This document shows, in pieces, positions 1 through 64,000 of a DNA stretch of 64,000 nt. Source of the DNA: an uncultured Spirochaetota bacterium (GTDB lineage: Bacteria > Spirochaetota > Brevinematia > Brevinematales > JAOACQ01); the NCBI GenBank assembly GCA_963768055.1, contig CAVYGN010000001.1, positions 1 through 64,000 of the forward strand. Direction: 5' to 3'. Under the pieces are notes generated by a model that saw nothing but the letters and a program-made list of their open reading frames with translations, had not been told where the DNA came from and made no database searches. Positions within the stretch are counted from its first letter, which is position 1. Every line of letters begins with the position of its first letter. Both the position numbers and the translations under genes were made by a program.

Positions 1-1310
1 AGGGACATCCTTTTCCATCATAAACATTAGTACCGCCTCTTTATGGTCCCTTAATCGATCAAGTAAGCTTAATATCTTACCTCGTTTAGGCTTCCCTCGT
101 TTTACAATAGTTTTCTTTTGCAATGGATTTTTCGAAAATCCGCAAGCAAGAATCCGGTCATACTTAGTTTTATAAGCTCTTATTTCTTTAGGTTTTAATG
201 GGAAATGATCAGCCTTACTGTTTTTTATCCTCAGTAAAAGACCATAAAAATCCCATGCCCAATCTTGATGGAATTCTTCATAGGCCCAGATCAATTCCCG
301 GCGATGGTGTGCATTACACAGGCCATGCCGGCACAGGAAATTCCCAATAACTTTTCCAGCCATCGTGAATCAAAACACCGACATATTCCGGAAGGATCCC
401 CATGGCTTTCATGGCTTCACCGCCCCGTTTTTCGTGAGGAAAGTAGAAAGTATATCTTTCTGATCCCAGGCTATGAAACCAATTAAGCTTACCTTCTATC
501 CTCATCCCGCTTTCATCAGCGTGAAGTACCGGCTCTTGTAATAGCTTCTTTTTCAAAATATCTTCATAGGGCTATTAGCTCTTCGGCTGTTTCAATATCA
601 AAGCTCTGAAGCGTAGCCTGGCTTAATTTTAATCCTAAAGCTTCGTTCAAAAATTCGGCGATCCGTTCATACGAAACAAATCCGCAATTTTTGAGCCATA
701 CAGAAAAGGTTTTAACATTTTTCCCGTATTGTGTTGTGTTTACAACATCTTCCGGAAATTCGCCTTATTTTTCGTTCCGCAATTTGGACATTTTTTCTCT
801 TCCGCCTGGTGCTCTGTGACCTCTAATTTTATCGGAGGAATATCAAACATCTGTCTTGTTTCAATCTTACTGGGCTTTAATATTTTCCATATTTTCACCG
901 CAACACGTTCACATTTTATCACAGAATGACGGACTAATTTTATCGGGATTCGCTACCTTTTTCAAGGTGGTCCCCTGATGCCCGTGCTGACCGCCTGGCT
1001 TTTTACCGCTTTTCGTACCGTTGACTTTTCGTCTGCTTTTTATATGGATCATCGGTTGAAGGCGGTTTGTTACTGTTATGACTGTCTTTGTTGAGACGTT
1101 CTTCCAATTCCTTTATCTTCCCGGCTTGAATTTGTATTATCCGCGCTTGCTCTTTTATTTGGTTTTGTAAATCAGCAATGATGCCTTCAAACCGTTTTAA
1201 GCAAGTTTCGCAGTCTTTGATATGCTCTATCTTCAATCATGTTATAGAATAACATGATTTCATGAACGATGCAACTATTTCATGGCATTATTTTAGGGCT
1301 GAATAGTTAC
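1..1310 (-). mobile_element. IS66-family insertion sequence (single-ORF type), transposase frameshifted, runs off the window start
   Basis: ORF pieces 1003-1236 (coiled coil, NKDSHNSNKPPSTD), 740-922 (CPNCG zinc motif) and 314-556 (LHADESG..., LIHDGWKSY) match IS66 transposase. The terminus reads GTAACTATTCAGC on the minus strand, starting at 1310. Confidence 0.85.
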
Positions 1311-1608
1311 GAAAAGTGATAGATAAAGATGTATTGATTAAATAAAACAATTGTAAGCATGAATTACTGGACTTTGCTAGAAAATCATCGATACTTAATT
1401 ATGGAGGCTATAAATACAATTGAAATTAAAGATAAATGGAAGACTTATAAAAGAATGGAAATCAAAGGTTTTTAAGGCTGCTCTAGAAAGTTATCAATTA
1501 GTTTGTGAGTTGGACACACCACGAGGAATGCGTGCTTTTGCCCTTGGCTAAAAACTTACTGGCAATCCAAAAGAAGAAACAAATAAAATAGAGGAGGAAC
1601 TTGAATGA
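1311..1608 (+). pseudogene. cas8e: C-terminal remnant of type I-E Cas8e (CasA/Cse1), cut by IS66
   Basis: Manual translation gives NYWTLLENH...KEWKSKVFKAALESYQLVCELDTPRGMRAFALG, which resembles CasA C-termini. It lies directly upstream of cas11. Confidence 0.65.
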
Positions 1609-2104
1609 GCAGACTCTTAGAAACCCTCCGGAAACGGAAAGATGATCGGGGTTATATGGCAGAAGTCCGTTGTGCGCTTGTGAAAAATAAGCGTTACCGT
1701 GCCTGGCCTCATCTTGGCCTTTTTGGGGGTATTAGCGATGAGTACCAAGCAAAGGTAGTTCAAATTATTGCTGGATTATATGCCTGCCACCCAATGGAAA
1801 CATCGGAGGGTAATTTGGGGAACGTGTGCTTACAATTGATGTAGATGACGAAAAGAAAGGCTTTAATAAAGAAGATGCTCCATCCGGGGCGATAGCAAAA
1901 AAATTGCAATATATATTAGCTTCAAACGGCGATGAAATATTTGACCGGGTGACGCGGCTGATTCTTTATGCAAAATCTAAGGAAATTAGTGTCCCATATG
2001 AACAGCTTGAAAAAGACCTGTATGACTGGCAATTTAAAAGTGAAAAAATTAAGGCAGATTGGGCTAAAAGTTTTTGGTGTTATAACGCCGGGGAGGAGGA
2101 ATGA
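1605..2104 (+). pseudogene. cas11: Type I-E Cas11 (CasB/Cse2), one frameshift near 1840
   Basis: MSRLLETLRKRKDDRG.MAEVRCAL...RAWPHL...IAGLYACHP, then VPYEQLEKDLYDW...WAKSFW, split over ORFs 1605-1844 and 1826-2104. Confidence 0.8.
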
Positions 2105-2512
2105 GTTACTTATCAAAACTTGAAATCGACTATGAAACAGCCGCCCGATTCCGGTTTAATGACATTTACCGCTGGCACCAGGCATCTTGGGATTTGTTTC
2201 CTGATAGGTTCGATGCTAACCGTGATTTTTTGACACGTCTGGATATGAGCGATAGAGGATTCAGGCTTTATGTTCTCTCAACCATTAAATCAGTAAGGCC
2301 TGAATGGTGTGCTACCGATTGTTTCGCGGTAAAAGAAATCTCCCCATCGTTTCTTCATCATACCCATTATCGTTTCGATTTAAAAGCAAACCCGACTAAA
2401 AAAGTTAAAAGCTTCTATGATAACGGTGAGGAAAAGAAAAACGGGAAAAGGGTAGCCCTTTTACTCAATCGGAACAGCAGGAATGGCTGAAACGTAAAAG
2501 CAAAGCCCCGTG
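2101..2512 (+). pseudogene. cas6e: Type I-E Cas6e (CasE/Cse3), truncated by IS3
   Basis: YLSKL..., DIYRWHQASWDLFP, RDFLTRLD, YRFDLKANPTKK, then EWLKRK. The C-terminal glycine-rich loop is absent. Confidence 0.88.
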
Positions 2513-2552
2513 TGTTAGGATAGTTGTCGCCTAAAATATTAGGAGACAAAAA

Positions 2553-3035
2553 ATGAATAGTCAAATTCATTCAGAGGAATTCCGTAGAGCTATAGTTCAA
2601 AAGATGTGTATACCAGGAGGAAAAACAGTATCTGAACTAAGCCTGGAAATAGGAGTGAGTGATCAGACCCTTTACAATTGGAGGAAAATGATCCAGAATA
2701 ATGTATCCAGAGGATACCAGGAGAGAAGCCCGAGAAGCTGGAAACTATCTGATAAATATCAGGCGGTATTAGATACAGCCAATCAATCGGGGGAAGAGTT
2801 AGGTCGATGGTTAAGGGAAAACGGCCTCCAGACAACGCATATCGAACTCTGGAAACAGGAGTGTAAATCAGTGCTATCTAATAATGCATCCAGGGATGAA
2901 ATCAGGCAATTGAAAATAAAAATTGCCGAGTTAGAAAAGGAAATTAATCGTAAGGATAAAACTATAGCCGAGGTTACAGCGCTGCTGGTGCTTAAAAAAA
3001 AACTGAACAAGCTATTCGGGATCGAGGAAGATTAA
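2553..3035 (+). CDS. IS3 transposase OrfA (HTH)
   Basis: TVSELSLEIGVSDQTLYNW HTH, coiled coil, ends ALLVLKKK on an A9 run. Confidence 0.88.
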   Translation: MNSQIHSEEFRRAIVQKMCIPGGKTVSELSLEIGVSDQTLYNWRKMIQNNVSRGYQERSPRSWKLSDKYQAVLDTANQSGEELGRWLRENGLQTTHIELWKQECKSVLSNNASRDEIRQLKIKIAELEKEINRKDKTIAEVTALLVLKKKLNKLFGIEED

Positions 3036-3040
3036 CCCCA

Positions 3041-4069
3041 ATGGATATAAGAATAAATATCTGTGACTTGATTAATGAAGCTGTTTCATCAGGATCCAGC
3101 AAGGATAAGGCTTGTGAAGAATCAGGCTATAATATAAGGACCATTCAGCGCTGGGATAAAAATCTGGAGGGAGACAGAAGAAAATTCAGAAAGACAATAC
3201 CTAAGAATGCCCTTTCGGCCGAAGAAAGAGAAGAAATCATTGCTTGCTGCTGCGAAGATAGGTTCATAGATATGACGCCGAATGAAATAGTGCCGTTATT
3301 GGCTGAGGAAGGTCGCTATATAGCGTCAGAATCATCTTTTTACCGTGAACTTAAAGCAAGAGATATGCTGCGCCATAGATGCGAAACGAAGCCTAAAACG
3401 GCAAGGAAAACACCAAGAGAATTGGAAGCGACAGGGCCTAATCAGGTATGGAGCTGGGATATTACTTATATATTAAGCCATATCAAGGGCCAGTATTTTT
3501 ATCTCTATTTGATTGAAGATGTCTGGAGCCGTAAGATAGTCGGCTGGAAAATGCACGAGGAGGAAAGCTCTGAACATGCCGCCAGAATGATGGCTGAGAT
3601 CGGAGAAACTATTGACTTGAAAGGCTTATATTTACATTCTGATAACGGTTCCCCTATGAAAGGGGCTACGATGTTATCGACTTTGCAGAGGCTACAGGTT
3701 ATGCCATCGTTTTCAAGGCCAAGCGTGAGTAACGATAACCCTTACTCAGAATCATTGTTTAAAACATTGAAGTATAATGTTAAATACCCTGGCCATTTCG
3801 AGAGAAGGGAAGCGGCAGAAATATGGATGCAAAATTTTGTAGACTGGTATAACAATAAGCATCTTCATTCAGGGATTGGATATGTAACGCCTGCGCAGAG
3901 ACATGACGGTAAAGATAAGGCAATACTCCTGAAGAGAGCGGAAACTTATGAAATGGCAAAAATCAGGCACCCCGAAAGATGGTCAGGAGAATCTAAAAAA
4001 TGGGAACGAATAGAATCGGTATTTTTGAATCCGAGTAAGACTAACAAGGAATCGTTGATTGCGGCATAA
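3041..4069 (+). CDS. IS3 transposase OrfB (DDE integrase core)
   Basis: PNQVWSWDITY, HSDNGSPM, NDNPYSESLFKTLK, WYNNKHLHSGIGYVTP. Confidence 0.93.
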   Translation: MDIRINICDLINEAVSSGSSKDKACEESGYNIRTIQRWDKNLEGDRRKFRKTIPKNALSAEEREEIIACCCEDRFIDMTPNEIVPLLAEEGRYIASESSFYRELKARDMLRHRCETKPKTARKTPRELEATGPNQVWSWDITYILSHIKGQYFYLYLIEDVWSRKIVGWKMHEEESSEHAARMMAEIGETIDLKGLYLHSDNGSPMKGATMLSTLQRLQVMPSFSRPSVSNDNPYSESLFKTLKYNVKYPGHFERREAAEIWMQNFVDWYNNKHLHSGIGYVTPAQRHDGKDKAILLKRAETYEMAKIRHPERWSGESKKWERIESVFLNPSKTNKESLIAA

Positions 4070-4142
4070 AATAAAAGCGACAACTCCCTTGACAAAAACC
4101 GATCTTAAATTCCAGCTTGCATGAATAACAAAGGGAGAGGGT

Positions 4143-4460
4143 ATGAAGATATTATTCATTTCCATGGCGATCGGCCTTGCCGCTGGAATAATCGAATTAT
4201 TCCCATGGTAATTCAGAAACTGGATAAGCGAGCGATTATTGCGGCTTTCCTGCAGTACTTTTTCCTGTCTGTTATAATAGTAAATATCGACCTGATCGGG
4301 ATTGCCTGGTGGCTCCAGGGAAGCCTTATTGCATTGGCACTGACGCTGCCGACAGTCATCATTGTTTCAGGAAATGATAAAAAAACGGCTCCAATAATCG
4401 CTTTGATGTCGGTTATCCTGGGAGCGCTGATCGGCATAGCTTGGTCATTTTTTGAAGTGA
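4143..4460 (+). pseudogene. Small multi-pass membrane protein, frameshifted
   Basis: MKILFISMAIGLAAGII in one frame continues as IIPMVIQKLDKRAIIAAFLQYFF... with several hydrophobic helices. SD-like GGGAGAGG upstream. Confidence 0.55.
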
Positions 4461-4492
4461 ATTTTTATCCAAAGTTGTTTATCTGCATTAAT

Positions 4493-5758
4493 CATTGCTA
4501 TCCAAATCAAATTATGAAAAGTTTAAAAGCAATTCAGTTATCGGTTTAGAAGACTTCTGCTGAAACGGAGCATTCAACCAATCCCATAAATTTCTTCTGG
4601 CAAAAGATTAGTCGGAAGAACACGCACAGAAGGTATAAATCGACCATTGAAAACTGGATTTGAATTTCAAATAACTCAACAACAAATAAGCTGATCAAAG
4701 CAACCCATAATTGGGACAGCAGGGCATTTCTGGATGTTCCTATGAAATTCTTTACAATTAATTGCTGTTTGATAGCTTTAAAGAATAATTCTATTTGCCA
4801 CCTGTCTTTATATATTTTTGAGATTGTTAACGTCGACCATTCAAAATTATTTGTTAAGAAAATAACGCCTTTCCTGTTTCAGGATCAACTGACCTTATCC
4901 GCCTCATTTTACCTGGATATATTTTCACGGAATTAAATCCTGTCCATTCAATATCCTGATCCGAGGTAATATTCGGATGTATAGGAACATCAAAGCGTTC
5001 CAAAACCTGTATTGAGAATTGGTTTTTAAACGTGTAACAAAGAATACACCTTTATTATCAAGGGTTTTCAGCCATTTTAATTTATTATAGCCTCTATCAA
5101 AAACAACAACATCGCCTTTTTCAAAAGGGATGGAAGGGGCAACTTTTTGTTCATGAACCTTACCTTCCGTCATAATGACAAAAGAAGGCAGATATCCTGA
5201 ATGATTAAGTTTAACATGTAATTTGACTGCTCCTTTTGTTTTACGAAATGTCGCCCAATTATAGAGAGATAGACACAAGTCAATCGTCGTAGCATCAAGA
5301 CTATAGAGAGGATTTTTAAAACGAAATTATGACGGGGGCAATTTCCTGACATTTGGACAGCATCTGGTTAAATATAGCCTGAAACAGTTCATGACTTCTA
5401 TGCTCATTAGCATAAGCAAGAGTTGAACGGTGAATTGGCTTAATACCAAGATGATAAAGGCGGATGCCTGAGTAGCCAAACCAGCCTCAATACCTCGAAG
5501 ACTGTCCTGTCCGCTAATTGACCAAAAAGCATGGCTGTAAAATGATTCCAAGAACTGAAACCACGTGCATGATACTCGGTTCCTGCTGATTGAACTGCTT
5601 TTTGAAATTCAAATCTCGGAAACATTTGCAATAACTGACCGATTATTGTAGAATTATTCATAAAGCCTAACCTCCTTAGTATATAATGATTTAAGTTTGA
5701 GACCCAAATTATTATCAGGCATGGTTAGGCTTTTTCTAATTTAATTTGGACACGTGTG
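4493..5758 (-). mobile_element. IS4-family insertion sequence with a multiply frameshifted transposase (DUF4372-type N-terminus)
   Basis: MNNSTIIGQLLQMFPRFEF...FSSWNHFTAMLFGQL; WATFRKTKGAVKLHVKL; VVFDRGY; FFVTRLK. Weak inverted ends around TCCAAAT at 4501 and ATTTGGA at 5744. Confidence 0.85.
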
Positions 5759-5796
5759 AAAACTTTAACTAATAAATCGGTTAATCGGATAAAATT

Positions 5797-5851
5797 TGCC
5801 AGCTATATGCCAGTAGATTATAATGAATTATGGGTTTTACTGGCACTGGCA
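5797..5851. repeat. GCCAGT-family quasi-palindromic site, copy A
   Basis: TGCCAGTAGATTATAATGAATTATGGGTTTTACTGGCA (5808-5845) matches 18301-18338 at 33/38 positions. Confidence 0.8.
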
Positions 5852-5954
5852 TGAGCATAGATTGTTATAACATTTTTCTATCTTGTATAAAAAGGGAAAT
5901 TGTTAGTTTATTGATTTTAAATAAAATCTAACCGGTAAAGTTTGAAGGGGAATA

Positions 5955-6913
5955 ATGAGTAAGCCAGTAGACATGATCATCGTCATGGAAGTGAACATAG
6001 ATACTATTTCAGATTCTTCTATTTCAGATAATAAAAAGGGGATATGGTCAGTCAGATTGTCGTTTGCAGGACTTTTTCTCACAGCATTAATACAGTTAAT
6101 AGTAGTAATTCTTTCGGGAAGTGTGGGCCTGTTGGCAGATACGATTCACAATTTTGGAGATTCTGCTACGGCAGTTCCATTATTTATAGCTTTTACAGCC
6201 GCCCAGTCGGAAAATACTGCAAAAAGATTCACATTTGGTTTTGGAAGAATTGAAGATTTTGCAGGGATTACAGTCGTTTTAATAATTCTATTAAGTGCTA
6301 TATTTGCCTGTTATGAATCTATTAATAGATTTTTTCATCCTCATAATATTGTTTATTTATGGGCTGTTGCAGCCGCTTCTATCATAGGTTTTATTGGAAA
6401 TGAAGCTGTGGCTTTATTCCGGATAAATGTAGGAAAAGAAGTTGGAAGCGCAGCTTTAATCGTTGACGGTTATCATGCGCGAATAGACGGAATAACTTAG
6501 CCTGGCCGTTCTTATTGGAGCAATTGGAGTTTGGTTAGGTTTTCCTCTTGCTGATCCAATCGTCGGGTTAGTTATTTCTCTTATTATTTTCAGGGTATTA
6601 TGGGATTCGGCAAAGATGGTTTTTTTTCGAGCACTGGATGGAATTGATCCTGATATTATTCGAAGAGATCCGGCAAACTGCTCATCATATCCCGGGTGTT
6701 GTTGACGTAGCTGAAGTCCCGGCCAGATGGATCGGGCATGTACTCCAAGCGGAACTAAATGTATCGGTATTTCCGGATCTAACAGTGGAACAGGGTCATG
6801 AAATAGCAAAAGAGGTGAGGCTTCGGATCCTCGTCAGTCAAAACATATATCAAACGCTATTGTCCATATCGGATCCATGCGATAAATCCGGCGAACAATA
6901 CCATTCCCAGTAA
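5955..6913 (+). pseudogene. Cation diffusion facilitator (CDF) metal transporter, frameshifted
   Basis: SGSVGLLADTIHNFGD, FTFGFGRIED, DGYHARIDG, and the C-terminal ARWIGH...LTVEQGHEIA dimerisation domain, in successive frames. Confidence 0.88.
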
Positions 6914-6951
6914 AGGTCTTATTCATAATTTAAATAAATATTTTAAAATTG

Positions 6952-6980
6952 TTGACATTGCAATTTCAATAAGGTAATAT
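6952..6980 (+). promoter_or_regulatory. Sigma70-like promoter
   Basis: TTGACA-17 bp-TAATAT upstream of the riboswitch and NRAMP gene. Confidence 0.55.
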
Positions 6981-7039
6981 ATAAATAAGCTTGCATGACC
7001 GGATGGTCATAAAGGCTACTGAATTTACGAATAATTTCA

Positions 7040-7097
7040 GGAAGATCAGGTTTTGATACCGGGCCCGTTCGGGTAGCAGCCTTGCTGCGGGACTTCC
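7040..7097 (+). ncRNA. NiCo (czcD)-like metal riboswitch
   Basis: Four-way junction GGAAG-AUCA-GGU..ACC-GG-GCCC..GGGU-A-GCAGC..GCUGC-GGGA-CUUCC with the GAUCAGG, CCGGGC and GGGAC motifs of the NiCo class. It ends 21 nt upstream of a metal transporter ATG. Confidence 0.75.
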
Positions 7098-7118
7098 ACT
7101 TTTTGGAAGGAGATTGCC

Positions 7119-7503
7119 ATGTCTCAAATATTAAAGCCGGTATTAAATTATTTTAGAAACATTCCTGTCTTTTCAGGATGCAAGTTCTGGATTAAAGGAA
7201 TCCCCTTCTCAGAACCTCCCAGTAAACCCTATTAATGATGCCGGCGGAATCACGACTTATACTGCAACAGGCGCCCAATACGGCCTGCACCTGCTCTGGT
7301 TCATGATCGTTCTCGGTCCGGTCGCCTATTATGTCCAGGAGATGACGGTTCGTCTGGGGGCTGTTACCAAGCGGGGACATGCCGAGGCTATATTTTCAGG
7401 CTTCGGCTCTTTTTGGGGATGGTTTTCCCTGCTGGATTTAGTCATTTGCGACTGGCTGACCATGATAACAGAATTTATCGGGATGACTGCGGCCAAAGTT
7501 TGA
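7119..7503 (+). pseudogene. NRAMP-family divalent cation transporter, N-terminal part only
   Basis: NDAGGITTYTATGAQYG...YYVQEMTVRLGAVTKRGHAEAIF...ITEFIGM, which stops abruptly. Confidence 0.8.
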
Positions 7504-7662
7504 GTGAATAGTTATCGGATGACAAAAAGGTCCGGGGTAAAAAACGGGTGAGATTGTTTTATTGATTTATGATTATGTTGGTCAGGGCAAGTAACAATAT
7601 TGATTGACAATTAATGCTGATATCAGGTAATATATTGGATTAAAGGTATCGGAGGTTCCTGA

Positions 7663-7930
7663 ATGAACAAAGGTGAACTCGTTGAATTCCTGGTAGAAAA
7701 GGATAAATTGAGCAAAACTGAAGCTGGAAGAGTTCTCGATTCTGTGATTGAAGGCATCCGAGCATGGCCTGAAGAAAACAAAAGAGGTAGCGCTTGTAGG
7801 TTTCGGGACTTTCAAAGTAGTCGACAAGCCGGCAAGGGAAGGAAGAAACCCGAAAACAGGCGAGAAAATTAAGATAGCGGCAAAAAGGGCTGTATCTTTC
7901 AAAGGTCTAAAAGAATCTGTCGCAAAGTAA
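7663..7930 (+). CDS. hup: DNA-binding protein HU (one apparent frameshift near 7760)
   Basis: MNKGELVE...[16 protein letters not shown] plus [29 protein letters not shown]. Confidence 0.9.
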
Positions 7931-7970
7931 ATGAGGAGTTAGCACTCAATAAAATCTTAAAGGCTATGGC

Positions 7971-9240
7971 ATGGATCTATTTATAATAATCGTTTTCCTG
8001 GCTGGTTATATTTGTATTATATTCGAGCAGCGGCTCAAGCTCAATAAAGCGGCATCTTCTTTAATAACAGGAGGTCTTTGCTGGCTGCTATTAATGATGG
8101 GAAGCGGATCGCATTCAATAGTCCTTGAGAAATTAAGTTCGAGTCTTAGTGAAACGGCCGGGGTTTTATTTTTCCTTCTGGGAGCTATGACGATTGTCGA
8201 ACTCATAGAGTCCCATAAAGGGTTTGATATTATCACAAAAAGGATTAAGGCCAGGAATTCCAGGGTTCTTTTGTGGATAATCGCCTGGATAACGTTTTTC
8301 CTTTCGGCAGTCCTGGATAATCTTACTACAGCAATTGTTATGATAATGCTATTGAGAAAATTGTTTTCAGACCCCGAGGACTGGCTGATATTTTCAGGTA
8401 TTATCGTAATAGCGGCTAATTCCGGAGGTGCCTGGTCGCCTATAGGGGATGTCACGACCACAATGCTATGGATCGATGAAAGGATCACTGCAGGAAATAT
8501 TATATTGCGTCTTTTGTTGCCAAGCATTACAAATCTCATGGTTCCCCTAATTCTTGCTACATTTTTCCTGAAACCAAAAAAGGCCCTTACTATTTCCTCT
8601 ACTGAAAAAGAACAAAGTAAAATAAGGGCGGCTGAAAAAAATATTGTATTTTTCCTTGGGATCGGAGTCCTTGTTTCAGTTCCGGTTTTCAAGATTCTGA
8701 CTGGCCTTCCTCCCTATGTGGGTATTCTTATTGGTCTGGGAGTACTCTGGCTGGTCACTGAAGTTATTCATAAAAACAAGAATGATGAAGAGAAAATGAA
8801 TTTTTCAGTAATCAAAGCGTTAAAAAAAATGGATATGAGTACGATCTTGTTCTTTCTGGGTATTCTCCTTGCGGTATCATCGCTTGAAACTGCGGGTATA
8901 TTGTCGAAACTTGCTGTTTGGGCAGATCAAACTTTCAAGTCAGTTATAATACTGGGACTGTACCGGCTTTCTTTCTGCAATAATAGACAATGTTTCCCTT
9001 GTCGCCGCATCAATGGGAATGTACCATCTTTCAGTTTATCCAACCGACCATTATTTCTGGGAGCTCATTGCTTACTGCACCGGGACTGGCGGAAGCATTC
9101 TGATTATCGGTTCGGCGGCAGGTGTAGCAGTCATGGCGATAAGTAAAATTGAATTCTTCAAGTACCTAAAAAAAATTTCCTGGATATCTCTTTTTGGATA
9201 TGTTTCAGGGATATTAGTTTTTATCTTGTTCAATCACTGA
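7971..9240 (+). CDS. nhaD: NhaD-family Na+/H+ antiporter (apparent frameshift near 8960)
   Basis: FFLSAVLDNLTT, AANSGGAWSPIGDVTTTMLW, YCTGTGGSILIIGSAAGVAVM. Confidence 0.9.
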
Positions 9241-9379
9241 TGTTTCCTGTGATACATGTTAATCGACCAGGCGACAACGATTATTCCAGCGCTTGCTATT
9301 GCTGGTTCTTGCAAAAAACTCTGTTTTAGTTCATATTTTTGACTATCTTTTTATGGATTTCTGGCAATTACTGGGGGAA

Positions 9380-9568
9380 ATGGAAAATGGTAATTATTCC
9401 CTGTTCGCAAATATCACAGCACTAATATCGGGGGTGGATCAGGCAACGGCCGATATGCTCGTCCAGGGTGCTCATCAAATTTGCCCTTATTCCAATGCAA
9501 CAAGGGGAAATATTGAAATTAATGTTTCAGCACGAGCGCTCTCAGAAACATCTGGCAAAGCTGCTTAA
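9380..9568 (+). pseudogene. C-terminal fragment of an Ohr/OsmC-family peroxiredoxin
   Basis: GAHQICPYSNATRGNIEINV. The N-terminal Cys region is missing. Confidence 0.7.
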
Positions 9569-9659
9569 GGTTACGAAGATGAAACTCTTCGGAAAACCAG
9601 GGCCCCGATTACTGAAAATGACGTGCTTGACCTTTCGCACTGGAGCTTCAGTAAGGGAG

Positions 9660-9746
9660 GGGTTGTTAACTCATATTTATCATATCTACCAAAAAACCGG
9701 TTCGAAAAGTAAAACTGAACTCATCGAGATGGTAAAGATAGAATAA
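9660..9746 (+). pseudogene. LuxR-type HTH C-terminal fragment
   Basis: THIYHIYQKTGSKSKTELIEMV. Confidence 0.55.
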
Positions 9747-9767
9747 TTAATTCCCATAACTTTCTGA

Positions 9768-10174
9768 TTATTTACTTTCCCTTCCCTTTTTTTCAATAGC
9801 CCTTTCTATATCCCAGAACAAAGATAGCGCTTTCCTGAATTTATTTTTCTGACGGTCATAAATAGCCTCTGTATTCTCAATTTCTTTCCCGAATTCAACT
9901 TCCAGGAGTGACGACTTTTTTATCGAAAGCACCTGTGACGGGTAAACGCTCCTGCGTCCGGTCAGAAAAAACTGATAACACATGACATAGCGGCATATGG
10001 GGCGATTTGCGGCCCGAAAAGCTCGACTGCCATTATAATTGCGGCTATGGGCGTATTGGCGGCTCCGACTTTTCTGGCTGTTATTCCTTCAAAACCTTCT
10101 TTCCCGATTATTTCCATCGCCGCGTTGCGGATTTCGGTTTTAGTAATTTCCCTGTCTTTTTTTTGATTTTCCAT
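9768..10174 (-). pseudogene. Chimera of a TetR N-terminus and a CLC chloride/fluoride channel C-terminus
   Basis: EIRNAAMEIIGKEGFEGITARKV (TetR) joined to GAANTPIAAIIMAVELFG...LTGRRSVYPSQVL (CLC). Confidence 0.7.
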
Positions 10175-10188
10175 ATTTTCTCTCTATG

Positions 10189-11397
10189 TCAAATTTTCTT
10201 CAATGCATCGGACGGGGTCAGCTTCCTTGCCCTGTAAGCTGGAATCATAGAAGCAAGGGAGGAAATTATTACGGAAAGGATAATAGTAAAAACCAGCACG
10301 AATATATTTGCGGAAGGAAATATCATATTATCCAGTGGAATATCGACTTTATCCATCAGGGCCGAGATATCCAGGCCTGTTATGCTGAATATCAGGACCA
10401 GTACATATCCCGTGCTTCCCCCGGCTATACCCCCGATTGTGCCGATGATTCCCCCTTCGAAAACAAAGTTGATAAACAGCTCCCTATCAGTCATCCCAAG
10501 CGCTTTTAAAGTACCTATTTCAACCATCCTTTCGAAGACTGCCATCATCATAGTGTTGATTATAACGAAAGAAGCAAGGAACATTATCAATGCTTCGAAG
10601 AAGATCATTATGTTTTCAGTCAGCTTAAGGGCATCATAAAAACTACCAAGCTGCTGCGGGTAAGAAAGCGCCAGGTAACCGGCGGGAATGATTTTCCGGA
10701 TCCGGTCCGCCGCTTTATCCGAATATTCATTCTTTTTTGTGAAGACATAAATTTCTGAAACTTCGTCGCCGGTCTTTAGGAGCTTTCTTGCGTCGCTTAT
10801 ATCGACAAAGAAAAAGTCCCTGTCCATTTCCGTTACTCCGAAATGAAAAATTCCTGCAATGGGAAGCTTTATTCCGTTAAGTCCGCCTTCGCTTGTTTTA
10901 GTTGCTATAAGAAGCTTCTCTCCCATTTTTACATTCAGGTTACCGGCAAGTATATCCCCGATATAAATCCCATGGGCGACAATATCCCCCTTGATGATAA
11001 AATGCTTCAGGTCCAGCCTGCTATTTTTAAGTTCAATTCCCTCTCCGACAGCTGCGATAGTCTGGTCCCCTTTCGCCAGAAGGATTCCAAATCGTATTCT
11101 TTGCTCTATTGAAGTGACTTCCGGGATTTTTGATATTTTTTTCTCGAGGAACTCCGGCTCTTTAATTAGCTCATCTACCGGAAGGAATCGTTCCCTCTTA
11201 TAGAATCCGCCGGTGACTATCCTGACATCCCCGGTCTGGTATTTTACATAACTGTTCCAGACATTATCCATGACCCCATGCACCCAGCCGTCTGAAGAAG
11301 CGGCTATTATGGCAGCTATAAAAATCGATAGGCCCGTGAGAAAAGATCTTTTTTTATTGCGAAAAACATTCCTGAATGCAAAGACTAATAAATTCAT
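10189..11397 (-). CDS. ABC transporter permease, LolE/MacB-FtsX type
   Basis: FRNKKRSFLT, INTMMMAVFERMVEIGTLKALG, IPAYRARKLTPSDAL. Confidence 0.92.
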   Translation of the reverse strand: MNLLVFAFRNVFRNKKRSFLTGLSIFIAAIIAASSDGWVHGVMDNVWNSYVKYQTGDVRIVTGGFYKRERFLPVDELIKEPEFLEKKISKIPEVTSIEQRIRFGILLAKGDQTIAAVGEGIELKNSRLDLKHFIIKGDIVAHGIYIGDILAGNLNVKMGEKLLIATKTSEGGLNGIKLPIAGIFHFGVTEMDRDFFFVDISDARKLLKTGDEVSEIYVFTKKNEYSDKAADRIRKIIPAGYLALSYPQQLGSFYDALKLTENIMIFFEALIMFLASFVIINTMMMAVFERMVEIGTLKALGMTDRELFINFVFEGGIIGTIGGIAGGSTGYVLVLIFSITGLDISALMDKVDIPLDNMIFPSANIFVLVFTIILSVIISSLASMIPAYRARKLTPSDALKKI

Positions 11398-11406
11398 AGC
11401 ACCTCC

Positions 11407-12627
11407 TCAAATGTTCCTGAGGCTTTCGGCAGGCTGCAGTTTAACGGTTTTCCTTGCGGGATACAAACTTGCAATACTGCTGATTAATATCCCGGCGATG
11501 AATCCGGACATCATTACAGGGAGATCCCATTTGGCTTTAACAATTCCCATAAGGTCGTAACCGAGGTTTCCTTTAGTGCTTGCAGTCGCTATGGTCAAAT
11601 TGAAACCGAAATGGACATAATACAGATTAACGGCGCATCCCATTATCAGTCCGATCAAGCAGCCCCAGAATCCGATCCAGAAGCCTTCAAGGACGAAGAG
11701 AAATTCTATCGCCGGGTCGGTCATCCCCAGCGCTTTAAGCATGCCGATCTCCTTCTTTTTTTCATAAACGGACAGGAGCATGGTATTGATAATGCCTACA
11801 ACTGCTATAATGGCCATAAAGAAGATGAAGAAATATGCGCTGGTTGCGTCGGCCTGAGCGAATTTCAGATAGTATTCTCCGAGTTTATACCAGGTATATA
11901 CTTTTTCTTCAGGGAAGGTTTTTTGCAGCTCTTTACCGTACTGATCAGTTTTATGAATATCTGGTGTAATAACAGCAATTTCCATTACGCTATCTATGTT
12001 AAGAGCTTTTTTCGCATCATCGATATCGATATAAACCGTTGAATTATTGACCTGCGGATCCGCTGCCTGCACTATTCCGGTTACCTGGAACCCTATTGAA
12101 TCTATAACGCCTTGTCCGTTATGAAATGTGATATAAGCCTGGTCTCCAATCCCGATCTTCATATCGTCGGCGAGAGACTTCCCGAGCACGATCCCTCCGG
12201 TTTTTAAGCTGCCTGCAATGAAGAAATTGGTTAATGAAAATACGGAAGGGTCTTTCTGCAAGTTTACCCCGACGGCTACCACCGGGACGGCATCGACGCC
12301 ATTATCCAGATCAGCGGTAAAAGAAATCCTTTCCGTGTAAGACTTTATATATTTTTTAGTCCCCAGGATATTTTCAATCTCCCTGTAATTTGTAATAAAA
12401 TTACTTGTCGAGTAAGGTTTCGTCTCATCAAAGCTTCCGCTCCGGATCTTGAGGTGTGATGTTTCAAAGCCTATAAGGTTTTCCTTCTGCTTGTCCTGCA
12501 CCCCTCGTATAAGTCCGGAAAATGAAATGAACATTGCCATTCCCAAGGCTATTACCGAAACTGTCAATACTGTCCTCCGTTTCTGGCGAAGAATATTGAT
12601 TAGAGAGAGTTTGAAAAGATATTTCAT
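11407..12627 (-). CDS. ABC transporter permease, LolE/MacB-FtsX type
   Basis: LRQKRRTVLT, INTMLLSVYEKKKEIGMLKALG, YPARKTVKLQPAESL. Confidence 0.92.
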   Translation of the reverse strand: MKYLFKLSLINILRQKRRTVLTVSVIALGMAMFISFSGLIRGVQDKQKENLIGFETSHLKIRSGSFDETKPYSTSNFITNYREIENILGTKKYIKSYTERISFTADLDNGVDAVPVVAVGVNLQKDPSVFSLTNFFIAGSLKTGGIVLGKSLADDMKIGIGDQAYITFHNGQGVIDSIGFQVTGIVQAADPQVNNSTVYIDIDDAKKALNIDSVMEIAVITPDIHKTDQYGKELQKTFPEEKVYTWYKLGEYYLKFAQADATSAYFFIFFMAIIAVVGIINTMLLSVYEKKKEIGMLKALGMTDPAIEFLFVLEGFWIGFWGCLIGLIMGCAVNLYYVHFGFNLTIATASTKGNLGYDLMGIVKAKWDLPVMMSGFIAGILISSIASLYPARKTVKLQPAESLRNI

Positions 12628-12655
12628 TAACCCCCCCTTTTGGGTAATATGAATA

Positions 12656-12678
12656 TATTAATACAATCTGTATTAATA
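12656..12678. promoter_or_regulatory. Palindromic operator upstream of the permease operon
   Basis: TATTAATACA-atc-TGTATTAATA, a perfect 10-bp inverted repeat. Confidence 0.6.
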
Positions 12679-13045
12679 ATAAGCAAATCAGTATTTAATG
12701 TCAATATCTCTCACATTTGCAAGAATGATCAGTGATAATCACTTATGCTTTTTCATTAAATCAGTGAAAATTCCTGACTATGTTTTAATAGATTCAGTGA
12801 GATTTCCTGATTTTAAAGTCCGGGATTACTGGTAGAATATTATTGCTTTATTAAATAAATCTAAATAAAAAGCAGGCTCATATGTTGATAAAAATACTGA
12901 TCTTTATTTTCTCTTTCGGCTGCTTGTCTTTTGCATTTTTTTTCAGGGATTTGATTCTAACCGGATTGATATTTTTTGCTATCGGGATAGCAGGTATACT
13001 TTATTTGATAAAAAAACAATTTGAGTAAAATTTTAGGAGGAATAT

Positions 13046-13612
13046 ATGAAGTTTAGTATTGGAGTATTGCCAATCATCTTAATTGCTGCTTTGGTATCAT
13101 GTTCAGGAAATGTCAAACAAACAAGTCCGGTGACATCCCCAGTGGTAACAAATTCATCCCCTGTTGTAACCAATATAGATTCAGGAGATAATTTCGATAC
13201 AGCTTATACTGAATTTACAAATATAAGGATGGATATTCCTTTCAGTCTCAGATCATCAGACTTGAAACTTGATGATTCCGGTTACTATATTAAAAATCAG
13301 AGTATTGAAAGTTTTATGAAAAAATCCTTGATCCCGGCTCTGGATAAGGTTATAAAAATGATGCCTTCCGGCAAGATTGTAATTGTAAATGGTTATGCTT
13401 CGAAAACCAGCACGGAAGAGCCAAGCAAGGACTTTATTGGGAACATTGCCCTATCAAAAAACCGGGCACAGACAGTGCTTGATTATATGCTTAAAAATAC
13501 AGATTGGGATGCTTCGAAATTCAAGATCAAATTCTATGGATAATCAATCCCACTGCCAGGAATAGATCCAGCTGATCGTAAAAATTGCAGGGTAAGTATA
13601 GATATTGAATGA
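13046..13612 (+). pseudogene. OmpA-like domain lipoprotein with an in-frame TAA at 13541
   Basis: Lipobox LVSC; VNGYAS...NIALSKNRAQTV..YM; after the stop the frame continues SIPLPGIDPADRKNCRVSIDIE. Confidence 0.75.
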
Positions 13613-13646
13613 AACTGGAAACTTTCTCATACACTCCCCCTATAAA

Positions 13647-13675
13647 AGGCCCCGCTTTGAATAAAAGCGGGACCT
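13647..13675 (+). terminator. Hairpin, possible terminator
   Basis: CCCGCTTT-gaat-AAAGCGGG stem after the OmpA-like gene. Confidence 0.5.
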
Positions 13676-13703
13676 GTATTTATTGTAAAAAAAGGAGGCA
13701 TTT

Positions 13704-14669
13704 ATGAAGCGGATAATTATTATTGCATTGTTTGCTTATTTACTTGTAATATTTGGAAGCTGTTCGACTATAAAGCCGGAAGAGTTCAACAAGCTTAAGT
13801 CAGATAACGCTGATTTAACGGCTGAAAACCAGACCCTGAAAACTGACAAGGCGAATCTGGCCGCTGAAAACCAATCTTTGCTGAACGATCAGAATCAGAA
13901 GAAGAAAGATATCGCCGCCCTGCAGGATACCAGGGACAGGCTGCAAAATTTGCTGTCTAAATACTCGAACGATAATGTCAATTTGAAGAACCTTGGCGAC
14001 TCGACAAAAAATTCACTTGGCAAGCAGGTGGAGGATCTGGAAGCTTCGATAAAGGATAGGGATTTGAAGATCGCCAATCTCCAGGATGAAATAACCAACA
14101 GGGACAGCCAGATAGGTGATCTGCAGAAAACAATCAATTCACTTTCAGAAAGTCAAGCAAAGCTTTTGCAGGAAAAAAACCTTGAGATATCGAATATTAC
14201 AGCTACACATAATAAACTGGAATCGGCAATGCAGGCCGAATTAGCTTCGGGCGAACTGAAGATCAAGCAGATCGGAGATGTACTGAGTGTGGATTTTCAG
14301 GATAAGATTTTCTTCGATTCGGGAAGTGCCGATATCAGGAACAGCGGAAAGGTGACGCTTGATAAGATTGCCAAGGTTTTAAAAAATTATACAAATAAAC
14401 AGGTCAGGATCGAGGGTTATACGGATAATGACCCTATAGCCCCGGGATATCTATGGAAATTCCCTTCAAATTGGGAACTTTCCACAGCCAGGGCGACTAC
14501 TATAGTACGTTACCTTCAGTTGCGGGGTGTCGATCCTTCTCAGTTGAAAGCAACTGGATATGGGGAGTATAATCCGATAGTTCCCAATGATTCGGCTGAA
14601 AATAAGGCTCAGAACAGGAGAATTGTAATTCTTCTTGTCCCTCTTGACGAGAGGGCGAGATACAGATAA
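13704..14669 (+). CDS. OmpA/MotB-family lipoprotein with a long coiled coil
   Basis: Lipobox FGSC; IFFDSGSA, RIEGYTDNDPI, SNWELSTARA, GYGEYNPI, NRRIVI. Confidence 0.92.
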   Translation: MKRIIIIALFAYLLVIFGSCSTIKPEEFNKLKSDNADLTAENQTLKTDKANLAAENQSLLNDQNQKKKDIAALQDTRDRLQNLLSKYSNDNVNLKNLGDSTKNSLGKQVEDLEASIKDRDLKIANLQDEITNRDSQIGDLQKTINSLSESQAKLLQEKNLEISNITATHNKLESAMQAELASGELKIKQIGDVLSVDFQDKIFFDSGSADIRNSGKVTLDKIAKVLKNYTNKQVRIEGYTDNDPIAPGYLWKFPSNWELSTARATTIVRYLQLRGVDPSQLKATGYGEYNPIVPNDSAENKAQNRRIVILLVPLDERARYR

Positions 14670-14769
14670 AATTAATAACAAAACGGCTGAATTTCCTTGT
14701 CCTGCTATTTGCCGTGCCGGCAAAAGCTAATACAGGGCAGGGGAAAGCTGTTAAATCAAGCATTAAAAA

Positions 14770-15051
14770 ATGGAGTTTCAGATGATTCATCTGCCCGGAA
14801 TTTTAGCAAGCCTTCTTATAGGAGTAATTCCGGCTGTCGCAGGGAAAAATAATAACAACTTAAAGCTCGGAGCGATCGGATTTATTTCCTGCCTGGTTTC
14901 AGGATCGATTTTTAGTTTACTGATACCAGTCTTATTAAATTTAATGGTGGATGATACCTATATTAGATTGATAAATTCTCTGATGTTTGGTCTGGCAGGA
15001 TCCGTTCCTTTTGCCGAATATTTCATATGGAAAATAAAGAGGGAAAAATAG
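14770..15051 (+). CDS. Small hypothetical membrane protein
   Basis: 93-aa ORF with three hydrophobic stretches. Confidence 0.5.
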   Translation: MEFQMIHLPGILASLLIGVIPAVAGKNNNNLKLGAIGFISCLVSGSIFSLLIPVLLNLMVDDTYIRLINSLMFGLAGSVPFAEYFIWKIKREK

Positions 15052-15280
15052 TAGGGTGACGAAATTCTTTGTCTTCATGAAAAGTAAGGTAAAAGTTAAA
15101 ATATTTATTGCATAATCCTATATATTGTATTAAGATATTTATGCGATTACGATTTGATTACGAATTGATTATGGTTTTTTAGTCAAATCGTAAATTTCAT
15201 AATTTATAACTGTTTGTGGAATAAAGAATTAGTGGAAGGGCGAGATTTTTCTGAATCCCCTCCTCCTCCGAATTCCCCGG

Positions 15281-15409
15281 AACCAATCCGGCCAATCTAA
15301 CCAAAAAAAACGCTGTTTTGACGAAGTTTGCCAGTCAGGTGCCGAAGGTGCCCGAAGGGCACTATATAGGTCTTGAGCCGCAGGCTCAATGGCCAGTAGA
15401 TTATAATGA
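15281..15409. repeat. GCCAGT-family site, copy B, with a REP-like hairpin insert
   Basis: Shares about 55 bp with 18243-18300 and shares the hairpin insert with 20953-21048. Confidence 0.85.
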
Positions 15410-15473
15410 TGTATATTAAATTAGTTCAGGAACAAATCAATATTGATTTTTTATGCTTATTCCCGATGTTTTT

Positions 15474-15615
15474 CTATGCAGTCCAATTCAGCTTTTTTTT
15501 CTTGTTGGCACAATCGGTAAGGTACATATCGATCAGAGTCTGATAAAGGATTCCATTTTCTTTTGACAATGATTTAAAATACTCGATGGTTTTTGTTTCA
15601 AGCCTGATAGAATGC
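15474..15615 (-). pseudogene. BrnA-like antitoxin C-terminal fragment
   Basis: SIRLETKTIEYFKSLSKENGILYQTLIDMYLTDCA. No cognate toxin is adjacent. Confidence 0.7.
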
Positions 15616-15763
15616 GCTGACCGCTTTTGTAACAACAGCAAGGCTCGCGGAGAAAATCGGCATTGAGCTGTGGCAATATGAGAACTCGAATGGTCGGGGA
15701 ATAAGAAAGGCATTGGATTTCGAAAGACTATCTCTTCGATTTAACATATCCGCTGCGCTTAAA

Positions 15764-17959
15764 TTAGCCCACCAGCATCCCAAAACCCAGGATCAATTTT
15801 TCGAAGTTTTCCATTATTTTCCATTCTATAATTGGAATTCCTTTTAAAAGAGACGCAGGAATAATAACTGCTTCAACAGGTTTAACGGCGAATGCCTTAA
15901 AGATATGGGAATAACCGAGAATGACCTCTTCCTCCCCAAAGAAATCACCTGCCTTCAGAATATCAATGCGTTTCCCCTCTGCCCTGATTTCAGCTTCCCC
16001 TGACTTGATCAGGATCAGACCTGGTTCGCTTCCTGATGTAAGTTCCTCCGATGATTTGAAAGATTTTACGGAAACTTTTTTTGCCATCCAGTACTGGGTC
16101 GGGGTCGGGACCATTTCCCCGAAAAGAGGGGTACTCTGCAGGAAGGATATCATTTCAAAAGTTTGTTTAAGGTCTTCCTGATTGAGGTTGCGCTGAATGA
16201 AGTGGTTATAGATCTCTACCGGAATCTGCAGAACTTTAACATGGCTCAGCGTACGGTAAGTCCTGCGGGATGCCTCGTGGTAAAGTGCGGCCATTTCACC
16301 AAGAAAAGAACCGGTGGAAAGCCGGATAGAGAGCTTCTTCTCGGAATCAATATACTCGGCAACTCCGCTTAAGATCAGGAAAATATACCGCGGTTCATCT
16401 CCTTTCTTTAGAATGATTTCCCCAACACCGAATGAAACTACAGAGCAGTTTAAGAGCATGTTGAGATCGGAAACAGGTGCGACTGGAAAATATTCCTGCA
16501 TATAGATATATGCTGCCTGCATAGCATAATCCTTATTTGATCGGATAAGCACATCGGTTTGTCCGAATGAGGCGTTCGAGCCGATTTCCTTCTCCTCCGG
16601 GGTCAATTCCCGGGATGTATGGCTGAGAAATATCTTGCGGGAACGGTCATTTGCAAAGTCTTCCGCATCACCATGGATCATCCCGCCGCCGATATCAATC
16701 TTTTTAATGTCTGCCGGGGTTGTAAAACACATTTTAAACTGTTCGTACATAGTTTTTGCAGTAGCACTTTCTTTCGTCCGCTCTAATAGCAATGAATCCA
16801 GCATCTTAAGAGATGGAATATCGGTAAGGTGTGCGTATGTACGGTAACCGGATTCCCAGAAAGTCCTGAAAAAAAGGATTGAAGTTTCCACCGGGTGGGG
16901 AGAAAATACAGGCATCACCTCCAGTCCATTGATATTATTCCATTCATTGAAATTAAGGTCATGAATGATAAATGAATTATTAAAGCGCTGTTCGGAAATA
17001 GACATAAGCGAAGAAAGCTTTTTCGTAACTGAGGCTCTGACAAGCGGAGTTGCGTAGTAATGGATCCGGTGGTCGGACCTTACGAGCGATGTTAGCCCGG
17101 CAAAATGGTCGTCATGAGCGTGGGTATGGAATATTCCCCCTATTTCATTAATGCTGATGCCGAGGGCTGTCAGGCTGTGGAGGATATTCGGGCCGGTATC
17201 GATCAAATAGATATTACCTTGATATGTAATTAAGCTCGACATACATGGCTTGGAAGTCTCCCAGCCATCGCCTTCACCGATATGAATAATGGAAAAATAT
17301 TCCTTGCGTATTTCATGAAAGTCAGGGTTAACGGCGGGCTTATACTCTTCGCTTTTGGTCAGATTCAGATTAACCGTGAGGTTCTCGTTTTGATATATGA
17401 AATCGAATATATTCAGCCCTCTTCTTCGGATCAGAACTCCGCTCCGGACTTCTACGGCGGATGTTTCCACGGGCCTGTAATCAAGCAGTTCTTCTGTTTT
17501 TGTTATTTTTCCGAAAGAAAACTTCATTTTAAGATGGAATATTTCTTCCGCCATTTTCGGATCGACCCCCGCCGCGATTATTTCTTCCGTGTTAAGTCCG
17601 TAATTTCCGCGCATGATATACTCGCTCTGCGCGGCGATCTGTGCGGGATGCCCGATCATGATCGGCTTTTTCCCGTTATTGCCGGGATGATTAGGGATGA
17701 TCATTCCCTGGCGGTAAAACATCTGGAGTATGGGAAATTCTGCAAGATTTGAAAACTGGCCGTTTTGGATCGATACATCTGAAAGCAATATGGCATTCGG
17801 ACCGGTTTCATAAGCGACCCCCTTTTTTATTTTCGGGACAATGAAGCCACGGATCATAAGATGTTTTACAATATCCGCAGGACATCCGCAGAGGATATAG
17901 AGTTCTTCCTCGGGAATTTCCACCCAGTAAACGCCGTTGGTTACTTTTATTTTCTCCGT
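15764..17959 (-). CDS. Metallo-beta-lactamase-fold protein with two cyclic-nucleotide-binding domains
   Basis: FHTHAHDDHFAG metal motif; two cNMP domains (GSFLGEMA..SRRTY; GDFFGEE). The frame is open 12 codons upstream of the listed GTG, to an ACG behind an SD. Confidence 0.88.
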   Translation of the reverse strand, partial: TEKIKVTNGVYWVEIPEEELYILCGCPADIVKHLMIRGFIVPKIKKGVAYETGPNAILLSDVSIQNGQFSNLAEFPILQMFYRQGMIIPNHPGNNGKKPIMIGHPAQIAAQSEYIMRGNYGLNTEEIIAAGVDPKMAEEIFHLKMKFSFGKITKTEELLDYRPVETSAVEVRSGVLIRRRGLNIFDFIYQNENLTVNLNLTKSEEYKPAVNPDFHEIRKEYFSIIHIGEGDGWETSKPCMSSLITYQGNIYLIDTGPNILHSLTALGISINEIGGIFHTHAHDDHFAGLTSLVRSDHRIHYYATPLVRASVTKKLSSLMSISEQRFNNSFIIHDLNFNEWNNINGLEVMPVFSPHPVETSILFFRTFWESGYRTYAHLTDIPSLKMLDSLLLERTKESATAKTMYEQFKMCFTTPADIKKIDIGGGMIHGDAEDFANDRSRKIFLSHTSRELTPEEKEIGSNASFGQTDVLIRSNKDYAMQAAYIYMQEYFPVAPVSDLNMLLNCSVVSFGVGEIILKKGDEPRYIFLILSGVAEYIDSEKKLSIRLSTGSFLGEMAALYHEASRRTYRTLSHVKVLQIPVEIYNHFIQRNLNQEDLKQTFEMISFLQSTPLFGEMVPTPTQYWMAKKVSVKSFKSSEELTSGSEPGLILIKSGEAEIRAEGKRIDILKAGDFFGEEEVILGYSHIFKAFAVKPVEAVIIPASLLKGIPIIEWKIMENFEKLILGFGMLVG

Positions 17960-18242
17960 AATAAACTCCCCGAATGACTTTTAAGATATTAATTATAATA
18001 CATAATAATAAATTAAAACAGACTGAAAATGAAATAAACAAAATTTATATGGCATAAAAAATTTAAAACCACTATGATTCCTGCAAAATCCTCAATTCTT
18101 CCATAACCTTATGTAAAGTGTTCGTTCGGCTTCCATCCAGCGGTGGTAAAAGTAATACACCAATCAATTATACTCATTTATTTCAAATTTATTTGGTTAG
18201 ACTGGCTCATTTGATTGAAAAACGGCTATTTTATCAAATTCT

Positions 18243-18345
18243 AACCAATCCAGCCAATCCAACCAAAAAAACGCTGTTTTGACGAAGTTTACCAGTCCAG
18301 TGCCAGTAAATTATAATGAATTAGGTGATTTACTGGTAACTGGCA
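18243..18345. repeat. GCCAGT-family site, copy C
   Basis: CCAATC..CCAAAAAAACGCTGTTTTGACGAAGTTTACCAGTCCAGTGCCAGTAAATTATAATGAATTA...TTTACTGGTAACTGGCA. Confidence 0.85.
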
Positions 18346-18421
18346 GGACCCTTTAAGGATTTAAAGCTCGCTGAATTATTGGTGCCGCCTGTCATTACCT
18401 TGAAATTAATAAGGACGGTTT

Positions 18422-19516
18422 TTATTTATTCTCCGCTAAAACTTTGTTGATCAAAAGATCGTTAAATTTCTGAGCTTCCTCGAAGTTTGGCATGTGAGCG
18501 GAATTCTCAAACCAGAATATTTCTTTTTTTGGAGCTTTCAGGGATTTAAAGTATTTTTCCGCCAGTTCGAAGGGGTCGTTATAATCATGACGGCCTTCCA
18601 TAAAATAAACCGGTATTTTAAACTCCTTAGCGGCTACCGTCAGATCGTCCATCGTTAATTCTTGTGGCAATATCTTGATGAGGCTAAAAATAGCTCCTGC
18701 TGTAAACCCGAACAGGTCAAATACATTTTCCTCTGGGCCAAATAATGACTTAAAAAGTAAATTATAATCTTTCTGCCCGTAAATCGCTCCACCGTAATAA
18801 AGCAGCCATTTTCTCTCTATCCCTATATCGGAGAATAACCGGTCTCCCTGAGAAGGATAATTAGTAAGAGAACGAAGTTCTTTTAGAGCCTTAGAATTAT
18901 TTTCTTTTTCAGCCATATCCAGAGTAAACCGGTAGCTTGCTTTTTCATCATCGATAAAATTAACAACCTGGCCGATTCCGATATAGGCTTTAATCCGTTC
19001 CGGATATCTTTCGGCAATATTAGCTCCCAGAAAGCTGCCCCAGGAATGTCCGGCCAGAAAAATCTTGTCCTGATGAAAACGTTTACAGAGTATTTCTATC
19101 AAGTCATGTCCGTCTGAAATAAACTGTTCCAGATTCATAGAACCCTTTGGAATAAATGGATTAAAAGATTTACCTGTCCCACGCTGGTCCCAGTTTACCA
19201 CGATAAAATAATTTTCTAATTCTGAATTAAAATGCCTTACTAAAGGCATTTCATCGGTGCCGGGTCCCCCGTTAAGAAACAGGAGTATAGGGTTCCTGTC
19301 GTTTTTGCCCCGGATTAAAATAGTCTGTTCCATACCGCCAAGCCGGATGTGCTCCAGGGACGCCACACTTCCAAGAATGACATTGCCGTCAGGACCTTTA
19401 AATGGTGGAGTCTGCATAAAATGATAGGATAGGAACATACCGGCGTACATTACCAGGATCAGCAAAGCGATTAATCCAGCGATACCTAAAAGGATTTTCT
19501 TGATCATTACAATCAC
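18422..19516 (-). CDS. Alpha/beta hydrolase (proline iminopeptidase-like), membrane anchored
   Basis: NGGPG, WDQRGTGKS, GHSWG nucleophile elbow, FENSAH. Confidence 0.92.
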   Translation of the reverse strand: MIVMIKKILLGIAGLIALLILVMYAGMFLSYHFMQTPPFKGPDGNVILGSVASLEHIRLGGMEQTILIRGKNDRNPILLFLNGGPGTDEMPLVRHFNSELENYFIVVNWDQRGTGKSFNPFIPKGSMNLEQFISDGHDLIEILCKRFHQDKIFLAGHSWGSFLGANIAERYPERIKAYIGIGQVVNFIDDEKASYRFTLDMAEKENNSKALKELRSLTNYPSQGDRLFSDIGIERKWLLYYGGAIYGQKDYNLLFKSLFGPEENVFDLFGFTAGAIFSLIKILPQELTMDDLTVAAKEFKIPVYFMEGRHDYNDPFELAEKYFKSLKAPKKEIFWFENSAHMPNFEEAQKFNDLLINKVLAENK

Positions 19517-19525
19517 CTCTTAATT

Positions 19526-20074
19526 TTATTTATTTCTCCGTTTCTCAAATTCTTTCATTAATCTTGCCTGCGCATTAAATTGTTCTTCATCCATTTCAAA
19601 ACCTGCCTCTTCTTCAAAGCCATTTTGTTCTGCACCGTCAAAACGGAACATTTTCTTTAAAAATCCCCACAATAGTTCCATTTCATCCTTTGAAAATTCC
19701 TTAAAAAGATCCAGAAAAAAGATCATTCCTTTCTCGCTGCATTCTATTGTTGCATGTTTACCAGCCTCGGTTATTTTAACATTGACCACCCGTTTATCCC
19801 GCGGGCTGGGTACTGTGACTATATAACCTTTTTTTTTCATGCTATTTACTAGCTGTTTGATATTCTGTCTGGTAGTTCCCAATTTTACCGCTATGTTGTT
19901 CAATATTGGCCCATCTTCCTTTAAATGAAGAATTGCCATCATTACCATAAGCTGTCTTGACGTTAATTTTCCAAGATACTTATCTCCTACTAACTGAAGC
20001 TTGTTGGAAAGTGAAAAGAGAGTCGCAGAAACCTGCTGCATTAAAAATAGTATTTCTACCGGATTTTCAGCCAT
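19526..20074 (-). CDS. MarR-family transcriptional regulator
   Basis: LTSRQLMVM, LGTTRQNIKQLV, PRDKRVVNVKITEAG. Confidence 0.9.
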   Translation of the reverse strand: MAENPVEILFLMQQVSATLFSLSNKLQLVGDKYLGKLTSRQLMVMMAILHLKEDGPILNNIAVKLGTTRQNIKQLVNSMKKKGYIVTVPSPRDKRVVNVKITEAGKHATIECSEKGMIFFLDLFKEFSKDEMELLWGFLKKMFRFDGAEQNGFEEEAGFEMDEEQFNAQARLMKEFEKRRNK

Positions 20075-20084
20075 ATTTCTTTCT

Positions 20085-20120
20085 CTATAATAATAGGCAA
20101 TATATTGCCTATTATTATAG
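20085..20120. promoter_or_regulatory. Perfect 36-bp palindrome, probable MarR operator
   Basis: CTATAATAATAGGCAATA|TATTGCCTATTATTATAG, 10 bp upstream of the marR start. Confidence 0.75.
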
Positions 20121-20190
20121 CAATTTTTTATACTTTGTCAATAGATCGAATAATTAGAATAAATATTTTTTCTACTTTGTAAATTCTTAT

Positions 20191-20230
20191 AAAAACTCGA
20201 TTTTTTACTGAAATTTTCTGCCAGTCAGGC
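20191..20230. repeat. GCCAGT-family site, partial copy D
   Basis: AAAAACTCGATTTTTTACTGAAATTTTCTGCCAGTCAGG resembles the left halves of copies B and E. Confidence 0.55.
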
Positions 20231-20283
20231 ACCTGTAAAAAATTGGAGCTGCGTGAAAGATCGACAGTGATTCTTATTGTTCA

Positions 20284-20574
20284 TTATTTTGTCATTTGAA
20301 CGATTTTGGTTACTTCGTCTTTATCATAGTATTTTTTATTGATATACTTATGAAGAATACTTGATATTAAAGTCTGATATGGTATGCCCTCATCTTCAGC
20401 AATATTCTTAATCTGTTCAAGGTCATTGTTATTCAATCTTAAGGTTACAACTTTTTTCTTTCCGCCTTTTTTAAGTATGGTTTCAATACTTTTCTTCTTA
20501 TCAAGACTCACTGGCTTATATAAATGAGATTCATTTTCAATTTTTTGCTCGGCTAAATCTAATTTATATTTCAT
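20284..20574 (-). CDS. Antitoxin, CopG/BrnA-like
   Basis: VTLRLNNNDLEQIK..AEDEGIPYQTLISSILHKY. Confidence 0.85.
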   Translation of the reverse strand: MKYKLDLAEQKIENESHLYKPVSLDKKKSIETILKKGGKKKVVTLRLNNNDLEQIKNIAEDEGIPYQTLISSILHKYINKKYYDKDEVTKIVQMTK

Positions 20575-20575
20575 C

Positions 20576-20854
20576 TTAACTCTCCTTATATATTTTATGA
20601 AATTTTCTACTTGGATAAACTGTCTTTATAACTATATTATCATCTTTATCGATTACAAAAGGAACAATATACGTATAATTACGGTATGATATTATAAATA
20701 ATTGCTGATTCTTTTTTGCCGGGTGTTCAAGTATGGCTATATATTCATTGTCTATAAGCAATTGTGCCACTTCATCGATATCAATGTTTCGTTCGAATTT
20801 TAGTTTAATTGCTTTGGCTTCATCACATAGCACCATAATAAAATAATAAACCAA
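20576..20854 (-). CDS. BrnT-like (RelE-fold) toxin; true start probably a few codons inside
   Basis: KLKFERNIDIDEV, LEHP, YIVPFV, IVIKTVYPSRK. Directly upstream of the antitoxin. Confidence 0.8.
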   Translation of the reverse strand: MVYYFIMVLCDEAKAIKLKFERNIDIDEVAQLLIDNEYIAILEHPAKKNQQLFIISYRNYTYIVPFVIDKDDNIVIKTVYPSRKFHKIYKES

Positions 20855-20921
20855 TTAGTTTATATTGTCAATATAATGTAAATTAATAAAAGTCATTGAA
20901 AAAAATTAAAAGTTTTATAAT

Positions 20922-21048
20922 CCAAAAAACTAGTTTTTTGTGTAAAACTTCCGCCAGTCAGGTGCCGAAGGTGCCCGAAGGGTGCCTTAGGTCTTGAACA
21001 GTACCCTGAGCCTTCGGCTCAGGGCAAGTGCTCAATGGCCAGTAAAAT
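20922..21048. repeat. GCCAGT-family site, copy E, with nested REP-like hairpins
   Basis: GCCAGTCAGGTGCCGAAGGTGCCCGAAGGG is identical to copy B; ends GCTCAATGGCCAGTA. Confidence 0.85.
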
Positions 21049-21181
21049 ATTTTCAAAGTCTTATAATTCTATACAGTAAAATGAATTGCACTGTTTGTGT
21101 TTAACGAATTAGCCTACAGGTGAATACGCCTATAGAAAGCTGAGCATTTCTAAACTTTTTCACAATATTTTTAAATTCTGC

Positions 21182-21244
21182 TTGACAAATAAATCTCGGG
21201 TATGCTATGATTGTCTGCCGCTAAATATAGGGTGGTGGGGTATA
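21182..21244 (+). promoter_or_regulatory. Promoter and CsoR-type G-tract operator
   Basis: TTGACA (21182)...TATGAT, then TATAGGGTGGTGGGGTATA just upstream of csoR. Confidence 0.55.
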
Positions 21245-21263
21245 CTATAATAAAGGGGATTTT

Positions 21264-21578
21264 ATGGAAAGAAAATGTGAACACTGTGATACTGACGGAG
21301 TCAGAACAGCTCATCATTCGGAGAAGCTCAAGAATAACATGGTTTCCCGGCTCAACAGGATCGAAGGCCAGGTCAGGGGAATAACCAAGATGATCCTGGA
21401 TGACATTTACTGCGACGATGTCCTGAACCAGTTTCATTCCGTCGAAGCGGCCCTCGCCGGCGTAAAAAGGGTACTCCTTGAAGCACATTTCAGGAGCTGT
21501 GTCATCGGACAGATCAAGGAAGAAAAAGAAGGAGCCATTGAAGAATTTCTTGAAACGGTAGAGAAAATGATTTGTTAA
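21264..21578 (+). CDS. csoR: CsoR-family copper-sensing repressor
   Basis: RLNRIEGQVRGI..MI..DIYCDDVL, EAHFRSCV (Cys-His-Cys ligands). Confidence 0.92.
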   Translation: MERKCEHCDTDGVRTAHHSEKLKNNMVSRLNRIEGQVRGITKMILDDIYCDDVLNQFHSVEAALAGVKRVLLEAHFRSCVIGQIKEEKEGAIEEFLETVEKMIC

Positions 21579-21646
21579 AATAAGCCCCGCATACGGGATT
21601 TGCAAGGATTAATTGTGTGCTATCGCACACAACAAGGAGAATATAG

Positions 21647-24064
21647 ATGGAGAAAGCGATTACGTTAGGTATTACAGGGATGTCATGTGCGTCCTGCTCT
21701 CAAAGGATAGAAAAAGGGCTTATGAAGCTTACCGGAATATTGACCGCGAATATTAATCTCGCCCTGGAAAAAGCTCAGGTTTCCTACGACGATTCACAGG
21801 TTAAGATCGAGGATATAAAGAGGAAAATCGAAGATATCGGCTATGGGGCAATACTTCCGGTAAAGGAAACAAAAAAGAGGGATGGCATTGTAGAGCTTTC
21901 TATAAGCGGTATGACCTGCGCGTCATGCAGCGGAAGAATTGAAAAAAAGCTTTCAAGCCTGGAAGGGATACACCTGGCTAATGTTAACCTTGGGTCGGAA
22001 AGGGCTTATGTCGAATTCGACCCTGTCTTGATAAACCCTGCCGGTATTATCGAAGCCGTACGGGATCTTGGGTACGGTGCGGCAGAGTTTAAGGAAGAAG
22101 CGGAAGATGAAGCGGCTGTTGAAAGGAAAAGGGAAATGCGAAATCTTGGCATCCTCTTCATAATTTCGGCTGCCCTTTCCCTGCCTCTGCTTGCGGGAAT
22201 GTTATTAATGCTCCTGAAAATCGAGTTTTCATTATTTGATAACCCGTATTTCCAGCTTGCCCTCGCCACACCTGTTCAGTTTGTAATAGGTTTCAGATTT
22301 TATAAAAACTCCTGGCACAATTTAAAGTCGCTGTCGCCCGGCATGGATGTGCTTGTAGCTCTCGGTACGTCCGCAGCATACTTCTTCAGCGTCTACAACG
22401 CATTTCTCGGCGGCAATCCCGGACAGCTATATTTCGAAGCTGGAGCGATCATAATCACGCTTGTACTTCTCGGTAAATACCTTGAATCCGTTGCTAAAGG
22501 GAAAACTTCGGAGGCTATTAAGAAACTCCTGTCACTGCAGGCCAAAACTGCCCGGGTTATCAGGGACGGCGTCGAACAGGACTTACCTGTCGAGGACGTT
22601 ATAATTGGAGACAGGATAATAGTAAAACCGGGAGAAAAAGTCCCTGTTGACGGGGTTATAGTGGAAGGATATTCTTCGATCGACGAGAGCATGGTTACGG
22701 GTGAAAGCATGCCGGTCGAGAAGAAGACAAGCTTCACGGTAATAGGAGCGACGCAGAACCTGAACGGCAGTTTCATATTCGAAGCTGAAAAGGTAGGTAA
22801 GGATACGATGCTTTCGCAGATTGTAAAGTTTGTAGAACAGGCCCAGGGTTCGAAAGCGCCTGTTCAGCGTCTCGCGGACCAGGCCGCAAGCGTATTTGTT
22901 CCCTTGGTGCTTGGCATAGCACTTGTCACATTTTTAATATGGATGATCGCGGGTCATGAAATATCCAGAGCAATGATCGCGGCGGTATCCGTCCTGGTGA
23001 TAGCCTGCCCATGTGCCCTGGGACTTGCGACTCCTACAGCTATAATGGTAGGCACTGGAAAGGGCGCGGAAAAGGGCATCCTTATCAAGAGCGGGGAAGC
23101 TCTGGAGAAGGCTTACCGGATAAGCATGGTGGTTTTCGATAAAACGGGAACAATAACGAATGGCAAACCGGCATTGACCGATATATTCCCTTTCGAAGGG
23201 TTTTCAGCAGATGATGTACTGCGCTATGCCGCTATTGCGGAAAATAACTCAAACCACCCCCTCGCCAAACCTATAGTCGATGCGGCAAAAGAAAAAGGCA
23301 TACTGGCTGCGTCGGAAAGATTTGATAACATTCCCGGGAAGGGGGTTGTTGCCAGTTTCAATAATAAGGAAATATTATTCGGAAATAAGAAGCTTTTATC
23401 CGAGCACGGGATAGATATCCGCGATGCGGACCTGGTTATGGAAAAACTTGAAAAAGAAGGAAAAACGGCTATGCTGGCGTCTTACGACGGTAATATCGCC
23501 GGAATTATAGCAGTCGCGGATACGATAAAGGAGAACTCGCATCGAGCCGTGCAAGCCCTGCAGAAAATGGGGATCAGAACAATGATGATAACGGGAGACA
23601 ATGCGAGGACTGCCCAGGCGATTGCAAAACAGGCGGGAATAGATAAAGTCATAGCGGATGTTCTTCCAGGGGATAAGGCAAAGGAAATAGAGATCCTGAA
23701 GAAATCAGGAGAGACCGTTGCGATGGTCGGGGACGGCATCAACGACGCGCCCGCCCTGGCCGCTTCCGACATCGGGATAGCTATCGGTGCGGGAACGGAT
23801 ATCGCCATCGAGGCTTCGGATATTACGCTTGTAAGGAACGATCTGATGTCTATTGTGGACGCGATCGGGCTTTCCAGGAAAACCATGGGGAAAATAAAGC
23901 AGAACCTTTTCTGGGCTTTTATCTATAATAGCATCGGAATACCGTTTGCCGCGCTGGGCCTCCTGAACCCTGTTATAGCGGGGGGCGCGATGGCATTCAG
24001 TTCCGTGTCCGTAGTGACAAATTCACTTTCACTTAAAAGGATTAAATTAGGAGTAAATTCATGA
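21647..24064 (+). CDS. copA: Cu(I)-translocating P1B-ATPase with two HMA domains
   Basis: [44 protein letters not shown]. Confidence 0.96.
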
Positions 24065-25851
24065 ATGCGAGAAAGATCTTTAAAATCGAAGGGATGACCT
24101 GCCACCATTGCGAAAACACTATCGAGGAAGCTTTGAAGAAAAAAGAGGGCATCATTAAGGTCGAAGCTCACCATGCCAAAAAAATGGCGAGGATCGAGTA
24201 CGATCCGGCAGTGATATCCGAGGCTGAGATAAAATTAATTATACGCGAAGCCGGATATGAAGTAAAGGATGTATCGGAAGATACCGGTTCGAGCAAAAAA
24301 GCCGTTGAAATCGCGCAGGTTGTGGGAATAAGTCTGGCCCTTCTGGGTATATATTTCCTGATTTCAAAAACGATAGGGTTCAATTTTATCCCCCAGGTAA
24401 ATTCTTCCATGGGGCTCGGAATGATCTTCGTGGTTGGAATCATTACATCTCTTCACTGTGTGGCAATGTGCGGGGGGATAAGCATATCCCAATGCGTGGA
24501 CAAGAAGGGGAATAAATATGCAAACAGCCTGCTCTATAACGCAGGGAGGGTCATTTCATATACGATCCTCGGCGGAATAATCGGAGCTCTGGGTTCTGTA
24601 TTCAATTTTTCCCCGGCCATCAAGGGCGGAATAGCCGTCGTTGCGGGAATCTTTATGGTATTCGTGGGCCTGAGGATGGCGGGAGTTTTCACCTTTCTCA
24701 AGAAGGTTAAAATCCCTTTTGCAGGGATATTTTCAAAATTCGCTCCTAAAAAAACCGGATTGAAAAAACAAAGTTACGGCCCTTTCATTGTAGGCCTTTT
24801 AAACGGGCTTATGCCCTGCGCGCCTCTCCAGGCGATGCAGCTATACGCGCTGGGTTCGGGAAGTGCATTAGCGGGAGCGCTATCGATGTTCTTCTTTTCA
24901 ATAGGCACGATGCCCCTGATGTTCGGCCTGGGCACGGCTGCCTCACTCCTTTCGAGAAAATTCTCGGGAAGCCTGATCAGGATAAGCGCTGTGCTTGTGG
25001 TTTTTCTGGGACTTGTCATGGTGAACCGGGGTATGTCGTTGACCGGAAACGGGGTTGTAATAACCCCGGCTCAGGCAAATGTAGCTGCAATAAAAGGTGA
25101 TCACCAGGAAGTCACCATGGTCGTCAGTCCGAACGGGTACGAACCTATCGTTGTACAGAGGGGTATACCTGTTAGGTGGATCATTAAAGCAAATAGCGAT
25201 TCATTAAACGGCTGTAATAACGGGATCCTTGTTCCGCAGTTCAATATAACGAAAAAACTGGCTCCCGGTGATAATATCGTGGAATTCACTCCGGATACAT
25301 CCGGGAAATTCGGTTATTCATGCTGGATGGGTATGATCCGGAGCACTGTAACGGTTGTTGACGATATAGCAAAGGTAGATCCTGATTCCATAAAAACAAA
25401 CGACCAGTCGGTGCCTCAGAATTATGCCGGAGGATGTTGCAAGGGCGGTACCGGAAAGCCCCTGTCTGAAAGCGATATATATGTACCTCCGGTTGTTAAT
25501 AACCGGCAGGAAGTAACTATTAACGTGGACCAGAACGGTTACAGCCCGGCGATAATCGTAATTCAGAAGGGTGCAGCTTTTAAAGTAAAATTTGTCGCCA
25601 AACAGCTGACATCCTGCAACAGCGGCGTGTTTTTCCCGGAATACGGCGGAGGCCTTGACTTTACAAAGGGACAGCTGGAAACACCGCTTCTCAAAGCCTC
25701 ACGGGATTTTCATTTTACCTGCTGGATGGGCATGATCAAGGGCTTCGGGGCGGTAGTCGACGATGTCAATAATTTTAATAAAGCGGATTTAATAGCCAGG
25801 GCTAGTCTGCCCGGACCCGGCGGCGGCAGGGGCGGATGCTGCGGAAGATGA
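24061..25851 (+). CDS. HMA + DsbD_2/TauE-like membrane domain + two cupredoxin-like domains
   Basis: [31 protein letters not shown] twice, Cys-Cys tails. Confidence 0.88.
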
Positions 25852-25964
25852 TGGTAAACAAATTAAAGAGGTTATATATGAATCATAAAGGACATTCATC
25901 CCATATGATATGGATGGTCCTTTGCTGCGTGATACCATTGAATCATTGAAACCTCCTTTGATTA

Positions 25965-28322
25965 TTACAACTTTATCCTTTGAATGCGAAGAGAGTTGCT
26001 TAAAACTGAAACGGAACTTAGCGCCATTGCAAGCCCTGCGAAGATGGGATTCAATAATCCAAAGGCGGCGATGGGAATGCCTATTGCGTTGTAGACAAAA
26101 GCAAAGAACAGATTTTGCTTAATATTACGCATTACCATGACGCTCAGGTTTTTAGCCCTGGCTATTCCGATCAGGTTCCCCTTCACAAGGGTGATATCGG
26201 CGCTTTCCATCGCCACATCCGTTCCTGTTCCCATCGCTATGCCGATATCAGCCTGCGCTAGTGCCGGCGCGTCGTTTATCCCGTCTCCGGCCATAGCGAC
26301 AAATGCCCTGTTATTCTGATAATCTTTGACTATCGAGAACTTGTCCTCCGGGAGGCACCCTGCTTTAAAGCCGTCCAGTTTTAATTCATCGGCGACCGCT
26401 TTAGCTGTTATTTCATTGTCGCCTGTCAGCATGACAACTTTCACGTTCCTTTCATGAAGTTCCCTTACAGCCTCCGGAGTGCTTTCCTTGACAGGGTCCG
26501 AAACGCTGATTATTCCTGCGGCCTTATTGCCTGCTATTACAAACATCACAGTTTGTCCTTTCTCCCGGAGATTCGATATTTCCTTTAAATCATAATTTCG
26601 TTCGATCCTATAATGATCCAGGAGATTTTCATTGCCGACGGCTACTTTAGTTCCGTTTATTTTCGACGACGCTCCCAGGCCGGCCAAAGATTTAAAATCA
26701 GTGGATTCCAGGAGCGATATTTTCCTGTCTTTCGCCCCTTTGACAATGGCGGCCGCAAGGGGATGTTCACTGTTTATGTCGACCGAAGCTGCCAATTGGA
26801 GGATATTATCATCGGTCCATCCCGAACCTCCGAAGCTTTTAAAGGTATGCAAAGCCGGTTTCCCCTCGGTCAATGTCCCTGTTTTATCCACAAGGACCGT
26901 ATCGACTTTGCGCATTTCCTGTATCGCTTTTCCATTCTTCAATAGTATACCGTAACTTGCTCCCTTGCCCGTACCGATCATAATGGAAACAGGCGTGGCA
27001 AGTCCGAGTGCGCAGGGACAGGCGATTATCAGGACGGCGATCGCGTAAAGCATTCCCCTGTCCCAGGAGGAGAAAAAAAATCCCCAGATAAAAAATGTGA
27101 TAACGGCTATAGCTACAACTGCCTGGACGAAATATTTCGCCGCGCTGTCGGCCAGTTTCTGTACTGGCGCCTTCGACCGGGAGGCCCGGTTCACCATATC
27201 GATTATACGTGCCAGCAGGGTGTCTTTGCCGACCTTTTCAGCGACGAATATAAAACTGCCATTCGTGTTGATAGTGCCGCCTGTTACCGCATCTCCTTTT
27301 ACTTTTTCAATAGGGACCGGTTCTCCGGTAATCATCGCTTCGTCGATCACCCCGTTCCCCTCGATGATTTTACCGTCCACGGGTATTTTCCCGCCTGGCT
27401 TAACTCTGATATTATCGCCTGCCGTTAAATCCTGAAGGGAAGTTTCGATCTCGACTCCGTTCCTGATTACCAGGGCTTTAGCCGGGACCAGATTCAATAA
27501 TTCTTTTATGGCGTTATTCGTTTTTAAATGCGCCCGTAATTCGAGCATCTGGCCTAAAATAACCAGGGTCAGGATCACCGAGGAAGTTTCAAAATACACG
27601 GCGACATTGCCGTTTCCGCTTTTGTAACTTTCAGGGAATATTCCGGGGAAAAAAGCCCCAATGATGCTGAATAACCAGGCTACTCCGACCCCTATGGTAA
27701 TAAGGGTGAACATATTGAGTTTCCAGTTCATTATGCTTTTAAAGCCCTTTTGAAAAATAAACCCGGCTGCGAAAATTATAACAGGTAGTGAAAGGATAAA
27801 TTGAAGAAACAGACTGATCTTTTGCGGCATCAGATCCATAATAATCTTATTCAAACCGGGGACAAGCTCGCTCATCGCCAGCACAAGAACCGGAATTGTA
27901 AAAATAATGGCGATAATAAATCTGAAAACCATTCTTTGATAAGAAATGAAATCATCATCTTTTTCTGTTTTCTGTTCCGCGCCGAAAGTCAGGACCTTTT
28001 CCAGGTGCATACCGCATACCGGGCAATCGCCGGGTTCAGGATATGTTTTATCTCCTTCGCAGCGCATCGGGCAGATGTACTGCCCCTTTCGGGATACAGA
28101 AATATCAGTGCTGATCCTGTTTTTTAAATTTAATTCCTCGAACGAACTTTGGCTTTCTGAAACACATTGTCCGTTACAGTTATCCTCGCCGCAGATGCAC
28201 CGGATGTTCGTGTTATGGCTGGCGGTTTCAGCTTTTTGCAGCGTCATTCCGCATACAGGGCATTTTCCAGGCTTGGTATAGGTTTTATCGCCTTCACATT
28301 TCATGGGACATTGATAAACCAT
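25965..28322 (-). CDS. copA: Second Cu/Ag P1B-ATPase with N-terminal YxCPM heavy-metal-binding domains
   Basis: YQCPM..PGKCPVCGM-type motif twice, [30 protein letters not shown]. Confidence 0.94.
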   Translation of the reverse strand: MVYQCPMKCEGDKTYTKPGKCPVCGMTLQKAETASHNTNIRCICGEDNCNGQCVSESQSSFEELNLKNRISTDISVSRKGQYICPMRCEGDKTYPEPGDCPVCGMHLEKVLTFGAEQKTEKDDDFISYQRMVFRFIIAIIFTIPVLVLAMSELVPGLNKIIMDLMPQKISLFLQFILSLPVIIFAAGFIFQKGFKSIMNWKLNMFTLITIGVGVAWLFSIIGAFFPGIFPESYKSGNGNVAVYFETSSVILTLVILGQMLELRAHLKTNNAIKELLNLVPAKALVIRNGVEIETSLQDLTAGDNIRVKPGGKIPVDGKIIEGNGVIDEAMITGEPVPIEKVKGDAVTGGTINTNGSFIFVAEKVGKDTLLARIIDMVNRASRSKAPVQKLADSAAKYFVQAVVAIAVITFFIWGFFFSSWDRGMLYAIAVLIIACPCALGLATPVSIMIGTGKGASYGILLKNGKAIQEMRKVDTVLVDKTGTLTEGKPALHTFKSFGGSGWTDDNILQLAASVDINSEHPLAAAIVKGAKDRKISLLESTDFKSLAGLGASSKINGTKVAVGNENLLDHYRIERNYDLKEISNLREKGQTVMFVIAGNKAAGIISVSDPVKESTPEAVRELHERNVKVVMLTGDNEITAKAVADELKLDGFKAGCLPEDKFSIVKDYQNNRAFVAMAGDGINDAPALAQADIGIAMGTGTDVAMESADITLVKGNLIGIARAKNLSVMVMRNIKQNLFFAFVYNAIGIPIAAFGLLNPIFAGLAMALSSVSVLSNSLRIQRIKL

Positions 28323-28658
28323 GATAAGGGCCTCTCTGTCTTTGAAAGCCGGGACAATTTATTAAAAATATAATAATTAATGATGATATAAGCAAAAAAA
28401 GCCCGGGATTTCCCCGGGTATAAGACTATGTTCGACCCCCGGCTGATGGCAATTGAGAGCATTTTTACTCACAAAGCGATCACTTATTTTTTAGCATTTA
28501 TACAATTTATTTGAAAGAATTTATTTTAATTTCTTGTTAAAAAAGATAATCGTATTTATAGTAATGCGTATTTCTTTAATAGATCCCATGACAGACCATC
28601 AATCAAGATAATACGCGTGAGATCATTAAGAGTAAAATAAGTTTTATAGGATAATTTA

Positions 28659-29393
28659 ATGACAGAAAAGAATTATTGGCTTTCCGAAGCAGGCAAAGAC
28701 CAGATTGCTTCTTATTTAGAGGAATCGGATGAATTTTTAGTGGAAAGAAAAACTGCCCTGGAATTGATGTTATCAATAGCCGGCTGGAATTTTAAAGAAC
28801 GGAATAATCTAAAGCTTTTAGATCTTGGCTGTGGAAGCGGAGTAGTTTCTAAAATATTTGCATCGGTAAACCCTGAATTTCACTTTACTCTACTGGATGG
28901 ATCGCATGACATGCTTGAAGCTGCGAAAAATAATATGAAGAATTTTCATTGTGACTATATTCAAACTTCCTTTGAGAAATGGATAACCGAAGATGCGAAC
29001 GATCAGAGTTTTGACTTTGCTTATTCCGGTATGGCCATTCATCATTTAGATTATACGCAAAAACAGCTTCTTTATGGACGGGTTTACAGAGAACTTCAAT
29101 TCGGCGGACTCTTTCTCAATTATGATGTAGTATTACCTTCATCCGAACAGTCGGAAAAATGGCAGTTCCAGATGTGGCGTGACTGGATTAACAACAATAT
29201 GGGAAAACTTGGAAAATCTGAATTGATTGGTAAACACGATAATATGCCTGAGAAAATTTATAAAATGAAAGCTGAAAACAAACCATCATTATTAAAAGAC
29301 AACCTTGATTTGCTTGAAAAATCAGGTTTTCGTGATGTAGATGTATTCTTGAAGCACGGGATTTTCGTATTATACGGCGGGACAAAACCATGA
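28659..29393 (+). CDS. Class I SAM-dependent methyltransferase
   Basis: LLDLGCGSG, LLDGSHDML, AIHHL, GGLFLNYD. Confidence 0.9.
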   Translation: MTEKNYWLSEAGKDQIASYLEESDEFLVERKTALELMLSIAGWNFKERNNLKLLDLGCGSGVVSKIFASVNPEFHFTLLDGSHDMLEAAKNNMKNFHCDYIQTSFEKWITEDANDQSFDFAYSGMAIHHLDYTQKQLLYGRVYRELQFGGLFLNYDVVLPSSEQSEKWQFQMWRDWINNNMGKLGKSELIGKHDNMPEKIYKMKAENKPSLLKDNLDLLEKSGFRDVDVFLKHGIFVLYGGTKP

Positions 29394-29413
29394 AACTGTT
29401 AAACCTAAGAATT

Positions 29414-31261
29414 CTAATAGGGCACAGAAACAATAAAAGGTAGTTTTATTGTAAATACGGCTCCTTTATCCGGTTCGCTTTCAACCTCAATTCTGCCGTT
29501 ATGCTTCTGGATGATCTCGTAACATAAGCTTAACCCAAGACCTGTCCCTTTACCTATTTCCTTCGTGGTGAAAAAAGGTTCGAATATGTGCTTCATTATT
29601 TCTTCACTCATTCCTTTACCGGTGTCGCTTATTTTGAGCTCTATACAATTTTCAATAGATTTTGTGATTACCTTTATCTCTCCTCCATCAGGCATGGCAT
29701 CTATTGCGTTGTTGCATAAATTCACTACAACCTGCTGTATCTGATTCTTATTGACAATTATCCGCGGCAGTCCGCCTCCGAATTCTTTGATTATATCAAC
29801 GTTTTTTATCTTTGCACTTGCTTCTACAAGGGATAATGTCTCTTCAATGGTCTGATTTATATCGATCTCTTCGCTTTTTGTCTTCTCCATTCTGGAAAAG
29901 GTCAATAAATCCACTATCATTCTCCGACACCGCAAAGCCTCACGATCAATCGATTTTAGCGGCATATACAGGGGGTCGTCCTCTTTGATTCTTTTAATTA
30001 TGCTCTGGGCAAATCCCAGTATAACCCCTAAAGGATTATTGATCTCATGAGCTACACCACCCGCAAGCTGCCCTACAGCCGCCATTTTCTCCGACTGAAT
30101 AAGCTGAGTTTGAGCTGCCTTTAACTTTTCATATGCTTCCTGCAATTCCCAGGCTTTTTCCTGCAACACTTCGGTTCTGGCTTTTTCCGCTGCAATCTCC
30201 CGTTCCCTTTCCTGCAATTGAAGAATCTTTCTCATATCTCTGGCAACGCCAACTATGCCTATATAATTTCCTTCTTTATCTTTCATCGCCGAACCTGAAA
30301 AACTGACCGGAACATATTCACCGTTTTTTGTTCTAAAAGAAATTTGCTTATCTCTTAAAGAATCTTCTTTAACTAATATATCCAATTTACCGGCGGCATC
30401 CGAGGCCGTTTGTTCCGGAAATAGTATTTCAACCGGACTGCCGATAAATTCCCCTCTTGTATACCCAAGCAGGTTCGATATGGCGTTATTTACTTCGATG
30501 ATTTTCCCTTCTATGTCTATAAGGATTAAAGAATCGCTCATTGTGGCAAGAATTTCGGAAGCCGCATAGGCGGGAGTAATGATCATTAATCTGTATTTCG
30601 TAATCCCATAAATAATTGCACTGGCCAGGATAAGCGCCAGGATGCAGCCAATTGAGGGAAAGGAATAAATATTAAGCCGGGGGAGAATAATATCAGTAAT
30701 TACAGCTGATATAAAAAAGATATAACCGGATGAAATAGTTAATTTAATCCTTTTTTCAAACAAATAATTTCTTTTTTTTATTGTAATATAACCAATATAT
30801 AAAACGGTGATTGGAATTGAACAATAATAAGCATAAAAAAGCCATGGCCAGGCTGACTCTGACCATAAAGGCGACCAGCCGTAAGATTGTCTTATAATAT
30901 CGCTGATAAGGTATCCTGTCCATTGTTTATATATAAAAAGGATTGTAATTGAAAAGATGATAAAATAAAAATACCATTTACTTAATATTTTTTCCCTATT
31001 TGTCAAAACAAGTGAGAGCCAAAGAGCAAAAACCGCAATACTGCACCAGCCGAACGAGGAAATATTCAGCCAAAAGATGGCAATATCATGAGAAACCGAG
31101 CTCTGAATAAATACAAAAGCAAAATTCCAGACCGCAATACTGGATATAAGCAACACGCAAACTAATTTCGAAAGAGCTTTTAAATTCTTAGTCAAGATAA
31201 AAAAAATCATCCATATATTGACAAGGAATACTGTAAAATGAAACATAGATAATAGATTCAT
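29414..31261 (-). CDS. Sensor histidine kinase (7TM N-terminus, PAS, HisKA, HATPase)
   Basis: GGVAHEINNPL, NLCNNAIDAM, DTGKG, FEPFFTTK, GTGLGL. Confidence 0.95.
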   Translation of the reverse strand: MNLLSMFHFTVFLVNIWMIFFILTKNLKALSKLVCVLLISSIAVWNFAFVFIQSSVSHDIAIFWLNISSFGWCSIAVFALWLSLVLTNREKILSKWYFYFIIFSITILFIYKQWTGYLISDIIRQSYGWSPLWSESAWPWLFYAYYCSIPITVLYIGYITIKKRNYLFEKRIKLTISSGYIFFISAVITDIILPRLNIYSFPSIGCILALILASAIIYGITKYRLMIITPAYAASEILATMSDSLILIDIEGKIIEVNNAISNLLGYTRGEFIGSPVEILFPEQTASDAAGKLDILVKEDSLRDKQISFRTKNGEYVPVSFSGSAMKDKEGNYIGIVGVARDMRKILQLQEREREIAAEKARTEVLQEKAWELQEAYEKLKAAQTQLIQSEKMAAVGQLAGGVAHEINNPLGVILGFAQSIIKRIKEDDPLYMPLKSIDREALRCRRMIVDLLTFSRMEKTKSEEIDINQTIEETLSLVEASAKIKNVDIIKEFGGGLPRIIVNKNQIQQVVVNLCNNAIDAMPDGGEIKVITKSIENCIELKISDTGKGMSEEIMKHIFEPFFTTKEIGKGTGLGLSLCYEIIQKHNGRIEVESEPDKGAVFTIKLPFIVSVPY

Positions 31262-31522
31262 CTAATCAAACCTTCTGTATACATTCTAGCTTGAATAAAC
31301 AATCTGTCAAGAACGGGGACCTATTGACAAAATCATTAACGCGCTTTATCCGGAAAATTCAAAAACATTAAGAGAAAAATATACAAATATTAACCCGTAT
31401 TTCCCGGATGAAATTTTGTTTTCGTAAAGGAAATATGATATAATTCATTATCAATATAAGAATAAGATGATTAAAAAGCCATGAAAAGAGAGGGAACTTA
31501 AAAGAAATATGAGGTTTGAAAT

Positions 31523-32626
31523 TTGAAAATTCAATTATCAGTCTTAACAATCCTTTTTTTATTCCTGGTTGGTCCGAATTTCTGTCATACCTGCACCGTC
31601 TTTTGCCTGGAGAATGCTGATAACCTTATTGTAGGGAGAAATTATGATTGGAATTTCGGGGGGGGGATGCTGGTTATTAATAAAAAAGATCAGGTAAAGA
31701 CAGCGTTTGCATACTCAGGGGAAGGTAAAAGCACAAATAACCTGGCCAGATGGACCTCAAAATATGGGAGTATAACTTTTGGGTACGGACGGGAGATCGC
31801 CTTCAGCGGCATTAATGAAGCTGGATTGACTGTAGATGTATTGTGGCTGGATCAAACTCAATACTCGGGAAATGATTCGCGGCCGAGCGTCAGCGTCGAT
31901 CAATTCGCGCAATTTATCCTTGACAATTACAAAAACGTCGATGAAATCGCTAAAAGCGATAAGCTGATACGCATAAGACCCAGTATAACCGGCATTACTA
32001 AAGTTCACTTTTTTGCTGTCGACAGCTCGGGCAGCAGCCTGGCCATAGAGTTTTTAAATGGAAAAACGGTGTTTCATTGTAAAAATACTATGCCTGTAAA
32101 GGTTATGGCTAATGACGCTTATGAGCAATCTTTACTGCATTTAAAAAAGTGGCTATCGGGGAAGTTAATGGGCGGGGATGGAGGTATGGGGATGAAAAAT
32201 TATGTCCCTTCCTTAACAAGGTTTGACACGGCAGCTTCAATGGTTTCAAATTGTCAAAATGCCAATACGGCAGATATTGTTAAGTATGCCTTCACAGTCC
32301 TGGATTCAGTACAGCAGGGCGACCATACAAAATTTAAAATCGTTTTTGACATTAAAAATCGTACCATATATTTTAAATCGCTCCAAAATCCGAAATTGAG
32401 ATATTTCAGATTTGACAGCTTCGATTTTTCAAACCGGTCAAATTCTAAGATGCTGGATTTAAATTCCAACCTTGAGGGAGATGTAACTTCCAAATTTATG
32501 GAATATTCCACTATTACCAACGAATCTCTGTTCAATGCCGCATTGGAAGACCTCGGTTATACAAATATTGTTTTGCTGCATCAGTTTTCGCAATACCTGG
32601 ATACATTATCGTGTTCTGAAAAGTAG
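31523..32626 (+). CDS. Secreted linear amide C-N hydrolase (choloylglycine hydrolase/penicillin V acylase family)
   Basis: Signal peptide followed by CTVF..GRNYDW, GINEAGL, RF motif. Confidence 0.88.
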   Translation: MKIQLSVLTILFLFLVGPNFCHTCTVFCLENADNLIVGRNYDWNFGGGMLVINKKDQVKTAFAYSGEGKSTNNLARWTSKYGSITFGYGREIAFSGINEAGLTVDVLWLDQTQYSGNDSRPSVSVDQFAQFILDNYKNVDEIAKSDKLIRIRPSITGITKVHFFAVDSSGSSLAIEFLNGKTVFHCKNTMPVKVMANDAYEQSLLHLKKWLSGKLMGGDGGMGMKNYVPSLTRFDTAASMVSNCQNANTADIVKYAFTVLDSVQQGDHTKFKIVFDIKNRTIYFKSLQNPKLRYFRFDSFDFSNRSNSKMLDLNSNLEGDVTSKFMEYSTITNESLFNAALEDLGYTNIVLLHQFSQYLDTLSCSEK

Positions 32627-32737
32627 GTATTAATTTGCTACAGGGGCCAATTATGCTTCCCTTAATATGCCTGTACAAAAGAGTGCATTGAATGCAGCAA
32701 GAGGCCTCTAACCGATCATAACAAATAGGGGTTAAAC

Positions 32738-33817
32738 ATGAATTATGAAATCGAACAAAGCGAATCAAATAAGGAACAATCGGGAAATAAATATCATGAT
32801 TTATTCAATTCCATCCGGGACGGCCTTGTGCTGCTGGATGAAGACGGGAGGTTTAAAGAATGTAACAAAGCTTTTATAGATATAATCGGTTATACTGAGG
32901 AAGAGCTAAAAAATATGAAGAGTTTAGACGTTATTTCAGGTAAATGGAGAACAACATACAAGAATTTATCAAAACAGGTTTATGAAAAAGGGAACAGTGA
33001 AGAATTTGAAAGGAGATATATTTGCAAGGATGGCAGATCAATTGTTGTACTTATCAAGGGCTGGCTTGCATATAAAAATTTTCAGAATCTCGATATCTGG
33101 ATTTTATTTCATGATATTACTTTCAAGAAAAAATTAGAGGGAAAATTATTTGATAACGAACAGAAATACCATTCTATCTTCGATTCAATAAATGTTCCCG
33201 TTTTTATAATCGATGGTGAAACCAGGAAAATACTTGATGTTAACCGCAATCTTCTTGAAACTTTCGGATATATGAAAGACGAATTGCTGAATATGAAATT
33301 CGAGTTATTTTCTATGGAACCTTTAACTTCAATAGAGATGATTGATGAAATTATGAAAGGGAAAATAAAACAGATACCTATTCGATGGTACCTGAAAAAA
33401 AATAATGCTCCGATTCCTGTGGCAATCACCATAGGAACTTATTTATGGGATGGTAAAAAAATTATTTGCGGTATTATCAGGGATATAACAGATTATTTGA
33501 ATGAGAATATAAAAAGCACCAATCTGATAAATAAGATCAGCCAGCTTGATATAGATATTACAGATTTTATGAAAATTTTAAAGACAAATTATGTCAGTCC
33601 GCCGGCAATAAATTTCATAAGTTATGGAATTACCGAGAAAGAGCTCAGGACTATTTTTCTTATTACACAAGGTCTGAGCAATAAAGAAATATCTGAAAAA
33701 TTATTCATCGCCGAGATAACGGTAAAAAAACATATATCATCGATTTTTAGAAAGCTGAATATAAAAAAGCGTGCAGAATTAATAAATTTTATAATTAATA
33801 ATAAAATTAAAATCTGA
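32738..33817 (+). CDS. PAS-PAS-LuxR transcriptional regulator
   Basis: Two PAS folds (GYTEEEL, GYMKDEL, RDIT) and the GLSNKEISEKLFIAEITVKKHISSIFRKL HTH. Confidence 0.92.
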   Translation: MNYEIEQSESNKEQSGNKYHDLFNSIRDGLVLLDEDGRFKECNKAFIDIIGYTEEELKNMKSLDVISGKWRTTYKNLSKQVYEKGNSEEFERRYICKDGRSIVVLIKGWLAYKNFQNLDIWILFHDITFKKKLEGKLFDNEQKYHSIFDSINVPVFIIDGETRKILDVNRNLLETFGYMKDELLNMKFELFSMEPLTSIEMIDEIMKGKIKQIPIRWYLKKNNAPIPVAITIGTYLWDGKKIICGIIRDITDYLNENIKSTNLINKISQLDIDITDFMKILKTNYVSPPAINFISYGITEKELRTIFLITQGLSNKEISEKLFIAEITVKKHISSIFRKLNIKKRAELINFIINNKIKI

Positions 33818-34101
33818 TTTGTCTTTTCTATACTTTTATATATACAATTCTTATACGTTAGTATAATAGTTTTAAGATCTTTTTTAAATAATAATTTAAT
33901 CAATTGTTGACTATATTTAAACCAAAGTTGTCTAATAATCGCCTGGCGGTTTAATGGAACTAGCCTTTATACTTTTTATATACCATAACTATACTTTAGG
34001 ATAATATCTTTAAATTAGAGATATTTTATAATTCTATATGATTCTGAATATTGTTTAATCAGGAATTATAAAGCAATTGTGATTCAAAAGGAGTTATATA
34101 A

Positions 34102-34470
34102 ATGAAATTACTGGTAATTGATGATGAAATAATTTTCCTGACATGTTTGAAACAGGATCTGGAAAATAACGGTGATGATGTAAAAATCACTACTTCCCCT
34201 GTAAAAGCTCTGCAATACTTTAAAGATGAATGGTTCGACATTGTGATTACGGATTTGAAAATGCCTTTGCTGAGCGGTATAGATTTGATGGAAATATTTC
34301 ATAAAATAAACAACAAGGCAATTGTCATTGTAATGTCTTCCAGCGATGATGAAGAAACAATAAAGATTGCATTAAATTGCGGCGCTTACGGGTTTTTAAG
34401 GAAAGAATCCATATTGGCCGAACTGCTGGAGATTTATAAAAAAATCAACTTGGACAGGATGTCAACATGA
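34102..34470 (+). CDS. Single-domain response regulator
   Basis: LVIDDE, DIVITDLKMP, GAYGFLRK. Confidence 0.9.
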   Translation: MKLLVIDDEIIFLTCLKQDLENNGDDVKITTSPVKALQYFKDEWFDIVITDLKMPLLSGIDLMEIFHKINNKAIVIVMSSSDDEETIKIALNCGAYGFLRKESILAELLEIYKKINLDRMST

Positions 34471-34856
34471 ATGAGAATATGAATAATTATTTAAAAGAAA
34501 TTATCGAAGCGTTTATTTGCGGTATATTTAAGGATATCACCGATTATTTAAATGAATATAATAAAAAAATTAATCTGACAAATAGAATTAAAAAATTTGA
34601 TGAAGATATAACAGATTTTGTAAAAATATTAAATAATGATTATATCGCTAAAAAGTCATCAATTTTACTTAATTATGGAATTACTGAAAAAGAAAGGAAC
34701 ATTATTATTCTTATTAATAATGGTCTTAGCAACAAGGAAATATCGGACAAATTATGTATTGCCGAGGTTACAGTTAAAAAACATATTACATCGATTTTTC
34801 AAAAACTTAAGATTAAAAAACGGACAGAGTTAATTAATTTTATAATAAATAACTGA
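34467..34856 (+). CDS. LuxR-HTH protein, paralog of the C-terminus of 32738-33817
   Basis: ICGIFKDITDYLNE...GLSNKEISDKLCIAEVTVKKHITSIFQKL. Confidence 0.88.
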   Translation: MNENMNNYLKEIIEAFICGIFKDITDYLNEYNKKINLTNRIKKFDEDITDFVKILNNDYIAKKSSILLNYGITEKERNIIILINNGLSNKEISDKLCIAEVTVKKHITSIFQKLKIKKRTELINFIINN

Positions 34857-34968
34857 AATCAAAGCCAAAAACCTTATTTCTATATCATATCTACACTTCG
34901 GGATAACACCTTTAATTCCCGAATAATTTATAATTCAATAGTTTGTTATATTTGCAGTGGGGGAACAA

Positions 34969-35346
34969 ATGAAATACAGGGAAATTCTTATTATAGATGA
35001 TTTATCTACTTCCGGAATAATCACACAACGATGTTTTGAAATAGCCGGGTACAGGGATTTAAAATATAAATTTGCCGGAACCTGTAATGAAGCCTTATCA
35101 GAATTAGATAAAAGCGACTCTGTTGATCTTATATTAACTGAAATAAATTTGCCTGGCATGAACGGAGAAAGTTTCATCAAAAAAGTCAGGTCAAATTACT
35201 CTGAATCTGCCATACATATAATAGTTGTATCGGGTATTATAGACAGTTCTGTAAAATTAACACTCTTCAGGGCAGGTGCAAATGCGATTATAAAGAAGCC
35301 GATTAATCCGGTTAAGGTTGTGAAAATCATGGAGGGGCTTGCGTAA
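34969..35346 (+). CDS. CheY-like receiver protein with Glu at the phosphoacceptor position
   Basis: ILIIDD, DLILTEINLPGMNG, GANAIIKKP. Confidence 0.85.
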   Translation: MKYREILIIDDLSTSGIITQRCFEIAGYRDLKYKFAGTCNEALSELDKSDSVDLILTEINLPGMNGESFIKKVRSNYSESAIHIIVVSGIIDSSVKLTLFRAGANAIIKKPINPVKVVKIMEGLA

Positions 35347-35381
35347 TCAAGTGTACAGACAAGTCCGGGGCAATCACGGTA

Positions 35382-36653
35382 TTAATTATCTTCATTGACC
35401 GAATCTCTGCGGAATCCGGTCAAAGCCGCAAGTGTAAGCAACGCCGCCCCTGAAAGGTAGTAGCCTACAAACTGCAGGCCGTAACGTCCGGCGAGCCATG
35501 TCGCGATATACGGCGCGAGCGAAGCGCCAAGGATGCCGGCCAGGGTGAATGACAGGGAAGCGCCGGTATACCTGACCTGGGTGGGAAATATGTCGCTCAA
35601 TGCGGTTCCCAGCGGCCCGTAGGAAAAACCCATCAACAGCAAACCCGCCGTAAGGAACCCGATGGTAATCAGGAGATTGCCTGTACTAAAAAACGGAGCG
35701 AATATCAAGCCGAAAAGAAGAATTGCAGCCGTTGTTATTATCAATACATTTCTCCTTCCGTAGCGGTCAGCCAGAACCCCGGAAACAGGAACCCCTATCG
35801 CAAAGAAAAGGACTGCTATCAACTGCGCCGCAAGAAAATCGGAACGCGGGTAATGCAGTTTAGACGTTCCCCAGCTTAAAGTAAACACAGTCATCAGATA
35901 AAACAGCACAAAAGTTGTGACCGCCGCGAAAGTGCCCAGGAAAAGGACCCAAGTATGCTTCAGCAGAACATCCTTCATCGGTATCCTTACACGCCGGTTA
36001 TTTTTTATAGCTTCGATAAAAGCCGGCGTTTCTTCCAATTTCAAGCGAACGTATAAGCCTACCAAGACCAGGACCGCGCTCGCAATAAATGGAATGCGCC
36101 AGCCAAAACTGAAGAACTGTTCGTCTTTGAAAATACTGCTGAGTATGAGGAATGTTCCGCTGGATAAGATAAAACCGATAGGCGCGCCAAGTTGAGGAAA
36201 CATGCCGTACCAGGCGCGTTTGCCGGAAGGAGCGTTTTCTGTCGCCAGTAAAACGGCCCCGCCCCATTCCCCGCCCAGTCCCAGTCCCTGCCCGAAACGG
36301 AATACAGCCAGAAGTATAGGGGCGAAGATTCCGATCGACGCATAGGTCGGCAATAGGCCGATTGCCACTGTCGACGGCCCCATGGTCATCAGCGACGCCA
36401 CTAATGTAGCCTTACGGCCGATGCGGTCTCCGAAATGTCCAAAGAGGGCCGCTCCCACAGGCCTGGCGAAAAATGCCAGTGCGAATGTGGCCAGGGATTC
36501 GAGAACCGCGGTATTGGGATCCGCAGACGGGAAAAACAATTTCGGGAATACCAGAACCGCTGAAGTGGCGAAAATATAAAAATCAAAGAATTCAATAGTG
36601 GTGCCGACAAGACTCGCCACCAATATCCTTGTCCGGGAATTTGACCGATTCAT
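35382..36653 (-). CDS. MFS transporter, metabolite:H+ symporter (ShiA-like)
   Basis: GTTIEFFDF, GDRIGRK, GLGGEWGGA, WRIPF. Confidence 0.95.
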   Translation of the reverse strand: MNRSNSRTRILVASLVGTTIEFFDFYIFATSAVLVFPKLFFPSADPNTAVLESLATFALAFFARPVGAALFGHFGDRIGRKATLVASLMTMGPSTVAIGLLPTYASIGIFAPILLAVFRFGQGLGLGGEWGGAVLLATENAPSGKRAWYGMFPQLGAPIGFILSSGTFLILSSIFKDEQFFSFGWRIPFIASAVLVLVGLYVRLKLEETPAFIEAIKNNRRVRIPMKDVLLKHTWVLFLGTFAAVTTFVLFYLMTVFTLSWGTSKLHYPRSDFLAAQLIAVLFFAIGVPVSGVLADRYGRRNVLIITTAAILLFGLIFAPFFSTGNLLITIGFLTAGLLLMGFSYGPLGTALSDIFPTQVRYTGASLSFTLAGILGASLAPYIATWLAGRYGLQFVGYYLSGAALLTLAALTGFRRDSVNEDN

Positions 36654-36772
36654 GGGTATCTCCTAAATACTTGGCCGAGGGTGTTAATTTAGAATATTAT
36701 ATTTTATCAAATTAAAAAACAAGTTTTTTAAACGGTGCCTGAATGGGCTTGCTCCCGCAGGGATAAATCCGG

Positions 36773-39334
36773 CTATTTTATCAATGAATTCATAAAGGAC
36801 TTCAATTCTTCAGAATCTATTATTGTCTTATTGGTTTTCTTTTGCTGTTCCTTAATAAATTGTATAACCAGGTGCGTTAATACAGCCCCGGGCCTGGGAT
36901 AAGCTGCCACAATATAATGCGATCCCTCGGTTAATTCTCCATCTTCTTTTTCATATTCGGCCCTGAGATTGTCCGGGGTTATTAAAGAATTGGCATACTG
37001 GAAAACAACCTTGTCCATTGCCTTATATACTTCTTTACTTTCTTCGGTCATGCCGTAATAATCGAGCAATTGAGCAAAAACATAATTCGATGTTGTATAA
37101 ACATCCTGACCCTGTTCTGATTCCACCGCTTCCCCGTTCTCTGTCCGGCACATTGCCCAGCCCATAGTTGTGCGGTTATTCTCATAGATTGTCTTAAGGA
37201 TTTTTTTAGCCCTATCGCCGGAGATAAAAGATTCTTCTCCAATCGAGATCAAATACCACAGAGCATCGAGCTGGTTGGTCCAGATGTCCGTATTTGTTCT
37301 TCCTGTTTTAGGATCGAAGCATGTAATGTAATACGAGAGCTTTCGGCCGTTTTTACTCTTTTCTTCTCTCCAAAGTTTTTCAAAGCTCTGTGAGGCTTTT
37401 TCAAATACCTCACGGCAATGCTTTTTGGATTTTTCATCTTTCATCATTTCCGCCATTTTAATCATGGCCTGGCATCCCCCCAAAAAAGTAGTTACATCAT
37501 AAGCGTCTACGCCAAATAAGGTTAAATTATCAAAGGTATTTTTTACTTCATTGGGATTGCCTTCGGGAACCCCATCCCCGTCAAAATCCAGCGTCAGCAA
37601 ATATTCCAGTCCGAATTTAAGCGTATCCCAGTTTTTCTTTAAGAATTCAGTGTCGCCCATGAACTTAACATCGCGTAATACTCTTAATACCAGTTTAGGA
37701 AATAGATCGATCCAGTAGTTATTATTGTACCATGCATAATCGCTGACATTACGCAAGGCATGGCCCTTGGGTAAAGCTCCCACATCATGAGCCACACTTC
37801 CCTTTATCTTAAAAGCGCCTCTTATCTGGGTCATCGGCTCGCCCTCGTATTCTTCCGGATAATCATAATAATGTTTCCTCGCTTCGACAAAAGACGAGTG
37901 GTAATGATAGAAGCGTGGAGTAGGATCTTCTGCCAATATCGAATCGATAAAACGCTGGCAGAGTTCTTTTTCTATATTGGGAAACAGGATAAGCAATACC
38001 ATAGAATACCAGTCAACATCCGAGGGATCGATATAAGCGTAATCAAAACATTCCAGGAACCTTGCAGAATCGTTGCCGTCCCCGTCTTCGGTCCAGACCG
38101 CGGCATTTGATAAAGGAAAGCTGAATTCGTTCAAAATCAATCTAGTCAGCCTCAAAACGCCATCCCTGTCGTTTTTATATGAAGGACTTTGCCGGATCAG
38201 ATCAAAAATCCTGTTCTGTATTTTTGAAGTCCGTTCTAACCATATGGGATAATTATCCAGTGCGATTTTTACCATATCCAAAGCTCTTGTTTCTTTGTTC
38301 TTGAAACTTTTTACATATTTACGTTCAAATACTTTTCCGTCAATATAACTCTGTTCCGGAAAGTCTAAAGCTACGGCAAACGGTATCGACACAACAGCTT
38401 CCGGTTCAAGCGTAAAAGTAAGACTTATTGCTGCACCGTAATCCTGCTTTATCTGACGATCTCTTTTTTCATAAAAAGTACCGTTATCATTTAATAATAA
38501 ATCCTGTTTAAGCCGGTTTAAGCAAAAATAAGGATGTGTATCGATATCAACATTTTTCATTTCAGGCACAGCGATGACCATCCTGTCCCGGCATTCCCTG
38601 CTGCCAAGAATCACTCCTCTCATTCCGCCGGATTTAAAATCCTCATGTACATGACCTTTCACCGGCGTTGAGCATGAATAAACCGAATCCTGATCAGTAG
38701 GTTTCAGTTCCTTTTCCTGAAGATTTACCAGGGATGGCCTGGGTATCACCAAAGTAATTTTCTGAGCCTTTTTAGTATTATTCTTTATTTCATATTCTTC
38801 CACACCGACAGGCATCGCTGTCTGTAAATTTCCGGACAGGAAAGGCGAAATATACTTCCTTGTTACACTGATTTTTTCCAGTTTATATGTTATTTCCAGT
38901 AAAGGTGTGGCAATGGAAATAGTGATCCGCTTTTCCGGTATTGCCGGATGGTAATAATTTTTCAAGGCCGGTACATCATCAGGAGTCTCAACAACCTTGG
39001 GGTCTTTTGCAGTGAGCATAACATATACATCTTTCTCGTCTTCCATGTCCTTGTCGGCAAAGATGCGGATAAACGGCGCCGAGGCAAACTGGATGGAATT
39101 TTGATTCAGTAAAATCAACCTGCCTGCATCATTGAATCTATTGTATAAACCATCGGGAGATATACCTATGGAGCAGGTAGGAGCCCCCTGAAGGGCAATG
39201 GTATGCGGAAATTGAAGCGTTTTAGACATCCCCTGAAAATGGACCGTCATTTTATTTGTTTTATAAATCTCACTTATCTGTGCTCCAGAGATCGTAAAAA
39301 CATCGCTGATATTTAAAGTGTTAGATTCCGGCAT
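36773..39334 (-). CDS. Glycoside hydrolase family 116-like protein
   Basis: FLECFDY (nucleophile region), AHDVG, WIDL.PK, DFDGDGVP..NTFD, YPRP. Confidence 0.8.
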   Translation of the reverse strand: MPESNTLNISDVFTISGAQISEIYKTNKMTVHFQGMSKTLQFPHTIALQGAPTCSIGISPDGLYNRFNDAGRLILLNQNSIQFASAPFIRIFADKDMEDEKDVYVMLTAKDPKVVETPDDVPALKNYYHPAIPEKRITISIATPLLEITYKLEKISVTRKYISPFLSGNLQTAMPVGVEEYEIKNNTKKAQKITLVIPRPSLVNLQEKELKPTDQDSVYSCSTPVKGHVHEDFKSGGMRGVILGSRECRDRMVIAVPEMKNVDIDTHPYFCLNRLKQDLLLNDNGTFYEKRDRQIKQDYGAAISLTFTLEPEAVVSIPFAVALDFPEQSYIDGKVFERKYVKSFKNKETRALDMVKIALDNYPIWLERTSKIQNRIFDLIRQSPSYKNDRDGVLRLTRLILNEFSFPLSNAAVWTEDGDGNDSARFLECFDYAYIDPSDVDWYSMVLLILFPNIEKELCQRFIDSILAEDPTPRFYHYHSSFVEARKHYYDYPEEYEGEPMTQIRGAFKIKGSVAHDVGALPKGHALRNVSDYAWYNNNYWIDLFPKLVLRVLRDVKFMGDTEFLKKNWDTLKFGLEYLLTLDFDGDGVPEGNPNEVKNTFDNLTLFGVDAYDVTTFLGGCQAMIKMAEMMKDEKSKKHCREVFEKASQSFEKLWREEKSKNGRKLSYYITCFDPKTGRTNTDIWTNQLDALWYLISIGEESFISGDRAKKILKTIYENNRTTMGWAMCRTENGEAVESEQGQDVYTTSNYVFAQLLDYYGMTEESKEVYKAMDKVVFQYANSLITPDNLRAEYEKEDGELTEGSHYIVAAYPRPGAVLTHLVIQFIKEQQKKTNKTIIDSEELKSFMNSLIK

Positions 39335-39364
39335 AAAATAGCTCCGAATTTTATATATTCTTAA

Positions 39365-39563
39365 GGGCAGTTCTAATAACTCAAGAATATTACCCTTTCT
39401 ACTAACAACTTACTCTTTAACTCTATATGCACTTGTGCCCGTTAGGGTATGCCCTATGGGGCGTACGTACCCGAAGGGTATTTATCCCCGGATGGGTTTA
39501 TCCCCGGTAGGGGAGGCTTCCTATCCGAAGGGCTTGTGCCCGTAGGGTATATTATAAGCGCCC
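39365..39563. mobile_element. MITE-like element with internal REP-like hairpins
   Basis: Ends GGGCAGTTCTAATA / TATTATAAGCGCCC, flanked by TTAA on both sides. Confidence 0.75.
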
Positions 39564-41381
39564 TTAACAATACGACAAACCTAAAGGATGTTTCTTCGGC
39601 GCTTTCAGATTTTCGGCAGAAGTTTCCTGTTCCGCGCCAAGATTTACAGGTAATTTTGTTGAAGGTGAAGTCTTGATTTTCCCGAAAAGAAGATCGGCTG
39701 AAGATCTAATAGAATCGGGCGTTCCGCTGAAATTACAAATTACAGCGTCGGCTTCCTTTGTAGCGCCTTTTAAATAGGGGAAATTAGTAACAACAACAAC
39801 TTTGTGGCCTGCCTCTTTCAGCTTCTTGACAAGCAGCTGGTTGTTGCCGGTTTTTACGATTCGAGCATAATAATTGGTCATAACAACAAGGTCTGCCTGT
39901 TTAGCAAGCTCGAGACATTCTTCTATCTCTTCATCAAATGCAGAAAATGCGGTATCGGTCAATATAAGGTTTGTTGAGTTATTTACCATTTGTTCGCAAA
40001 ACATATGAGAATGGAAATATGGATCTTTTCCGACAAATTCATAAGGGATGCATTGTTCAATAACAAGTATCCTTTGTTTTGGATTTAACGGAAGCATTTT
40101 TTTGTCGTCTCTCATCACTAATAATGCTTTCTTGGCAACATCCATTGAAAAATCGACAATTTCTTTGCTGGTTGTAATTTCTAAGGTTTTCTTAGGATCT
40201 TTTTTACCGGCTGTTTCAAACAAACCCTGGTCGTACTTCATTGTTAAAAGATGTGTTACAGCATCATTGACCCTGTCTTCAGACAATTCGCCCTTTTCAA
40301 CGGCCTGTTTAATCCCAAAAAAGCACTGTGACCTGGACTCATCATCGGCTTTCAAAAGTATGGTATCAACGCCTGCTTTTATTGCCATCGTACAAGCCAG
40401 GGGGAGAGGCCATTTTTTAAGAATAGCAGCCATACCGATGGCGTCTGAAACAATGACGCCTTTGAATCCCAAATCCTTTCTTAAAAGACCCTGAAGGATT
40501 TTCTCCGACAAGGTCGTCGGATACGTATCATCGTAAGCCGGATAAACAGAATGCCCGGTCATAATAGCTTTTACTCCAAAATCTATTGCCGCTTTGAAAG
40601 GAACCAGGTCGACTTCATTCATTGTCTTTTTATCCATATTTAAAACTTCCAGTACATCATGAGCATCGGTAACCGAATTGCCTCTTCCGGGGAAATGCTT
40701 TCCGGTTGCTGCTATACCGCCTTCCTGTAAACCCTTAATCAAAGCAACGGCATGTTTCGCACAAGTCTCGGGATTATCGCTGAACGACCTGACTCCTATT
40801 TCGGGATTTTTTGGATTTACATTCACATCACATACGGGTGAATACATTTGTGTAATACCGATAGCGGTTAATTGTTTTGCAATAGTCAAACCTATTTTAT
40901 AGGTCAGGTCTACATCGCCGATAGCCGCCATACCCATAGGCCCCGGAAATTGTCTGATTCCACCGGCAGTATAATCATTCTTAAAATCGCCTTCAAAATC
41001 TATTGTCATATGAAGAGGAATTCCGGAAGGCCTGTTCATGGCAATTTCCTGCAATTTATTAAGCCTTTTTGTATATTCCTCCGGTGTAATGCTGATGCCG
41101 AAGGATTTTCCCGCAAAATAAGTATTTGATATTGAAAAATAATCTTTAGGTTTCTGGAAGTTCTTATCATACTGTGAATTGCCCCAGTAAAGGTTTTTAC
41201 TGGTCTCAACGCCGTAAGGTTCAAGGCAAAGGCCGCCGCATTGCAGCCTTGTGATCTGTTCGATGCCGCTTGGCGTTAATATCGCGCCGCGCCATGTAAA
41301 TGTTAGAAGCTGGCCGACTTTTTCTTCCAGGCTCATGCTTCCAACCTTTTTCTGAATGAATTCATCTCGTTGTTTTGACAT
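39564..41381 (-). CDS. GH3 glycoside hydrolase (beta-N-acetylhexosaminidase-like)
   Basis: MSLEEKVGQ, IDFEG, NPEIGVRSFS, KHFPGRG..DAH, VSDAIGM. Confidence 0.92.
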   Translation of the reverse strand: MSKQRDEFIQKKVGSMSLEEKVGQLLTFTWRGAILTPSGIEQITRLQCGGLCLEPYGVETSKNLYWGNSQYDKNFQKPKDYFSISNTYFAGKSFGISITPEEYTKRLNKLQEIAMNRPSGIPLHMTIDFEGDFKNDYTAGGIRQFPGPMGMAAIGDVDLTYKIGLTIAKQLTAIGITQMYSPVCDVNVNPKNPEIGVRSFSDNPETCAKHAVALIKGLQEGGIAATGKHFPGRGNSVTDAHDVLEVLNMDKKTMNEVDLVPFKAAIDFGVKAIMTGHSVYPAYDDTYPTTLSEKILQGLLRKDLGFKGVIVSDAIGMAAILKKWPLPLACTMAIKAGVDTILLKADDESRSQCFFGIKQAVEKGELSEDRVNDAVTHLLTMKYDQGLFETAGKKDPKKTLEITTSKEIVDFSMDVAKKALLVMRDDKKMLPLNPKQRILVIEQCIPYEFVGKDPYFHSHMFCEQMVNNSTNLILTDTAFSAFDEEIEECLELAKQADLVVMTNYYARIVKTGNNQLLVKKLKEAGHKVVVVTNFPYLKGATKEADAVICNFSGTPDSIRSSADLLFGKIKTSPSTKLPVNLGAEQETSAENLKAPKKHPLGLSYC

Positions 41382-41657
41382 ATGATAACTCCTTATTAAT
41401 ATAAATTATATGCCTGCTTTTTTAAAGTGGGGTAATTATAGGACGGTTCTAATATTATAAAATTATTCAGGGCATAAGTCAATAATCATTTCTGTGTTCC
41501 CCGCCTTTCGATACGGGCTAAGCCCTGGATACAGGCACTTCGGCTGCTTCGACCTGGTCCGGATATTCAAGAAAGCTCCGGCGATTGAAAATTGACACAA
41601 AAATATTCCATAAATAGAATAAACCCGATGTTGGCGATTTAAAAAGGGGGCTTTTTT

Positions 41658-43529
41658 GTGCGAAACATTCATTCCTATTTTATATATTTTTTTCTTTTGC
41701 TTACCGTCCCGGCGCCTGTTTTTCTTTCAGGACAGGATTCAGGCGGCGTCCGTTACAAACCTTCGGTAGTTTTGCTGATGCCCGGAGGAAAGAATATTAC
41801 GGAAGCTTATTCAAATTTGTATTCCAGCCTGGAAGAATGCTTCGGTTCTTTCGAGGGAATAAAACTGATTACGAACAGGTCTCTCCTCGACAGTCTGCAG
41901 GAAAAAATGCCCCGCGGCGGCAGTTATTTTATAAGTTTCACCAATGTGAAAGATTATGCATATAAGAATTTCATTGACGAGGTTTTCTTGATATCAAACG
42001 GGAATACGGCGGAAGATTTCTTCGATTTCAGCGATATACATGTAGATGATGACCGGTATTTTGACCAAATCAGCAAATGGAAAGGACAGGAGATATCTGC
42101 AGACTATTTTGTCCATGTTATTCTTACAAATTTTTTCACCTATGGGGATTCACGCAGTCGTTATAACAGTCCTGATTTTTTAAATTTCAGCGGAAAATTC
42201 AAGCTTAAGGATTTAAAAACAGGAAAGACTTTCGACCTTGAGAAATACATCGGCAGGTTTGTTGTTTTGACACAATTCCCATCTTCAAGCTTCGACTACT
42301 CGAAATATATGCGGATGAAATACATTTTCTCAAAACTGAATTACAAATTTCCGGACATTGTCACTATTTTCGGAATATACGACACAGGCATCAACGAAAA
42401 ACTCAACAGCGCCAATATCCTTAAAGAAATGGACGTCATGGACGATCCCGGGCTTACCTTCCCTGTCGTCGACGTCACCTCCCTTCCCAGGGACGAACAC
42501 TCTGAATCATATCTTGGGGCATGTTATTACGGTTATTTAACAGGCGAAGGGATAACAAACAGGCAATTCGAAGTTTATGCCCATGAAAGATTTATATTCA
42601 GGATAATTGAGGATACCTTCTTTCCTGAAAAACAGGGAGATTTCCCGGTGACCCTTGTTGAGGCGGCAAGGGACGACGATTTTCCCATGGTAACACGGCT
42701 CATTAAAGAAGGCGCCGACCCTCTCGTAACCGAGGATTACCGCTATGCCCTCGATTGGGCGGTTTACTATAATAACAGTGCAATGATAGACGAAATAACA
42801 GGTGCGAGAACAAGTACGGAGGATATATACCATGCCGCGTCTATTGCGGTCGCCGGCGGGAAAAACGGCATTTTTGCCGGCCTTATGGAAAAAATAAACC
42901 GGTTGGGTAAACCCGATATTTTAAGACTGAAAAACATTTTTTCAATGGTGGAACAATCGAGAGATAAGAATTTACTTTCGGGTTTCAGCAACTCTTTCCC
43001 CGCAATTCCGTTTTTTTTCAGCAGCGCTTTCTCTTTCGAAAATCTTGTCAGGGCAGGCATTAAACCCGGTATCGAACCGGATTATCCTTTCCCTGTTTCG
43101 CTTCAGCCTCATAAATCCCATGAATGCGAGCTTTATGCCATGAAGCATGTATTGAAATACAAGTACAACTTCATCCTGGACATACCCGGGTGGGAAAAAA
43201 TTATGAAAAAAGGCAAGCTTGATGAGTGGTATTTCCCGGAATGTGCCTCGGTCGCTTATGGCGAAGGATTTGATTATGAGATTAATATAATAAACAGGGC
43301 CGATCCGGGACTTCTTTTCTATTATCTTTCAAAAGGTGAACCCGTAATAACCGAAAGGGAGTACGGCAGCGACAATCACCGGCACTCAGTTGTAGCTTAT
43401 TCCTACGATGAGAACGGAGTCTGGCTTTCGGATTCGGCTATCGGCAAAAGATGGGAGATACCCGTTGAAAAACTGATTACTAATGAAATATTTACCATGC
43501 GCGTATTAAAAAAGGCCGGTTCGAAATGA
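41658..43529 (+). CDS. Secreted hypothetical protein with ankyrin-like repeats and a C39-like peptidase domain
   Basis: Signal peptide; LVEAARDD..LIKEGADP, ALDWAV; QPHKSHECELYAM, HSVVAYSYD, LSDS. Confidence 0.65.
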   Translation: MRNIHSYFIYFFLLLTVPAPVFLSGQDSGGVRYKPSVVLLMPGGKNITEAYSNLYSSLEECFGSFEGIKLITNRSLLDSLQEKMPRGGSYFISFTNVKDYAYKNFIDEVFLISNGNTAEDFFDFSDIHVDDDRYFDQISKWKGQEISADYFVHVILTNFFTYGDSRSRYNSPDFLNFSGKFKLKDLKTGKTFDLEKYIGRFVVLTQFPSSSFDYSKYMRMKYIFSKLNYKFPDIVTIFGIYDTGINEKLNSANILKEMDVMDDPGLTFPVVDVTSLPRDEHSESYLGACYYGYLTGEGITNRQFEVYAHERFIFRIIEDTFFPEKQGDFPVTLVEAARDDDFPMVTRLIKEGADPLVTEDYRYALDWAVYYNNSAMIDEITGARTSTEDIYHAASIAVAGGKNGIFAGLMEKINRLGKPDILRLKNIFSMVEQSRDKNLLSGFSNSFPAIPFFFSSAFSFENLVRAGIKPGIEPDYPFPVSLQPHKSHECELYAMKHVLKYKYNFILDIPGWEKIMKKGKLDEWYFPECASVAYGEGFDYEINIINRADPGLLFYYLSKGEPVITEREYGSDNHRHSVVAYSYDENGVWLSDSAIGKRWEIPVEKLITNEIFTMRVLKKAGSK

Positions 43530-43698
43530 CGGCATTCATCGTCGAGCGCGCTTCCGGACAAAACTAATTACATTTCAGCCAAAATCGGGATTTTGATATA
43601 TATTCCCGCGGGCGCCTTCCAGTATGACGGTGCGGCCGGCGGCAATGCCGCATTCTTGAAGGCCTTACTCCCGTTTACTCTATCGGAGGCACCCCGCA

Positions 43699-44610
43699 TC
43701 AATTCTTTTTATCCTCTCTCTTAAATATACCGAGTATCGCCTTTCTTTTCCAGAATATGATTACTATAACTACAATAAATGGCGAGGCAATTAACAGATA
43801 ATACGGTAATTGGATAAGAAGATCAAGCAGAAATATCCCGGCTTTCCGGTAATCCGGAACATGAATGTTTTCCGGCCTTTTAGGGCCTTCGAGATGAATA
43901 TTGAACTTAGCCCAGCTGACAAGATCGTTAATTGACCATTCCTGGTATTCGGCCTGGTCGGCGGCATCTTCGCTTGCTTCCAGCGAGGCCTCGACTTCAT
44001 CCCATGTCCTTTTAGCGGCGGTAATCTGCCCGACAGCCCTGTTTTTTCTTTCAATGCGGATTTTTTCCCTGTCAGCCTTGATATTCGCCCAGACTCTTTC
44101 TCCGGTATGATCACCGACCGTTATATTTTCAGAAACAAGAGAGCCTGTTTGCTCAAGTTCCTTTATTACAATATAAAGCGATTCCGCCTTTATATTAGCC
44201 TGTACATCCATTGAAGACGAATATTCAATGTTAGCGCTTGCGGATGCAAGAAACCCGTACTTTTCGATAATATTAAGAAGTTCCAGGCGGGATCCGGCAA
44301 AATTTGTCGTCCTGTAAGAAAGATTTGCTATATACTCAAGATAACGCCCGTTAATCAACTCTCTTTTTGTCTGCGGAATAAAAGCAAAATTAAGGGAATC
44401 ATCCTCTTTTTCAGATGCATCCGGCTCCTTCTGTTCCGCCCTGTCGTTAAAATTGCCTGCCCTGTATTCCTTATCGGCCTGAATCGACAATACCGGTGAA
44501 TTTGCCGATTTCGGGGCTTCCCTTTTTTCATCGAATAATTTTTTCCCTCCGCAGGATAAGACGGCCATGGATACGGTAATACAAAGCATCAAACGAATTT
44601 TTCCACTCAT
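43699..44610 (-). CDS. DUF4349-like lipoprotein
   Basis: Lipobox VLSC; IIEKYGF, ENITVGDHT, coiled coil, C-terminal TM helix. Confidence 0.7.
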   Translation of the reverse strand: MSGKIRLMLCITVSMAVLSCGGKKLFDEKREAPKSANSPVLSIQADKEYRAGNFNDRAEQKEPDASEKEDDSLNFAFIPQTKRELINGRYLEYIANLSYRTTNFAGSRLELLNIIEKYGFLASASANIEYSSSMDVQANIKAESLYIVIKELEQTGSLVSENITVGDHTGERVWANIKADREKIRIERKNRAVGQITAAKRTWDEVEASLEASEDAADQAEYQEWSINDLVSWAKFNIHLEGPKRPENIHVPDYRKAGIFLLDLLIQLPYYLLIASPFIVVIVIIFWKRKAILGIFKREDKKN

Positions 44611-44908
44611 AAATTTCTCCTTATAAAGATAAATTTCAGTTATAATTCAAGTAAACTTCTCTAATAATAACTACGCAGAAATAGCGTAAATGTAACAAAA
44701 ATATTTTTGATATGCAGTACCCTTCGGGCACCAGGGCACCATAGGGCGGTTTTATTACTATTAGAACATTAAATAAAAATTACCATTGACATCCCGATGC
44801 CGATTAACTAAAATTTAATATCTTGAAATAATAAAAAAAGGAGGTTATTTGCCGGGCAAAGTCCGGAAATTGGTAAAAGAAAATCGAAACAAAAGGAGGA
44901 AATGATTT

Positions 44909-45901
44909 ATGAGCAAATACTTATTATCTCTATTCGTTCTTCTGAGCGTTGTTTTACTGTCTTCGGGCGCATTTCCCGCGGATGCGAAAAAACAGTTCGA
45001 AGGGATCAATATTACCTTTTTCTGCGGGGGTAGCGAGGGCGGGGCTTTCGAATCCGTCGTTTACAGGGGGGCGAAGGCCGCCGAACAGGACCTGGGCTGC
45101 AAAGTGGCTTACGTCTGGTCCGACTGGCTTCCCGACAAAATGATAGCCCAGTTCAAGGACGCGATCGCGAGAAGGCCCGACGGAATCGCTGTCATGGGGC
45201 ATCCCGGAACCGCGGCCTTTATGCCCCTTGTCGACGAGGCTGAAAAAAAAGGCATCATAGTCACGAGCCAGAACACAACTCTTCCGGAAATCGAGGCTAA
45301 ATATAAGAACAGCGGGTTCGGCTATGTGGGCCAGGAACTTTACGCTTCCGGACTTCTATTGGGCAAGGGAGCGGCGGAAAGGGCCAAGCTTAAAAAGGGC
45401 GACAGGGCCATGGTATGGGGTCTTTTGAGCCAGCCTACCCGCGGTTTGCGGACGAAGGGCTGTGTCGACGCACTTAAAGAAATGGGCATCACCGTCGATT
45501 ATTATGAAATTTCCGACGCGATCAACGCCGACGCATCTCAGGGCACTCCGGTCATCACCAGCTATATTTCAACGCATCCCGATGTTAAATTGATCATAAC
45601 AGATCATGGAAATTTGACCTCCACCCTCAGCACATATTTGAAGGCCGCAAGGAAGAAACCTGGCGAGATATTCGGGGCCGGTTTCGACCTCAGCGCAGCG
45701 ACTGTGGATGCAATAAAGAGCGGCTGGGTCGGAGCCGTCCTTGACCAGCAGGAATGGCTCCAGGGATACCTGCCGATCCTTCAGATCTGCCTCTCGAAAA
45801 AATACGGCTTTTCGGGGCTTCATATAGACACCGGGGCCGCGATAATCGATAAGAGCAATATTGATTTTGTAGGTCCTCTTGCGGTGGCAGGGATCAGGTA
45901 A
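44909..45901 (+). CDS. Sugar ABC transporter substrate-binding protein (RbsB-like fold)
   Basis: Signal peptide; AIARRPDGI, GYVGQ, GFDLS, LDQQEWLQGY. Confidence 0.9.
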   Translation: MSKYLLSLFVLLSVVLLSSGAFPADAKKQFEGINITFFCGGSEGGAFESVVYRGAKAAEQDLGCKVAYVWSDWLPDKMIAQFKDAIARRPDGIAVMGHPGTAAFMPLVDEAEKKGIIVTSQNTTLPEIEAKYKNSGFGYVGQELYASGLLLGKGAAERAKLKKGDRAMVWGLLSQPTRGLRTKGCVDALKEMGITVDYYEISDAINADASQGTPVITSYISTHPDVKLIITDHGNLTSTLSTYLKAARKKPGEIFGAGFDLSAATVDAIKSGWVGAVLDQQEWLQGYLPILQICLSKKYGFSGLHIDTGAAIIDKSNIDFVGPLAVAGIR

Positions 45902-45920
45902 GTATCCAAGGGGTTTAGTA

Positions 45921-46694
45921 ATGGCTGATAAAAATGGTAATAGCGACCTCCTCCGCATGAAAAATATACATAAGTCTTTCGGGGAGGTCAGGGTCTTGAA
46001 GGGAATCGATTTTCATGTCGGCTTTAACGAGATCGTCGGACTCGTAGGAGATAACGGCGCTGGAAAATCCACCCTGATCAAGATCATAACCGGGGTGCAC
46101 ATGCCGACCTCGGGCGATATCTTCTATAAGGGCGGCAGGATAACAATCCATTCCGTGAAAAGATCGAGGGAACTTGGGATCGAGACAGTCTACCAGGAAA
46201 GGGCCCTTGCGGATCAGCAGACTATGTGGCGGAACCTGTTCGCTGGAAGAGAGATAACCGGCGCTCTGGGTTTTTTAAAAGTAAAGGAACAAAGGACCCG
46301 GACTGAAAGTCTCCTTCGCGAGCAGATGGGATACACCTCGAAGGCCATAACCGTAGATTCGGATGTGAAATACCTTTCGGGGGGTGAAAAGCAGGGCGTC
46401 GCCATCAGCAGGGCCCTCTTTTTTAACGCGGACCTGATCATCCTCGACGAACCTACGACCGGGCTGTCCCTTTCGGAAACGAAGAAAGTTCTCGACATGG
46501 TGACGGATATAAAAAGCAAAGGGAAATCAGCCATTTTTATCAGCCACAACATTTACTATGTCTATCCCGTCGTCGATAGGTTCGTGATCCTGGACAGGGG
46601 GAAAATAGCGGGCGACATACTAAAAAGGGATATAAGCCAGGAAGATCTGGTTACAAAGATGCTTCACCTGGCCAAAACAGGCGAGTTGAGTTGA
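45921..46694 (+). CDS. Sugar ABC transporter ATP-binding protein
   Basis: GDNGAGKST, LSGGEKQ, ILDEPT, ISH. Confidence 0.95.
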   Translation: MADKNGNSDLLRMKNIHKSFGEVRVLKGIDFHVGFNEIVGLVGDNGAGKSTLIKIITGVHMPTSGDIFYKGGRITIHSVKRSRELGIETVYQERALADQQTMWRNLFAGREITGALGFLKVKEQRTRTESLLREQMGYTSKAITVDSDVKYLSGGEKQGVAISRALFFNADLIILDEPTTGLSLSETKKVLDMVTDIKSKGKSAIFISHNIYYVYPVVDRFVILDRGKIAGDILKRDISQEDLVTKMLHLAKTGELS

Positions 46695-46826
46695 GGGCGG
46701 TTCAAATTACCTGCAATATTGATTGCAATATGCGTTATAATTATAATTAAATCGCCCAATGGGTACTACCTATCCGCCTTGCCTGTACCGGCTTGTCCGG
46801 TGAAAAGGCGGTTATTAGAAGTACCC
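46695..46826. mobile_element. MITE-like element
   Basis: Ends GGGCGGTTCAAATTAC / GTTATTAGAAGTACCC, flanked by TTGA on both sides. Confidence 0.75.
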
Positions 46827-46886
46827 TTGAAGGTAACCCGCCCGGGCATATGAAATCCGGGCGGGATATTATTTGAGAGGCTACTG

Positions 46887-47837
46887 ATGCGATTAAAAGA
46901 AATGAGGCTTGAAATCAGTATTTTTATCGTATTCCTTATTGTTTACGGCGTCTTTCTCATCGGAAACCCCAGGGTCTTTACAAGTTACGATATCTATTAT
47001 TCTTTTATGTCCACTATTCCTTTCACCGGGATACTGGCGCTGGCAATGACATTCGTCGTTATCCTCGGGGAGATAGATCTGTCGTTCCCTTCCGTGCTGG
47101 CTCTCTGCGGCTGGATTTTCGGCACAGTTTTCATAGCGACAAAAAATATCTGGCTCGCTGCTTTATGCTGTTTCGCCGCAGGCGTCATAGCGGGTCTATT
47201 GAATTCTTTTTTTATCGTCAGGATCGGGATACCGTCGATCGTCGCCACGATAGGGACCCAGTTCTTTTTCAGGGGCCTTGTGAACGTTGTCGCCGAAGGG
47301 AACGGAATTCCCCTTGTAGACGCGAAAAGCACCCTGTTTTATCAGCTCTGCGTCGGAAGGATCGGCGGGGTCGTTCCTGCGCAGGCCATCTGGTTCCTTG
47401 TACTGGGGGCAGGTTTCTGGTTTCTGTTGATGCGTCATAAATTCGGGTCCCATGTACTGTTTGTCGGGGACAATAGGGACAGTGCAAGAATGATGGGTAT
47501 AAATAACGATTTAATAAAAACCCTGGTTTTTGTCCAGATGGGGATCATTACCGCTTTTGTATCGATCCTTTCGAACCTGGAAGTTACCTATTTCTATCCG
47601 AGCCAGGGGCAGGGCTATCTCCTGACAACCCTGGCGGCCGTCTTTATCGGAGGCACATCCGTTTTCGGCGGAAAAGGGACGATTTTCGGCACCTTTATAG
47701 GGGCGCTGATAATAGGCTCCCTCGAGGCCGGCATTATCACCCTCGGTCTTACAGGCTTTCTGATCCAGCTTATTTATGGCGCGATTATCCTGGTCTCGGT
47801 GACGATCTACGCCCTCATGCAGAGGAAAGAGGTGTAG
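46887..47837 (+). CDS. Sugar ABC transporter permease (RbsC-like)
   Basis: GEIDLS, IPSIVATIG, VGDNRDSARMMGI, IGGTSVFGGKGT. Confidence 0.95.
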   Translation: MRLKEMRLEISIFIVFLIVYGVFLIGNPRVFTSYDIYYSFMSTIPFTGILALAMTFVVILGEIDLSFPSVLALCGWIFGTVFIATKNIWLAALCCFAAGVIAGLLNSFFIVRIGIPSIVATIGTQFFFRGLVNVVAEGNGIPLVDAKSTLFYQLCVGRIGGVVPAQAIWFLVLGAGFWFLLMRHKFGSHVLFVGDNRDSARMMGINNDLIKTLVFVQMGIITAFVSILSNLEVTYFYPSQGQGYLLTTLAAVFIGGTSVFGGKGTIFGTFIGALIIGSLEAGIITLGLTGFLIQLIYGAIILVSVTIYALMQRKEV

Positions 47838-47843
47838 GGAGCC

Positions 47844-49214
47844 CTAAGGCTTCCTGAATATCCTGTTGCCCGTCTCCTGAATAAAATCGAACATTTCCAG
47901 CGCCGGCCTGTAAATATAGAAGTAATGGAACCTGGGGGATTTTTCCGTCTCCCTGACTTCCTTGAAACTGCCCCGGCAGGTGAAAATGATAACTATCCTG
48001 AGCAGGGCTGAAATAATAAACACAAGCTGGAAGGCGTTGAAAATCATCAGGGAGATATTTTTTTTAAGGAACAATTCAGCCAGCGCTCCGCCGGTAGCGG
48101 CGCCCAGGAATACGCATGGCATATTGAGCATGTTGAAATATGACATGATCTTTGAAATATTTTCCTTCCTTACCGCGTCGAATATATAATTGCTCGTCGC
48201 AAGGCTCACTCCGGCCCAGACGAAGCCGCTGAAGAATTGTATCATCACAAGGATGTAAAAATTCCTGAAAAATGACCATCCGAAGGCTATTAACGGCAGG
48301 GCCAGGCAAGAAATGATAAGCACCCGGTAATTCCCGTATTTGTCGGATAGCGGCCCCCAGTAGGTCATAAATATGAGGGAGGCGATCTGCTGGGCCATCA
48401 TGACGATCGTGAACTGGAGATAATTCATGCGGATGCTTTTCAGGATATATACAGGCAGGATCGCTCCTGCCATATTTGTAGAAAAAGTTATAAGAATGCT
48501 GAACAGTACGAAGCGGCCGAAATTGGTTGTAAAGAGTTTTGTCAGGAATATCCTGAATTTGAACGAATGGCTTTCTTCTGTGACTTTCATCCGGGGCTCG
48601 TATTGCCTTTTTAAGAAAAAGATGCTTGAAAACCTGAATAAAAAACCGGCGATCATCAGGAACCCGAAAGCTGTAATTTCGAAATTGTTTTTTTTCGAGA
48701 AATAAAGAAGGAGCCCTGCGAGGGATATGGCTGCGAATTGGGCTATGCCCGAGTAGCGGTTCCTGATACCCCAGTACTCGCCCTTTATTTTGCGCGGCAT
48801 CAGGTCGTTCATCCAGGACAGCCAGCCCGGCACTGCGAAATTATTTACTGTCAGGCCTATGCTGTAGAAAATCACAACGACCCAGGGATTGCCGGTCAGG
48901 ACCGTTATTGAAAACACCAGGACCCATGAAAAAGCATGGATGATATTGCATGTTATCGACAGGATTCTTCTTTTACCGAGCCATGTGACGAACCTTGCCC
49001 CGGCAAGCTGGGATACACCTATTCCCAGCTGTCCGAAACCCGTTATAAGGCTTACCTGGAGAACGGTCGCACCGAAGAGGAGGGCGAAAGGCACGACGAA
49101 ATTTTCAGACAGCCCGTACATCAGGGACCAGACAATGCCGTCGAGATTTGAGAAGTATAGCCCCCGCCTGATGTCCTTGTTTCCTACCCTGGCCAGAAAA
49201 GAGTTTAGAGACAT
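47844..49214 (-). CDS. MFS transporter
   Basis: About 12 TM segments; WLSWMNDLMP, WGPLSDKYGN. Confidence 0.85.
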   Translation of the reverse strand: MSLNSFLARVGNKDIRRGLYFSNLDGIVWSLMYGLSENFVVPFALLFGATVLQVSLITGFGQLGIGVSQLAGARFVTWLGKRRILSITCNIIHAFSWVLVFSITVLTGNPWVVVIFYSIGLTVNNFAVPGWLSWMNDLMPRKIKGEYWGIRNRYSGIAQFAAISLAGLLLYFSKKNNFEITAFGFLMIAGFLFRFSSIFFLKRQYEPRMKVTEESHSFKFRIFLTKLFTTNFGRFVLFSILITFSTNMAGAILPVYILKSIRMNYLQFTIVMMAQQIASLIFMTYWGPLSDKYGNYRVLIISCLALPLIAFGWSFFRNFYILVMIQFFSGFVWAGVSLATSNYIFDAVRKENISKIMSYFNMLNMPCVFLGAATGGALAELFLKKNISLMIFNAFQLVFIISALLRIVIIFTCRGSFKEVRETEKSPRFHYFYIYRPALEMFDFIQETGNRIFRKP

Positions 49215-49244
49215 TGAGAAAGTCCTTCCGGTTTTGTTATTAAA

Positions 49245-49354
49245 GGGCAGTTCTAATAACTAGATTATTAATAACAATTATAATGCTAATTATATGTAAT
49301 CTGCCCTATGGGCACTACCTTACCGACGCGAAGCGGAGGTTTTTAGAAGTGCCC
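49245..49354. mobile_element. MITE-like element
   Basis: Ends GGGCAGTTCTAATAAC / GTTTTTAGAAGTGCCC, flanked by TAAA on both sides. Confidence 0.8.
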
Positions 49355-49600
49355 TAAAATTAAAAAAGCAAAATGCCGGTTCCTTTGCAAGGTTTAGTAT
49401 AAATAACACATAAAAATATTGCCAATAATATCGGCATCCTTTAAGCTAACTGTATACTGAATTATGAATTGGGATGGATTTGCGGCTCAAGCGGCTTTTT
49501 TTTCCCCGTATGCCGCACGCACAGCCGGCTTTAAGCTTGCAGGCTTGAGACAAGTAAATTATAATGAATCAGTCTGATTATCTGCGCTGGGAGGCGACTT

Positions 49601-50629
49601 ATGGGGTTTAAAGGGATTTCCGGCATTATGTTAGCCCTTTCGCTTGGAGCGGTCTCAGGGTTTTCACAGAAGAGTTTAAAGGGAAATAGCGATTACGAAA
49701 TCGGCACATGGCAGGATTTTAAAGCCGCGGCAATATGTTTTACATTTGACGACGGATGCCTCAATCAATATAAGACAGCGATCCCGATGTTCAATGAATA
49801 CGGTTTTAAACTGACCATGTTTACAGTGACAAGCTGGTCGCCGGATTGGGAAAAGCTGAAGAAAGCATCGTTAAACGGCCACGAAATTGCTTCTCATACT
49901 GTGCATCATTCCACATTGGGCCAATTACCGGACGATTTGCAGGCTTCGGAACTTGCAAACTCGCAAAATGAGATAAATAAATATATTACGGATAAAAAGT
50001 GCCTGACCCTGGCTTACCCGAATTGTGTAACGGGTAATTACGATATCATCGGTAAATATTATATAGCGGCCCGGGGATGCCAGGGATTCATCGAAGGCAG
50101 CACTCCGAATGATTTTATGGATATCAGCTCGATAATCTGCGGCGTTCAGGGGACTGTAAAAACCGCCGGCGATTTTATAAATAAGACGGATAGCGCCGTA
50201 TCTTCAGGCGGTTTATGTGTTTTCTTAATACATGCAATTGATGATGACAGCGGATATTCTCCTTTATTATCGAGCGAACTCAGAAAAGAACTCGAATACT
50301 TGAAAAATATTAATGATAAAGTATGGGTGGCCGCTTTCAGGGACATAGTTATCTATATCAGGGAACGAAATTCCGTTTCTATAATCGAAACTTCCAATCG
50401 AAATAACATCATAACCTTGAATGTCGACGACGGCCTGGATAAATCAATCTACAATTACCCCCTCACTATAAGGAGAAAGCTTCCAAAAAATTACAATGGC
50501 GCTTCTGTTTCTCAAAACGGTAAAGAGGTCAAATCTTCGATTGTAAACATCGATTCGGCGGGTTATGTTATGTTTGACGTCGTGCCGGATAACGGCGACG
50601 TGGTATTGAATCTTAAAAAAAATGATTGA
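49601..50629 (+). CDS. Secreted polysaccharide deacetylase (CE4/NodB-like)
   Basis: FTFDDG, HEIASHTVHH, AYP, LIH. Confidence 0.9.
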   Translation: MGFKGISGIMLALSLGAVSGFSQKSLKGNSDYEIGTWQDFKAAAICFTFDDGCLNQYKTAIPMFNEYGFKLTMFTVTSWSPDWEKLKKASLNGHEIASHTVHHSTLGQLPDDLQASELANSQNEINKYITDKKCLTLAYPNCVTGNYDIIGKYYIAARGCQGFIEGSTPNDFMDISSIICGVQGTVKTAGDFINKTDSAVSSGGLCVFLIHAIDDDSGYSPLLSSELRKELEYLKNINDKVWVAAFRDIVIYIRERNSVSIIETSNRNNIITLNVDDGLDKSIYNYPLTIRRKLPKNYNGASVSQNGKEVKSSIVNIDSAGYVMFDVVPDNGDVVLNLKKND

Positions 50630-50692
50630 AAATTTTCATCCGGACAAGCCGTATAAGCTGTGAATTATAATTAATTATATTAATGGAGTGAA

Positions 50693-52375
50693 ATGATGAA
50701 AATTTCGGTTAACCATCTCGGGTTCAGGCCCCTTGACCATGACAAAAGGGCTGTAATATGGGGAAAAGAAAGGTTCGCGGAATTCCAGATAATCAACCTG
50801 GCCGAAATGGGATACAATGAGATCGGGCCGAATTCAAAGCCGAACAGCATTATCTACAGCGGTCCCCTGATTAAAAAACGATACGAATGGGGGGAATATT
50901 ATATCGCGGATTTTTCCGATTTTTCAAAACCGGGTATTTACATGGTCACCCTGGATAATAAATTCAATTCGGTGCCGTTCCATATAAGGGATGACCTGTA
51001 CGCCAGGACCCTGCGCAAGGCTTTCGACTATATCCATATACAACGCTGCGGCGAAGGGGTTCCGGGTTACCACCCTCCATGCCATCTTGACGATGCCCGC
51101 CGCAGGGATACGGGAGAACATATCGATACGGCCGGGGGCTGGCATGACGCCGGGGACCTCAGGAAATGGGTCGCACATACGCTGCTCCTGGGAATAGGGA
51201 TCTGCGAGCTCAAAAGGCTGGCGGATCCGGCCTGGAATTTATTCGATCAAAAGGAGGGGGATCTTTTAAGCGAGCTGCGCTGGGGCAACTCTTTCTTTTT
51301 GAAAGTTCAGGAGGAAAGCGGTCTTGTATGGCATGACGTTGCCGGAGGCGTCGACGGCGACAACAGCGATAATCACTGGACGGACAATATTTCCGGCACG
51401 CCTGACGACAGGTACATCAATACGGAATATCTGCCGCTTATCCAGTGGGAATTCATATATTTCGAATCTATGATGTCGCATCTATTCAGGGATGCAGATC
51501 CCCTATACAGCCGCCGATGCCTGGATGCGGCAGCGAAAACCTTTGATTTCATGAAAAATAAAAAGAATAGCAGACCCGATGAGGCATCCTGGGCAATACT
51601 GGCGCTGCTGGAATTTGAAAAAGATAATGGCCGGGCTGAAGCAATAACTCGCCTTACCGGCGAGATAAATCTTCTTCTCGATCTTCAGGAGAAAGGATAC
51701 CGCTTCGGCCGGGAAAATGTCCGGGGTTTCTGGTACAAGGATCTTTCGAAAAAAGACTTCTTCCGATCAAGCCGCGATTCAGGGCTTCCGCTTATCGCCC
51801 TTTCCGAGGCCGCCCTATCGGTAAGCGAGCCCGGACTTAAGGAAAAGTGCCTGGATGCGCTTTCGATCCATTGCCATGATTACGCGCTGCCAATGGCCTT
51901 AAAGAGTCCCTTCGGTATAATTCCCTTCGGCCTCTACAAGGGAAAACCGACAAGGGAAAAATACCGCCCTGCAGGAGGCGGCATCTTTTTCAGGTTCTTC
52001 GCCCCGGCAATTTCACCCATGTATTCGGGGTTGACATCCCATCTTCTTTCTTACGCTGTCGGCCTGACAATGGCCGGGAATATTTTAAAAGAAGAGGTGC
52101 TGAAAGGCACGGGCCGTCAGCAAGCGGAGTGGGTAATGGGGGGCAATCCCTTGAATTCCTGCCTTATGACCGGCGAAGGGATCAATAATCCTTATCCTCA
52201 TTCCCGTTTCCTGGGGCTTATCCCCGGCGGGATAATGAACGGGATCGCCGGACTCGAAGACGACAAGCCTTTTCTCGACCTTTCTTATATGATGGACTGG
52301 CGGACGACCGAGTACTGGAGCCCGCATACCTGTTTTTATATATGGTTTGCAAGCCTTATTGAAAATCGACTTTAA
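50693..52375 (+). CDS. Glycoside hydrolase family 9
   Basis: VNHLGF Ig-like N-terminus, GGWHDAGD, MGGNP..MTGEG, TTEYW. Confidence 0.88.
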   Translation: MMKISVNHLGFRPLDHDKRAVIWGKERFAEFQIINLAEMGYNEIGPNSKPNSIIYSGPLIKKRYEWGEYYIADFSDFSKPGIYMVTLDNKFNSVPFHIRDDLYARTLRKAFDYIHIQRCGEGVPGYHPPCHLDDARRRDTGEHIDTAGGWHDAGDLRKWVAHTLLLGIGICELKRLADPAWNLFDQKEGDLLSELRWGNSFFLKVQEESGLVWHDVAGGVDGDNSDNHWTDNISGTPDDRYINTEYLPLIQWEFIYFESMMSHLFRDADPLYSRRCLDAAAKTFDFMKNKKNSRPDEASWAILALLEFEKDNGRAEAITRLTGEINLLLDLQEKGYRFGRENVRGFWYKDLSKKDFFRSSRDSGLPLIALSEAALSVSEPGLKEKCLDALSIHCHDYALPMALKSPFGIIPFGLYKGKPTREKYRPAGGGIFFRFFAPAISPMYSGLTSHLLSYAVGLTMAGNILKEEVLKGTGRQQAEWVMGGNPLNSCLMTGEGINNPYPHSRFLGLIPGGIMNGIAGLEDDKPFLDLSYMMDWRTTEYWSPHTCFYIWFASLIENRL

Positions 52376-52419
52376 TTGCGGTGGCGGTTATTGAGAAATA
52401 ATTTTTCAAGAGGAATAAA

Positions 52420-53796
52420 ATGCAGATTTTAAGCCAGGCTATCGCCTATATTCTCAGTTTCAAGGTTTATGTCCTGCTCCCGATAATAATATTCATTTTC
52501 GCGATGATCTTCCGCCTCAAACTCTCTTTGTCTATCAAATCGGCCTTTTTGATAGGTATAGGGTTTTTAGGGATATTCATCACGTTCGATTTTTTCGTGT
52601 CGAATATCGGTCCTGCGGTCAAGGCGCTCATAGCCCGGACAGGCCTCTCGATGAATGTGCTCGATGTGGGCTGGCCGCCGCTTGCCTCTATTGCATGGTC
52701 TTTCAGCCTTGCCCCTCTGATGATTCTTTTGATCATTTCAGTTAATATTATTATGCTTTTCTTTAAACTGACAAAGGTCGTGAACATAGATATCTGGAAT
52801 TACTGGCACTTTCTGATGGTCGGCTCGCTTGTAAGCGCGGCCACCGGCAATATATTCCTCACAATTTCCTCGATCGTCACGGCGGAAATTATAGTCTTGA
52901 AGATTGCGGAATGGGGGGCTCCGCATGTCAAGCGCTATTCAAAACTGCCCGGCGTGGCGATCACAACCCTGTCGGCGGGAGGATATTATTCCGTCGGAGC
53001 GATCGGAAACGCAATCCTTGAAAAAATACCGTTCATCAGGAGTCTGAAAGCCGATCCGGTATCTCTTAAAAATAAGCTCGGCCTTGCGGGGGAGCCGATG
53101 GTAATAGGATTTGTTCTGGGCATACTCCTGGGGGCAGGCGCCGGTTTCGGGGTAAAAACCGTCCTTGAGCTGGCTTTTTCGATTGCGGCTGTAATTGTCA
53201 TTCTGCCGGCTATGTGCGGCATCCTTACTTCGGGCCTTATTTACATTTCCGACGGGATGAAGGAATTCGTAAAAAAGAACATTCCGGACTTGGGAGAGAG
53301 CTATATGGGGCTGGATAATGCCGTCCTTATGGGCGATCCGGCCATCATCGTAAGCGGACTTCTGATGATGCCCGCCGCGCTTATACTCGCCTTTGTCCTG
53401 CCCGGCGTAAAATTCATCCCGATCGGCGATCTTCCGAATATGATAGCAATGGTTACGATGGTAGTCGTGGCGACAAACGGAAACATTGTCCGAACGTGCA
53501 TTATAGGCATTCCGATGATTATCGCTCAGCTTTATGTGGCGTCCTACATGTCGGTAACCTTTACAGAACTTGCCGCGAAAGCCCATTTTGTTTTCCGGGG
53601 ATACGACGGATTGATCACCAGCTTCATGGACGGGGGATTGCCTCTCCGGTTCTGGCTGTACAAAACCTTTTCCGGCAATATCATCGCTCTGTGCCTGATT
53701 CCGGTTATGGTCCTGGTCCTTTTTCTTACCCGGTATTTTTCAAAAAAGGAAACCGGGAAATTTTCAGGAACGGGCGGCGGCATGCATAGTGACTAG
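52420..53796 (+). CDS. PTS galactitol-type EIIC component (GatC family), orphan
   Basis: LDVGWPP, NIDIWNYWH, GEPMVIG, GLDNAV, PIGDL. Confidence 0.9.
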   Translation: MQILSQAIAYILSFKVYVLLPIIIFIFAMIFRLKLSLSIKSAFLIGIGFLGIFITFDFFVSNIGPAVKALIARTGLSMNVLDVGWPPLASIAWSFSLAPLMILLIISVNIIMLFFKLTKVVNIDIWNYWHFLMVGSLVSAATGNIFLTISSIVTAEIIVLKIAEWGAPHVKRYSKLPGVAITTLSAGGYYSVGAIGNAILEKIPFIRSLKADPVSLKNKLGLAGEPMVIGFVLGILLGAGAGFGVKTVLELAFSIAAVIVILPAMCGILTSGLIYISDGMKEFVKKNIPDLGESYMGLDNAVLMGDPAIIVSGLLMMPAALILAFVLPGVKFIPIGDLPNMIAMVTMVVVATNGNIVRTCIIGIPMIIAQLYVASYMSVTFTELAAKAHFVFRGYDGLITSFMDGGLPLRFWLYKTFSGNIIALCLIPVMVLVLFLTRYFSKKETGKFSGTGGGMHSD

Positions 53797-53815
53797 GCTG
53801 GACGCCGTGTTATTG

Positions 53816-54460
53816 TTAACCCTTTCCAAGCTGAAAATATTTTTTGGAAATAAGAAAAAACCATAATATCCAGAAAATATAACCAATATTGATAAATATG
53901 CCTGTTATTTTTGATAAAGCAATTCCCGAGAATAAATCACAACATATTAATAGAATAAAAAACGAAAGAGTTCCAATGATTGAAGTAAATTTTCCGAACC
54001 TGTTGCTCAGCAGCATTAAAATTGAGAATATCAGGCCTGCGGTCAAGATCCCGGTACGCCCGCCGGAATGAGTCAGATATAACAAGACTATTCCAAGAAA
54101 AGGTGAAATAACCGCAAAAATTGAAAATATTGCCCAGATAATATTCTTTTTCCAGAGATTATAGCAAAAGGCTATCGATATTAAACAAAAAAGTATCATA
54201 ATAGCAAAATCGATCAAATGAAGGGCCGATAACGAATCTCTCTGAACTGCTCCGAAATTAAGCTTTGAGAAAAGAATTATCCAGTTGTCATCAAAAATTT
54301 TAAGCCAATTGTTTATAAAATCAAGTTTTAAAACCAGGGATAACGAGCTGATACCTGCCAGAATAAGCAATGCCGAAATTAATGATGAGGCTATACCGAC
54401 AGATTTATAGAATCTTTTTAATCCAATCTTATCGGCCTCGTTGTTTTGTATTGCAGCCAT
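53816..54460 (-). CDS. Hypothetical multi-pass membrane protein
   Basis: About six hydrophobic helices; SD GGAGG before the ATG at 54460. Confidence 0.7.
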   Translation of the reverse strand: MAAIQNNEADKIGLKRFYKSVGIASSLISALLILAGISSLSLVLKLDFINNWLKIFDDNWIILFSKLNFGAVQRDSLSALHLIDFAIMILFCLISIAFCYNLWKKNIIWAIFSIFAVISPFLGIVLLYLTHSGGRTGILTAGLIFSILMLLSNRFGKFTSIIGTLSFFILLICCDLFSGIALSKITGIFINIGYIFWILWFFLISKKYFQLGKG

Positions 54461-54517
54461 TCTAATTCCTCCGATTGAAAAATATCCCATATTTTCCGGC
54501 AATTAACTCCAGATGTC

Positions 54518-54550
54518 AAAAAAAAGAATGCCCCCCTGTACGAGGGGGAT
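54518..54550 (-). terminator. Rho-independent terminator-like hairpin
   Basis: CCCCCT..AGGGGG stem followed by a T-run on the minus strand. Confidence 0.5.
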
Positions 54551-54661
54551 TTCAATAAGGGCGCACGACCCGAAAACAGGCATTGCCGGCAGAAGGGTTT
54601 TCCGCACCGGCCCCCATTACTCAGGCGTTCCGGTATGCCCGCAATCCAATCCCGATGATTA

Positions 54662-54814
54662 TCAGGGTACTACAAATATTGATATTGCGCCAGTGCAATC
54701 CATCAAATACGGCTGTTCGACGCCGTTGACCCAGTAGCAGACGTAGCCGATGCCATCGTACCCACAGATATAAACATTGCCCCCGGATACAAACATCGAT
54801 TCGACATCTCCGCA
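54662..54814 (-). pseudogene. C-terminal fragment paralogous to the 57381-58409 repeat lipoprotein
   Basis: SMFVSGGNVYICGYDGIGYVCYWVNGVEQPYLMDCTGAISIFVVP*. Confidence 0.8.
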
Positions 54815-54964
54815 CAGGACATCATTGGCTGGCAGGCGAATGGCATATCGAAAGTGTTTTGATTCAAGGTATTCATAGATCTCGGGTTTGGCAAATGCCG
54901 CATCGCCTCGAAAGTACTAAGGGAGATCCCGATCACGTTAGCGGGAAACAACTGGTTCTAATGC
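54815..54964 (-). mobile_element. IS1380-family transposase remnant
   Basis: LEPVVSR*RDRDLP*YFRGDAAFAKPEIYEYLESKHFRYAIRLPANDVL, with two in-frame stops. Confidence 0.75.
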
Positions 54965-54977
54965 TAATACCCCAAAT

Positions 54978-57150
54978 TTAATGTGAATATGCCGCCGCTG
55001 TACTGGCAATGTCAACCGCAGCGAAAACACCGTTGCCGTATGTCACTGAATACCAGCTTGCACTGCTTGGAAGCGGGGTTATTGCGGCCGTCCAATTCAT
55101 TCCGTCGGTTGAATACGCCGCCGCTGTGCTGCCTTTGTCAATTGCAACAAAAACACCGTTGCCGTATGTCACTGAAGACCAGCCTCCAACGCTTGGAAGC
55201 GGGGTTATTGCAGCCGTCCAGTTTTTACCGTCCGTTGAGAACTCCGCTGTAGATAAGGAAATCGCCACAAAAACGCCGTTGCCGTATGTCACTGATATCC
55301 AGTGTGCACTACTAGGAAGCGGGGTTATTGCGGCAGCCCATACCGACCCCGAGGGTATCCAGTACGCGTAAATGGTTGTATTCGCAGAAACAGTAGTACT
55401 TGCCGTAAACTGAGTCCCGCCGCCGTTAGGGGCGGTGTACCAGCCGTTAAAATAATAGCACAGGTATGTCGGTACCGCCGGAAGAGTCCCGACAGTGGTA
55501 GCGGGGAAGGTGACATTCTGCGGGCTTACCGAAGACCCTCCCCCGCTGTTATATGTAACCGTATATGTTATTGGAGTCCAGACCGCATAAAGCATGATAT
55601 TTGCCGCACCGATAGTGAAACTTGCCCCTATGGGGTAATTGATCCCGGTCCCGTCGGATTTCGTGTTCCAGCCGCTTAAAAAGTATCCCGAATTAAGGAG
55701 GTTTCCGGTGTTGCCTGAAACGGTGACCGTCGATCCCGGCAGATAGCTGCTGCCGTCAACCGGAACGTTCCCCAAAGCTCCGTTCGCGTTGTAGGTGACC
55801 GTATATGTCGGATTTTGTATTACATAGCTGTCAGTCACCGCATCCGAATCGTCCATTCCCGTCATGACCGCCTTTGCTATTATTGTAACGCTTGATGAAA
55901 CTAAAACAGTATTGTTCTGGTTCCAGTTCCAGGTCGTACCCCCGTCTGTCGACCATATAACGGCCGCCCCGGTTGTAGGGCATGTAAATGTGAGTGTGAA
56001 AGCCGACGAGTAAGTCCCGGACGCCGCGCTGAACGCCGGATTGGCGGTTTTTCCCGAAGTCGTATACGCATAGCTGACCATGTGTGAAGTCGTCCATCCT
56101 GCGATGTAAGCCATTGCATTAATAGTGCTCGATCCCGGCAACGTCATTACCCCGCTATAAAGTGTCGAGGATGTCGTCGGCGTTGACCCGTCCAGCGAAT
56201 AATAAATATTCGCTCCTGAAGTAGCGCTTGCGATGTTTATATATTTCGAGGTATGGTTGTCTATCAGCGTGAATACCGGGTCTATGACTATTCCCGTGAC
56301 CGTGAAAGTCTGTGTGATTATAGGCGAGGATGTCAAACCCGCCTTGAATGAGAATGCGTTTATCGTCATCGCCGAGCCCGGCGCAAGCGGTATCGCTGTG
56401 CTATAGACCTTCGACGACGTCGTAGGGGCCGATCCGTCTGTAGTATAATAAATTTTAGCCCCTGTTGTCTGGCTCTTAATCTTGATGTTTATATTAGAAA
56501 AGTAAGTCCCCTGGACAGGGCTGAAGGCCGGCGCTCCGACTGTTCCCCCCGGGACCGCCGGCTGGAAATAATATGTGCACTGGACGACCCTCGAGTCCCC
56601 CATTCCGCTTGTAACTGCGATAGCACTTACTGTCGTGGTGCCGCTGGAAAGTTTCAGGGTGCCCAGCACCGGCGATGCTTCCGTAGGCGTGCTGCCGTCC
56701 GTTGTATAATGGACTACCGATCCGGAAGTAGTGCTCTTTATCTGTATTGTTTTAGCCGTTGTATAAGTCCCGCCGACCGGGTTGAATATCGGGTCGACAG
56801 TGTATTGAACAGCCGGCAGGGCCGCTGCCTTGACTGAGCCGAAACTTCCGTTCGCCGTTGTTTTAACAGGCGATTTCGCCTGGGACTGGCCCGGCACGTC
56901 AGGCGTTTTGGGCGGCCCCCAATAAAACACCTCGCCGACCCAGTTGGCCGAGTCGTCCGCTCAGAACGACGATGCGGAAGAAGAAGTATGAGAAGTAGAA
57001 GAAGAACTGCTCCCGCCAGATGAAATTGTTCCCGCCTCCCCCTCCGCCTTGATTATTATTGCCGCCCCCGCCAAGGTTTAGTGAACAAGTATAAATGAGA
57101 ATAATGAAAGCGATTAATGAACAGGTTAAGAGAATAATTTTTTTAAATAT
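54978..57150 (-). pseudogene. Large surface protein (CHB/HEX C-terminal-like Ig repeats, Listeria-Bacteroides repeats, propeller-like repeats) with a damaged 5' end
   Basis: About four YTTDGSTP-type repeats, two YTVTYN..GW repeats, three W.SVTYGNGVFVA repeats. The signal peptide starts at ATA 57150 behind AGGAGG, followed by a frameshift and a TGA before 56930. Confidence 0.75.
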
Positions 57151-57380
57151 CGATATCCTCCTATTTTGTTAAATTCTTAATAAATTATATTAAAGGAAAT
57201 ATTATCATGCAAATAATTTAACAAAGAATAATTATTATATTGGAATATTCTTGAAAATATTTGGAAATATTTTAAATTATTAAAATAGGTTTTTACTTTC
57301 AAGGTCCGGCCAGGCCGTAGGAAAAATAAATCGACTTTACTTTTCCTTTTTCATGGACAATTGCGGCCTGCCATCTTTCT

Positions 57381-58409
57381 TCAGGGTGTTACAAATATAG
57401 ATGTTGCGCCACCGCAGTCCGTCAAATACGGCTGTTTGACGCCGTTGATCCAGTAGCAGGGATAAACGCCGTCATTCCCGGATACATAAATAGTGCTGCC
57501 CGTAACGTAGATAGAGTATGCGGTTGATCCGAGCGTTTGAGATAGAGGTGACTGTTCTTTGCCTTTGACCCAGTAACAGGCGTAGGTGTTGTTATCGTCC
57601 CCGGCGGCATAAACATTACCGCCGGATACATAGATTGACTTTGCTTCTCCGCCGGCCGACAGCACCACTATGCCGCTGGTGTTGTCGACCCAGTAGCAGG
57701 CCTGGCCGCCACCGGCGGAGTCATCGACCCCGGCGACATAGACATGGCCGCTGTCAAAGAAGATTGAGAATGCATTGTCCATGCCGCCGGCGGTGTAAGT
57801 CGTTAGGTCCTGTTCGCCAATGGCGTTGTTGACCCAGTAGCAGGCGTCCCCGCTACCATTTACCCCGGCAATATAAGAATTGCCGCCGGATACGAAGATC
57901 GAGTATGCGTAACCCCCGGTCGACAGCACCGGTTGTTTCTTGCCGTCGACCCAGTAGCAGGGCTGGCCATAGGTGCTGTCATCAATCCCGGCGACATAAA
58001 CATAGCCGCTGTCTACGAAGATTGATAATGCATTGTCATAAACGGCGGCAGTTGTCAGGACATGTTCGGTGCCGTCGACCCAGTAACAGGCCTGGTAAGC
58101 ATCATCGTACCCGGCTACATAAACATGGCCGCCGGATACGTAGATTGAGTTGGCATCTCCTAAGCCGCCGGACGTCAGCGCCGGCTGTTCGACGCCGTTG
58201 ACCCAGTAGCAGGCGTCGCCGTTGATATTATACCCGGCGATATAGACTGTCGGGCCTGAAGGAGAACTATGCGAAGATGAAGAACTTGATGAAGAACCGG
58301 ACGAAGAATTCAATTGGGATGTTATGTCATTCGGGGCGAAAAAGCTGGAGCAGGAGAAGGTTAACGCTGTCAATGCGGCAGATATAATTATCGATACTGA
58401 TCTATTCAT
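57381..58409 (-). CDS. Lipoprotein with about seven SIxVxGGxVYVAG..CYWV repeats (probable beta-propeller)
   Basis: Lipobox TFSC, Ser-rich linker, tandem repeats of about 40 aa. Confidence 0.85.
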   Translation of the reverse strand: MNRSVSIIISAALTALTFSCSSFFAPNDITSQLNSSSGSSSSSSSSHSSPSGPTVYIAGYNINGDACYWVNGVEQPALTSGGLGDANSIYVSGGHVYVAGYDDAYQACYWVDGTEHVLTTAAVYDNALSIFVDSGYVYVAGIDDSTYGQPCYWVDGKKQPVLSTGGYAYSIFVSGGNSYIAGVNGSGDACYWVNNAIGEQDLTTYTAGGMDNAFSIFFDSGHVYVAGVDDSAGGGQACYWVDNTSGIVVLSAGGEAKSIYVSGGNVYAAGDDNNTYACYWVKGKEQSPLSQTLGSTAYSIYVTGSTIYVSGNDGVYPCYWINGVKQPYLTDCGGATSIFVTP

Positions 58410-58427
58410 AATGTATTTTCCTCTCAT

Positions 58428-59765
58428 TTAAAATCTTATGCCTATCCCGCACATAGGGTATATATTGTGGTCGTAGAGGCTGTATCTCGCCCCGCCCTCG
58501 ATAAAGAAGTTAAGCCATGAAAATTCGACTTCTGCTATAGGGGAAAACGTTGGAGAACTTGTAAAATAAACAAACATTCCTCCGTAAACAGTCAGCTTGA
58601 AATCTCCAAACCCGATAATATCGAGGCCTATACCAGCGTTCGCGACTGGCAGAATCACGCTATTCATATATACCGCTCCGCCGAGAAGCGAAGCCCGCAG
58701 GCCGCCGATAAAATAATAATCGAGGCCGAGAGTCCCGCCGTATCCGCCCTGGAGGGCATGAACGGATACGAACAATCTCCGGGTATTGTCTTTCTTTACC
58801 TCGACCGGAGCGGTCTTCGCTATAGAGGAAAAATCAGCCGTATATGTATTTCCCTCTTCAACCCTGATAATCTTGCTGTCAAGAACCTTGCCGTCATTTT
58901 CAATGCGTATCGCATGGCTCTCTCCCGCTTTCATGTTGCTCACGGCAAGCTCGCCGTTTTTGCCGGTTTCACCGGCCATGAAATCGTCGGCGAAAACATT
59001 TATGCCCGGCGAACCGGCTTTTACGACTATAACGCCGGAGGGAGCGTAAGTGATATCCCTGTTCTCACCGTCCCTGAGCGTAATTGTATCATGGTAAACC
59101 TCGCGTCCTGTTTCCGGGATGACTATCGACACTTCGATAGGTTCTTCGGCCGGCTCTATTTCTTTAAAACCGTCCTGTCTGGTTATTTTTTTCTGAAAAT
59201 TTTTGTTTATAAGCAGGCTGTATGCCGAATCCGAGGATATCTCCACTTCAAGATTGCCCATGTACACCGGATGGCCGACGAGTTCTATTGAAATGTTGCG
59301 GATAAGCCTGTCGATCGTGTCGAATATTTCTACGCCGGCGTCCCCGGAATATTCCCTCTGCAGTTTAAGCTTGTCCGTGACAGGATCGTATATATAAACA
59401 ATTATTTCTATCGTGTTATTTTTCGCATCGACCTTGTAAGTGCCTGTAACGACCCGTTCGGCTTTTAGCGACAGGCCCATTTCGACAGCGGTTTCGATAT
59501 CCAGCTTTTTCGATTTCCAGAACTTATTCTCCGCCGCAAGTTTTTCCATAATTGCAAAGGGCGTCACCCTGACGCCGCCGATCTTTCCCAGATAGGTTAT
59601 CAGCGATTTGCTGATGACCTTATTGATGGGATCGTCCGTTTTAACGCCCTGGTTTATGAACCCGGCTACGGCGATTGTTTTGATTTCCTCGGTAAATAGG
59701 GATGATACTGATACAGATAAAATAATGGATAAAAACAGGAAAGCAATCTTGTTCGGAATGCTCAT
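58428..59765 (-). CDS. Exported protein: TolB-N/CsgG-like N-terminus, PEGA-like middle, probable C-terminal beta-barrel
   Basis: IAVAGFIN, AERVVTGTY, alternating beta strands ending GIGIRF. Confidence 0.65.
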   Translation of the reverse strand: MSIPNKIAFLFLSIILSVSVSSLFTEEIKTIAVAGFINQGVKTDDPINKVISKSLITYLGKIGGVRVTPFAIMEKLAAENKFWKSKKLDIETAVEMGLSLKAERVVTGTYKVDAKNNTIEIIVYIYDPVTDKLKLQREYSGDAGVEIFDTIDRLIRNISIELVGHPVYMGNLEVEISSDSAYSLLINKNFQKKITRQDGFKEIEPAEEPIEVSIVIPETGREVYHDTITLRDGENRDITYAPSGVIVVKAGSPGINVFADDFMAGETGKNGELAVSNMKAGESHAIRIENDGKVLDSKIIRVEEGNTYTADFSSIAKTAPVEVKKDNTRRLFVSVHALQGGYGGTLGLDYYFIGGLRASLLGGAVYMNSVILPVANAGIGLDIIGFGDFKLTVYGGMFVYFTSSPTFSPIAEVEFSWLNFFIEGGARYSLYDHNIYPMCGIGIRF

Positions 59766-59873
59766 ATACTCTCCTAAAAATGATAAAATATTTTGACAAA
59801 GCTTAAAATAAATACCGTTTATTGTCAATATTTTCTATATAGGTATTGACAATAATTTTAAAAGATGTTACTA

Positions 59874-59901
59874 TATATTGACTGACTATAAAGTCAATAT
59901 A
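59874..59901. promoter_or_regulatory. Probable TetR operator
   Basis: TATATTGACT-8 bp-AGTCAATATA upstream of tetR. Confidence 0.65.
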
Positions 59902-59919
59902 AAAACGGGGGCGGTGCTT

Positions 59920-60564
59920 ATGTCTCCGAGAACTAAAGAGGCGAATGAGCAGATCCGGAGCGGCCGCAGGGAGCAGATACTCAGGGCTGCAATGAGGGTA
60001 TTCGGCAGGAGAGGACTTGCAGCGGCTAAGATCAGCGATATAGCTTCTGAAGCCGGTTTCAGCCACGGTCTGGTTTACAATTACTTCGGGTCGAAGGATG
60101 AAATTTTCACGGAGCTGGTCAGGCGGGCAATGGATTTTTCCATTGGCATAATTTCAGCTGCAGTTCAGGCCGAAGGGTCTGCCTGGGACCGCATAAAGCG
60201 GATAACTGAAACTATAGTTAACGGAGCCTACCGGGGCGACGCCCCGTATTATTTTCTGATCATTATCCAGGCGTTCACATCCGATGCCGTTCCCCCTGAA
60301 AGCAAGGAGATTTCATCAAAGCAGTCCATTCTTTTCAATAAGTATATGGTCCCCCTGATAAGGGAAGGCCAGGAATCCGGGGAGATAGCTCCCGGCTATC
60401 CGGAGGAACTGTCGATGGCCTATTTCGCACTTATACAAGGGCTGGCAATAATGAAAATACAGGGCGGCGAATCGATGCCCGATCCGTCCCCCGATATTGT
60501 CCTGCGCCTGCTCCGCAACGGCCGTACCCCGGCCGTTGAATCAAATATAAGGAGGCTTAAATGA
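59920..60564 (+). CDS. TetR/AcrR-family regulator
   Basis: EQILRAAMRVF..G..AKISDIASEAGFSHGLVYNYFGSKDEI. Confidence 0.95.
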   Translation: MSPRTKEANEQIRSGRREQILRAAMRVFGRRGLAAAKISDIASEAGFSHGLVYNYFGSKDEIFTELVRRAMDFSIGIISAAVQAEGSAWDRIKRITETIVNGAYRGDAPYYFLIIIQAFTSDAVPPESKEISSKQSILFNKYMVPLIREGQESGEIAPGYPEELSMAYFALIQGLAIMKIQGGESMPDPSPDIVLRLLRNGRTPAVESNIRRLK

Positions 60565-61137
60565 TAAAGAATATTATCGAATATGCGGCTATGATCTACG
60601 GGGCAATGGAAATTGCTTATGGGATAACAAGCCGGATCAGGAGCGGCAATGTTTCAAAAAATAACAAGGACAAAGGAAGCTTTGTGCTGAATCTTTTATT
60701 CTTAGGGATAGGGTTCACTATTTCTCTCGGGATTTATTTAGGGGGTTCCGGGGGCCCTGATGTTCGCCGATGCGGTTTATCCCTTTGCTGCGGGTGCGGC
60801 TATCGTCATTATAGGCTTCATTGTAAGGGCCGCTGCAATACTGACCTTAAACCGGCAATTCACATTCTCTGTTCAGATCTTCGACTCTCACAGGCTCTAT
60901 GATTCCGGGATATACCGGTATATAAGGCACCCTTCCTACCTTGGAATAATTCTCATAACAACGGGGTTCGGCCTGGCGATGAACAGCTGGATCTGCCTTG
61001 GCATCCAGGTGCTGATCAATTTTATACCCATGATCTATCGGATAAATGTCGAGGAAAAAGCCCTTATTGAAAAATTCGGGGCTTCGTATTCGGATTATAT
61101 GAAGAAGACAAAAAGGCTTGTGCCTTTTATATACTAG
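60561..61137 (+). CDS. Isoprenylcysteine carboxyl methyltransferase-family membrane protein (apparent frameshift near 60750)
   Basis: GIYRYIRHPSYLG, RINVEEKAL..FG..Y..Y.KKTKRLVPFIY. Confidence 0.85.
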
Positions 61138-61173
61138 GCGGGCGATATGCCGTGATCATGAGGCGGGCGGTTT

Positions 61174-61623
61174 TCAGCCGTTTGTTTCTGCAAAAAAGAG
61201 GCTCTTCATTTCTTCCGAGGCTTTTTCCGCCCATTTCGCAGCCTTTTCCTTCTGAGCCGGGGTCAGGGTCTTATGAAAATCAGTGAATTTCTGAGTGATA
61301 AAATCCTCCAGCTCCCTGTCGAGACCGTTCATTTTTTCCCAGAGCTGGTCCAGCTTTGCCTGATCGACGGCGTCGCTTTTGACCAGGGCGGCGAAATCGT
61401 CGTTGAGCCGGATACGGTCTTCCTTCTGGGCATTCAGCTTTTGAAAGAACCCGATCGTGATCTGCCTGACGGAATTCTGCTGGTCTTTTGTCAGGTCCAG
61501 TTCCGCTATAATTCTTTGCGCTATCCAATCCGCCCTTTGTTCCATTGTAGTTGCGCATCCCGCCAAAAGCACGATCGTGAATATAAGGACAGCGGCAATC
61601 GTTCCCGATGATCTGTAAGTCAT
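61174..61623 (-). CDS. Spy/CpxP-like (LTxxQ) lipoprotein
   Basis: LAGC lipobox, LDLTKDQ, LTPAQKEK. Confidence 0.8.
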   Translation of the reverse strand: MTYRSSGTIAAVLIFTIVLLAGCATTMEQRADWIAQRIIAELDLTKDQQNSVRQITIGFFQKLNAQKEDRIRLNDDFAALVKSDAVDQAKLDQLWEKMNGLDRELEDFITQKFTDFHKTLTPAQKEKAAKWAEKASEEMKSLFFAETNG

Positions 61624-61812
61624 ATGAATGCCTCCTGCTGTATTCTTACGCATTCCCCCTGCAGAATATATACCGGTTCGCAGGAAAAGTAAAGGGTCAA
61701 ACGGCAGGCAATAACGATTTTAAAAAATTAAATATTAAAATACCGGGATTTCGGTATTGAAATTCTGAAAGTTTTGCTTTATTCTATCTTAAATTATGAT
61801 TTTATGGAACAA

Positions 61813-63702
61813 ATGATGAAAAAAGCAGAAGCGATCGTTTTGATCATTTTATTGATCCTGATAAAAGGTTTGATTTCAGGGCAGGATGACAGCAGCTACT
61901 ATCCCGGCGATACCTGGCGGACATCTACGGCGGAAGCTCAGGGGATGGATTCCGGATACCTCGTCAAAATGATGGATGATATTCAATCGAATAATTTGAA
62001 TATACACAGCATGATAATTATAAGGCATGGATATGTTGTTATGGAAGCTTACAGAGAACCCTTCGGAAAGGACAATATTCATGCCATTAATTCATGCACT
62101 AAGAACGTAGCGTCAGCTTTGATCGGCATCGCTCTGAGGGAAGGCTATATTAAAAGCATCGATCAAAGGGTGGTTGATATCTTTTCAAACCTGAATATTA
62201 AAAATCTGGATGATAACAAGCGGGCTATGACAATTAAACACCTGCTTACCGAGAGTTCCGGAATCAATTTTACCGGGTTATATCCCGATGGATACTTAAA
62301 CGCCCCCGATTGGACCCGATTTTATCTCGATCAGCCGATGGCCGCGCCGCCCGGCAAGGTGTTTCATTATGATTCCGCGGGCGTGAATCTCCTTATGGCA
62401 ATTCTGCAGAAAACCAGCGGCTTGAAAAATTCGGATTTTGCCGATAAATTCCTCTTCAAACCGATAGGCATTACCAAATACTACTGGCAGTCCGATCCTC
62501 AAGGTCTTAATCTGGGGGGTATGGGGCTTGCATTGACGCCTATGGAAATGGCCAGGTTCGGTTATCTTTATCTGAAAAAGGGTTTATGGAATGGAAAGAG
62601 GGTAATACCTGCCGATTGGGTAGAGGCGTCCCTGTCCAGTCAGATAAAACCGCCTGCCTGGTTTTCTAAAGACAAGGGGCACGGCTACCTCTGGTGGGAG
62701 CTTCAATCCGGAGGATTCGCGGGGATCGGCCATGGGGGGCAATATATAATTGTCATGCCCGGGCGGGATATGGTGATCGTAATTAACTCCGGACTTTCCG
62801 ATAAAACTCATTGGCAAACTGTAAGCCCTCTGATAGAATATATAAACAAGTCTGTCGTATCCGGTAAAAGTATCGTGGAAAATCCGGAAAAACAAGCAGA
62901 ACTGTCGGAGGCCATCAGGAATTTGGCGAATCCGGCAAGCAAAACGGCAATTATTATTCCGGAAACGGCTCAGAGAATATCCGGTAAAAAATATATCCTG
63001 AATCCAAACTCATGGAATTTAAAAACCCTTATGGTGACTTTTAATGGAAAGGACGAATGTATTGCCGAACTGGGCTGGCCCGGTTTTCTGTTCTTTGACT
63101 ACCGTTACGAAATTGCAATCGGATTGGACGGCAAATACTGGGAGAATAGATTTGCCCCTGATTTTCGCCAGCGCGAACTTTCACGGGGTAAATGGGTCAG
63201 TAATGATACTTTTGTTATTGAATATTACAGGCCCTGGGCCGATAGCAGTAAAATTCTTTGTGTTTGCCAAATTGATCATGACAGGTTTTCAATGACATTG
63301 GAATCGACTACCGGAGAATGGCTGCAGGAGTTTACAGGGAAAATGGAACAACAGATTTTCTTATTTGAAGCGGCTTCCAGGGGCGATTATAACTTCATAA
63401 AAAGTTATCGGGGCTATATCGACGATAAAGACGATTACGGCAAGACGGCAATGATGTACGCCGCCGATGCCCTGACGGTTAAAACGTTAATCGCAGCCGG
63501 GGCCGATATAAATTCGGTTGATGAAAAAGGCTGGACGGCATTGATGTATGCGGTCAAGGAAGGAAAAACGGATGCGGTTAAAGAATTGATCGAAGACGGT
63601 TCCGATATAAACGCGAAAGATAATTACGGCAGGACGGCTATATTTTGGGCTAAAAATGAAGCTATAGTAAATCTGTTTAAAAATGCAAAAGCCGGGAAAT
63701 AG
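61813..63702 (+). CDS. Serine hydrolase (class C beta-lactamase-like) with C-terminal ankyrin repeats
   Basis: SCTK, YDS, GIGHGGQ; GKTAMMYAA, GWTALMYAV, GRTAIFWA. Confidence 0.9.
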   Translation: MMKKAEAIVLIILLILIKGLISGQDDSSYYPGDTWRTSTAEAQGMDSGYLVKMMDDIQSNNLNIHSMIIIRHGYVVMEAYREPFGKDNIHAINSCTKNVASALIGIALREGYIKSIDQRVVDIFSNLNIKNLDDNKRAMTIKHLLTESSGINFTGLYPDGYLNAPDWTRFYLDQPMAAPPGKVFHYDSAGVNLLMAILQKTSGLKNSDFADKFLFKPIGITKYYWQSDPQGLNLGGMGLALTPMEMARFGYLYLKKGLWNGKRVIPADWVEASLSSQIKPPAWFSKDKGHGYLWWELQSGGFAGIGHGGQYIIVMPGRDMVIVINSGLSDKTHWQTVSPLIEYINKSVVSGKSIVENPEKQAELSEAIRNLANPASKTAIIIPETAQRISGKKYILNPNSWNLKTLMVTFNGKDECIAELGWPGFLFFDYRYEIAIGLDGKYWENRFAPDFRQRELSRGKWVSNDTFVIEYYRPWADSSKILCVCQIDHDRFSMTLESTTGEWLQEFTGKMEQQIFLFEAASRGDYNFIKSYRGYIDDKDDYGKTAMMYAADALTVKTLIAAGADINSVDEKGWTALMYAVKEGKTDAVKELIEDGSDINAKDNYGRTAIFWAKNEAIVNLFKNAKAGK

Positions 63703-63755
63703 GATATAGGGGTAACCAGGCTGATAAAAATATATAAAATGTGCTTGACATCATA

Positions 63756-63779
63756 ATCGTAATATTATAATATTAAGAT
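63756..63779. promoter_or_regulatory. ArsR-type operator overlapping a promoter
   Basis: ATCGTAATATT-at-AATATTAAGAT inverted repeat next to TTGACA at 63745. Confidence 0.6.
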
Positions 63780-63800
63780 ATTGATTTTAGGAAAATAGAA

Positions 63801-64000
63801 ATGGAATTTGTTAAGGATAGCGAACTTCTTAAAGCGCTGGGCCATCCGGTCAGGCTTCGGATCGTAGCCGCCCTTGCCGGAAGCAAGGAGTGCAACGTTA
63901 ATAATATGGTGTCCAGGCTTAATATACCGCAATCGACGGTTTCCCAGCATCTTGGAATATTGAAAAGCCGGGGTATAATTACATTCAGGAAGAAAGGGGT
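63801..64000 (+). CDS. ArsR/SmtB-family regulator, partial (runs off the window end)
   Basis: Manual translation MEFVKDSELLKALGHPVRLRIV...CNVNNMV..LNIPQSTVSQHLGILK. Confidence 0.9.
   Translation, partial: MEFVKDSELLKALGHPVRLRIVAALAGSKECNVNNMVSRLNIPQSTVSQHLGILKSRGIITFRKKG

Follow-up and report, generated by a model that had tools for sequence, protein, structure and literature searches.

A compact NiCo/czcD-class aptamer with a putative translational ON platform ahead of a short ORF and an NrmT-type transporter remnant in a Brevinematales genome

The locus described here lies on the + strand of a 64,000-nucleotide stretch of DNA (the window: positions 1 to 64,000 of contig CAVYGN010000001.1, assembly GCA_963768055.1) from an uncultured Spirochaetota bacterium of the order Brevinematales. 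A promoter-like site of the form TTGACA-17 nt-TAATAT (6952..6980) is followed by a leader palindrome (6988..7017; inverted repeat I2, core ATGACC-GGAT-GGTCAT), a 58-nt aptamer (7040..7097), a hairpin that shares its 5′ arm with the aptamer (7093..7109) and a Shine–Dalgarno (SD) sequence, GGAAGGAG (7105..7112), located 6 nt ahead of an ATG at 7119. The first-pass annotation had taken this ATG for the start of an NRAMP gene under direct control of the switch. It opens a conserved short ORF (sORF) of 38 residues, MSQILKPVLNYFRNIPVFSGCKFWIKGIPFSEPPSKPY (7119..7235), which is the first gene behind the switch. The NRAMP-family sequence, at 7234..7500, is in a different frame and is a truncated remnant. 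Each of the three copies of this locus has the core of the leader palindrome, TGACCGGnnGGTCA, downstream of its promoter; one of these copies, at 69 kb in the same genome, has no intact aptamer. The palindrome may serve as an operator or form a 5′ stem-loop.

The aptamer forms a compact four-way junction. P1 pairs GGAAG with CUUCC (7040-7044/7093-7097), P2 is a 3-bp GGU/ACC helix (7049-7051/7058-7060), P3 pairs GCCC with GGGU (7063-7066/7071-7074) and P4 is a 5-bp GCAGC/GCUGC helix (7076-7080/7084-7088). All of the unpaired junction letters of the NiCo consensus (GAUCA, GG, A and GGGA) are kept, and the Rfam alignment likewise preserves the segments CCGGGCC and GGGAC. As had been suggested in the first-pass annotation, the locus was searched with the Rfam NiCo covariance model (RF02683). 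Positions 7032-7097 align with the model over its full length (1-96) and reach 32.5 bits (E 1.6e-5, 451 nt searched), short of the 37-bit gathering score, which is a curation threshold and not a biological feature. For this reason, a default Rfam scan of the window does not list the aptamer. Relative to the model, P2 is shortened from 19 to 2 extra positions and P4 from 14 to 3. A sub-threshold score is normal for compact members of the class: six compact NiCo aptamers that precede typical CDF or ATPase genes likewise miss the cut-off, at 23.7-34.7 bits (L015, 34.7; L055, 33.8; L076, 31.7; L103, 29.2; L024, 25.8; L027, 23.7).

A second covariance-type model, R1, draws on 18 compact NiCo aptamers from other lineages; neither the window nor its sister species (genome G001) contributed to it. 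Its rows are those of alignment A5; a MAFFT alignment of 32 such aptamers (A4) was set aside, as the core was misplaced in 13 rows. With R1, the window aptamer reaches 45.1 bits (E 5.7e-14 across 83 kb). The sister-species aptamer reaches 43.4 bits, as compared to 30.5 bits with the Rfam NiCo model. In the 3.69-Mb genome, the window aptamer is the sole strong R1 match (E 2.5e-12, the next at E 0.16) among the 150 of 1600 first-look candidates that were scored. A whole-genome search with RF02683 gave no match among the 150 of 283 candidates scored, at a sensitivity that detected controls in 0 of 14 genomes. The idea that an unrelated GC-rich leader fits the NiCo consensus by chance, to which the Rfam score under the cut-off lends some color, is effectively refuted by an R1 match of this strength from a model independent of the window, by the singularity of that match in the genome, by the confinement of sister-species differences to loops and by the covariation described below. 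By these comparisons the four-way junction is real and of the NiCo/czcD class, and the 58-nt NiCo-type junction of the first-pass annotation is correct in both coordinates and letters.

Membership in this class suggests that the ligand is Fe2+, Co2+ or Ni2+. The Co2+ contacts named in a recent preprint (10.1101/2025.08.02.668262) are A9, G40-42 and G82-83; they belong to the conserved J1/2 A and to the GGG runs in J2/3 and J4/1. When mapped through the consensus, all six of these nucleotides would be kept in the window aptamer. The closing pair of P3 is G-U in both the window and the sister species, as compared to G-C in 75 of 78 pattern matches (one of which has a doubtful A). It is conceivable, as the first-pass annotation allowed, but improbable, that the Brevinematales variant senses a different ion, such as Mn2+, that would match its NrmT cargo. 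The gene context is indeed unusual, and the G of the G-U pair lies within the J2/3 GGG, one of the named contacts. In contrast, G-U is still a standard pair, the junction nucleotides and the six mapped contacts are all retained, and an ON switch that answers the substrate of its own importer would amount to positive feedback.

Immediately downstream of the aptamer, CTTCCA (7093-7098) and TGGAAG (7104-7109) form an exact inverted repeat with arms 5 nt apart. The resulting 6-bp anti-SD hairpin, CUUCCA/UGGAAG (7093..7109), uses the 3′ strand of P1 as its 5′ arm and would represent the OFF state. This hairpin is present within the minimum-energy fold of a transcript modeled from 6988, and the same is observed for the sister-species leader. 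In the free ensemble, the GGAAG of the SD has an unpaired probability of 0.01-0.04, which rises to 0.49-0.89 when P1-P4 are enforced. The predicted OFF fold (anti-SD hairpin plus P2-P4) has an energy of −15.1 kcal/mol, compared to −13.8 kcal/mol for the ON fold, and the two states are therefore nearly balanced; for a construct that starts at 7040, P1 is already formed in the minimum-energy fold. The minimum-energy folds also contain a weak second hairpin, GAGAU/GUCUC, predicted over the start codon (7110..7125) and partly kept in the sister species, which holds the GAG of the SD paired in both the ON and OFF states. No terminator was detected on the + strand within 6850-7700. The anti-SD role for the 3′ strand of P1 proposed in the first-pass annotation is thus consistent with the exact repeat and with folding models of the window and six relatives, in which enforcing P1 frees the ribosome-binding site (RBS). 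The accompanying proposal of a translational platform in place of a terminator agrees with the terminator-free interval and with the complementarity of P1 to the SD. Two limits apply to this comparison: the anti-SD helix has no covariation of its own because it is unchanged in both species, and part of the RBS pairing seen in relatives is expected from composition, since a purine-rich RBS will always complement CUUCC. A further complementarity, between the leader and P4 (7012-7020 with 7075-7083), is not kept in the sister species and was set aside as chance.

The GGAAG/CUUCC form of P1 is shared by eight aptamers from three phyla: those of the window and the sister species, four from other Spirochaetota (L130-L133), one from Chitinivibrionales (L024) and one from Omnitrophota (L089). 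In an alignment of these eight, the four helices pair in 98.6% of 143 cells, as compared to 20-48% when the partner strand is slid. At four pairs both partners differ between members, a number that is matched by 2 of 500 shuffles, and the covariation score of 0.234 (versus 0.129) is matched by none of 500. Covariation, which the first-pass annotation had proposed to look for among homologous NRAMP leaders, was found across this subclass in P3 and P4; for the anti-SD helix there is none, and the NrmT leaders that carry the aptamer are limited to one genus. P1 is invariant in all eight members and varies elsewhere in the NiCo class, for example as ACUG/CAGU in 25 pattern matches. Among 51 aptamers with a well-paired P1, a simple terminator finder of our own placed a terminator overlapping P4/P1 in 36 of the 43 with another P1 sequence, versus one of the eight with GGAAG/CUUCC, where it is weak (−7.7 kcal/mol; Fisher p = 2e-4, with kin that are non-independent). 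A start codon is close by in seven of the eight members. In six of these seven, the minimum-energy fold pairs the RBS with the P1 3′ zone, and in all seven, enforcing P1 raises the mean unpaired probability of the RBS run (from 0.27 to 0.52 in the window and from 0.00-0.29 to 0.32-0.63 in the others). The telling features of this subclass are the invariance of P1 and its association with the absence of a terminator. As judged from this comparison, the predicted translational ON switch is well supported.

The sORF behind the switch has three copies, namely those of the window and the 69-kb locus and a 34-residue version in the sister species; 21 residues are invariant. The dN/dS ratio across copies is 0.13 and 0.26-0.27. 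The value between the window and its 69-kb paralogue is 0.13 at a dS of 0.56, and that between the window and the sister species is 0.26, with synonymous sites differing at 0.525. Based on these ratios, the sORF is a protein-coding gene under constraint. The peptide is not strongly hydrophobic, belongs to no Pfam family and gave nothing usable in the ESM Atlas. The protein-database search, in which the query was the 52-residue stop-to-stop frame including 14 residues of translated leader, returned no match, and the sORF was not found in the literature searched. Among 401 Spirochaetota genomes, it matches this genome, in two places, and the sister species; four further matches at E 0.001-0.008 (19-21 bits) were taken as chance. 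Leader peptides and small proteins are known from other cation-transport operons, including mgtL/mgtA, MgtS, MntS and KdpF. The sORF resembles these as a short ORF that heads or stands beside a cation-transporter operon, and no sequence relation to them was found.

The transporter sequence that follows corresponds to residues 35-123 of a 424-residue protein (7234..7500; Pfam Nramp, 1.4e-19, profile 1-82 of 357). Its stop-to-stop frame is 7147-7503, with no usable start before 7303. Both ends are truncated: downstream of the sORF stop, approximately 180 nt leading up to codon 35 are gone, as is everything after codon 123, and no other piece of this copy was found anywhere in the genome. The remnant matches the intact copies at 72-73 of 87 residues (14-15 changes), and the intact copies agree with each other at 88 of 89. 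In the sister species, the order is promoter, leader, aptamer, 34-residue sORF, 62-nt spacer, nrmT (424 residues, with its own RBS), a 58-residue ORF and a PRC/MgtE_N/CBS gene that encodes a 421-residue protein. A second copy of the same operon with an intact 424-residue nrmT is found in this genome at 69 kb, just outside the window. This copy lacks approximately 25 nt that contain the 3′ part of P4, the GGGAC segment, the 3′ strand of P1 and the anti-SD arm (alignment A1), and has point changes in P1 and P3. Its leader gives no NiCo match at E up to 1 and just 12.5 bits with R1.

The intact protein aligns with the EleNRMT structure (7QIA) at 1.1e-60 and 209 bits, as compared to at most 55.4 bits for other NRAMP structures (MntH/DMT). 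The NRMT signature described in PMC8806188 consists of DxxG in helix 1 and TxxA/T in helix 6. The intact protein carries NDAGG and GTTIAPW motifs that are identical to those of EleNRMT; the window remnant retains DAGG alone. Thus, of the NRAMP gene in the first-pass annotation, an Nramp-family frame is present, but it is a remnant, and the operon transporter belongs to the NrmT clade of Mg2+/Mn2+ type and not to a generic NRAMP group. According to PMC8806188, EleNRMT transports Mg2+ and Mn2+ without proton coupling. Because no proton coupling is reported there, the membrane potential would be expected to favor uptake, which makes the efflux role suggested in the first-pass annotation unlikely. 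Its other suggestion, that the transporter handles a competing ion, would fit an Mg2+/Mn2+ transporter clade best. With Rfam, no M-box was found in the window, in seven related loci (E up to 1) or in 20 NrmT loci (gathering score).

Comparison of the window with the sister species shows that conservation rises at the promoter. Just 5′ of it, 24 of 52 positions are identical; within the promoter (6952..6980) the count is 26 of 29, in the leader between promoter and aptamer 51 of 59, in the aptamer 56 of 59, in the platform 18 of 21 and in the sORF 84 of 117. All three aptamer changes are in loops, and the binomial probability of three or fewer changes at the synonymous rate of the sORF (0.525) is 4e-15. 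The aptamer is thus more conserved than the coding DNA that adjoins it. The surroundings of the element are disrupted, with four genes affected; a CDF gene (two frame breaks), an HU gene and a CitMHS gene are each split between frames, and ORFs elsewhere in the window are long. Short-read contigs from four DNA runs of one study, which may be the source of the assembly itself, match 6911-7102, 7214-7449, 7374-7545 and 7534-7741 exactly. One of them bridges the 3′ break of nrmT, and the contig over the 5′ break has just 20 letters on its left. The frame break at 6497 is absent from a short-read contig, and for this reason assembly errors or differences between strains may account for some of the nearby decay.

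With the transporter broken and four disrupted genes around it, the window element may no longer matter to the cell. In its strongest form, this proposal holds that the aptamer and sORF are left over from a duplicated operon in a decaying stretch, regulate nothing useful and look intact because the break is recent. The reduction of nrmT to residues 35-123, the split neighbors and the functional nrmT operon at 69 kb, which manages without an aptamer, would all be in keeping with it. However, the 14-15 changes in 87 codons of the remnant, compared to one in 89 between intact copies, suggest a long relaxed period; the three aptamer differences from the sister species touch no helix or junction; the sORF has a dN/dS of 0.13 relative to a paralogue at a dS of 0.56; and at least one nearby frame break (6497) is missing from a short-read contig. 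We regard such a relic as unlikely, although far from negligible. That the nrmT remnant has drifted and the aptamer helices have not is a hint, and no proof, that the switch and sORF are kept for their own sake. The intactness of both after the loss of nrmT suggests in turn that the peptide may have a metal-related function of its own.

The distribution of the element was examined in one-genome-per-species contigs with a strict core pattern, which found 102 stretches, 79 of them with a J1/2-like motif upstream. Of 77 downstream ORFs, 62 were given to Pfam and 15 from short loci were left out. The 62 comprise 52 CDF genes, seven P-type ATPases, one Nramp gene (that of the sister species) and two without a family. 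A slightly relaxed pattern occurs once in this genome, once in the sister species and in 0 of 39 other relatives. At E up to 0.001, R1 has matches in 19 of 151 Spirochaetota genomes. Fourteen R1 loci outside this genome were read, and seven are credible aptamers that precede CDF or P2-like ATPase genes. Of 21 NrmT-like loci (20 of 401 Spirochaetota genomes), the aptamer is intact in the sister species and decayed at 69 kb, and in no other is it found. The association of a NiCo aptamer with NrmT occurs in two of five genomes of the genus (this genome and the sister species), and within everything searched the link appears to be confined to this genus.

The reading that we favor, with guarded confidence, is that the locus holds a compact NiCo/czcD riboswitch with a translational ON platform that headed an ancestral sORF-nrmT operon and coupled metal excess to Mg2+ uptake. 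In the absence of ligand, CUUCCA (7093-7098) would pair with UGGAAG (7104-7109) and mask the 5′ part of the RBS. Binding of Fe2+, Co2+ or Ni2+ at the four-way junction would lead to formation of P1, which would free the RBS and permit translation of the 38-residue sORF at 7119. In the ancestral operon, as in that of the sister species, the sORF would stand ahead of nrmT, the 58-residue ORF and the PRC/MgtE-N/CBS gene. Translation of the sORF might in turn affect nrmT, 62 nt on and with its own RBS; our guess is that it relieves Rho-type polarity. An excess of metal would then bring about more uptake of Mg2+, and perhaps Mn2+, in competition with the intoxicating metal. In support of this type of antagonism, PMC11332163 describes a reversal of Mn intoxication upon addition of Mg, as well as enzymes in which Mg is displaced by Fe2+. 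The module would subsequently have been duplicated in this genome, such that the window copy kept the switch and the sORF and lost most of nrmT, and the 69-kb copy kept the operon without the anti-SD strand and the 3′ half of its aptamer. An importer induced by an excess of metal would run opposite to the usual NiCo regulon, represented here by the 52 CDF and seven P-type ATPase genes of 62.

It is possible, although we do not lean towards it, that control is mainly transcriptional, with either sORF translation or the aptamer fold governing Rho-dependent termination or mRNA decay before nrmT and with SD occlusion being secondary. Such a scheme would accommodate the lack of an intrinsic terminator, the 62-nt gap from the end of the sORF to the start of nrmT, the separate RBS of nrmT and, at four other Spirochaetota loci, the short ORFs that follow GGAAG-type aptamers and precede the ATPase or CDF gene. 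The invariant P1, in contrast, is more directly accounted for by anti-SD pairing. Transcriptional control is compatible with the translational switch that we favor and does not exclude it.

Precedents exist for NiCo/czcD aptamers, a class founded by Furukawa et al. 2015, for NrmT transporters and for platforms that sequester the SD. With the NiCo/czcD riboswitch as described in RF02683 and PMC9389577, the window element would share the four-way junction, the junction nucleotides, an ON response via P1 and an association with metal-transport genes. It differs from the usual member in its 3-bp P2, 5-bp P4, sub-cut-off Rfam score and G-U closing pair in P3. The usual platform is a terminator that competes with P4/P1, whereas the window has no terminator and its P1 appears to double as SD mimic and anti-SD. 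Likewise, in the usual regulon a CDF or P-type ATPase gene is directly downstream, whereas here the first gene is the 38-residue sORF and the operon cargo a putative NrmT importer. In the literature searched, no translational NiCo switch and no terminator-less branch with an invariant SD-mimic P1 was found, although the founding paper of the class may mention translational members; in the same literature, supplements aside, no NiCo switch before an NRAMP or NrmT gene was found. A bolder extension of our reading, which we offer as a tentative possibility, is that the GGAAG/CUUCC aptamers of Spirochaetota, Chitinivibrionales and Omnitrophota make up an undescribed translational NiCo subclass, with an invariant P1 that is both SD mimic and anti-SD, and that this subclass was rewired in one Brevinematales genus from exporters to a micropeptide and NrmT importer operon, the 38-residue peptide perhaps having its own metal-related function.

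There are two close parallels for the gene context. NrmT genes that follow M-box Mg2+ switches and neighbor a gene for an MgtE N-domain protein have been described (Shin et al. 2014, PMC4072509), and the operon studied here has the same transporter clade and the same MgtE N-domain homologue as a partner. The M-box NrmT leader, as portrayed in PMC4072509, senses Mg2+, contains a terminator and acts as an OFF switch; in its place, the present operon would have a transition-metal ON switch. In Clostridium cellulolyticum, a czcD riboswitch is located before an MgtA-like ATPase, for which compensatory Mg2+ import under iron excess was proposed (PMC9389577). That case resembles the present one in placing a NiCo-class switch before a putative Mg2+ importer and differs in transporter family, with a direction and an ion that its authors call uncertain. 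If the proposed mechanism is correct, the operon would be a second and clearer example of an Fe/Co/Ni-sensing RNA before a Mg2+ importer, from a transporter family with a measured ion. It would also provide an RNA-level link between transition-metal excess and Mg2+ uptake and make iron-magnesium antagonism directly testable. The significance of the window copy itself is lowered by the prediction that it drives just a micropeptide and a broken gene. Even so, one genome contains a natural experiment, in which a switch without a transporter can be compared to a transporter without a switch. Database thresholds miss this compact, terminator-less NiCo branch, for which P1 = GGAAG/CUUCC is a simple sequence rule.

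Finally, several candidates from the searches were rejected. The ATPases classified behind the Spirochaetota aptamers look P2A-like, unlike the MgtA-like ATPase of Clostridium cellulolyticum. Those of three relatives were considered as MgtA, but the best NCBIfam model was a PMR1-type Ca/Mn pump (495-523 bits, cut-off 798). As they look PMR1-like and not MgtA-like, the NiCo-linked ATPases of Spirochaetota offer no further example of Mg import. Seven of the 14 R1 loci were not counted as aptamers: five are tRNA genes, one is beside a MatE gene and one has no downstream family. A pattern scan of metagenomes returned three stretches, two of which are inside an ORF without the 3′ half of the aptamer and are attributed to chance; the third is the sister-species locus.

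Between positions 4500 and 9300 of the window, several broken genes lie in a row; the ORFs in the rest of the window are long and whole. Within this run, the gene for a metal exporter of the CDF family (5955–6913) requires two frame shifts for a full reading, nrmT, which encodes an NrmT-type NRAMP, is truncated, the HU gene (7663–7930) is split over two frames, and the CitMHS-family gene (7971–9240) is split near 9000. At position 6497, one base of the window is absent from a short-read contig of a public soil-metagenome run. When this base is removed, the CDF frame continues through the next transmembrane helices. The discrepancy reflects an indel in the assembly or else variation between strains. 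The second break in the CDF gene, near 6620–6690, persists when the base is left out.

An intact CDF gene (C1 72385–73245; 8385–9245 of L112, the 69-kb locus of the same genome) and a second HU gene (C1 about 73800; L112 9815–10000) are found downstream of the 69-kb nrmT operon. This second HU gene shares 86% identity over 187 nt with the broken HU gene of the window. The window order of CDF, switch, and HU looks like a scrambled echo of the 69-kb region.

Directly downstream of the −10 box, the palindrome TGACCGGnnGGTCA is kept in all three leader copies, including the one that lacks the aptamer (window 6988–7017; about 3745–3775 in L111, the sister-species locus; about 4970–5000 in L112). 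This palindrome may serve as the operator of a regulatory protein or as a stabilizing stem-loop at the 5′ end. A second promoter-like site, TTGACA-18-TAATAT (7604–7633), comes immediately after the nrmT break point and directly upstream of the HU gene.

The NrmT of L149, a locus from another Spirochaetota family, shares 76% identity with the 69-kb copy, more than do the NrmT proteins of two congeneric species (71–72%). The nrmT gene may have been transferred horizontally. Neither an aptamer nor a match to the window sORF (7119–7235) is present in L149.

Short ORFs of 20–126 residues also separate a GGAAG-type NiCo aptamer from an ATPase or CDF gene in four other Spirochaetota loci (L130, L131, L132, and L133). 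These ORFs are mostly hydrophobic, each with its own ribosome-binding site, and are unrelated in sequence to the window sORF. The arrangement of switch, short ORF, and transporter may be a recurrent one.

Follow-up and report, generated by a model that had tools for sequence, protein, structure and literature searches.

Within the window, i.e. the whole 64-kb stretch of DNA analysed here, gene modules unrelated to one another are separated by five related sites (A to E) carrying GCCAGT motifs, and the question is what these sites are and how such an array might have arisen. A preliminary description took them for sites of a recombinase encoded elsewhere and for a candidate undescribed system. 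We report that the repeat sites are genuine and belong to no attC, dif, REP or Rfam class, and that the array most likely represents a variable island of integrase-less gene modules, situated in a lineage of uncultured spirochaetes beside a copper-resistance operon that is conserved.

The repeat sites and their anatomy

The five sites lie between 5762 and 21112, all on the + strand, at the positions and in the common orientation first described. The extents given at that stage were too short: B reaches left to a tRNA-like fragment and E right to about 21112. The E-values are those of the left-half profile described below.

5762-5851, + strand: site A, full type (E = 4.6e-8)
15178-15247, + strand: possible E-type (P-arm-like) right-flank remnant preceding the tRNA-like fragment (weak; from alignment and by-eye reading)
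15248-15271, + strand: fragment resembling the 3' end of tRNA-Ser from the T-loop onwards, putative recombination core
15281-15409, + strand: site B (E = 2.2e-10)
18243-18345, + strand: site C, full type (E = 1.1e-8)
20182-20236, + strand: site D, with no more than the left block and the first GCCAGT (E = 1.2e-10)
20912-21112, + strand: site E, E-type (E = 1.4e-12), the final site ahead of the conserved chromosome

The window contains 40 copies of GCCAGT where 15.5 ± 4.5 are expected, and none of 100 shuffles reached 40; GCCAGTARAT with at most one mismatch is present 15 times (7.2 expected; 1 of 100 shuffles reached 15). Pairwise identities are 90.5% over 63 nt (B-C), 76.9% over 78 nt (B-E) and 71.9% over 89 nt (A-C), and an identical 30-mer is common to B and E (family D14).

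Specifically, site A is composed of an A/T-tract left block, two direct GCCAG motifs, TTGCCA-N17-TATAAT and two inverted GCCAGT motifs, and ends 104 nt upstream of the start of a cation-efflux (CDF) gene. Site C has a CCAATCC spacer, the left block and palindrome arms around TATAAT; it is promoter-like on both strands and folds with z = -3.5. Site B runs from a CCAATCC-repeat spacer through the left block, GCCAGT and a hairpin insert (15344-15391) to GCCAGTA and TATAAT, the right arm being absent, while E has the left block, GCCAGT, a 71-nt hairpin insert (20967-21037), GCCAGTA and a right flank in common with L003a, a site in a related genome (see below). The "optional insert" noted earlier is present in B and E, its nature being a GC-rich hairpin block. 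The 38-bp unit of A and C, identical at 32 of 38 positions and not at 33 as first counted, had been called a quasi-palindrome, which is true of its 7-9-nt terminal arms (GCCAGTA...TACTGGC) and not of its 16-22-nt centre; 8-10 of the 38 positions are self-complementary. The full-type right half is present in three of the five window sites (A, C and, truncated, B) and in two of the four sites of the relative. Site B is a mosaic with its left flank as in C and its insert as in E. Moreover, the similarity ends at varying points (in D after GCCAGTCAGG, in B after TATAAT and in the relative's site L002d within the right arm), a pattern suggestive of decay and not of exact cassette edges.

Modules and neighbourhood

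The following features surround the sites.

5955-6913, + strand: CDF cation-efflux gene (Pfam PF01545, PF16916), first gene downstream of site A
15474-17923, - strand: module B-C, a short BrnA/CopG-like ORF (15474-15713) and a cNMP-binding metallo-beta-lactamase-fold protein (15764-17923)
18032-18117, - strand: inverted internal CDF-gene fragment beside C, 80% identical to 6228-6291
18422-20074, - strand: module C-D, an alpha/beta hydrolase (18422-19516) and a MarR-family regulator (19526-20074)
20284-20854, - strand: module D-E, a CopG/BrnA-like antitoxin (20284-20574) and a 92-aa putative BrnT-like toxin (20576-20854)
21164-25851, + strand: conserved flank with csoR (21264-21578), a copper P-type ATPase (21647-24064) and a DsbD_2/cupredoxin protein (24061-25851)

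Pfam confirmed the module contents proposed earlier, the toxin call being weak (BrnT E = 0.024, below the cut-off). The description of one self-contained module per interval does not fit A-B, a 9.4-kb stretch with genes on both strands. The CDF gene is broken into two ORFs (5955-6500 and 6638-6913). Fragments of IS66, IS3 and IS4 type and remnants of cas genes occupy positions 1-5661.

Search for further copies

An nhmmer profile of the common left half was built from 11 copies, five from the window and six from relatives. A to E scored E = 1e-8 to 1e-12, each on the + strand; they are part of their own profile, so the informative result is the lack of matches elsewhere. No further sites were detected in the other 43 kb of the window (next-best match E = 0.33) and nothing was found in 22 unrelated loci (best E about 0.9). 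An exact 18-mer occurs in 26 loci, while the whole unit is common to only four, all Brevinematales. Searches against Rfam 15 gave no matches at the gathering score in the whole window and none at E ≤ 1 in 15000-21300. A look-alike at 49533-49584, considered as a sixth member, was rejected, only the -10-proximal part being common and the left-half profile missing it; it is an unrelated gene promoter with the same -10 region as the sites.

These results bear on whether the sites are a REP- or MITE-like selfish repeat family. The GC-rich hairpin inserts of B and E are partly similar to hairpins at 39451-39480 and 44711-44747, but this likeness is limited to the insert and does not extend to the site. 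Within the window the site family is confined to the array, three exact core matches were found in the relative MAG among the matches listed, all copies have a single orientation, and neither terminal inverted repeats nor target duplications were seen. We consider such a family very improbable, and for the site itself this reading is largely refuted. The scatter expected of REP or transcription-factor sites is not what we found, the copies being clustered and co-oriented (5 of 5 in the window, 4 of 4 in the relative).

Counterpart array in a related genome

On contig CAZHNM010000025.1 of a relative, a Brevinematales MAG, four of four sites (L003a, L003b, L003c and L002d) are co-oriented within one region; they lie upstream of the syntenic csoR-copA-DsbD_2 genes and match the window array both in chromosomal place and in orientation to these genes. 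The window is syntenic at 21164-25851 with positions 6407-11077 of locus L002 (82-84% DNA identity), and synteny starts 52 nt past the end of site E. To the left of this flank the sites alone match and the intervening genes are entirely different. Gene content changes completely across the array while the right flank stays syntenic; this outcome, like those for an abutting recombinase gene and for scatter of the sites, favours the preliminary description as far as the checks that it proposed could be run. The array is variable in content, lies at a fixed place and is bordered by conserved chromosome. The relative's last site before csoR is of truncated full type and is followed by a pentapeptide-repeat ORF, with no clean attR, and L003a is associated with a 133-bp copy (93%) of the gene end next to L003c. 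Ordinary duplication and deletion, besides or instead of precise site-specific events, are indicated by this copy and by the varied points at which similarity stops in D, B, E and L002d.

Could the sites be inert, left behind by local duplication of segments, by inversion and by homologous recombination where a region rich in IS elements is decaying? The IS fragments and cas remnants, the split CDF gene with its inverted fragment beside C, the mosaic site B and the 133-bp gene-end duplicate next to two sites of locus L003 would all be consistent with this. We nevertheless regard it as quite improbable: the site family is kept in three MAGs (82-95% identity in the left half) while all DNA between the sites differs, one copy is placed exactly at a tRNA-integrase junction, and all nine array sites point the same way.

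A purely regulatory role is also improbable, if slightly less so. Here the sites would be copies of a portable strong sigma-70 promoter (A/T-rich UP-like block, TTGCCA-N17-TATAAT) with a palindromic operator, would have spread by duplication and would have no part in recombination. The consensus is matched at 11 of 12 positions in site A and 10 of 12 in C, full-type sites stand upstream of co-oriented genes at A (CDF), L003b (GH43), L014 (integrase) and L020 (TOTE primase domain), and the -10 region recurs in the gene promoter at 49533-49584. However, sites C and L002d face convergent genes, and B, D, E, L003a and L003c are without promoter geometry yet keep the most conserved left half. Clustering and uniform polarity whatever the gene orientation are unexpected for a regulon. 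In DNA as AT-rich as this, sigma-70-like matches abound (63 against 49 ± 8 expected, a slight enrichment), so that the promoter reading is only a match to the consensus.

A probable connection with tRNA-Ser and a tyrosine recombinase

A tyrosine recombinase gene abutting a copy, which the preliminary description proposed to look for, was found once, at locus L014 on another contig of the relative MAG, where the order is tRNA-Ser(GGA) (6133-6219), site, integrase gene (4875-5936). The site is of full type, about 100 nt downstream of the tRNA, carries two extra direct GCCAGTAA motifs and is followed by a ribosome-binding site and the ATG of the 353-aa recombinase, which the site with its TATAAT precedes by about 65 nt; RstR-like, HTH_36 and ParA genes lie downstream of the integrase. 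The element is seen from one end, and no two-ended element was present among the loci compared. The integrase-site link is drawn from this one locus. Among 5.8 billion proteins the integrase has, besides its own entry, three relatives at 81-84% identity, the next match being at 25%, and with so small a family it is plausible that the integrase is encoded elsewhere in related genomes. In the 64-kb window no tRNA gene was found, none of 65 ORF translations scanned has a Phage_integrase domain, and tblastn with the L014 integrase gave no trace (nothing at E < 5).

A tRNA-like fragment is present at site B. Positions 15248-15290 align with the L014 tRNA from T-loop to 3' end and with the CCAATCC downstream of it (z = 5.6; 0 of 300 shuffles). 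The fragment itself (15248-15271) is near-identical to L020 2317-2337 and differs from the final 22 nt of the L014 tRNA by 5 edits, a threshold that also passes two unrelated intragenic sequences (one of them in both overlapping loci L002 and L003) and one control match. The same test gave nothing at A and D and marginal results at C and E (3 and 7 of 300 shuffles, respectively), so that the fragment is significant at one of the five window sites, while L003a and L003c are more than 5 edits away and have only a C-rich look-alike in register. Aligned by eye, the junctions combine tRNA, core and P' arm (L014), E-type remnant, core and P' arm (window B), and E-type, C-rich element and a different flank (L003a, L003c, L020), and these are the combinations expected from exchange at a core.

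Taken together, we lean towards the view, held with only modest confidence, that the sites are leftover att arm regions of a small family of integrative elements in Brevinematales, with a lineage-specific tyrosine recombinase and with the 3' end of a tRNA-Ser gene as target. Recombination sites are plausible, and the earlier interpretation is supported in that part; "undescribed system" is not, since the tRNA-Ser-site-integrase layout and the tRNA fragment at B match the known pattern of tandem accretion and integrase loss in tRNA-targeting integrative elements.

An integron-like capture platform, the strong form of the preliminary interpretation, is unlikely, but it accounts for several observations. 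In it the GCCAGT sites would be the crossovers, a resident, vertically inherited recombinase would move single-operon cassettes and the tRNA would be incidental. The intervals have the size of cassettes, at 0.7-2.9 kb in the window and 1.2 kb for the GH43 module of L003, and hold no integrase remnants. As a resident gene would lead one to expect, the integrase relatives (81-84% identical) diverge about as much as flanking core genes. The left half of the site matches coding DNA in between-genome conservation (82-85%), and full-type sites fold single-stranded into a two-box hairpin (z = -2.3 to -3.5). Against this, E-type sites and D cannot form the hairpin, the right half needed for full type is missing from several sites, the integrase sits amid plasmid- and phage-like genes beside a tRNA, and similarity ends at no fixed position. 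Moreover, the integrase scores 40.7 bits with the integron-integrase model TIGR02249 (cut-off 265) and 16.1 with NF011946 (cut-off 435).

Under the att-arm reading, the unit on the + strand would start with a P arm made of the A/T-tract block, two direct GCCAGT motifs and the E-type tail. Some 60 nt later would come the tRNA 3'-end core, at which strands would be exchanged. A CCAATCC-repeat spacer would follow, then a P' arm in which the A/T-tract block recurs with two direct and two inverted GCCAGT motifs around the TTGCCA-N17-TATAAT promoter, and next the integrase gene. We infer that the repeated GCCAGT(A) motifs are arm-type sites bound by the integrase; the phased A/T tracts may bend the DNA, and the integrase might regulate itself, because the motifs overlap its own promoter. 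Repeated integration at one core would stack elements in tandem, and once the integrase genes were lost, small cargo units (toxin-antitoxin, MarR-hydrolase, cNMP-MBL, metal efflux) would remain between arm sites. If these are mobile at present, an integrase from another locus could act on them in trans, excising or reshuffling them, and integrase-less copies may retain an orphan promoter directed at the next gene, e.g. CDF at site A.

Comparison with known systems

The attC consensus consists of complementary R'' (RYYYAAC) and R' (GTTRRRY) boxes 50-160 nt apart. As the preliminary description held, the sites fit neither attC nor dif: no such boxes were found at any of ten sites (B-E, L003a-c, L002d, L014 and L020). 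In the stretch scanned around A a single R''/R' pair occurs (5665-5730), where it overlaps the ribosome-binding region of an IS4-like transposase. The array resembles integrons in having unrelated small modules, including toxin-antitoxin pairs, between co-oriented sites, genes mostly in one orientation with the site at their 3' end, some imperfect palindromes able to fold, and a putative promoter at the recombinase-proximal site. It differs in the missing boxes, in sites without any palindrome, and in a recombinase that fails the integron-integrase model and is co-oriented with its site and adjacent to a tRNA.

Acinetobacter plasmids carry pdif modules, in which short XerC/D recombination sites flank small gene sets that are unrelated to one another and frequently toxin-antitoxin pairs, and the dif-like core has inverted ATAA and TTAT arms around a 6-nt spacer. 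ATAA-N6-TTAT matches six times in the window (3.8 expected; 18 of 100 shuffles reached 6), none of the six in any site. Small unrelated modules, toxin-antitoxin pairs and short bounding sites are common to both, while here the repeats are direct instead of alternating inverted pairs, and the setting is chromosomal, with no plasmid match.

Closer likeness is seen to tandem accretion with integrase-less CIMEs, documented for ICESt1-type elements and for IMEs at tRNA genes (PMC5704250). As outlined in that source, a site-specific tyrosine integrase adjoins a tRNA 3' end (here in L014), stacked segments are separated by att-derived direct repeats, and segments without integrase genes keep att sequences and might be mobilised in trans or in cis. 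The present modules are much smaller (0.7-3 kb), keep chiefly an arm block of roughly 55-100 nt in place of the core repeat, and have a tRNA-like core at only one window junction; conjugation or mobilisation genes were not seen here, and mobility is putative. Stacked tRNA-island elements are also documented as the tycheposons of Prochlorococcus (bioRxiv 10.1101/2020.12.28.424599). The lineage here is Spirochaetota, the integrase family is unrelated by name, and fragmented integrases, reported in the Prochlorococcus islands, were not found in the window by tblastn. As in the islands outlined there, the array occupies a fixed chromosomal place and carries potentially adaptive cargo (metal, nutrient and defence functions in the islands), and partial tRNAs and degenerate remnants are scattered within islands in which repeated integration at a tRNA lets newer elements push older ones inward.

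Structure of the GCCAGT sites

The five GCCAGT sites lie beside the conserved csoR-copA-DsbD_2 block (from 21164), all in the same orientation, and the coordinates assigned to them in the preliminary description are correct:

Sites in the window
Site A, 5797-5851 (+), full type
Site B, 15281-15409 (+), truncated full type
Site C, 18243-18345 (+), full type
Site D, 20191-20230 (+), left half only
Site E, 20922-21048 (+), E-type

GCCAGT occurs 40 times in the window (expected 15.5 ± 4.5; 40 was reached in 0 of 100 shuffles), and the relatedness of the sites extends far past this hexamer: B and C are 90.5% identical over 63 nt, B and E 76.9% over 78 nt, including one identical 30-mer, and A and C 71.9% over 89 nt. 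The 38-bp stretch of A and C previously described as a quasi-palindrome with 33/38 identical positions has 32/38 on recount, and its palindromy is limited to terminal arms of 7-9 nt. A segment-wise identity matrix of the sites was dropped as too noisy.

The five window copies were aligned with six copies from relatives, i.e. L003a-c and L002d on contig CAZHNM010000025.1, the site at locus L014 on contig CAZHNM010000014.1 of the same MAG, and that at locus L020 in another Brevinematales MAG. The left half is common to all 11 copies: phased A-/T-tracts lead to a GCCAGT motif, behind which there is a conserved spacer of a few nucleotides. The right half has three forms among the aligned copies, and the point at which similarity ends differs from site to site.

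Forms of the right half
Full type (A, C, L003b, L014, L020; truncated in B and L002d): second GCCAGTA, TATAAT, spacer, two inverted GCCAGT
E-type (E, L003a, L003c): second motif, then a different conserved tail of ~60 nt
D form (D): left half only

In the full type the first GCCAGT overlaps a TTGCCA located 17 nt ahead of TATAAT. A reading of the sites purely as promoters or operators is an alternative that accounts for A, L003b, L014 and L020, but it fails for the E-type sites, for D and for sites between convergent genes.

A GC-rich hairpin block is present between the two direct motifs in B, E and L003c, and parts of it resemble hairpins at window 39451-39480 and 44711-44747; this likeness is limited to the insert, which was rejected as an explanation of the entire site. 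At window 39430-39550, between two glycoside hydrolase genes, several small GC-rich hairpins whose loops are GNRA-like follow one another, and a related hairpin pair is located 5' of an ABC sugar-transport operon (44711-44750). Both groups match the insert of site B in part and may represent a REP-like family.

Folded as single strands the full-type sites adopt a two-box hairpin (z = -2.3 to -3.5), which keeps a cassette-type reading alive without establishing it. Such a reading, which we regard as improbable, would have an integron-like chromosomal gene-capture platform in Brevinematales built from different parts. Equally doubtful, as its components, are a resident lineage-specific tyrosine recombinase beside tRNA-Ser, for which GCCAGT-motif sites in duplex form would be the targets in trans; recombinase-less single-operon modules whose capture, stacking and shuffling would take place beside csoR-copA; a cargo of toxin-antitoxin, defence, metal and carbohydrate genes; and an outward promoter that the full-type site would supply. 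A literature search on Brevinematales together with integron found no papers. The sites had been said to fit neither attC nor dif, and this agrees with our data: attC boxes are absent at 10/10 sites outside A, and no site has a dif-like core inside it. Near A, an 11-nt inverted repeat at 5665-5730, the sole pair in the window with ends that fit the attC R''/R' consensus, is probably an IS feature, as it extends into the region of the IS4-like transposase ORF that contains the ribosome-binding site.

Distribution of the sites within the window

A profile of the left half, built with A-E included so that its informative part is the lack of matches elsewhere, matched A-E alone within the 64 kb of the window (+ strand in every case; 5762-20967; next E = 0.33). 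A look-alike at 49533-49584 was rejected as a family member, having no left half and only the -10 region in common; it is located directly 5' of a polysaccharide deacetylase gene and is treated as an ordinary promoter. No intrinsic terminators were predicted at the sites except a weak 5-bp stem at 5813-5799, and over the whole window their number is at chance level (16 vs 15.5 expected). No Rfam family reached its gathering score in the whole window, and none had E ≤ 1 in 15000-21300.

Relatives and gene content beside csoR-copA

Scanning genomes with the exact 18-mer core of the site gave 26 loci. In 22 of these, from scattered phyla, the match is confined to the 18-mer, and these are chance matches; the remaining four, from two uncultured Brevinematales MAGs, carry the whole unit. 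Since no scan locus reproduces the three-match spacing of the window, the window's own genome was outside the scan.

The profile search identified four co-oriented sites on contig CAZHNM010000025.1 (L003 311, 3447 and 4671; L002 5951). The csoR, copper ATPase and DsbD_2/cupredoxin genes of window 21164-25849 have a syntenic counterpart on this contig (82-84% identity), and left of the csoR block the match is restricted to the sites. Between the contig's sites there are two genes for surface proteins, one for a GH43 enzyme, and an oxidoreductase operon led by MerR; in the window their place is taken by modules of the toxin-antitoxin, MarR-hydrolase and cNMP-MBL kinds. A polar array thus occupies the same position on the chromosome in both genomes, and its content has turned over wholly. 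This is the change in gene content between relatives that the preliminary description had proposed to look for, with a syntenic csoR flank and only the sites in common.

Before csoR, the relative's array closes with a truncated full-type site, behind which there is a pentapeptide-repeat ORF. L003 504-636 and 4887-5018 are duplicates of 133 bp (93% identical) that cover the 3' end of an FMN-reductase gene, and the copy directly right of L003a mirrors the layout right of L003c. Past the DsbD_2 gene the window has a second heavy-metal P-type ATPase (25965-28322, -), while the relative's next ORF encodes a methyltransferase-domain protein. At L020 (2622-3531) a full-type site is located ~20 nt 5' of an ORF that runs off the contig and encodes a TOTE conflict-system archaeo-eukaryotic primase domain (E = 1e-98); RelB antitoxin and GNAT acetyltransferase genes are present 5' of the site.

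A tyrosine integrase next to tRNA-Ser

At L014, ARAGORN predicted a tRNA-Ser(GGA) at 6133-6219. Downstream of the tRNA, in the orientation of the site, there is a stretch containing CCAATCC and, ~100 nt on, a full-type site with two extra direct GCCAGTAA motifs; a strong ribosome-binding site and then the start codon (ATG) of a 353-aa protein follow. This protein has Phage_integrase, Int_N and SAM-like domains, and in its translation we picked out what we take to be the usual Arg, His-x-x-Arg and His/Tyr motifs. A tyrosine recombinase gene does abut a copy, as the preliminary description had asked, and the association is a single case. The integrase scores far below what the integron-integrase and Xer models require, and its family is very small: among 5.8 billion proteins there are three at 81-84% identity besides its own entry, the next being at 25%. 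The RstR-like, HTH_36 and ParA genes behind it look like a mobile-element backbone.

No integrase remnants were detected by tblastn in the window, L002, L003 or L020, and for eight further proteins encoded by the L014 element no match to the same sequences fell below E = 0.2. The 64-kb window has no tRNA and no integrase domain. Four phage records matched the tRNA-site region of L014, over the tRNA-Ser part only, and site C had no match among plasmids.

tRNA-like sequences at the junctions

Directly left of B, window 15248-15290 aligns with the L014 tRNA from the T-loop to the 3' end and with the downstream CCAATCC (z = 5.6; 0/300 shuffles), and L020 2317-2337 is a near-identical tRNA-3'-end fragment. 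The same shuffle test gave nothing for A and D and marginal values for C, E and L020. The core is retained at one window junction only. At ≤5 edits two unrelated intragenic sequences and one control match in 226,507 bases also passed, so the short tRNA match alone is only moderate evidence.

Read by eye, the E-type tails and the sequences 5' of site B and of the site in L020 have a tRNA-3'-like, C-rich element in common register, ~60 nt past the E-type motif in a short and partly weak alignment. It is followed by the CCAATCC continuation (B, L014) or by a different flank (L003a, L003c, L020). Such combinations are what attL, attR and a tandem attP-like junction should look like.

Left edge of the array and cargo genes

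The left edge of the array adjoins IS and cas fragments, and window 1-5661 is a junkyard that also contains IS66-type fragments:

Features at the left edge
1826-2104, Cse2 (type I-E cas remnant)
2101-2490, CRISPR_assoc domain (type I-E cas remnant)
2553-4069, IS3-type orfA/orfB pair, intact-looking
4925-5661, IS4-type transposase fragments

The CDF cation-efflux gene at 5955-6913 is split into two ORFs, and an inverted internal fragment of a CDF gene is present just left of C (18032-18117; 80% identity over 64 nt). From this fragment and the 133-bp L003 copy it is clear that ordinary duplication and deletion have also acted.

A 36-nt near-perfect palindrome (20085-20120; 16-pair stem) over the 12/12 consensus promoter of the MarR-family gene is likely a MarR operator. 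The cNMP-binding MBL-fold protein (15764-17923) had 3372 matches at E ≤ 1e-20 among 7998 candidates scored (best 96%, next 68%); it belongs to a very large family across phyla and is uninformative on the sites. Many members of ~860 aa have an extra hemerythrin domain (PF01814), and there is a weak resemblance between the cNMP domain and its counterparts in Pycsar components. At 54662-58283, repeats with a ~123-126-nt period are located within large minus-strand ORFs for repetitive surface proteins (chitobiase-C and Listeria-Bacteroides repeat domains).

Discussion

The feature is real, has a defined structure and is conserved between genomes. The best-supported explanation assigns the sites to an element family that targets tRNA-Ser, as the P and P' arms of its att sites. 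GCCAGT(A) would then be the arm-type integrase-binding motif, with the integrase promoter embedded in the P' arm, and window 5.8-21.1 kb would be an island from successive integrations that today consists of integrase-less modules, potentially still movable in trans. The idea of recombination sites put forward in the preliminary description is largely upheld by its own checks; the mechanism best supported is a known one, in place of the undescribed system suggested there.

If true, this would be the first description, for a spirochaete order that has hardly been studied, of an att-site architecture (arm motifs, core and arm-embedded promoter) and of an integration hotspot. In practice, island boundaries in these MAGs can be recognized by the site profile, which also explains their assembly breaks at the sites. 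Should the sites themselves be the crossover points, they would represent a second, independent invention of cassette capture.

The island interpretation has its counterparts in tandem accretion involving cis-mobilizable elements (PMC5704250) and in the stacking of elements in tRNA islands (bioRxiv 10.1101/2020.12.28.424599). It would also imply that very small integrase-less modules can remain bracketed by recombination arms, and such modules would be an intermediate between classical genomic islands and integron cassettes.
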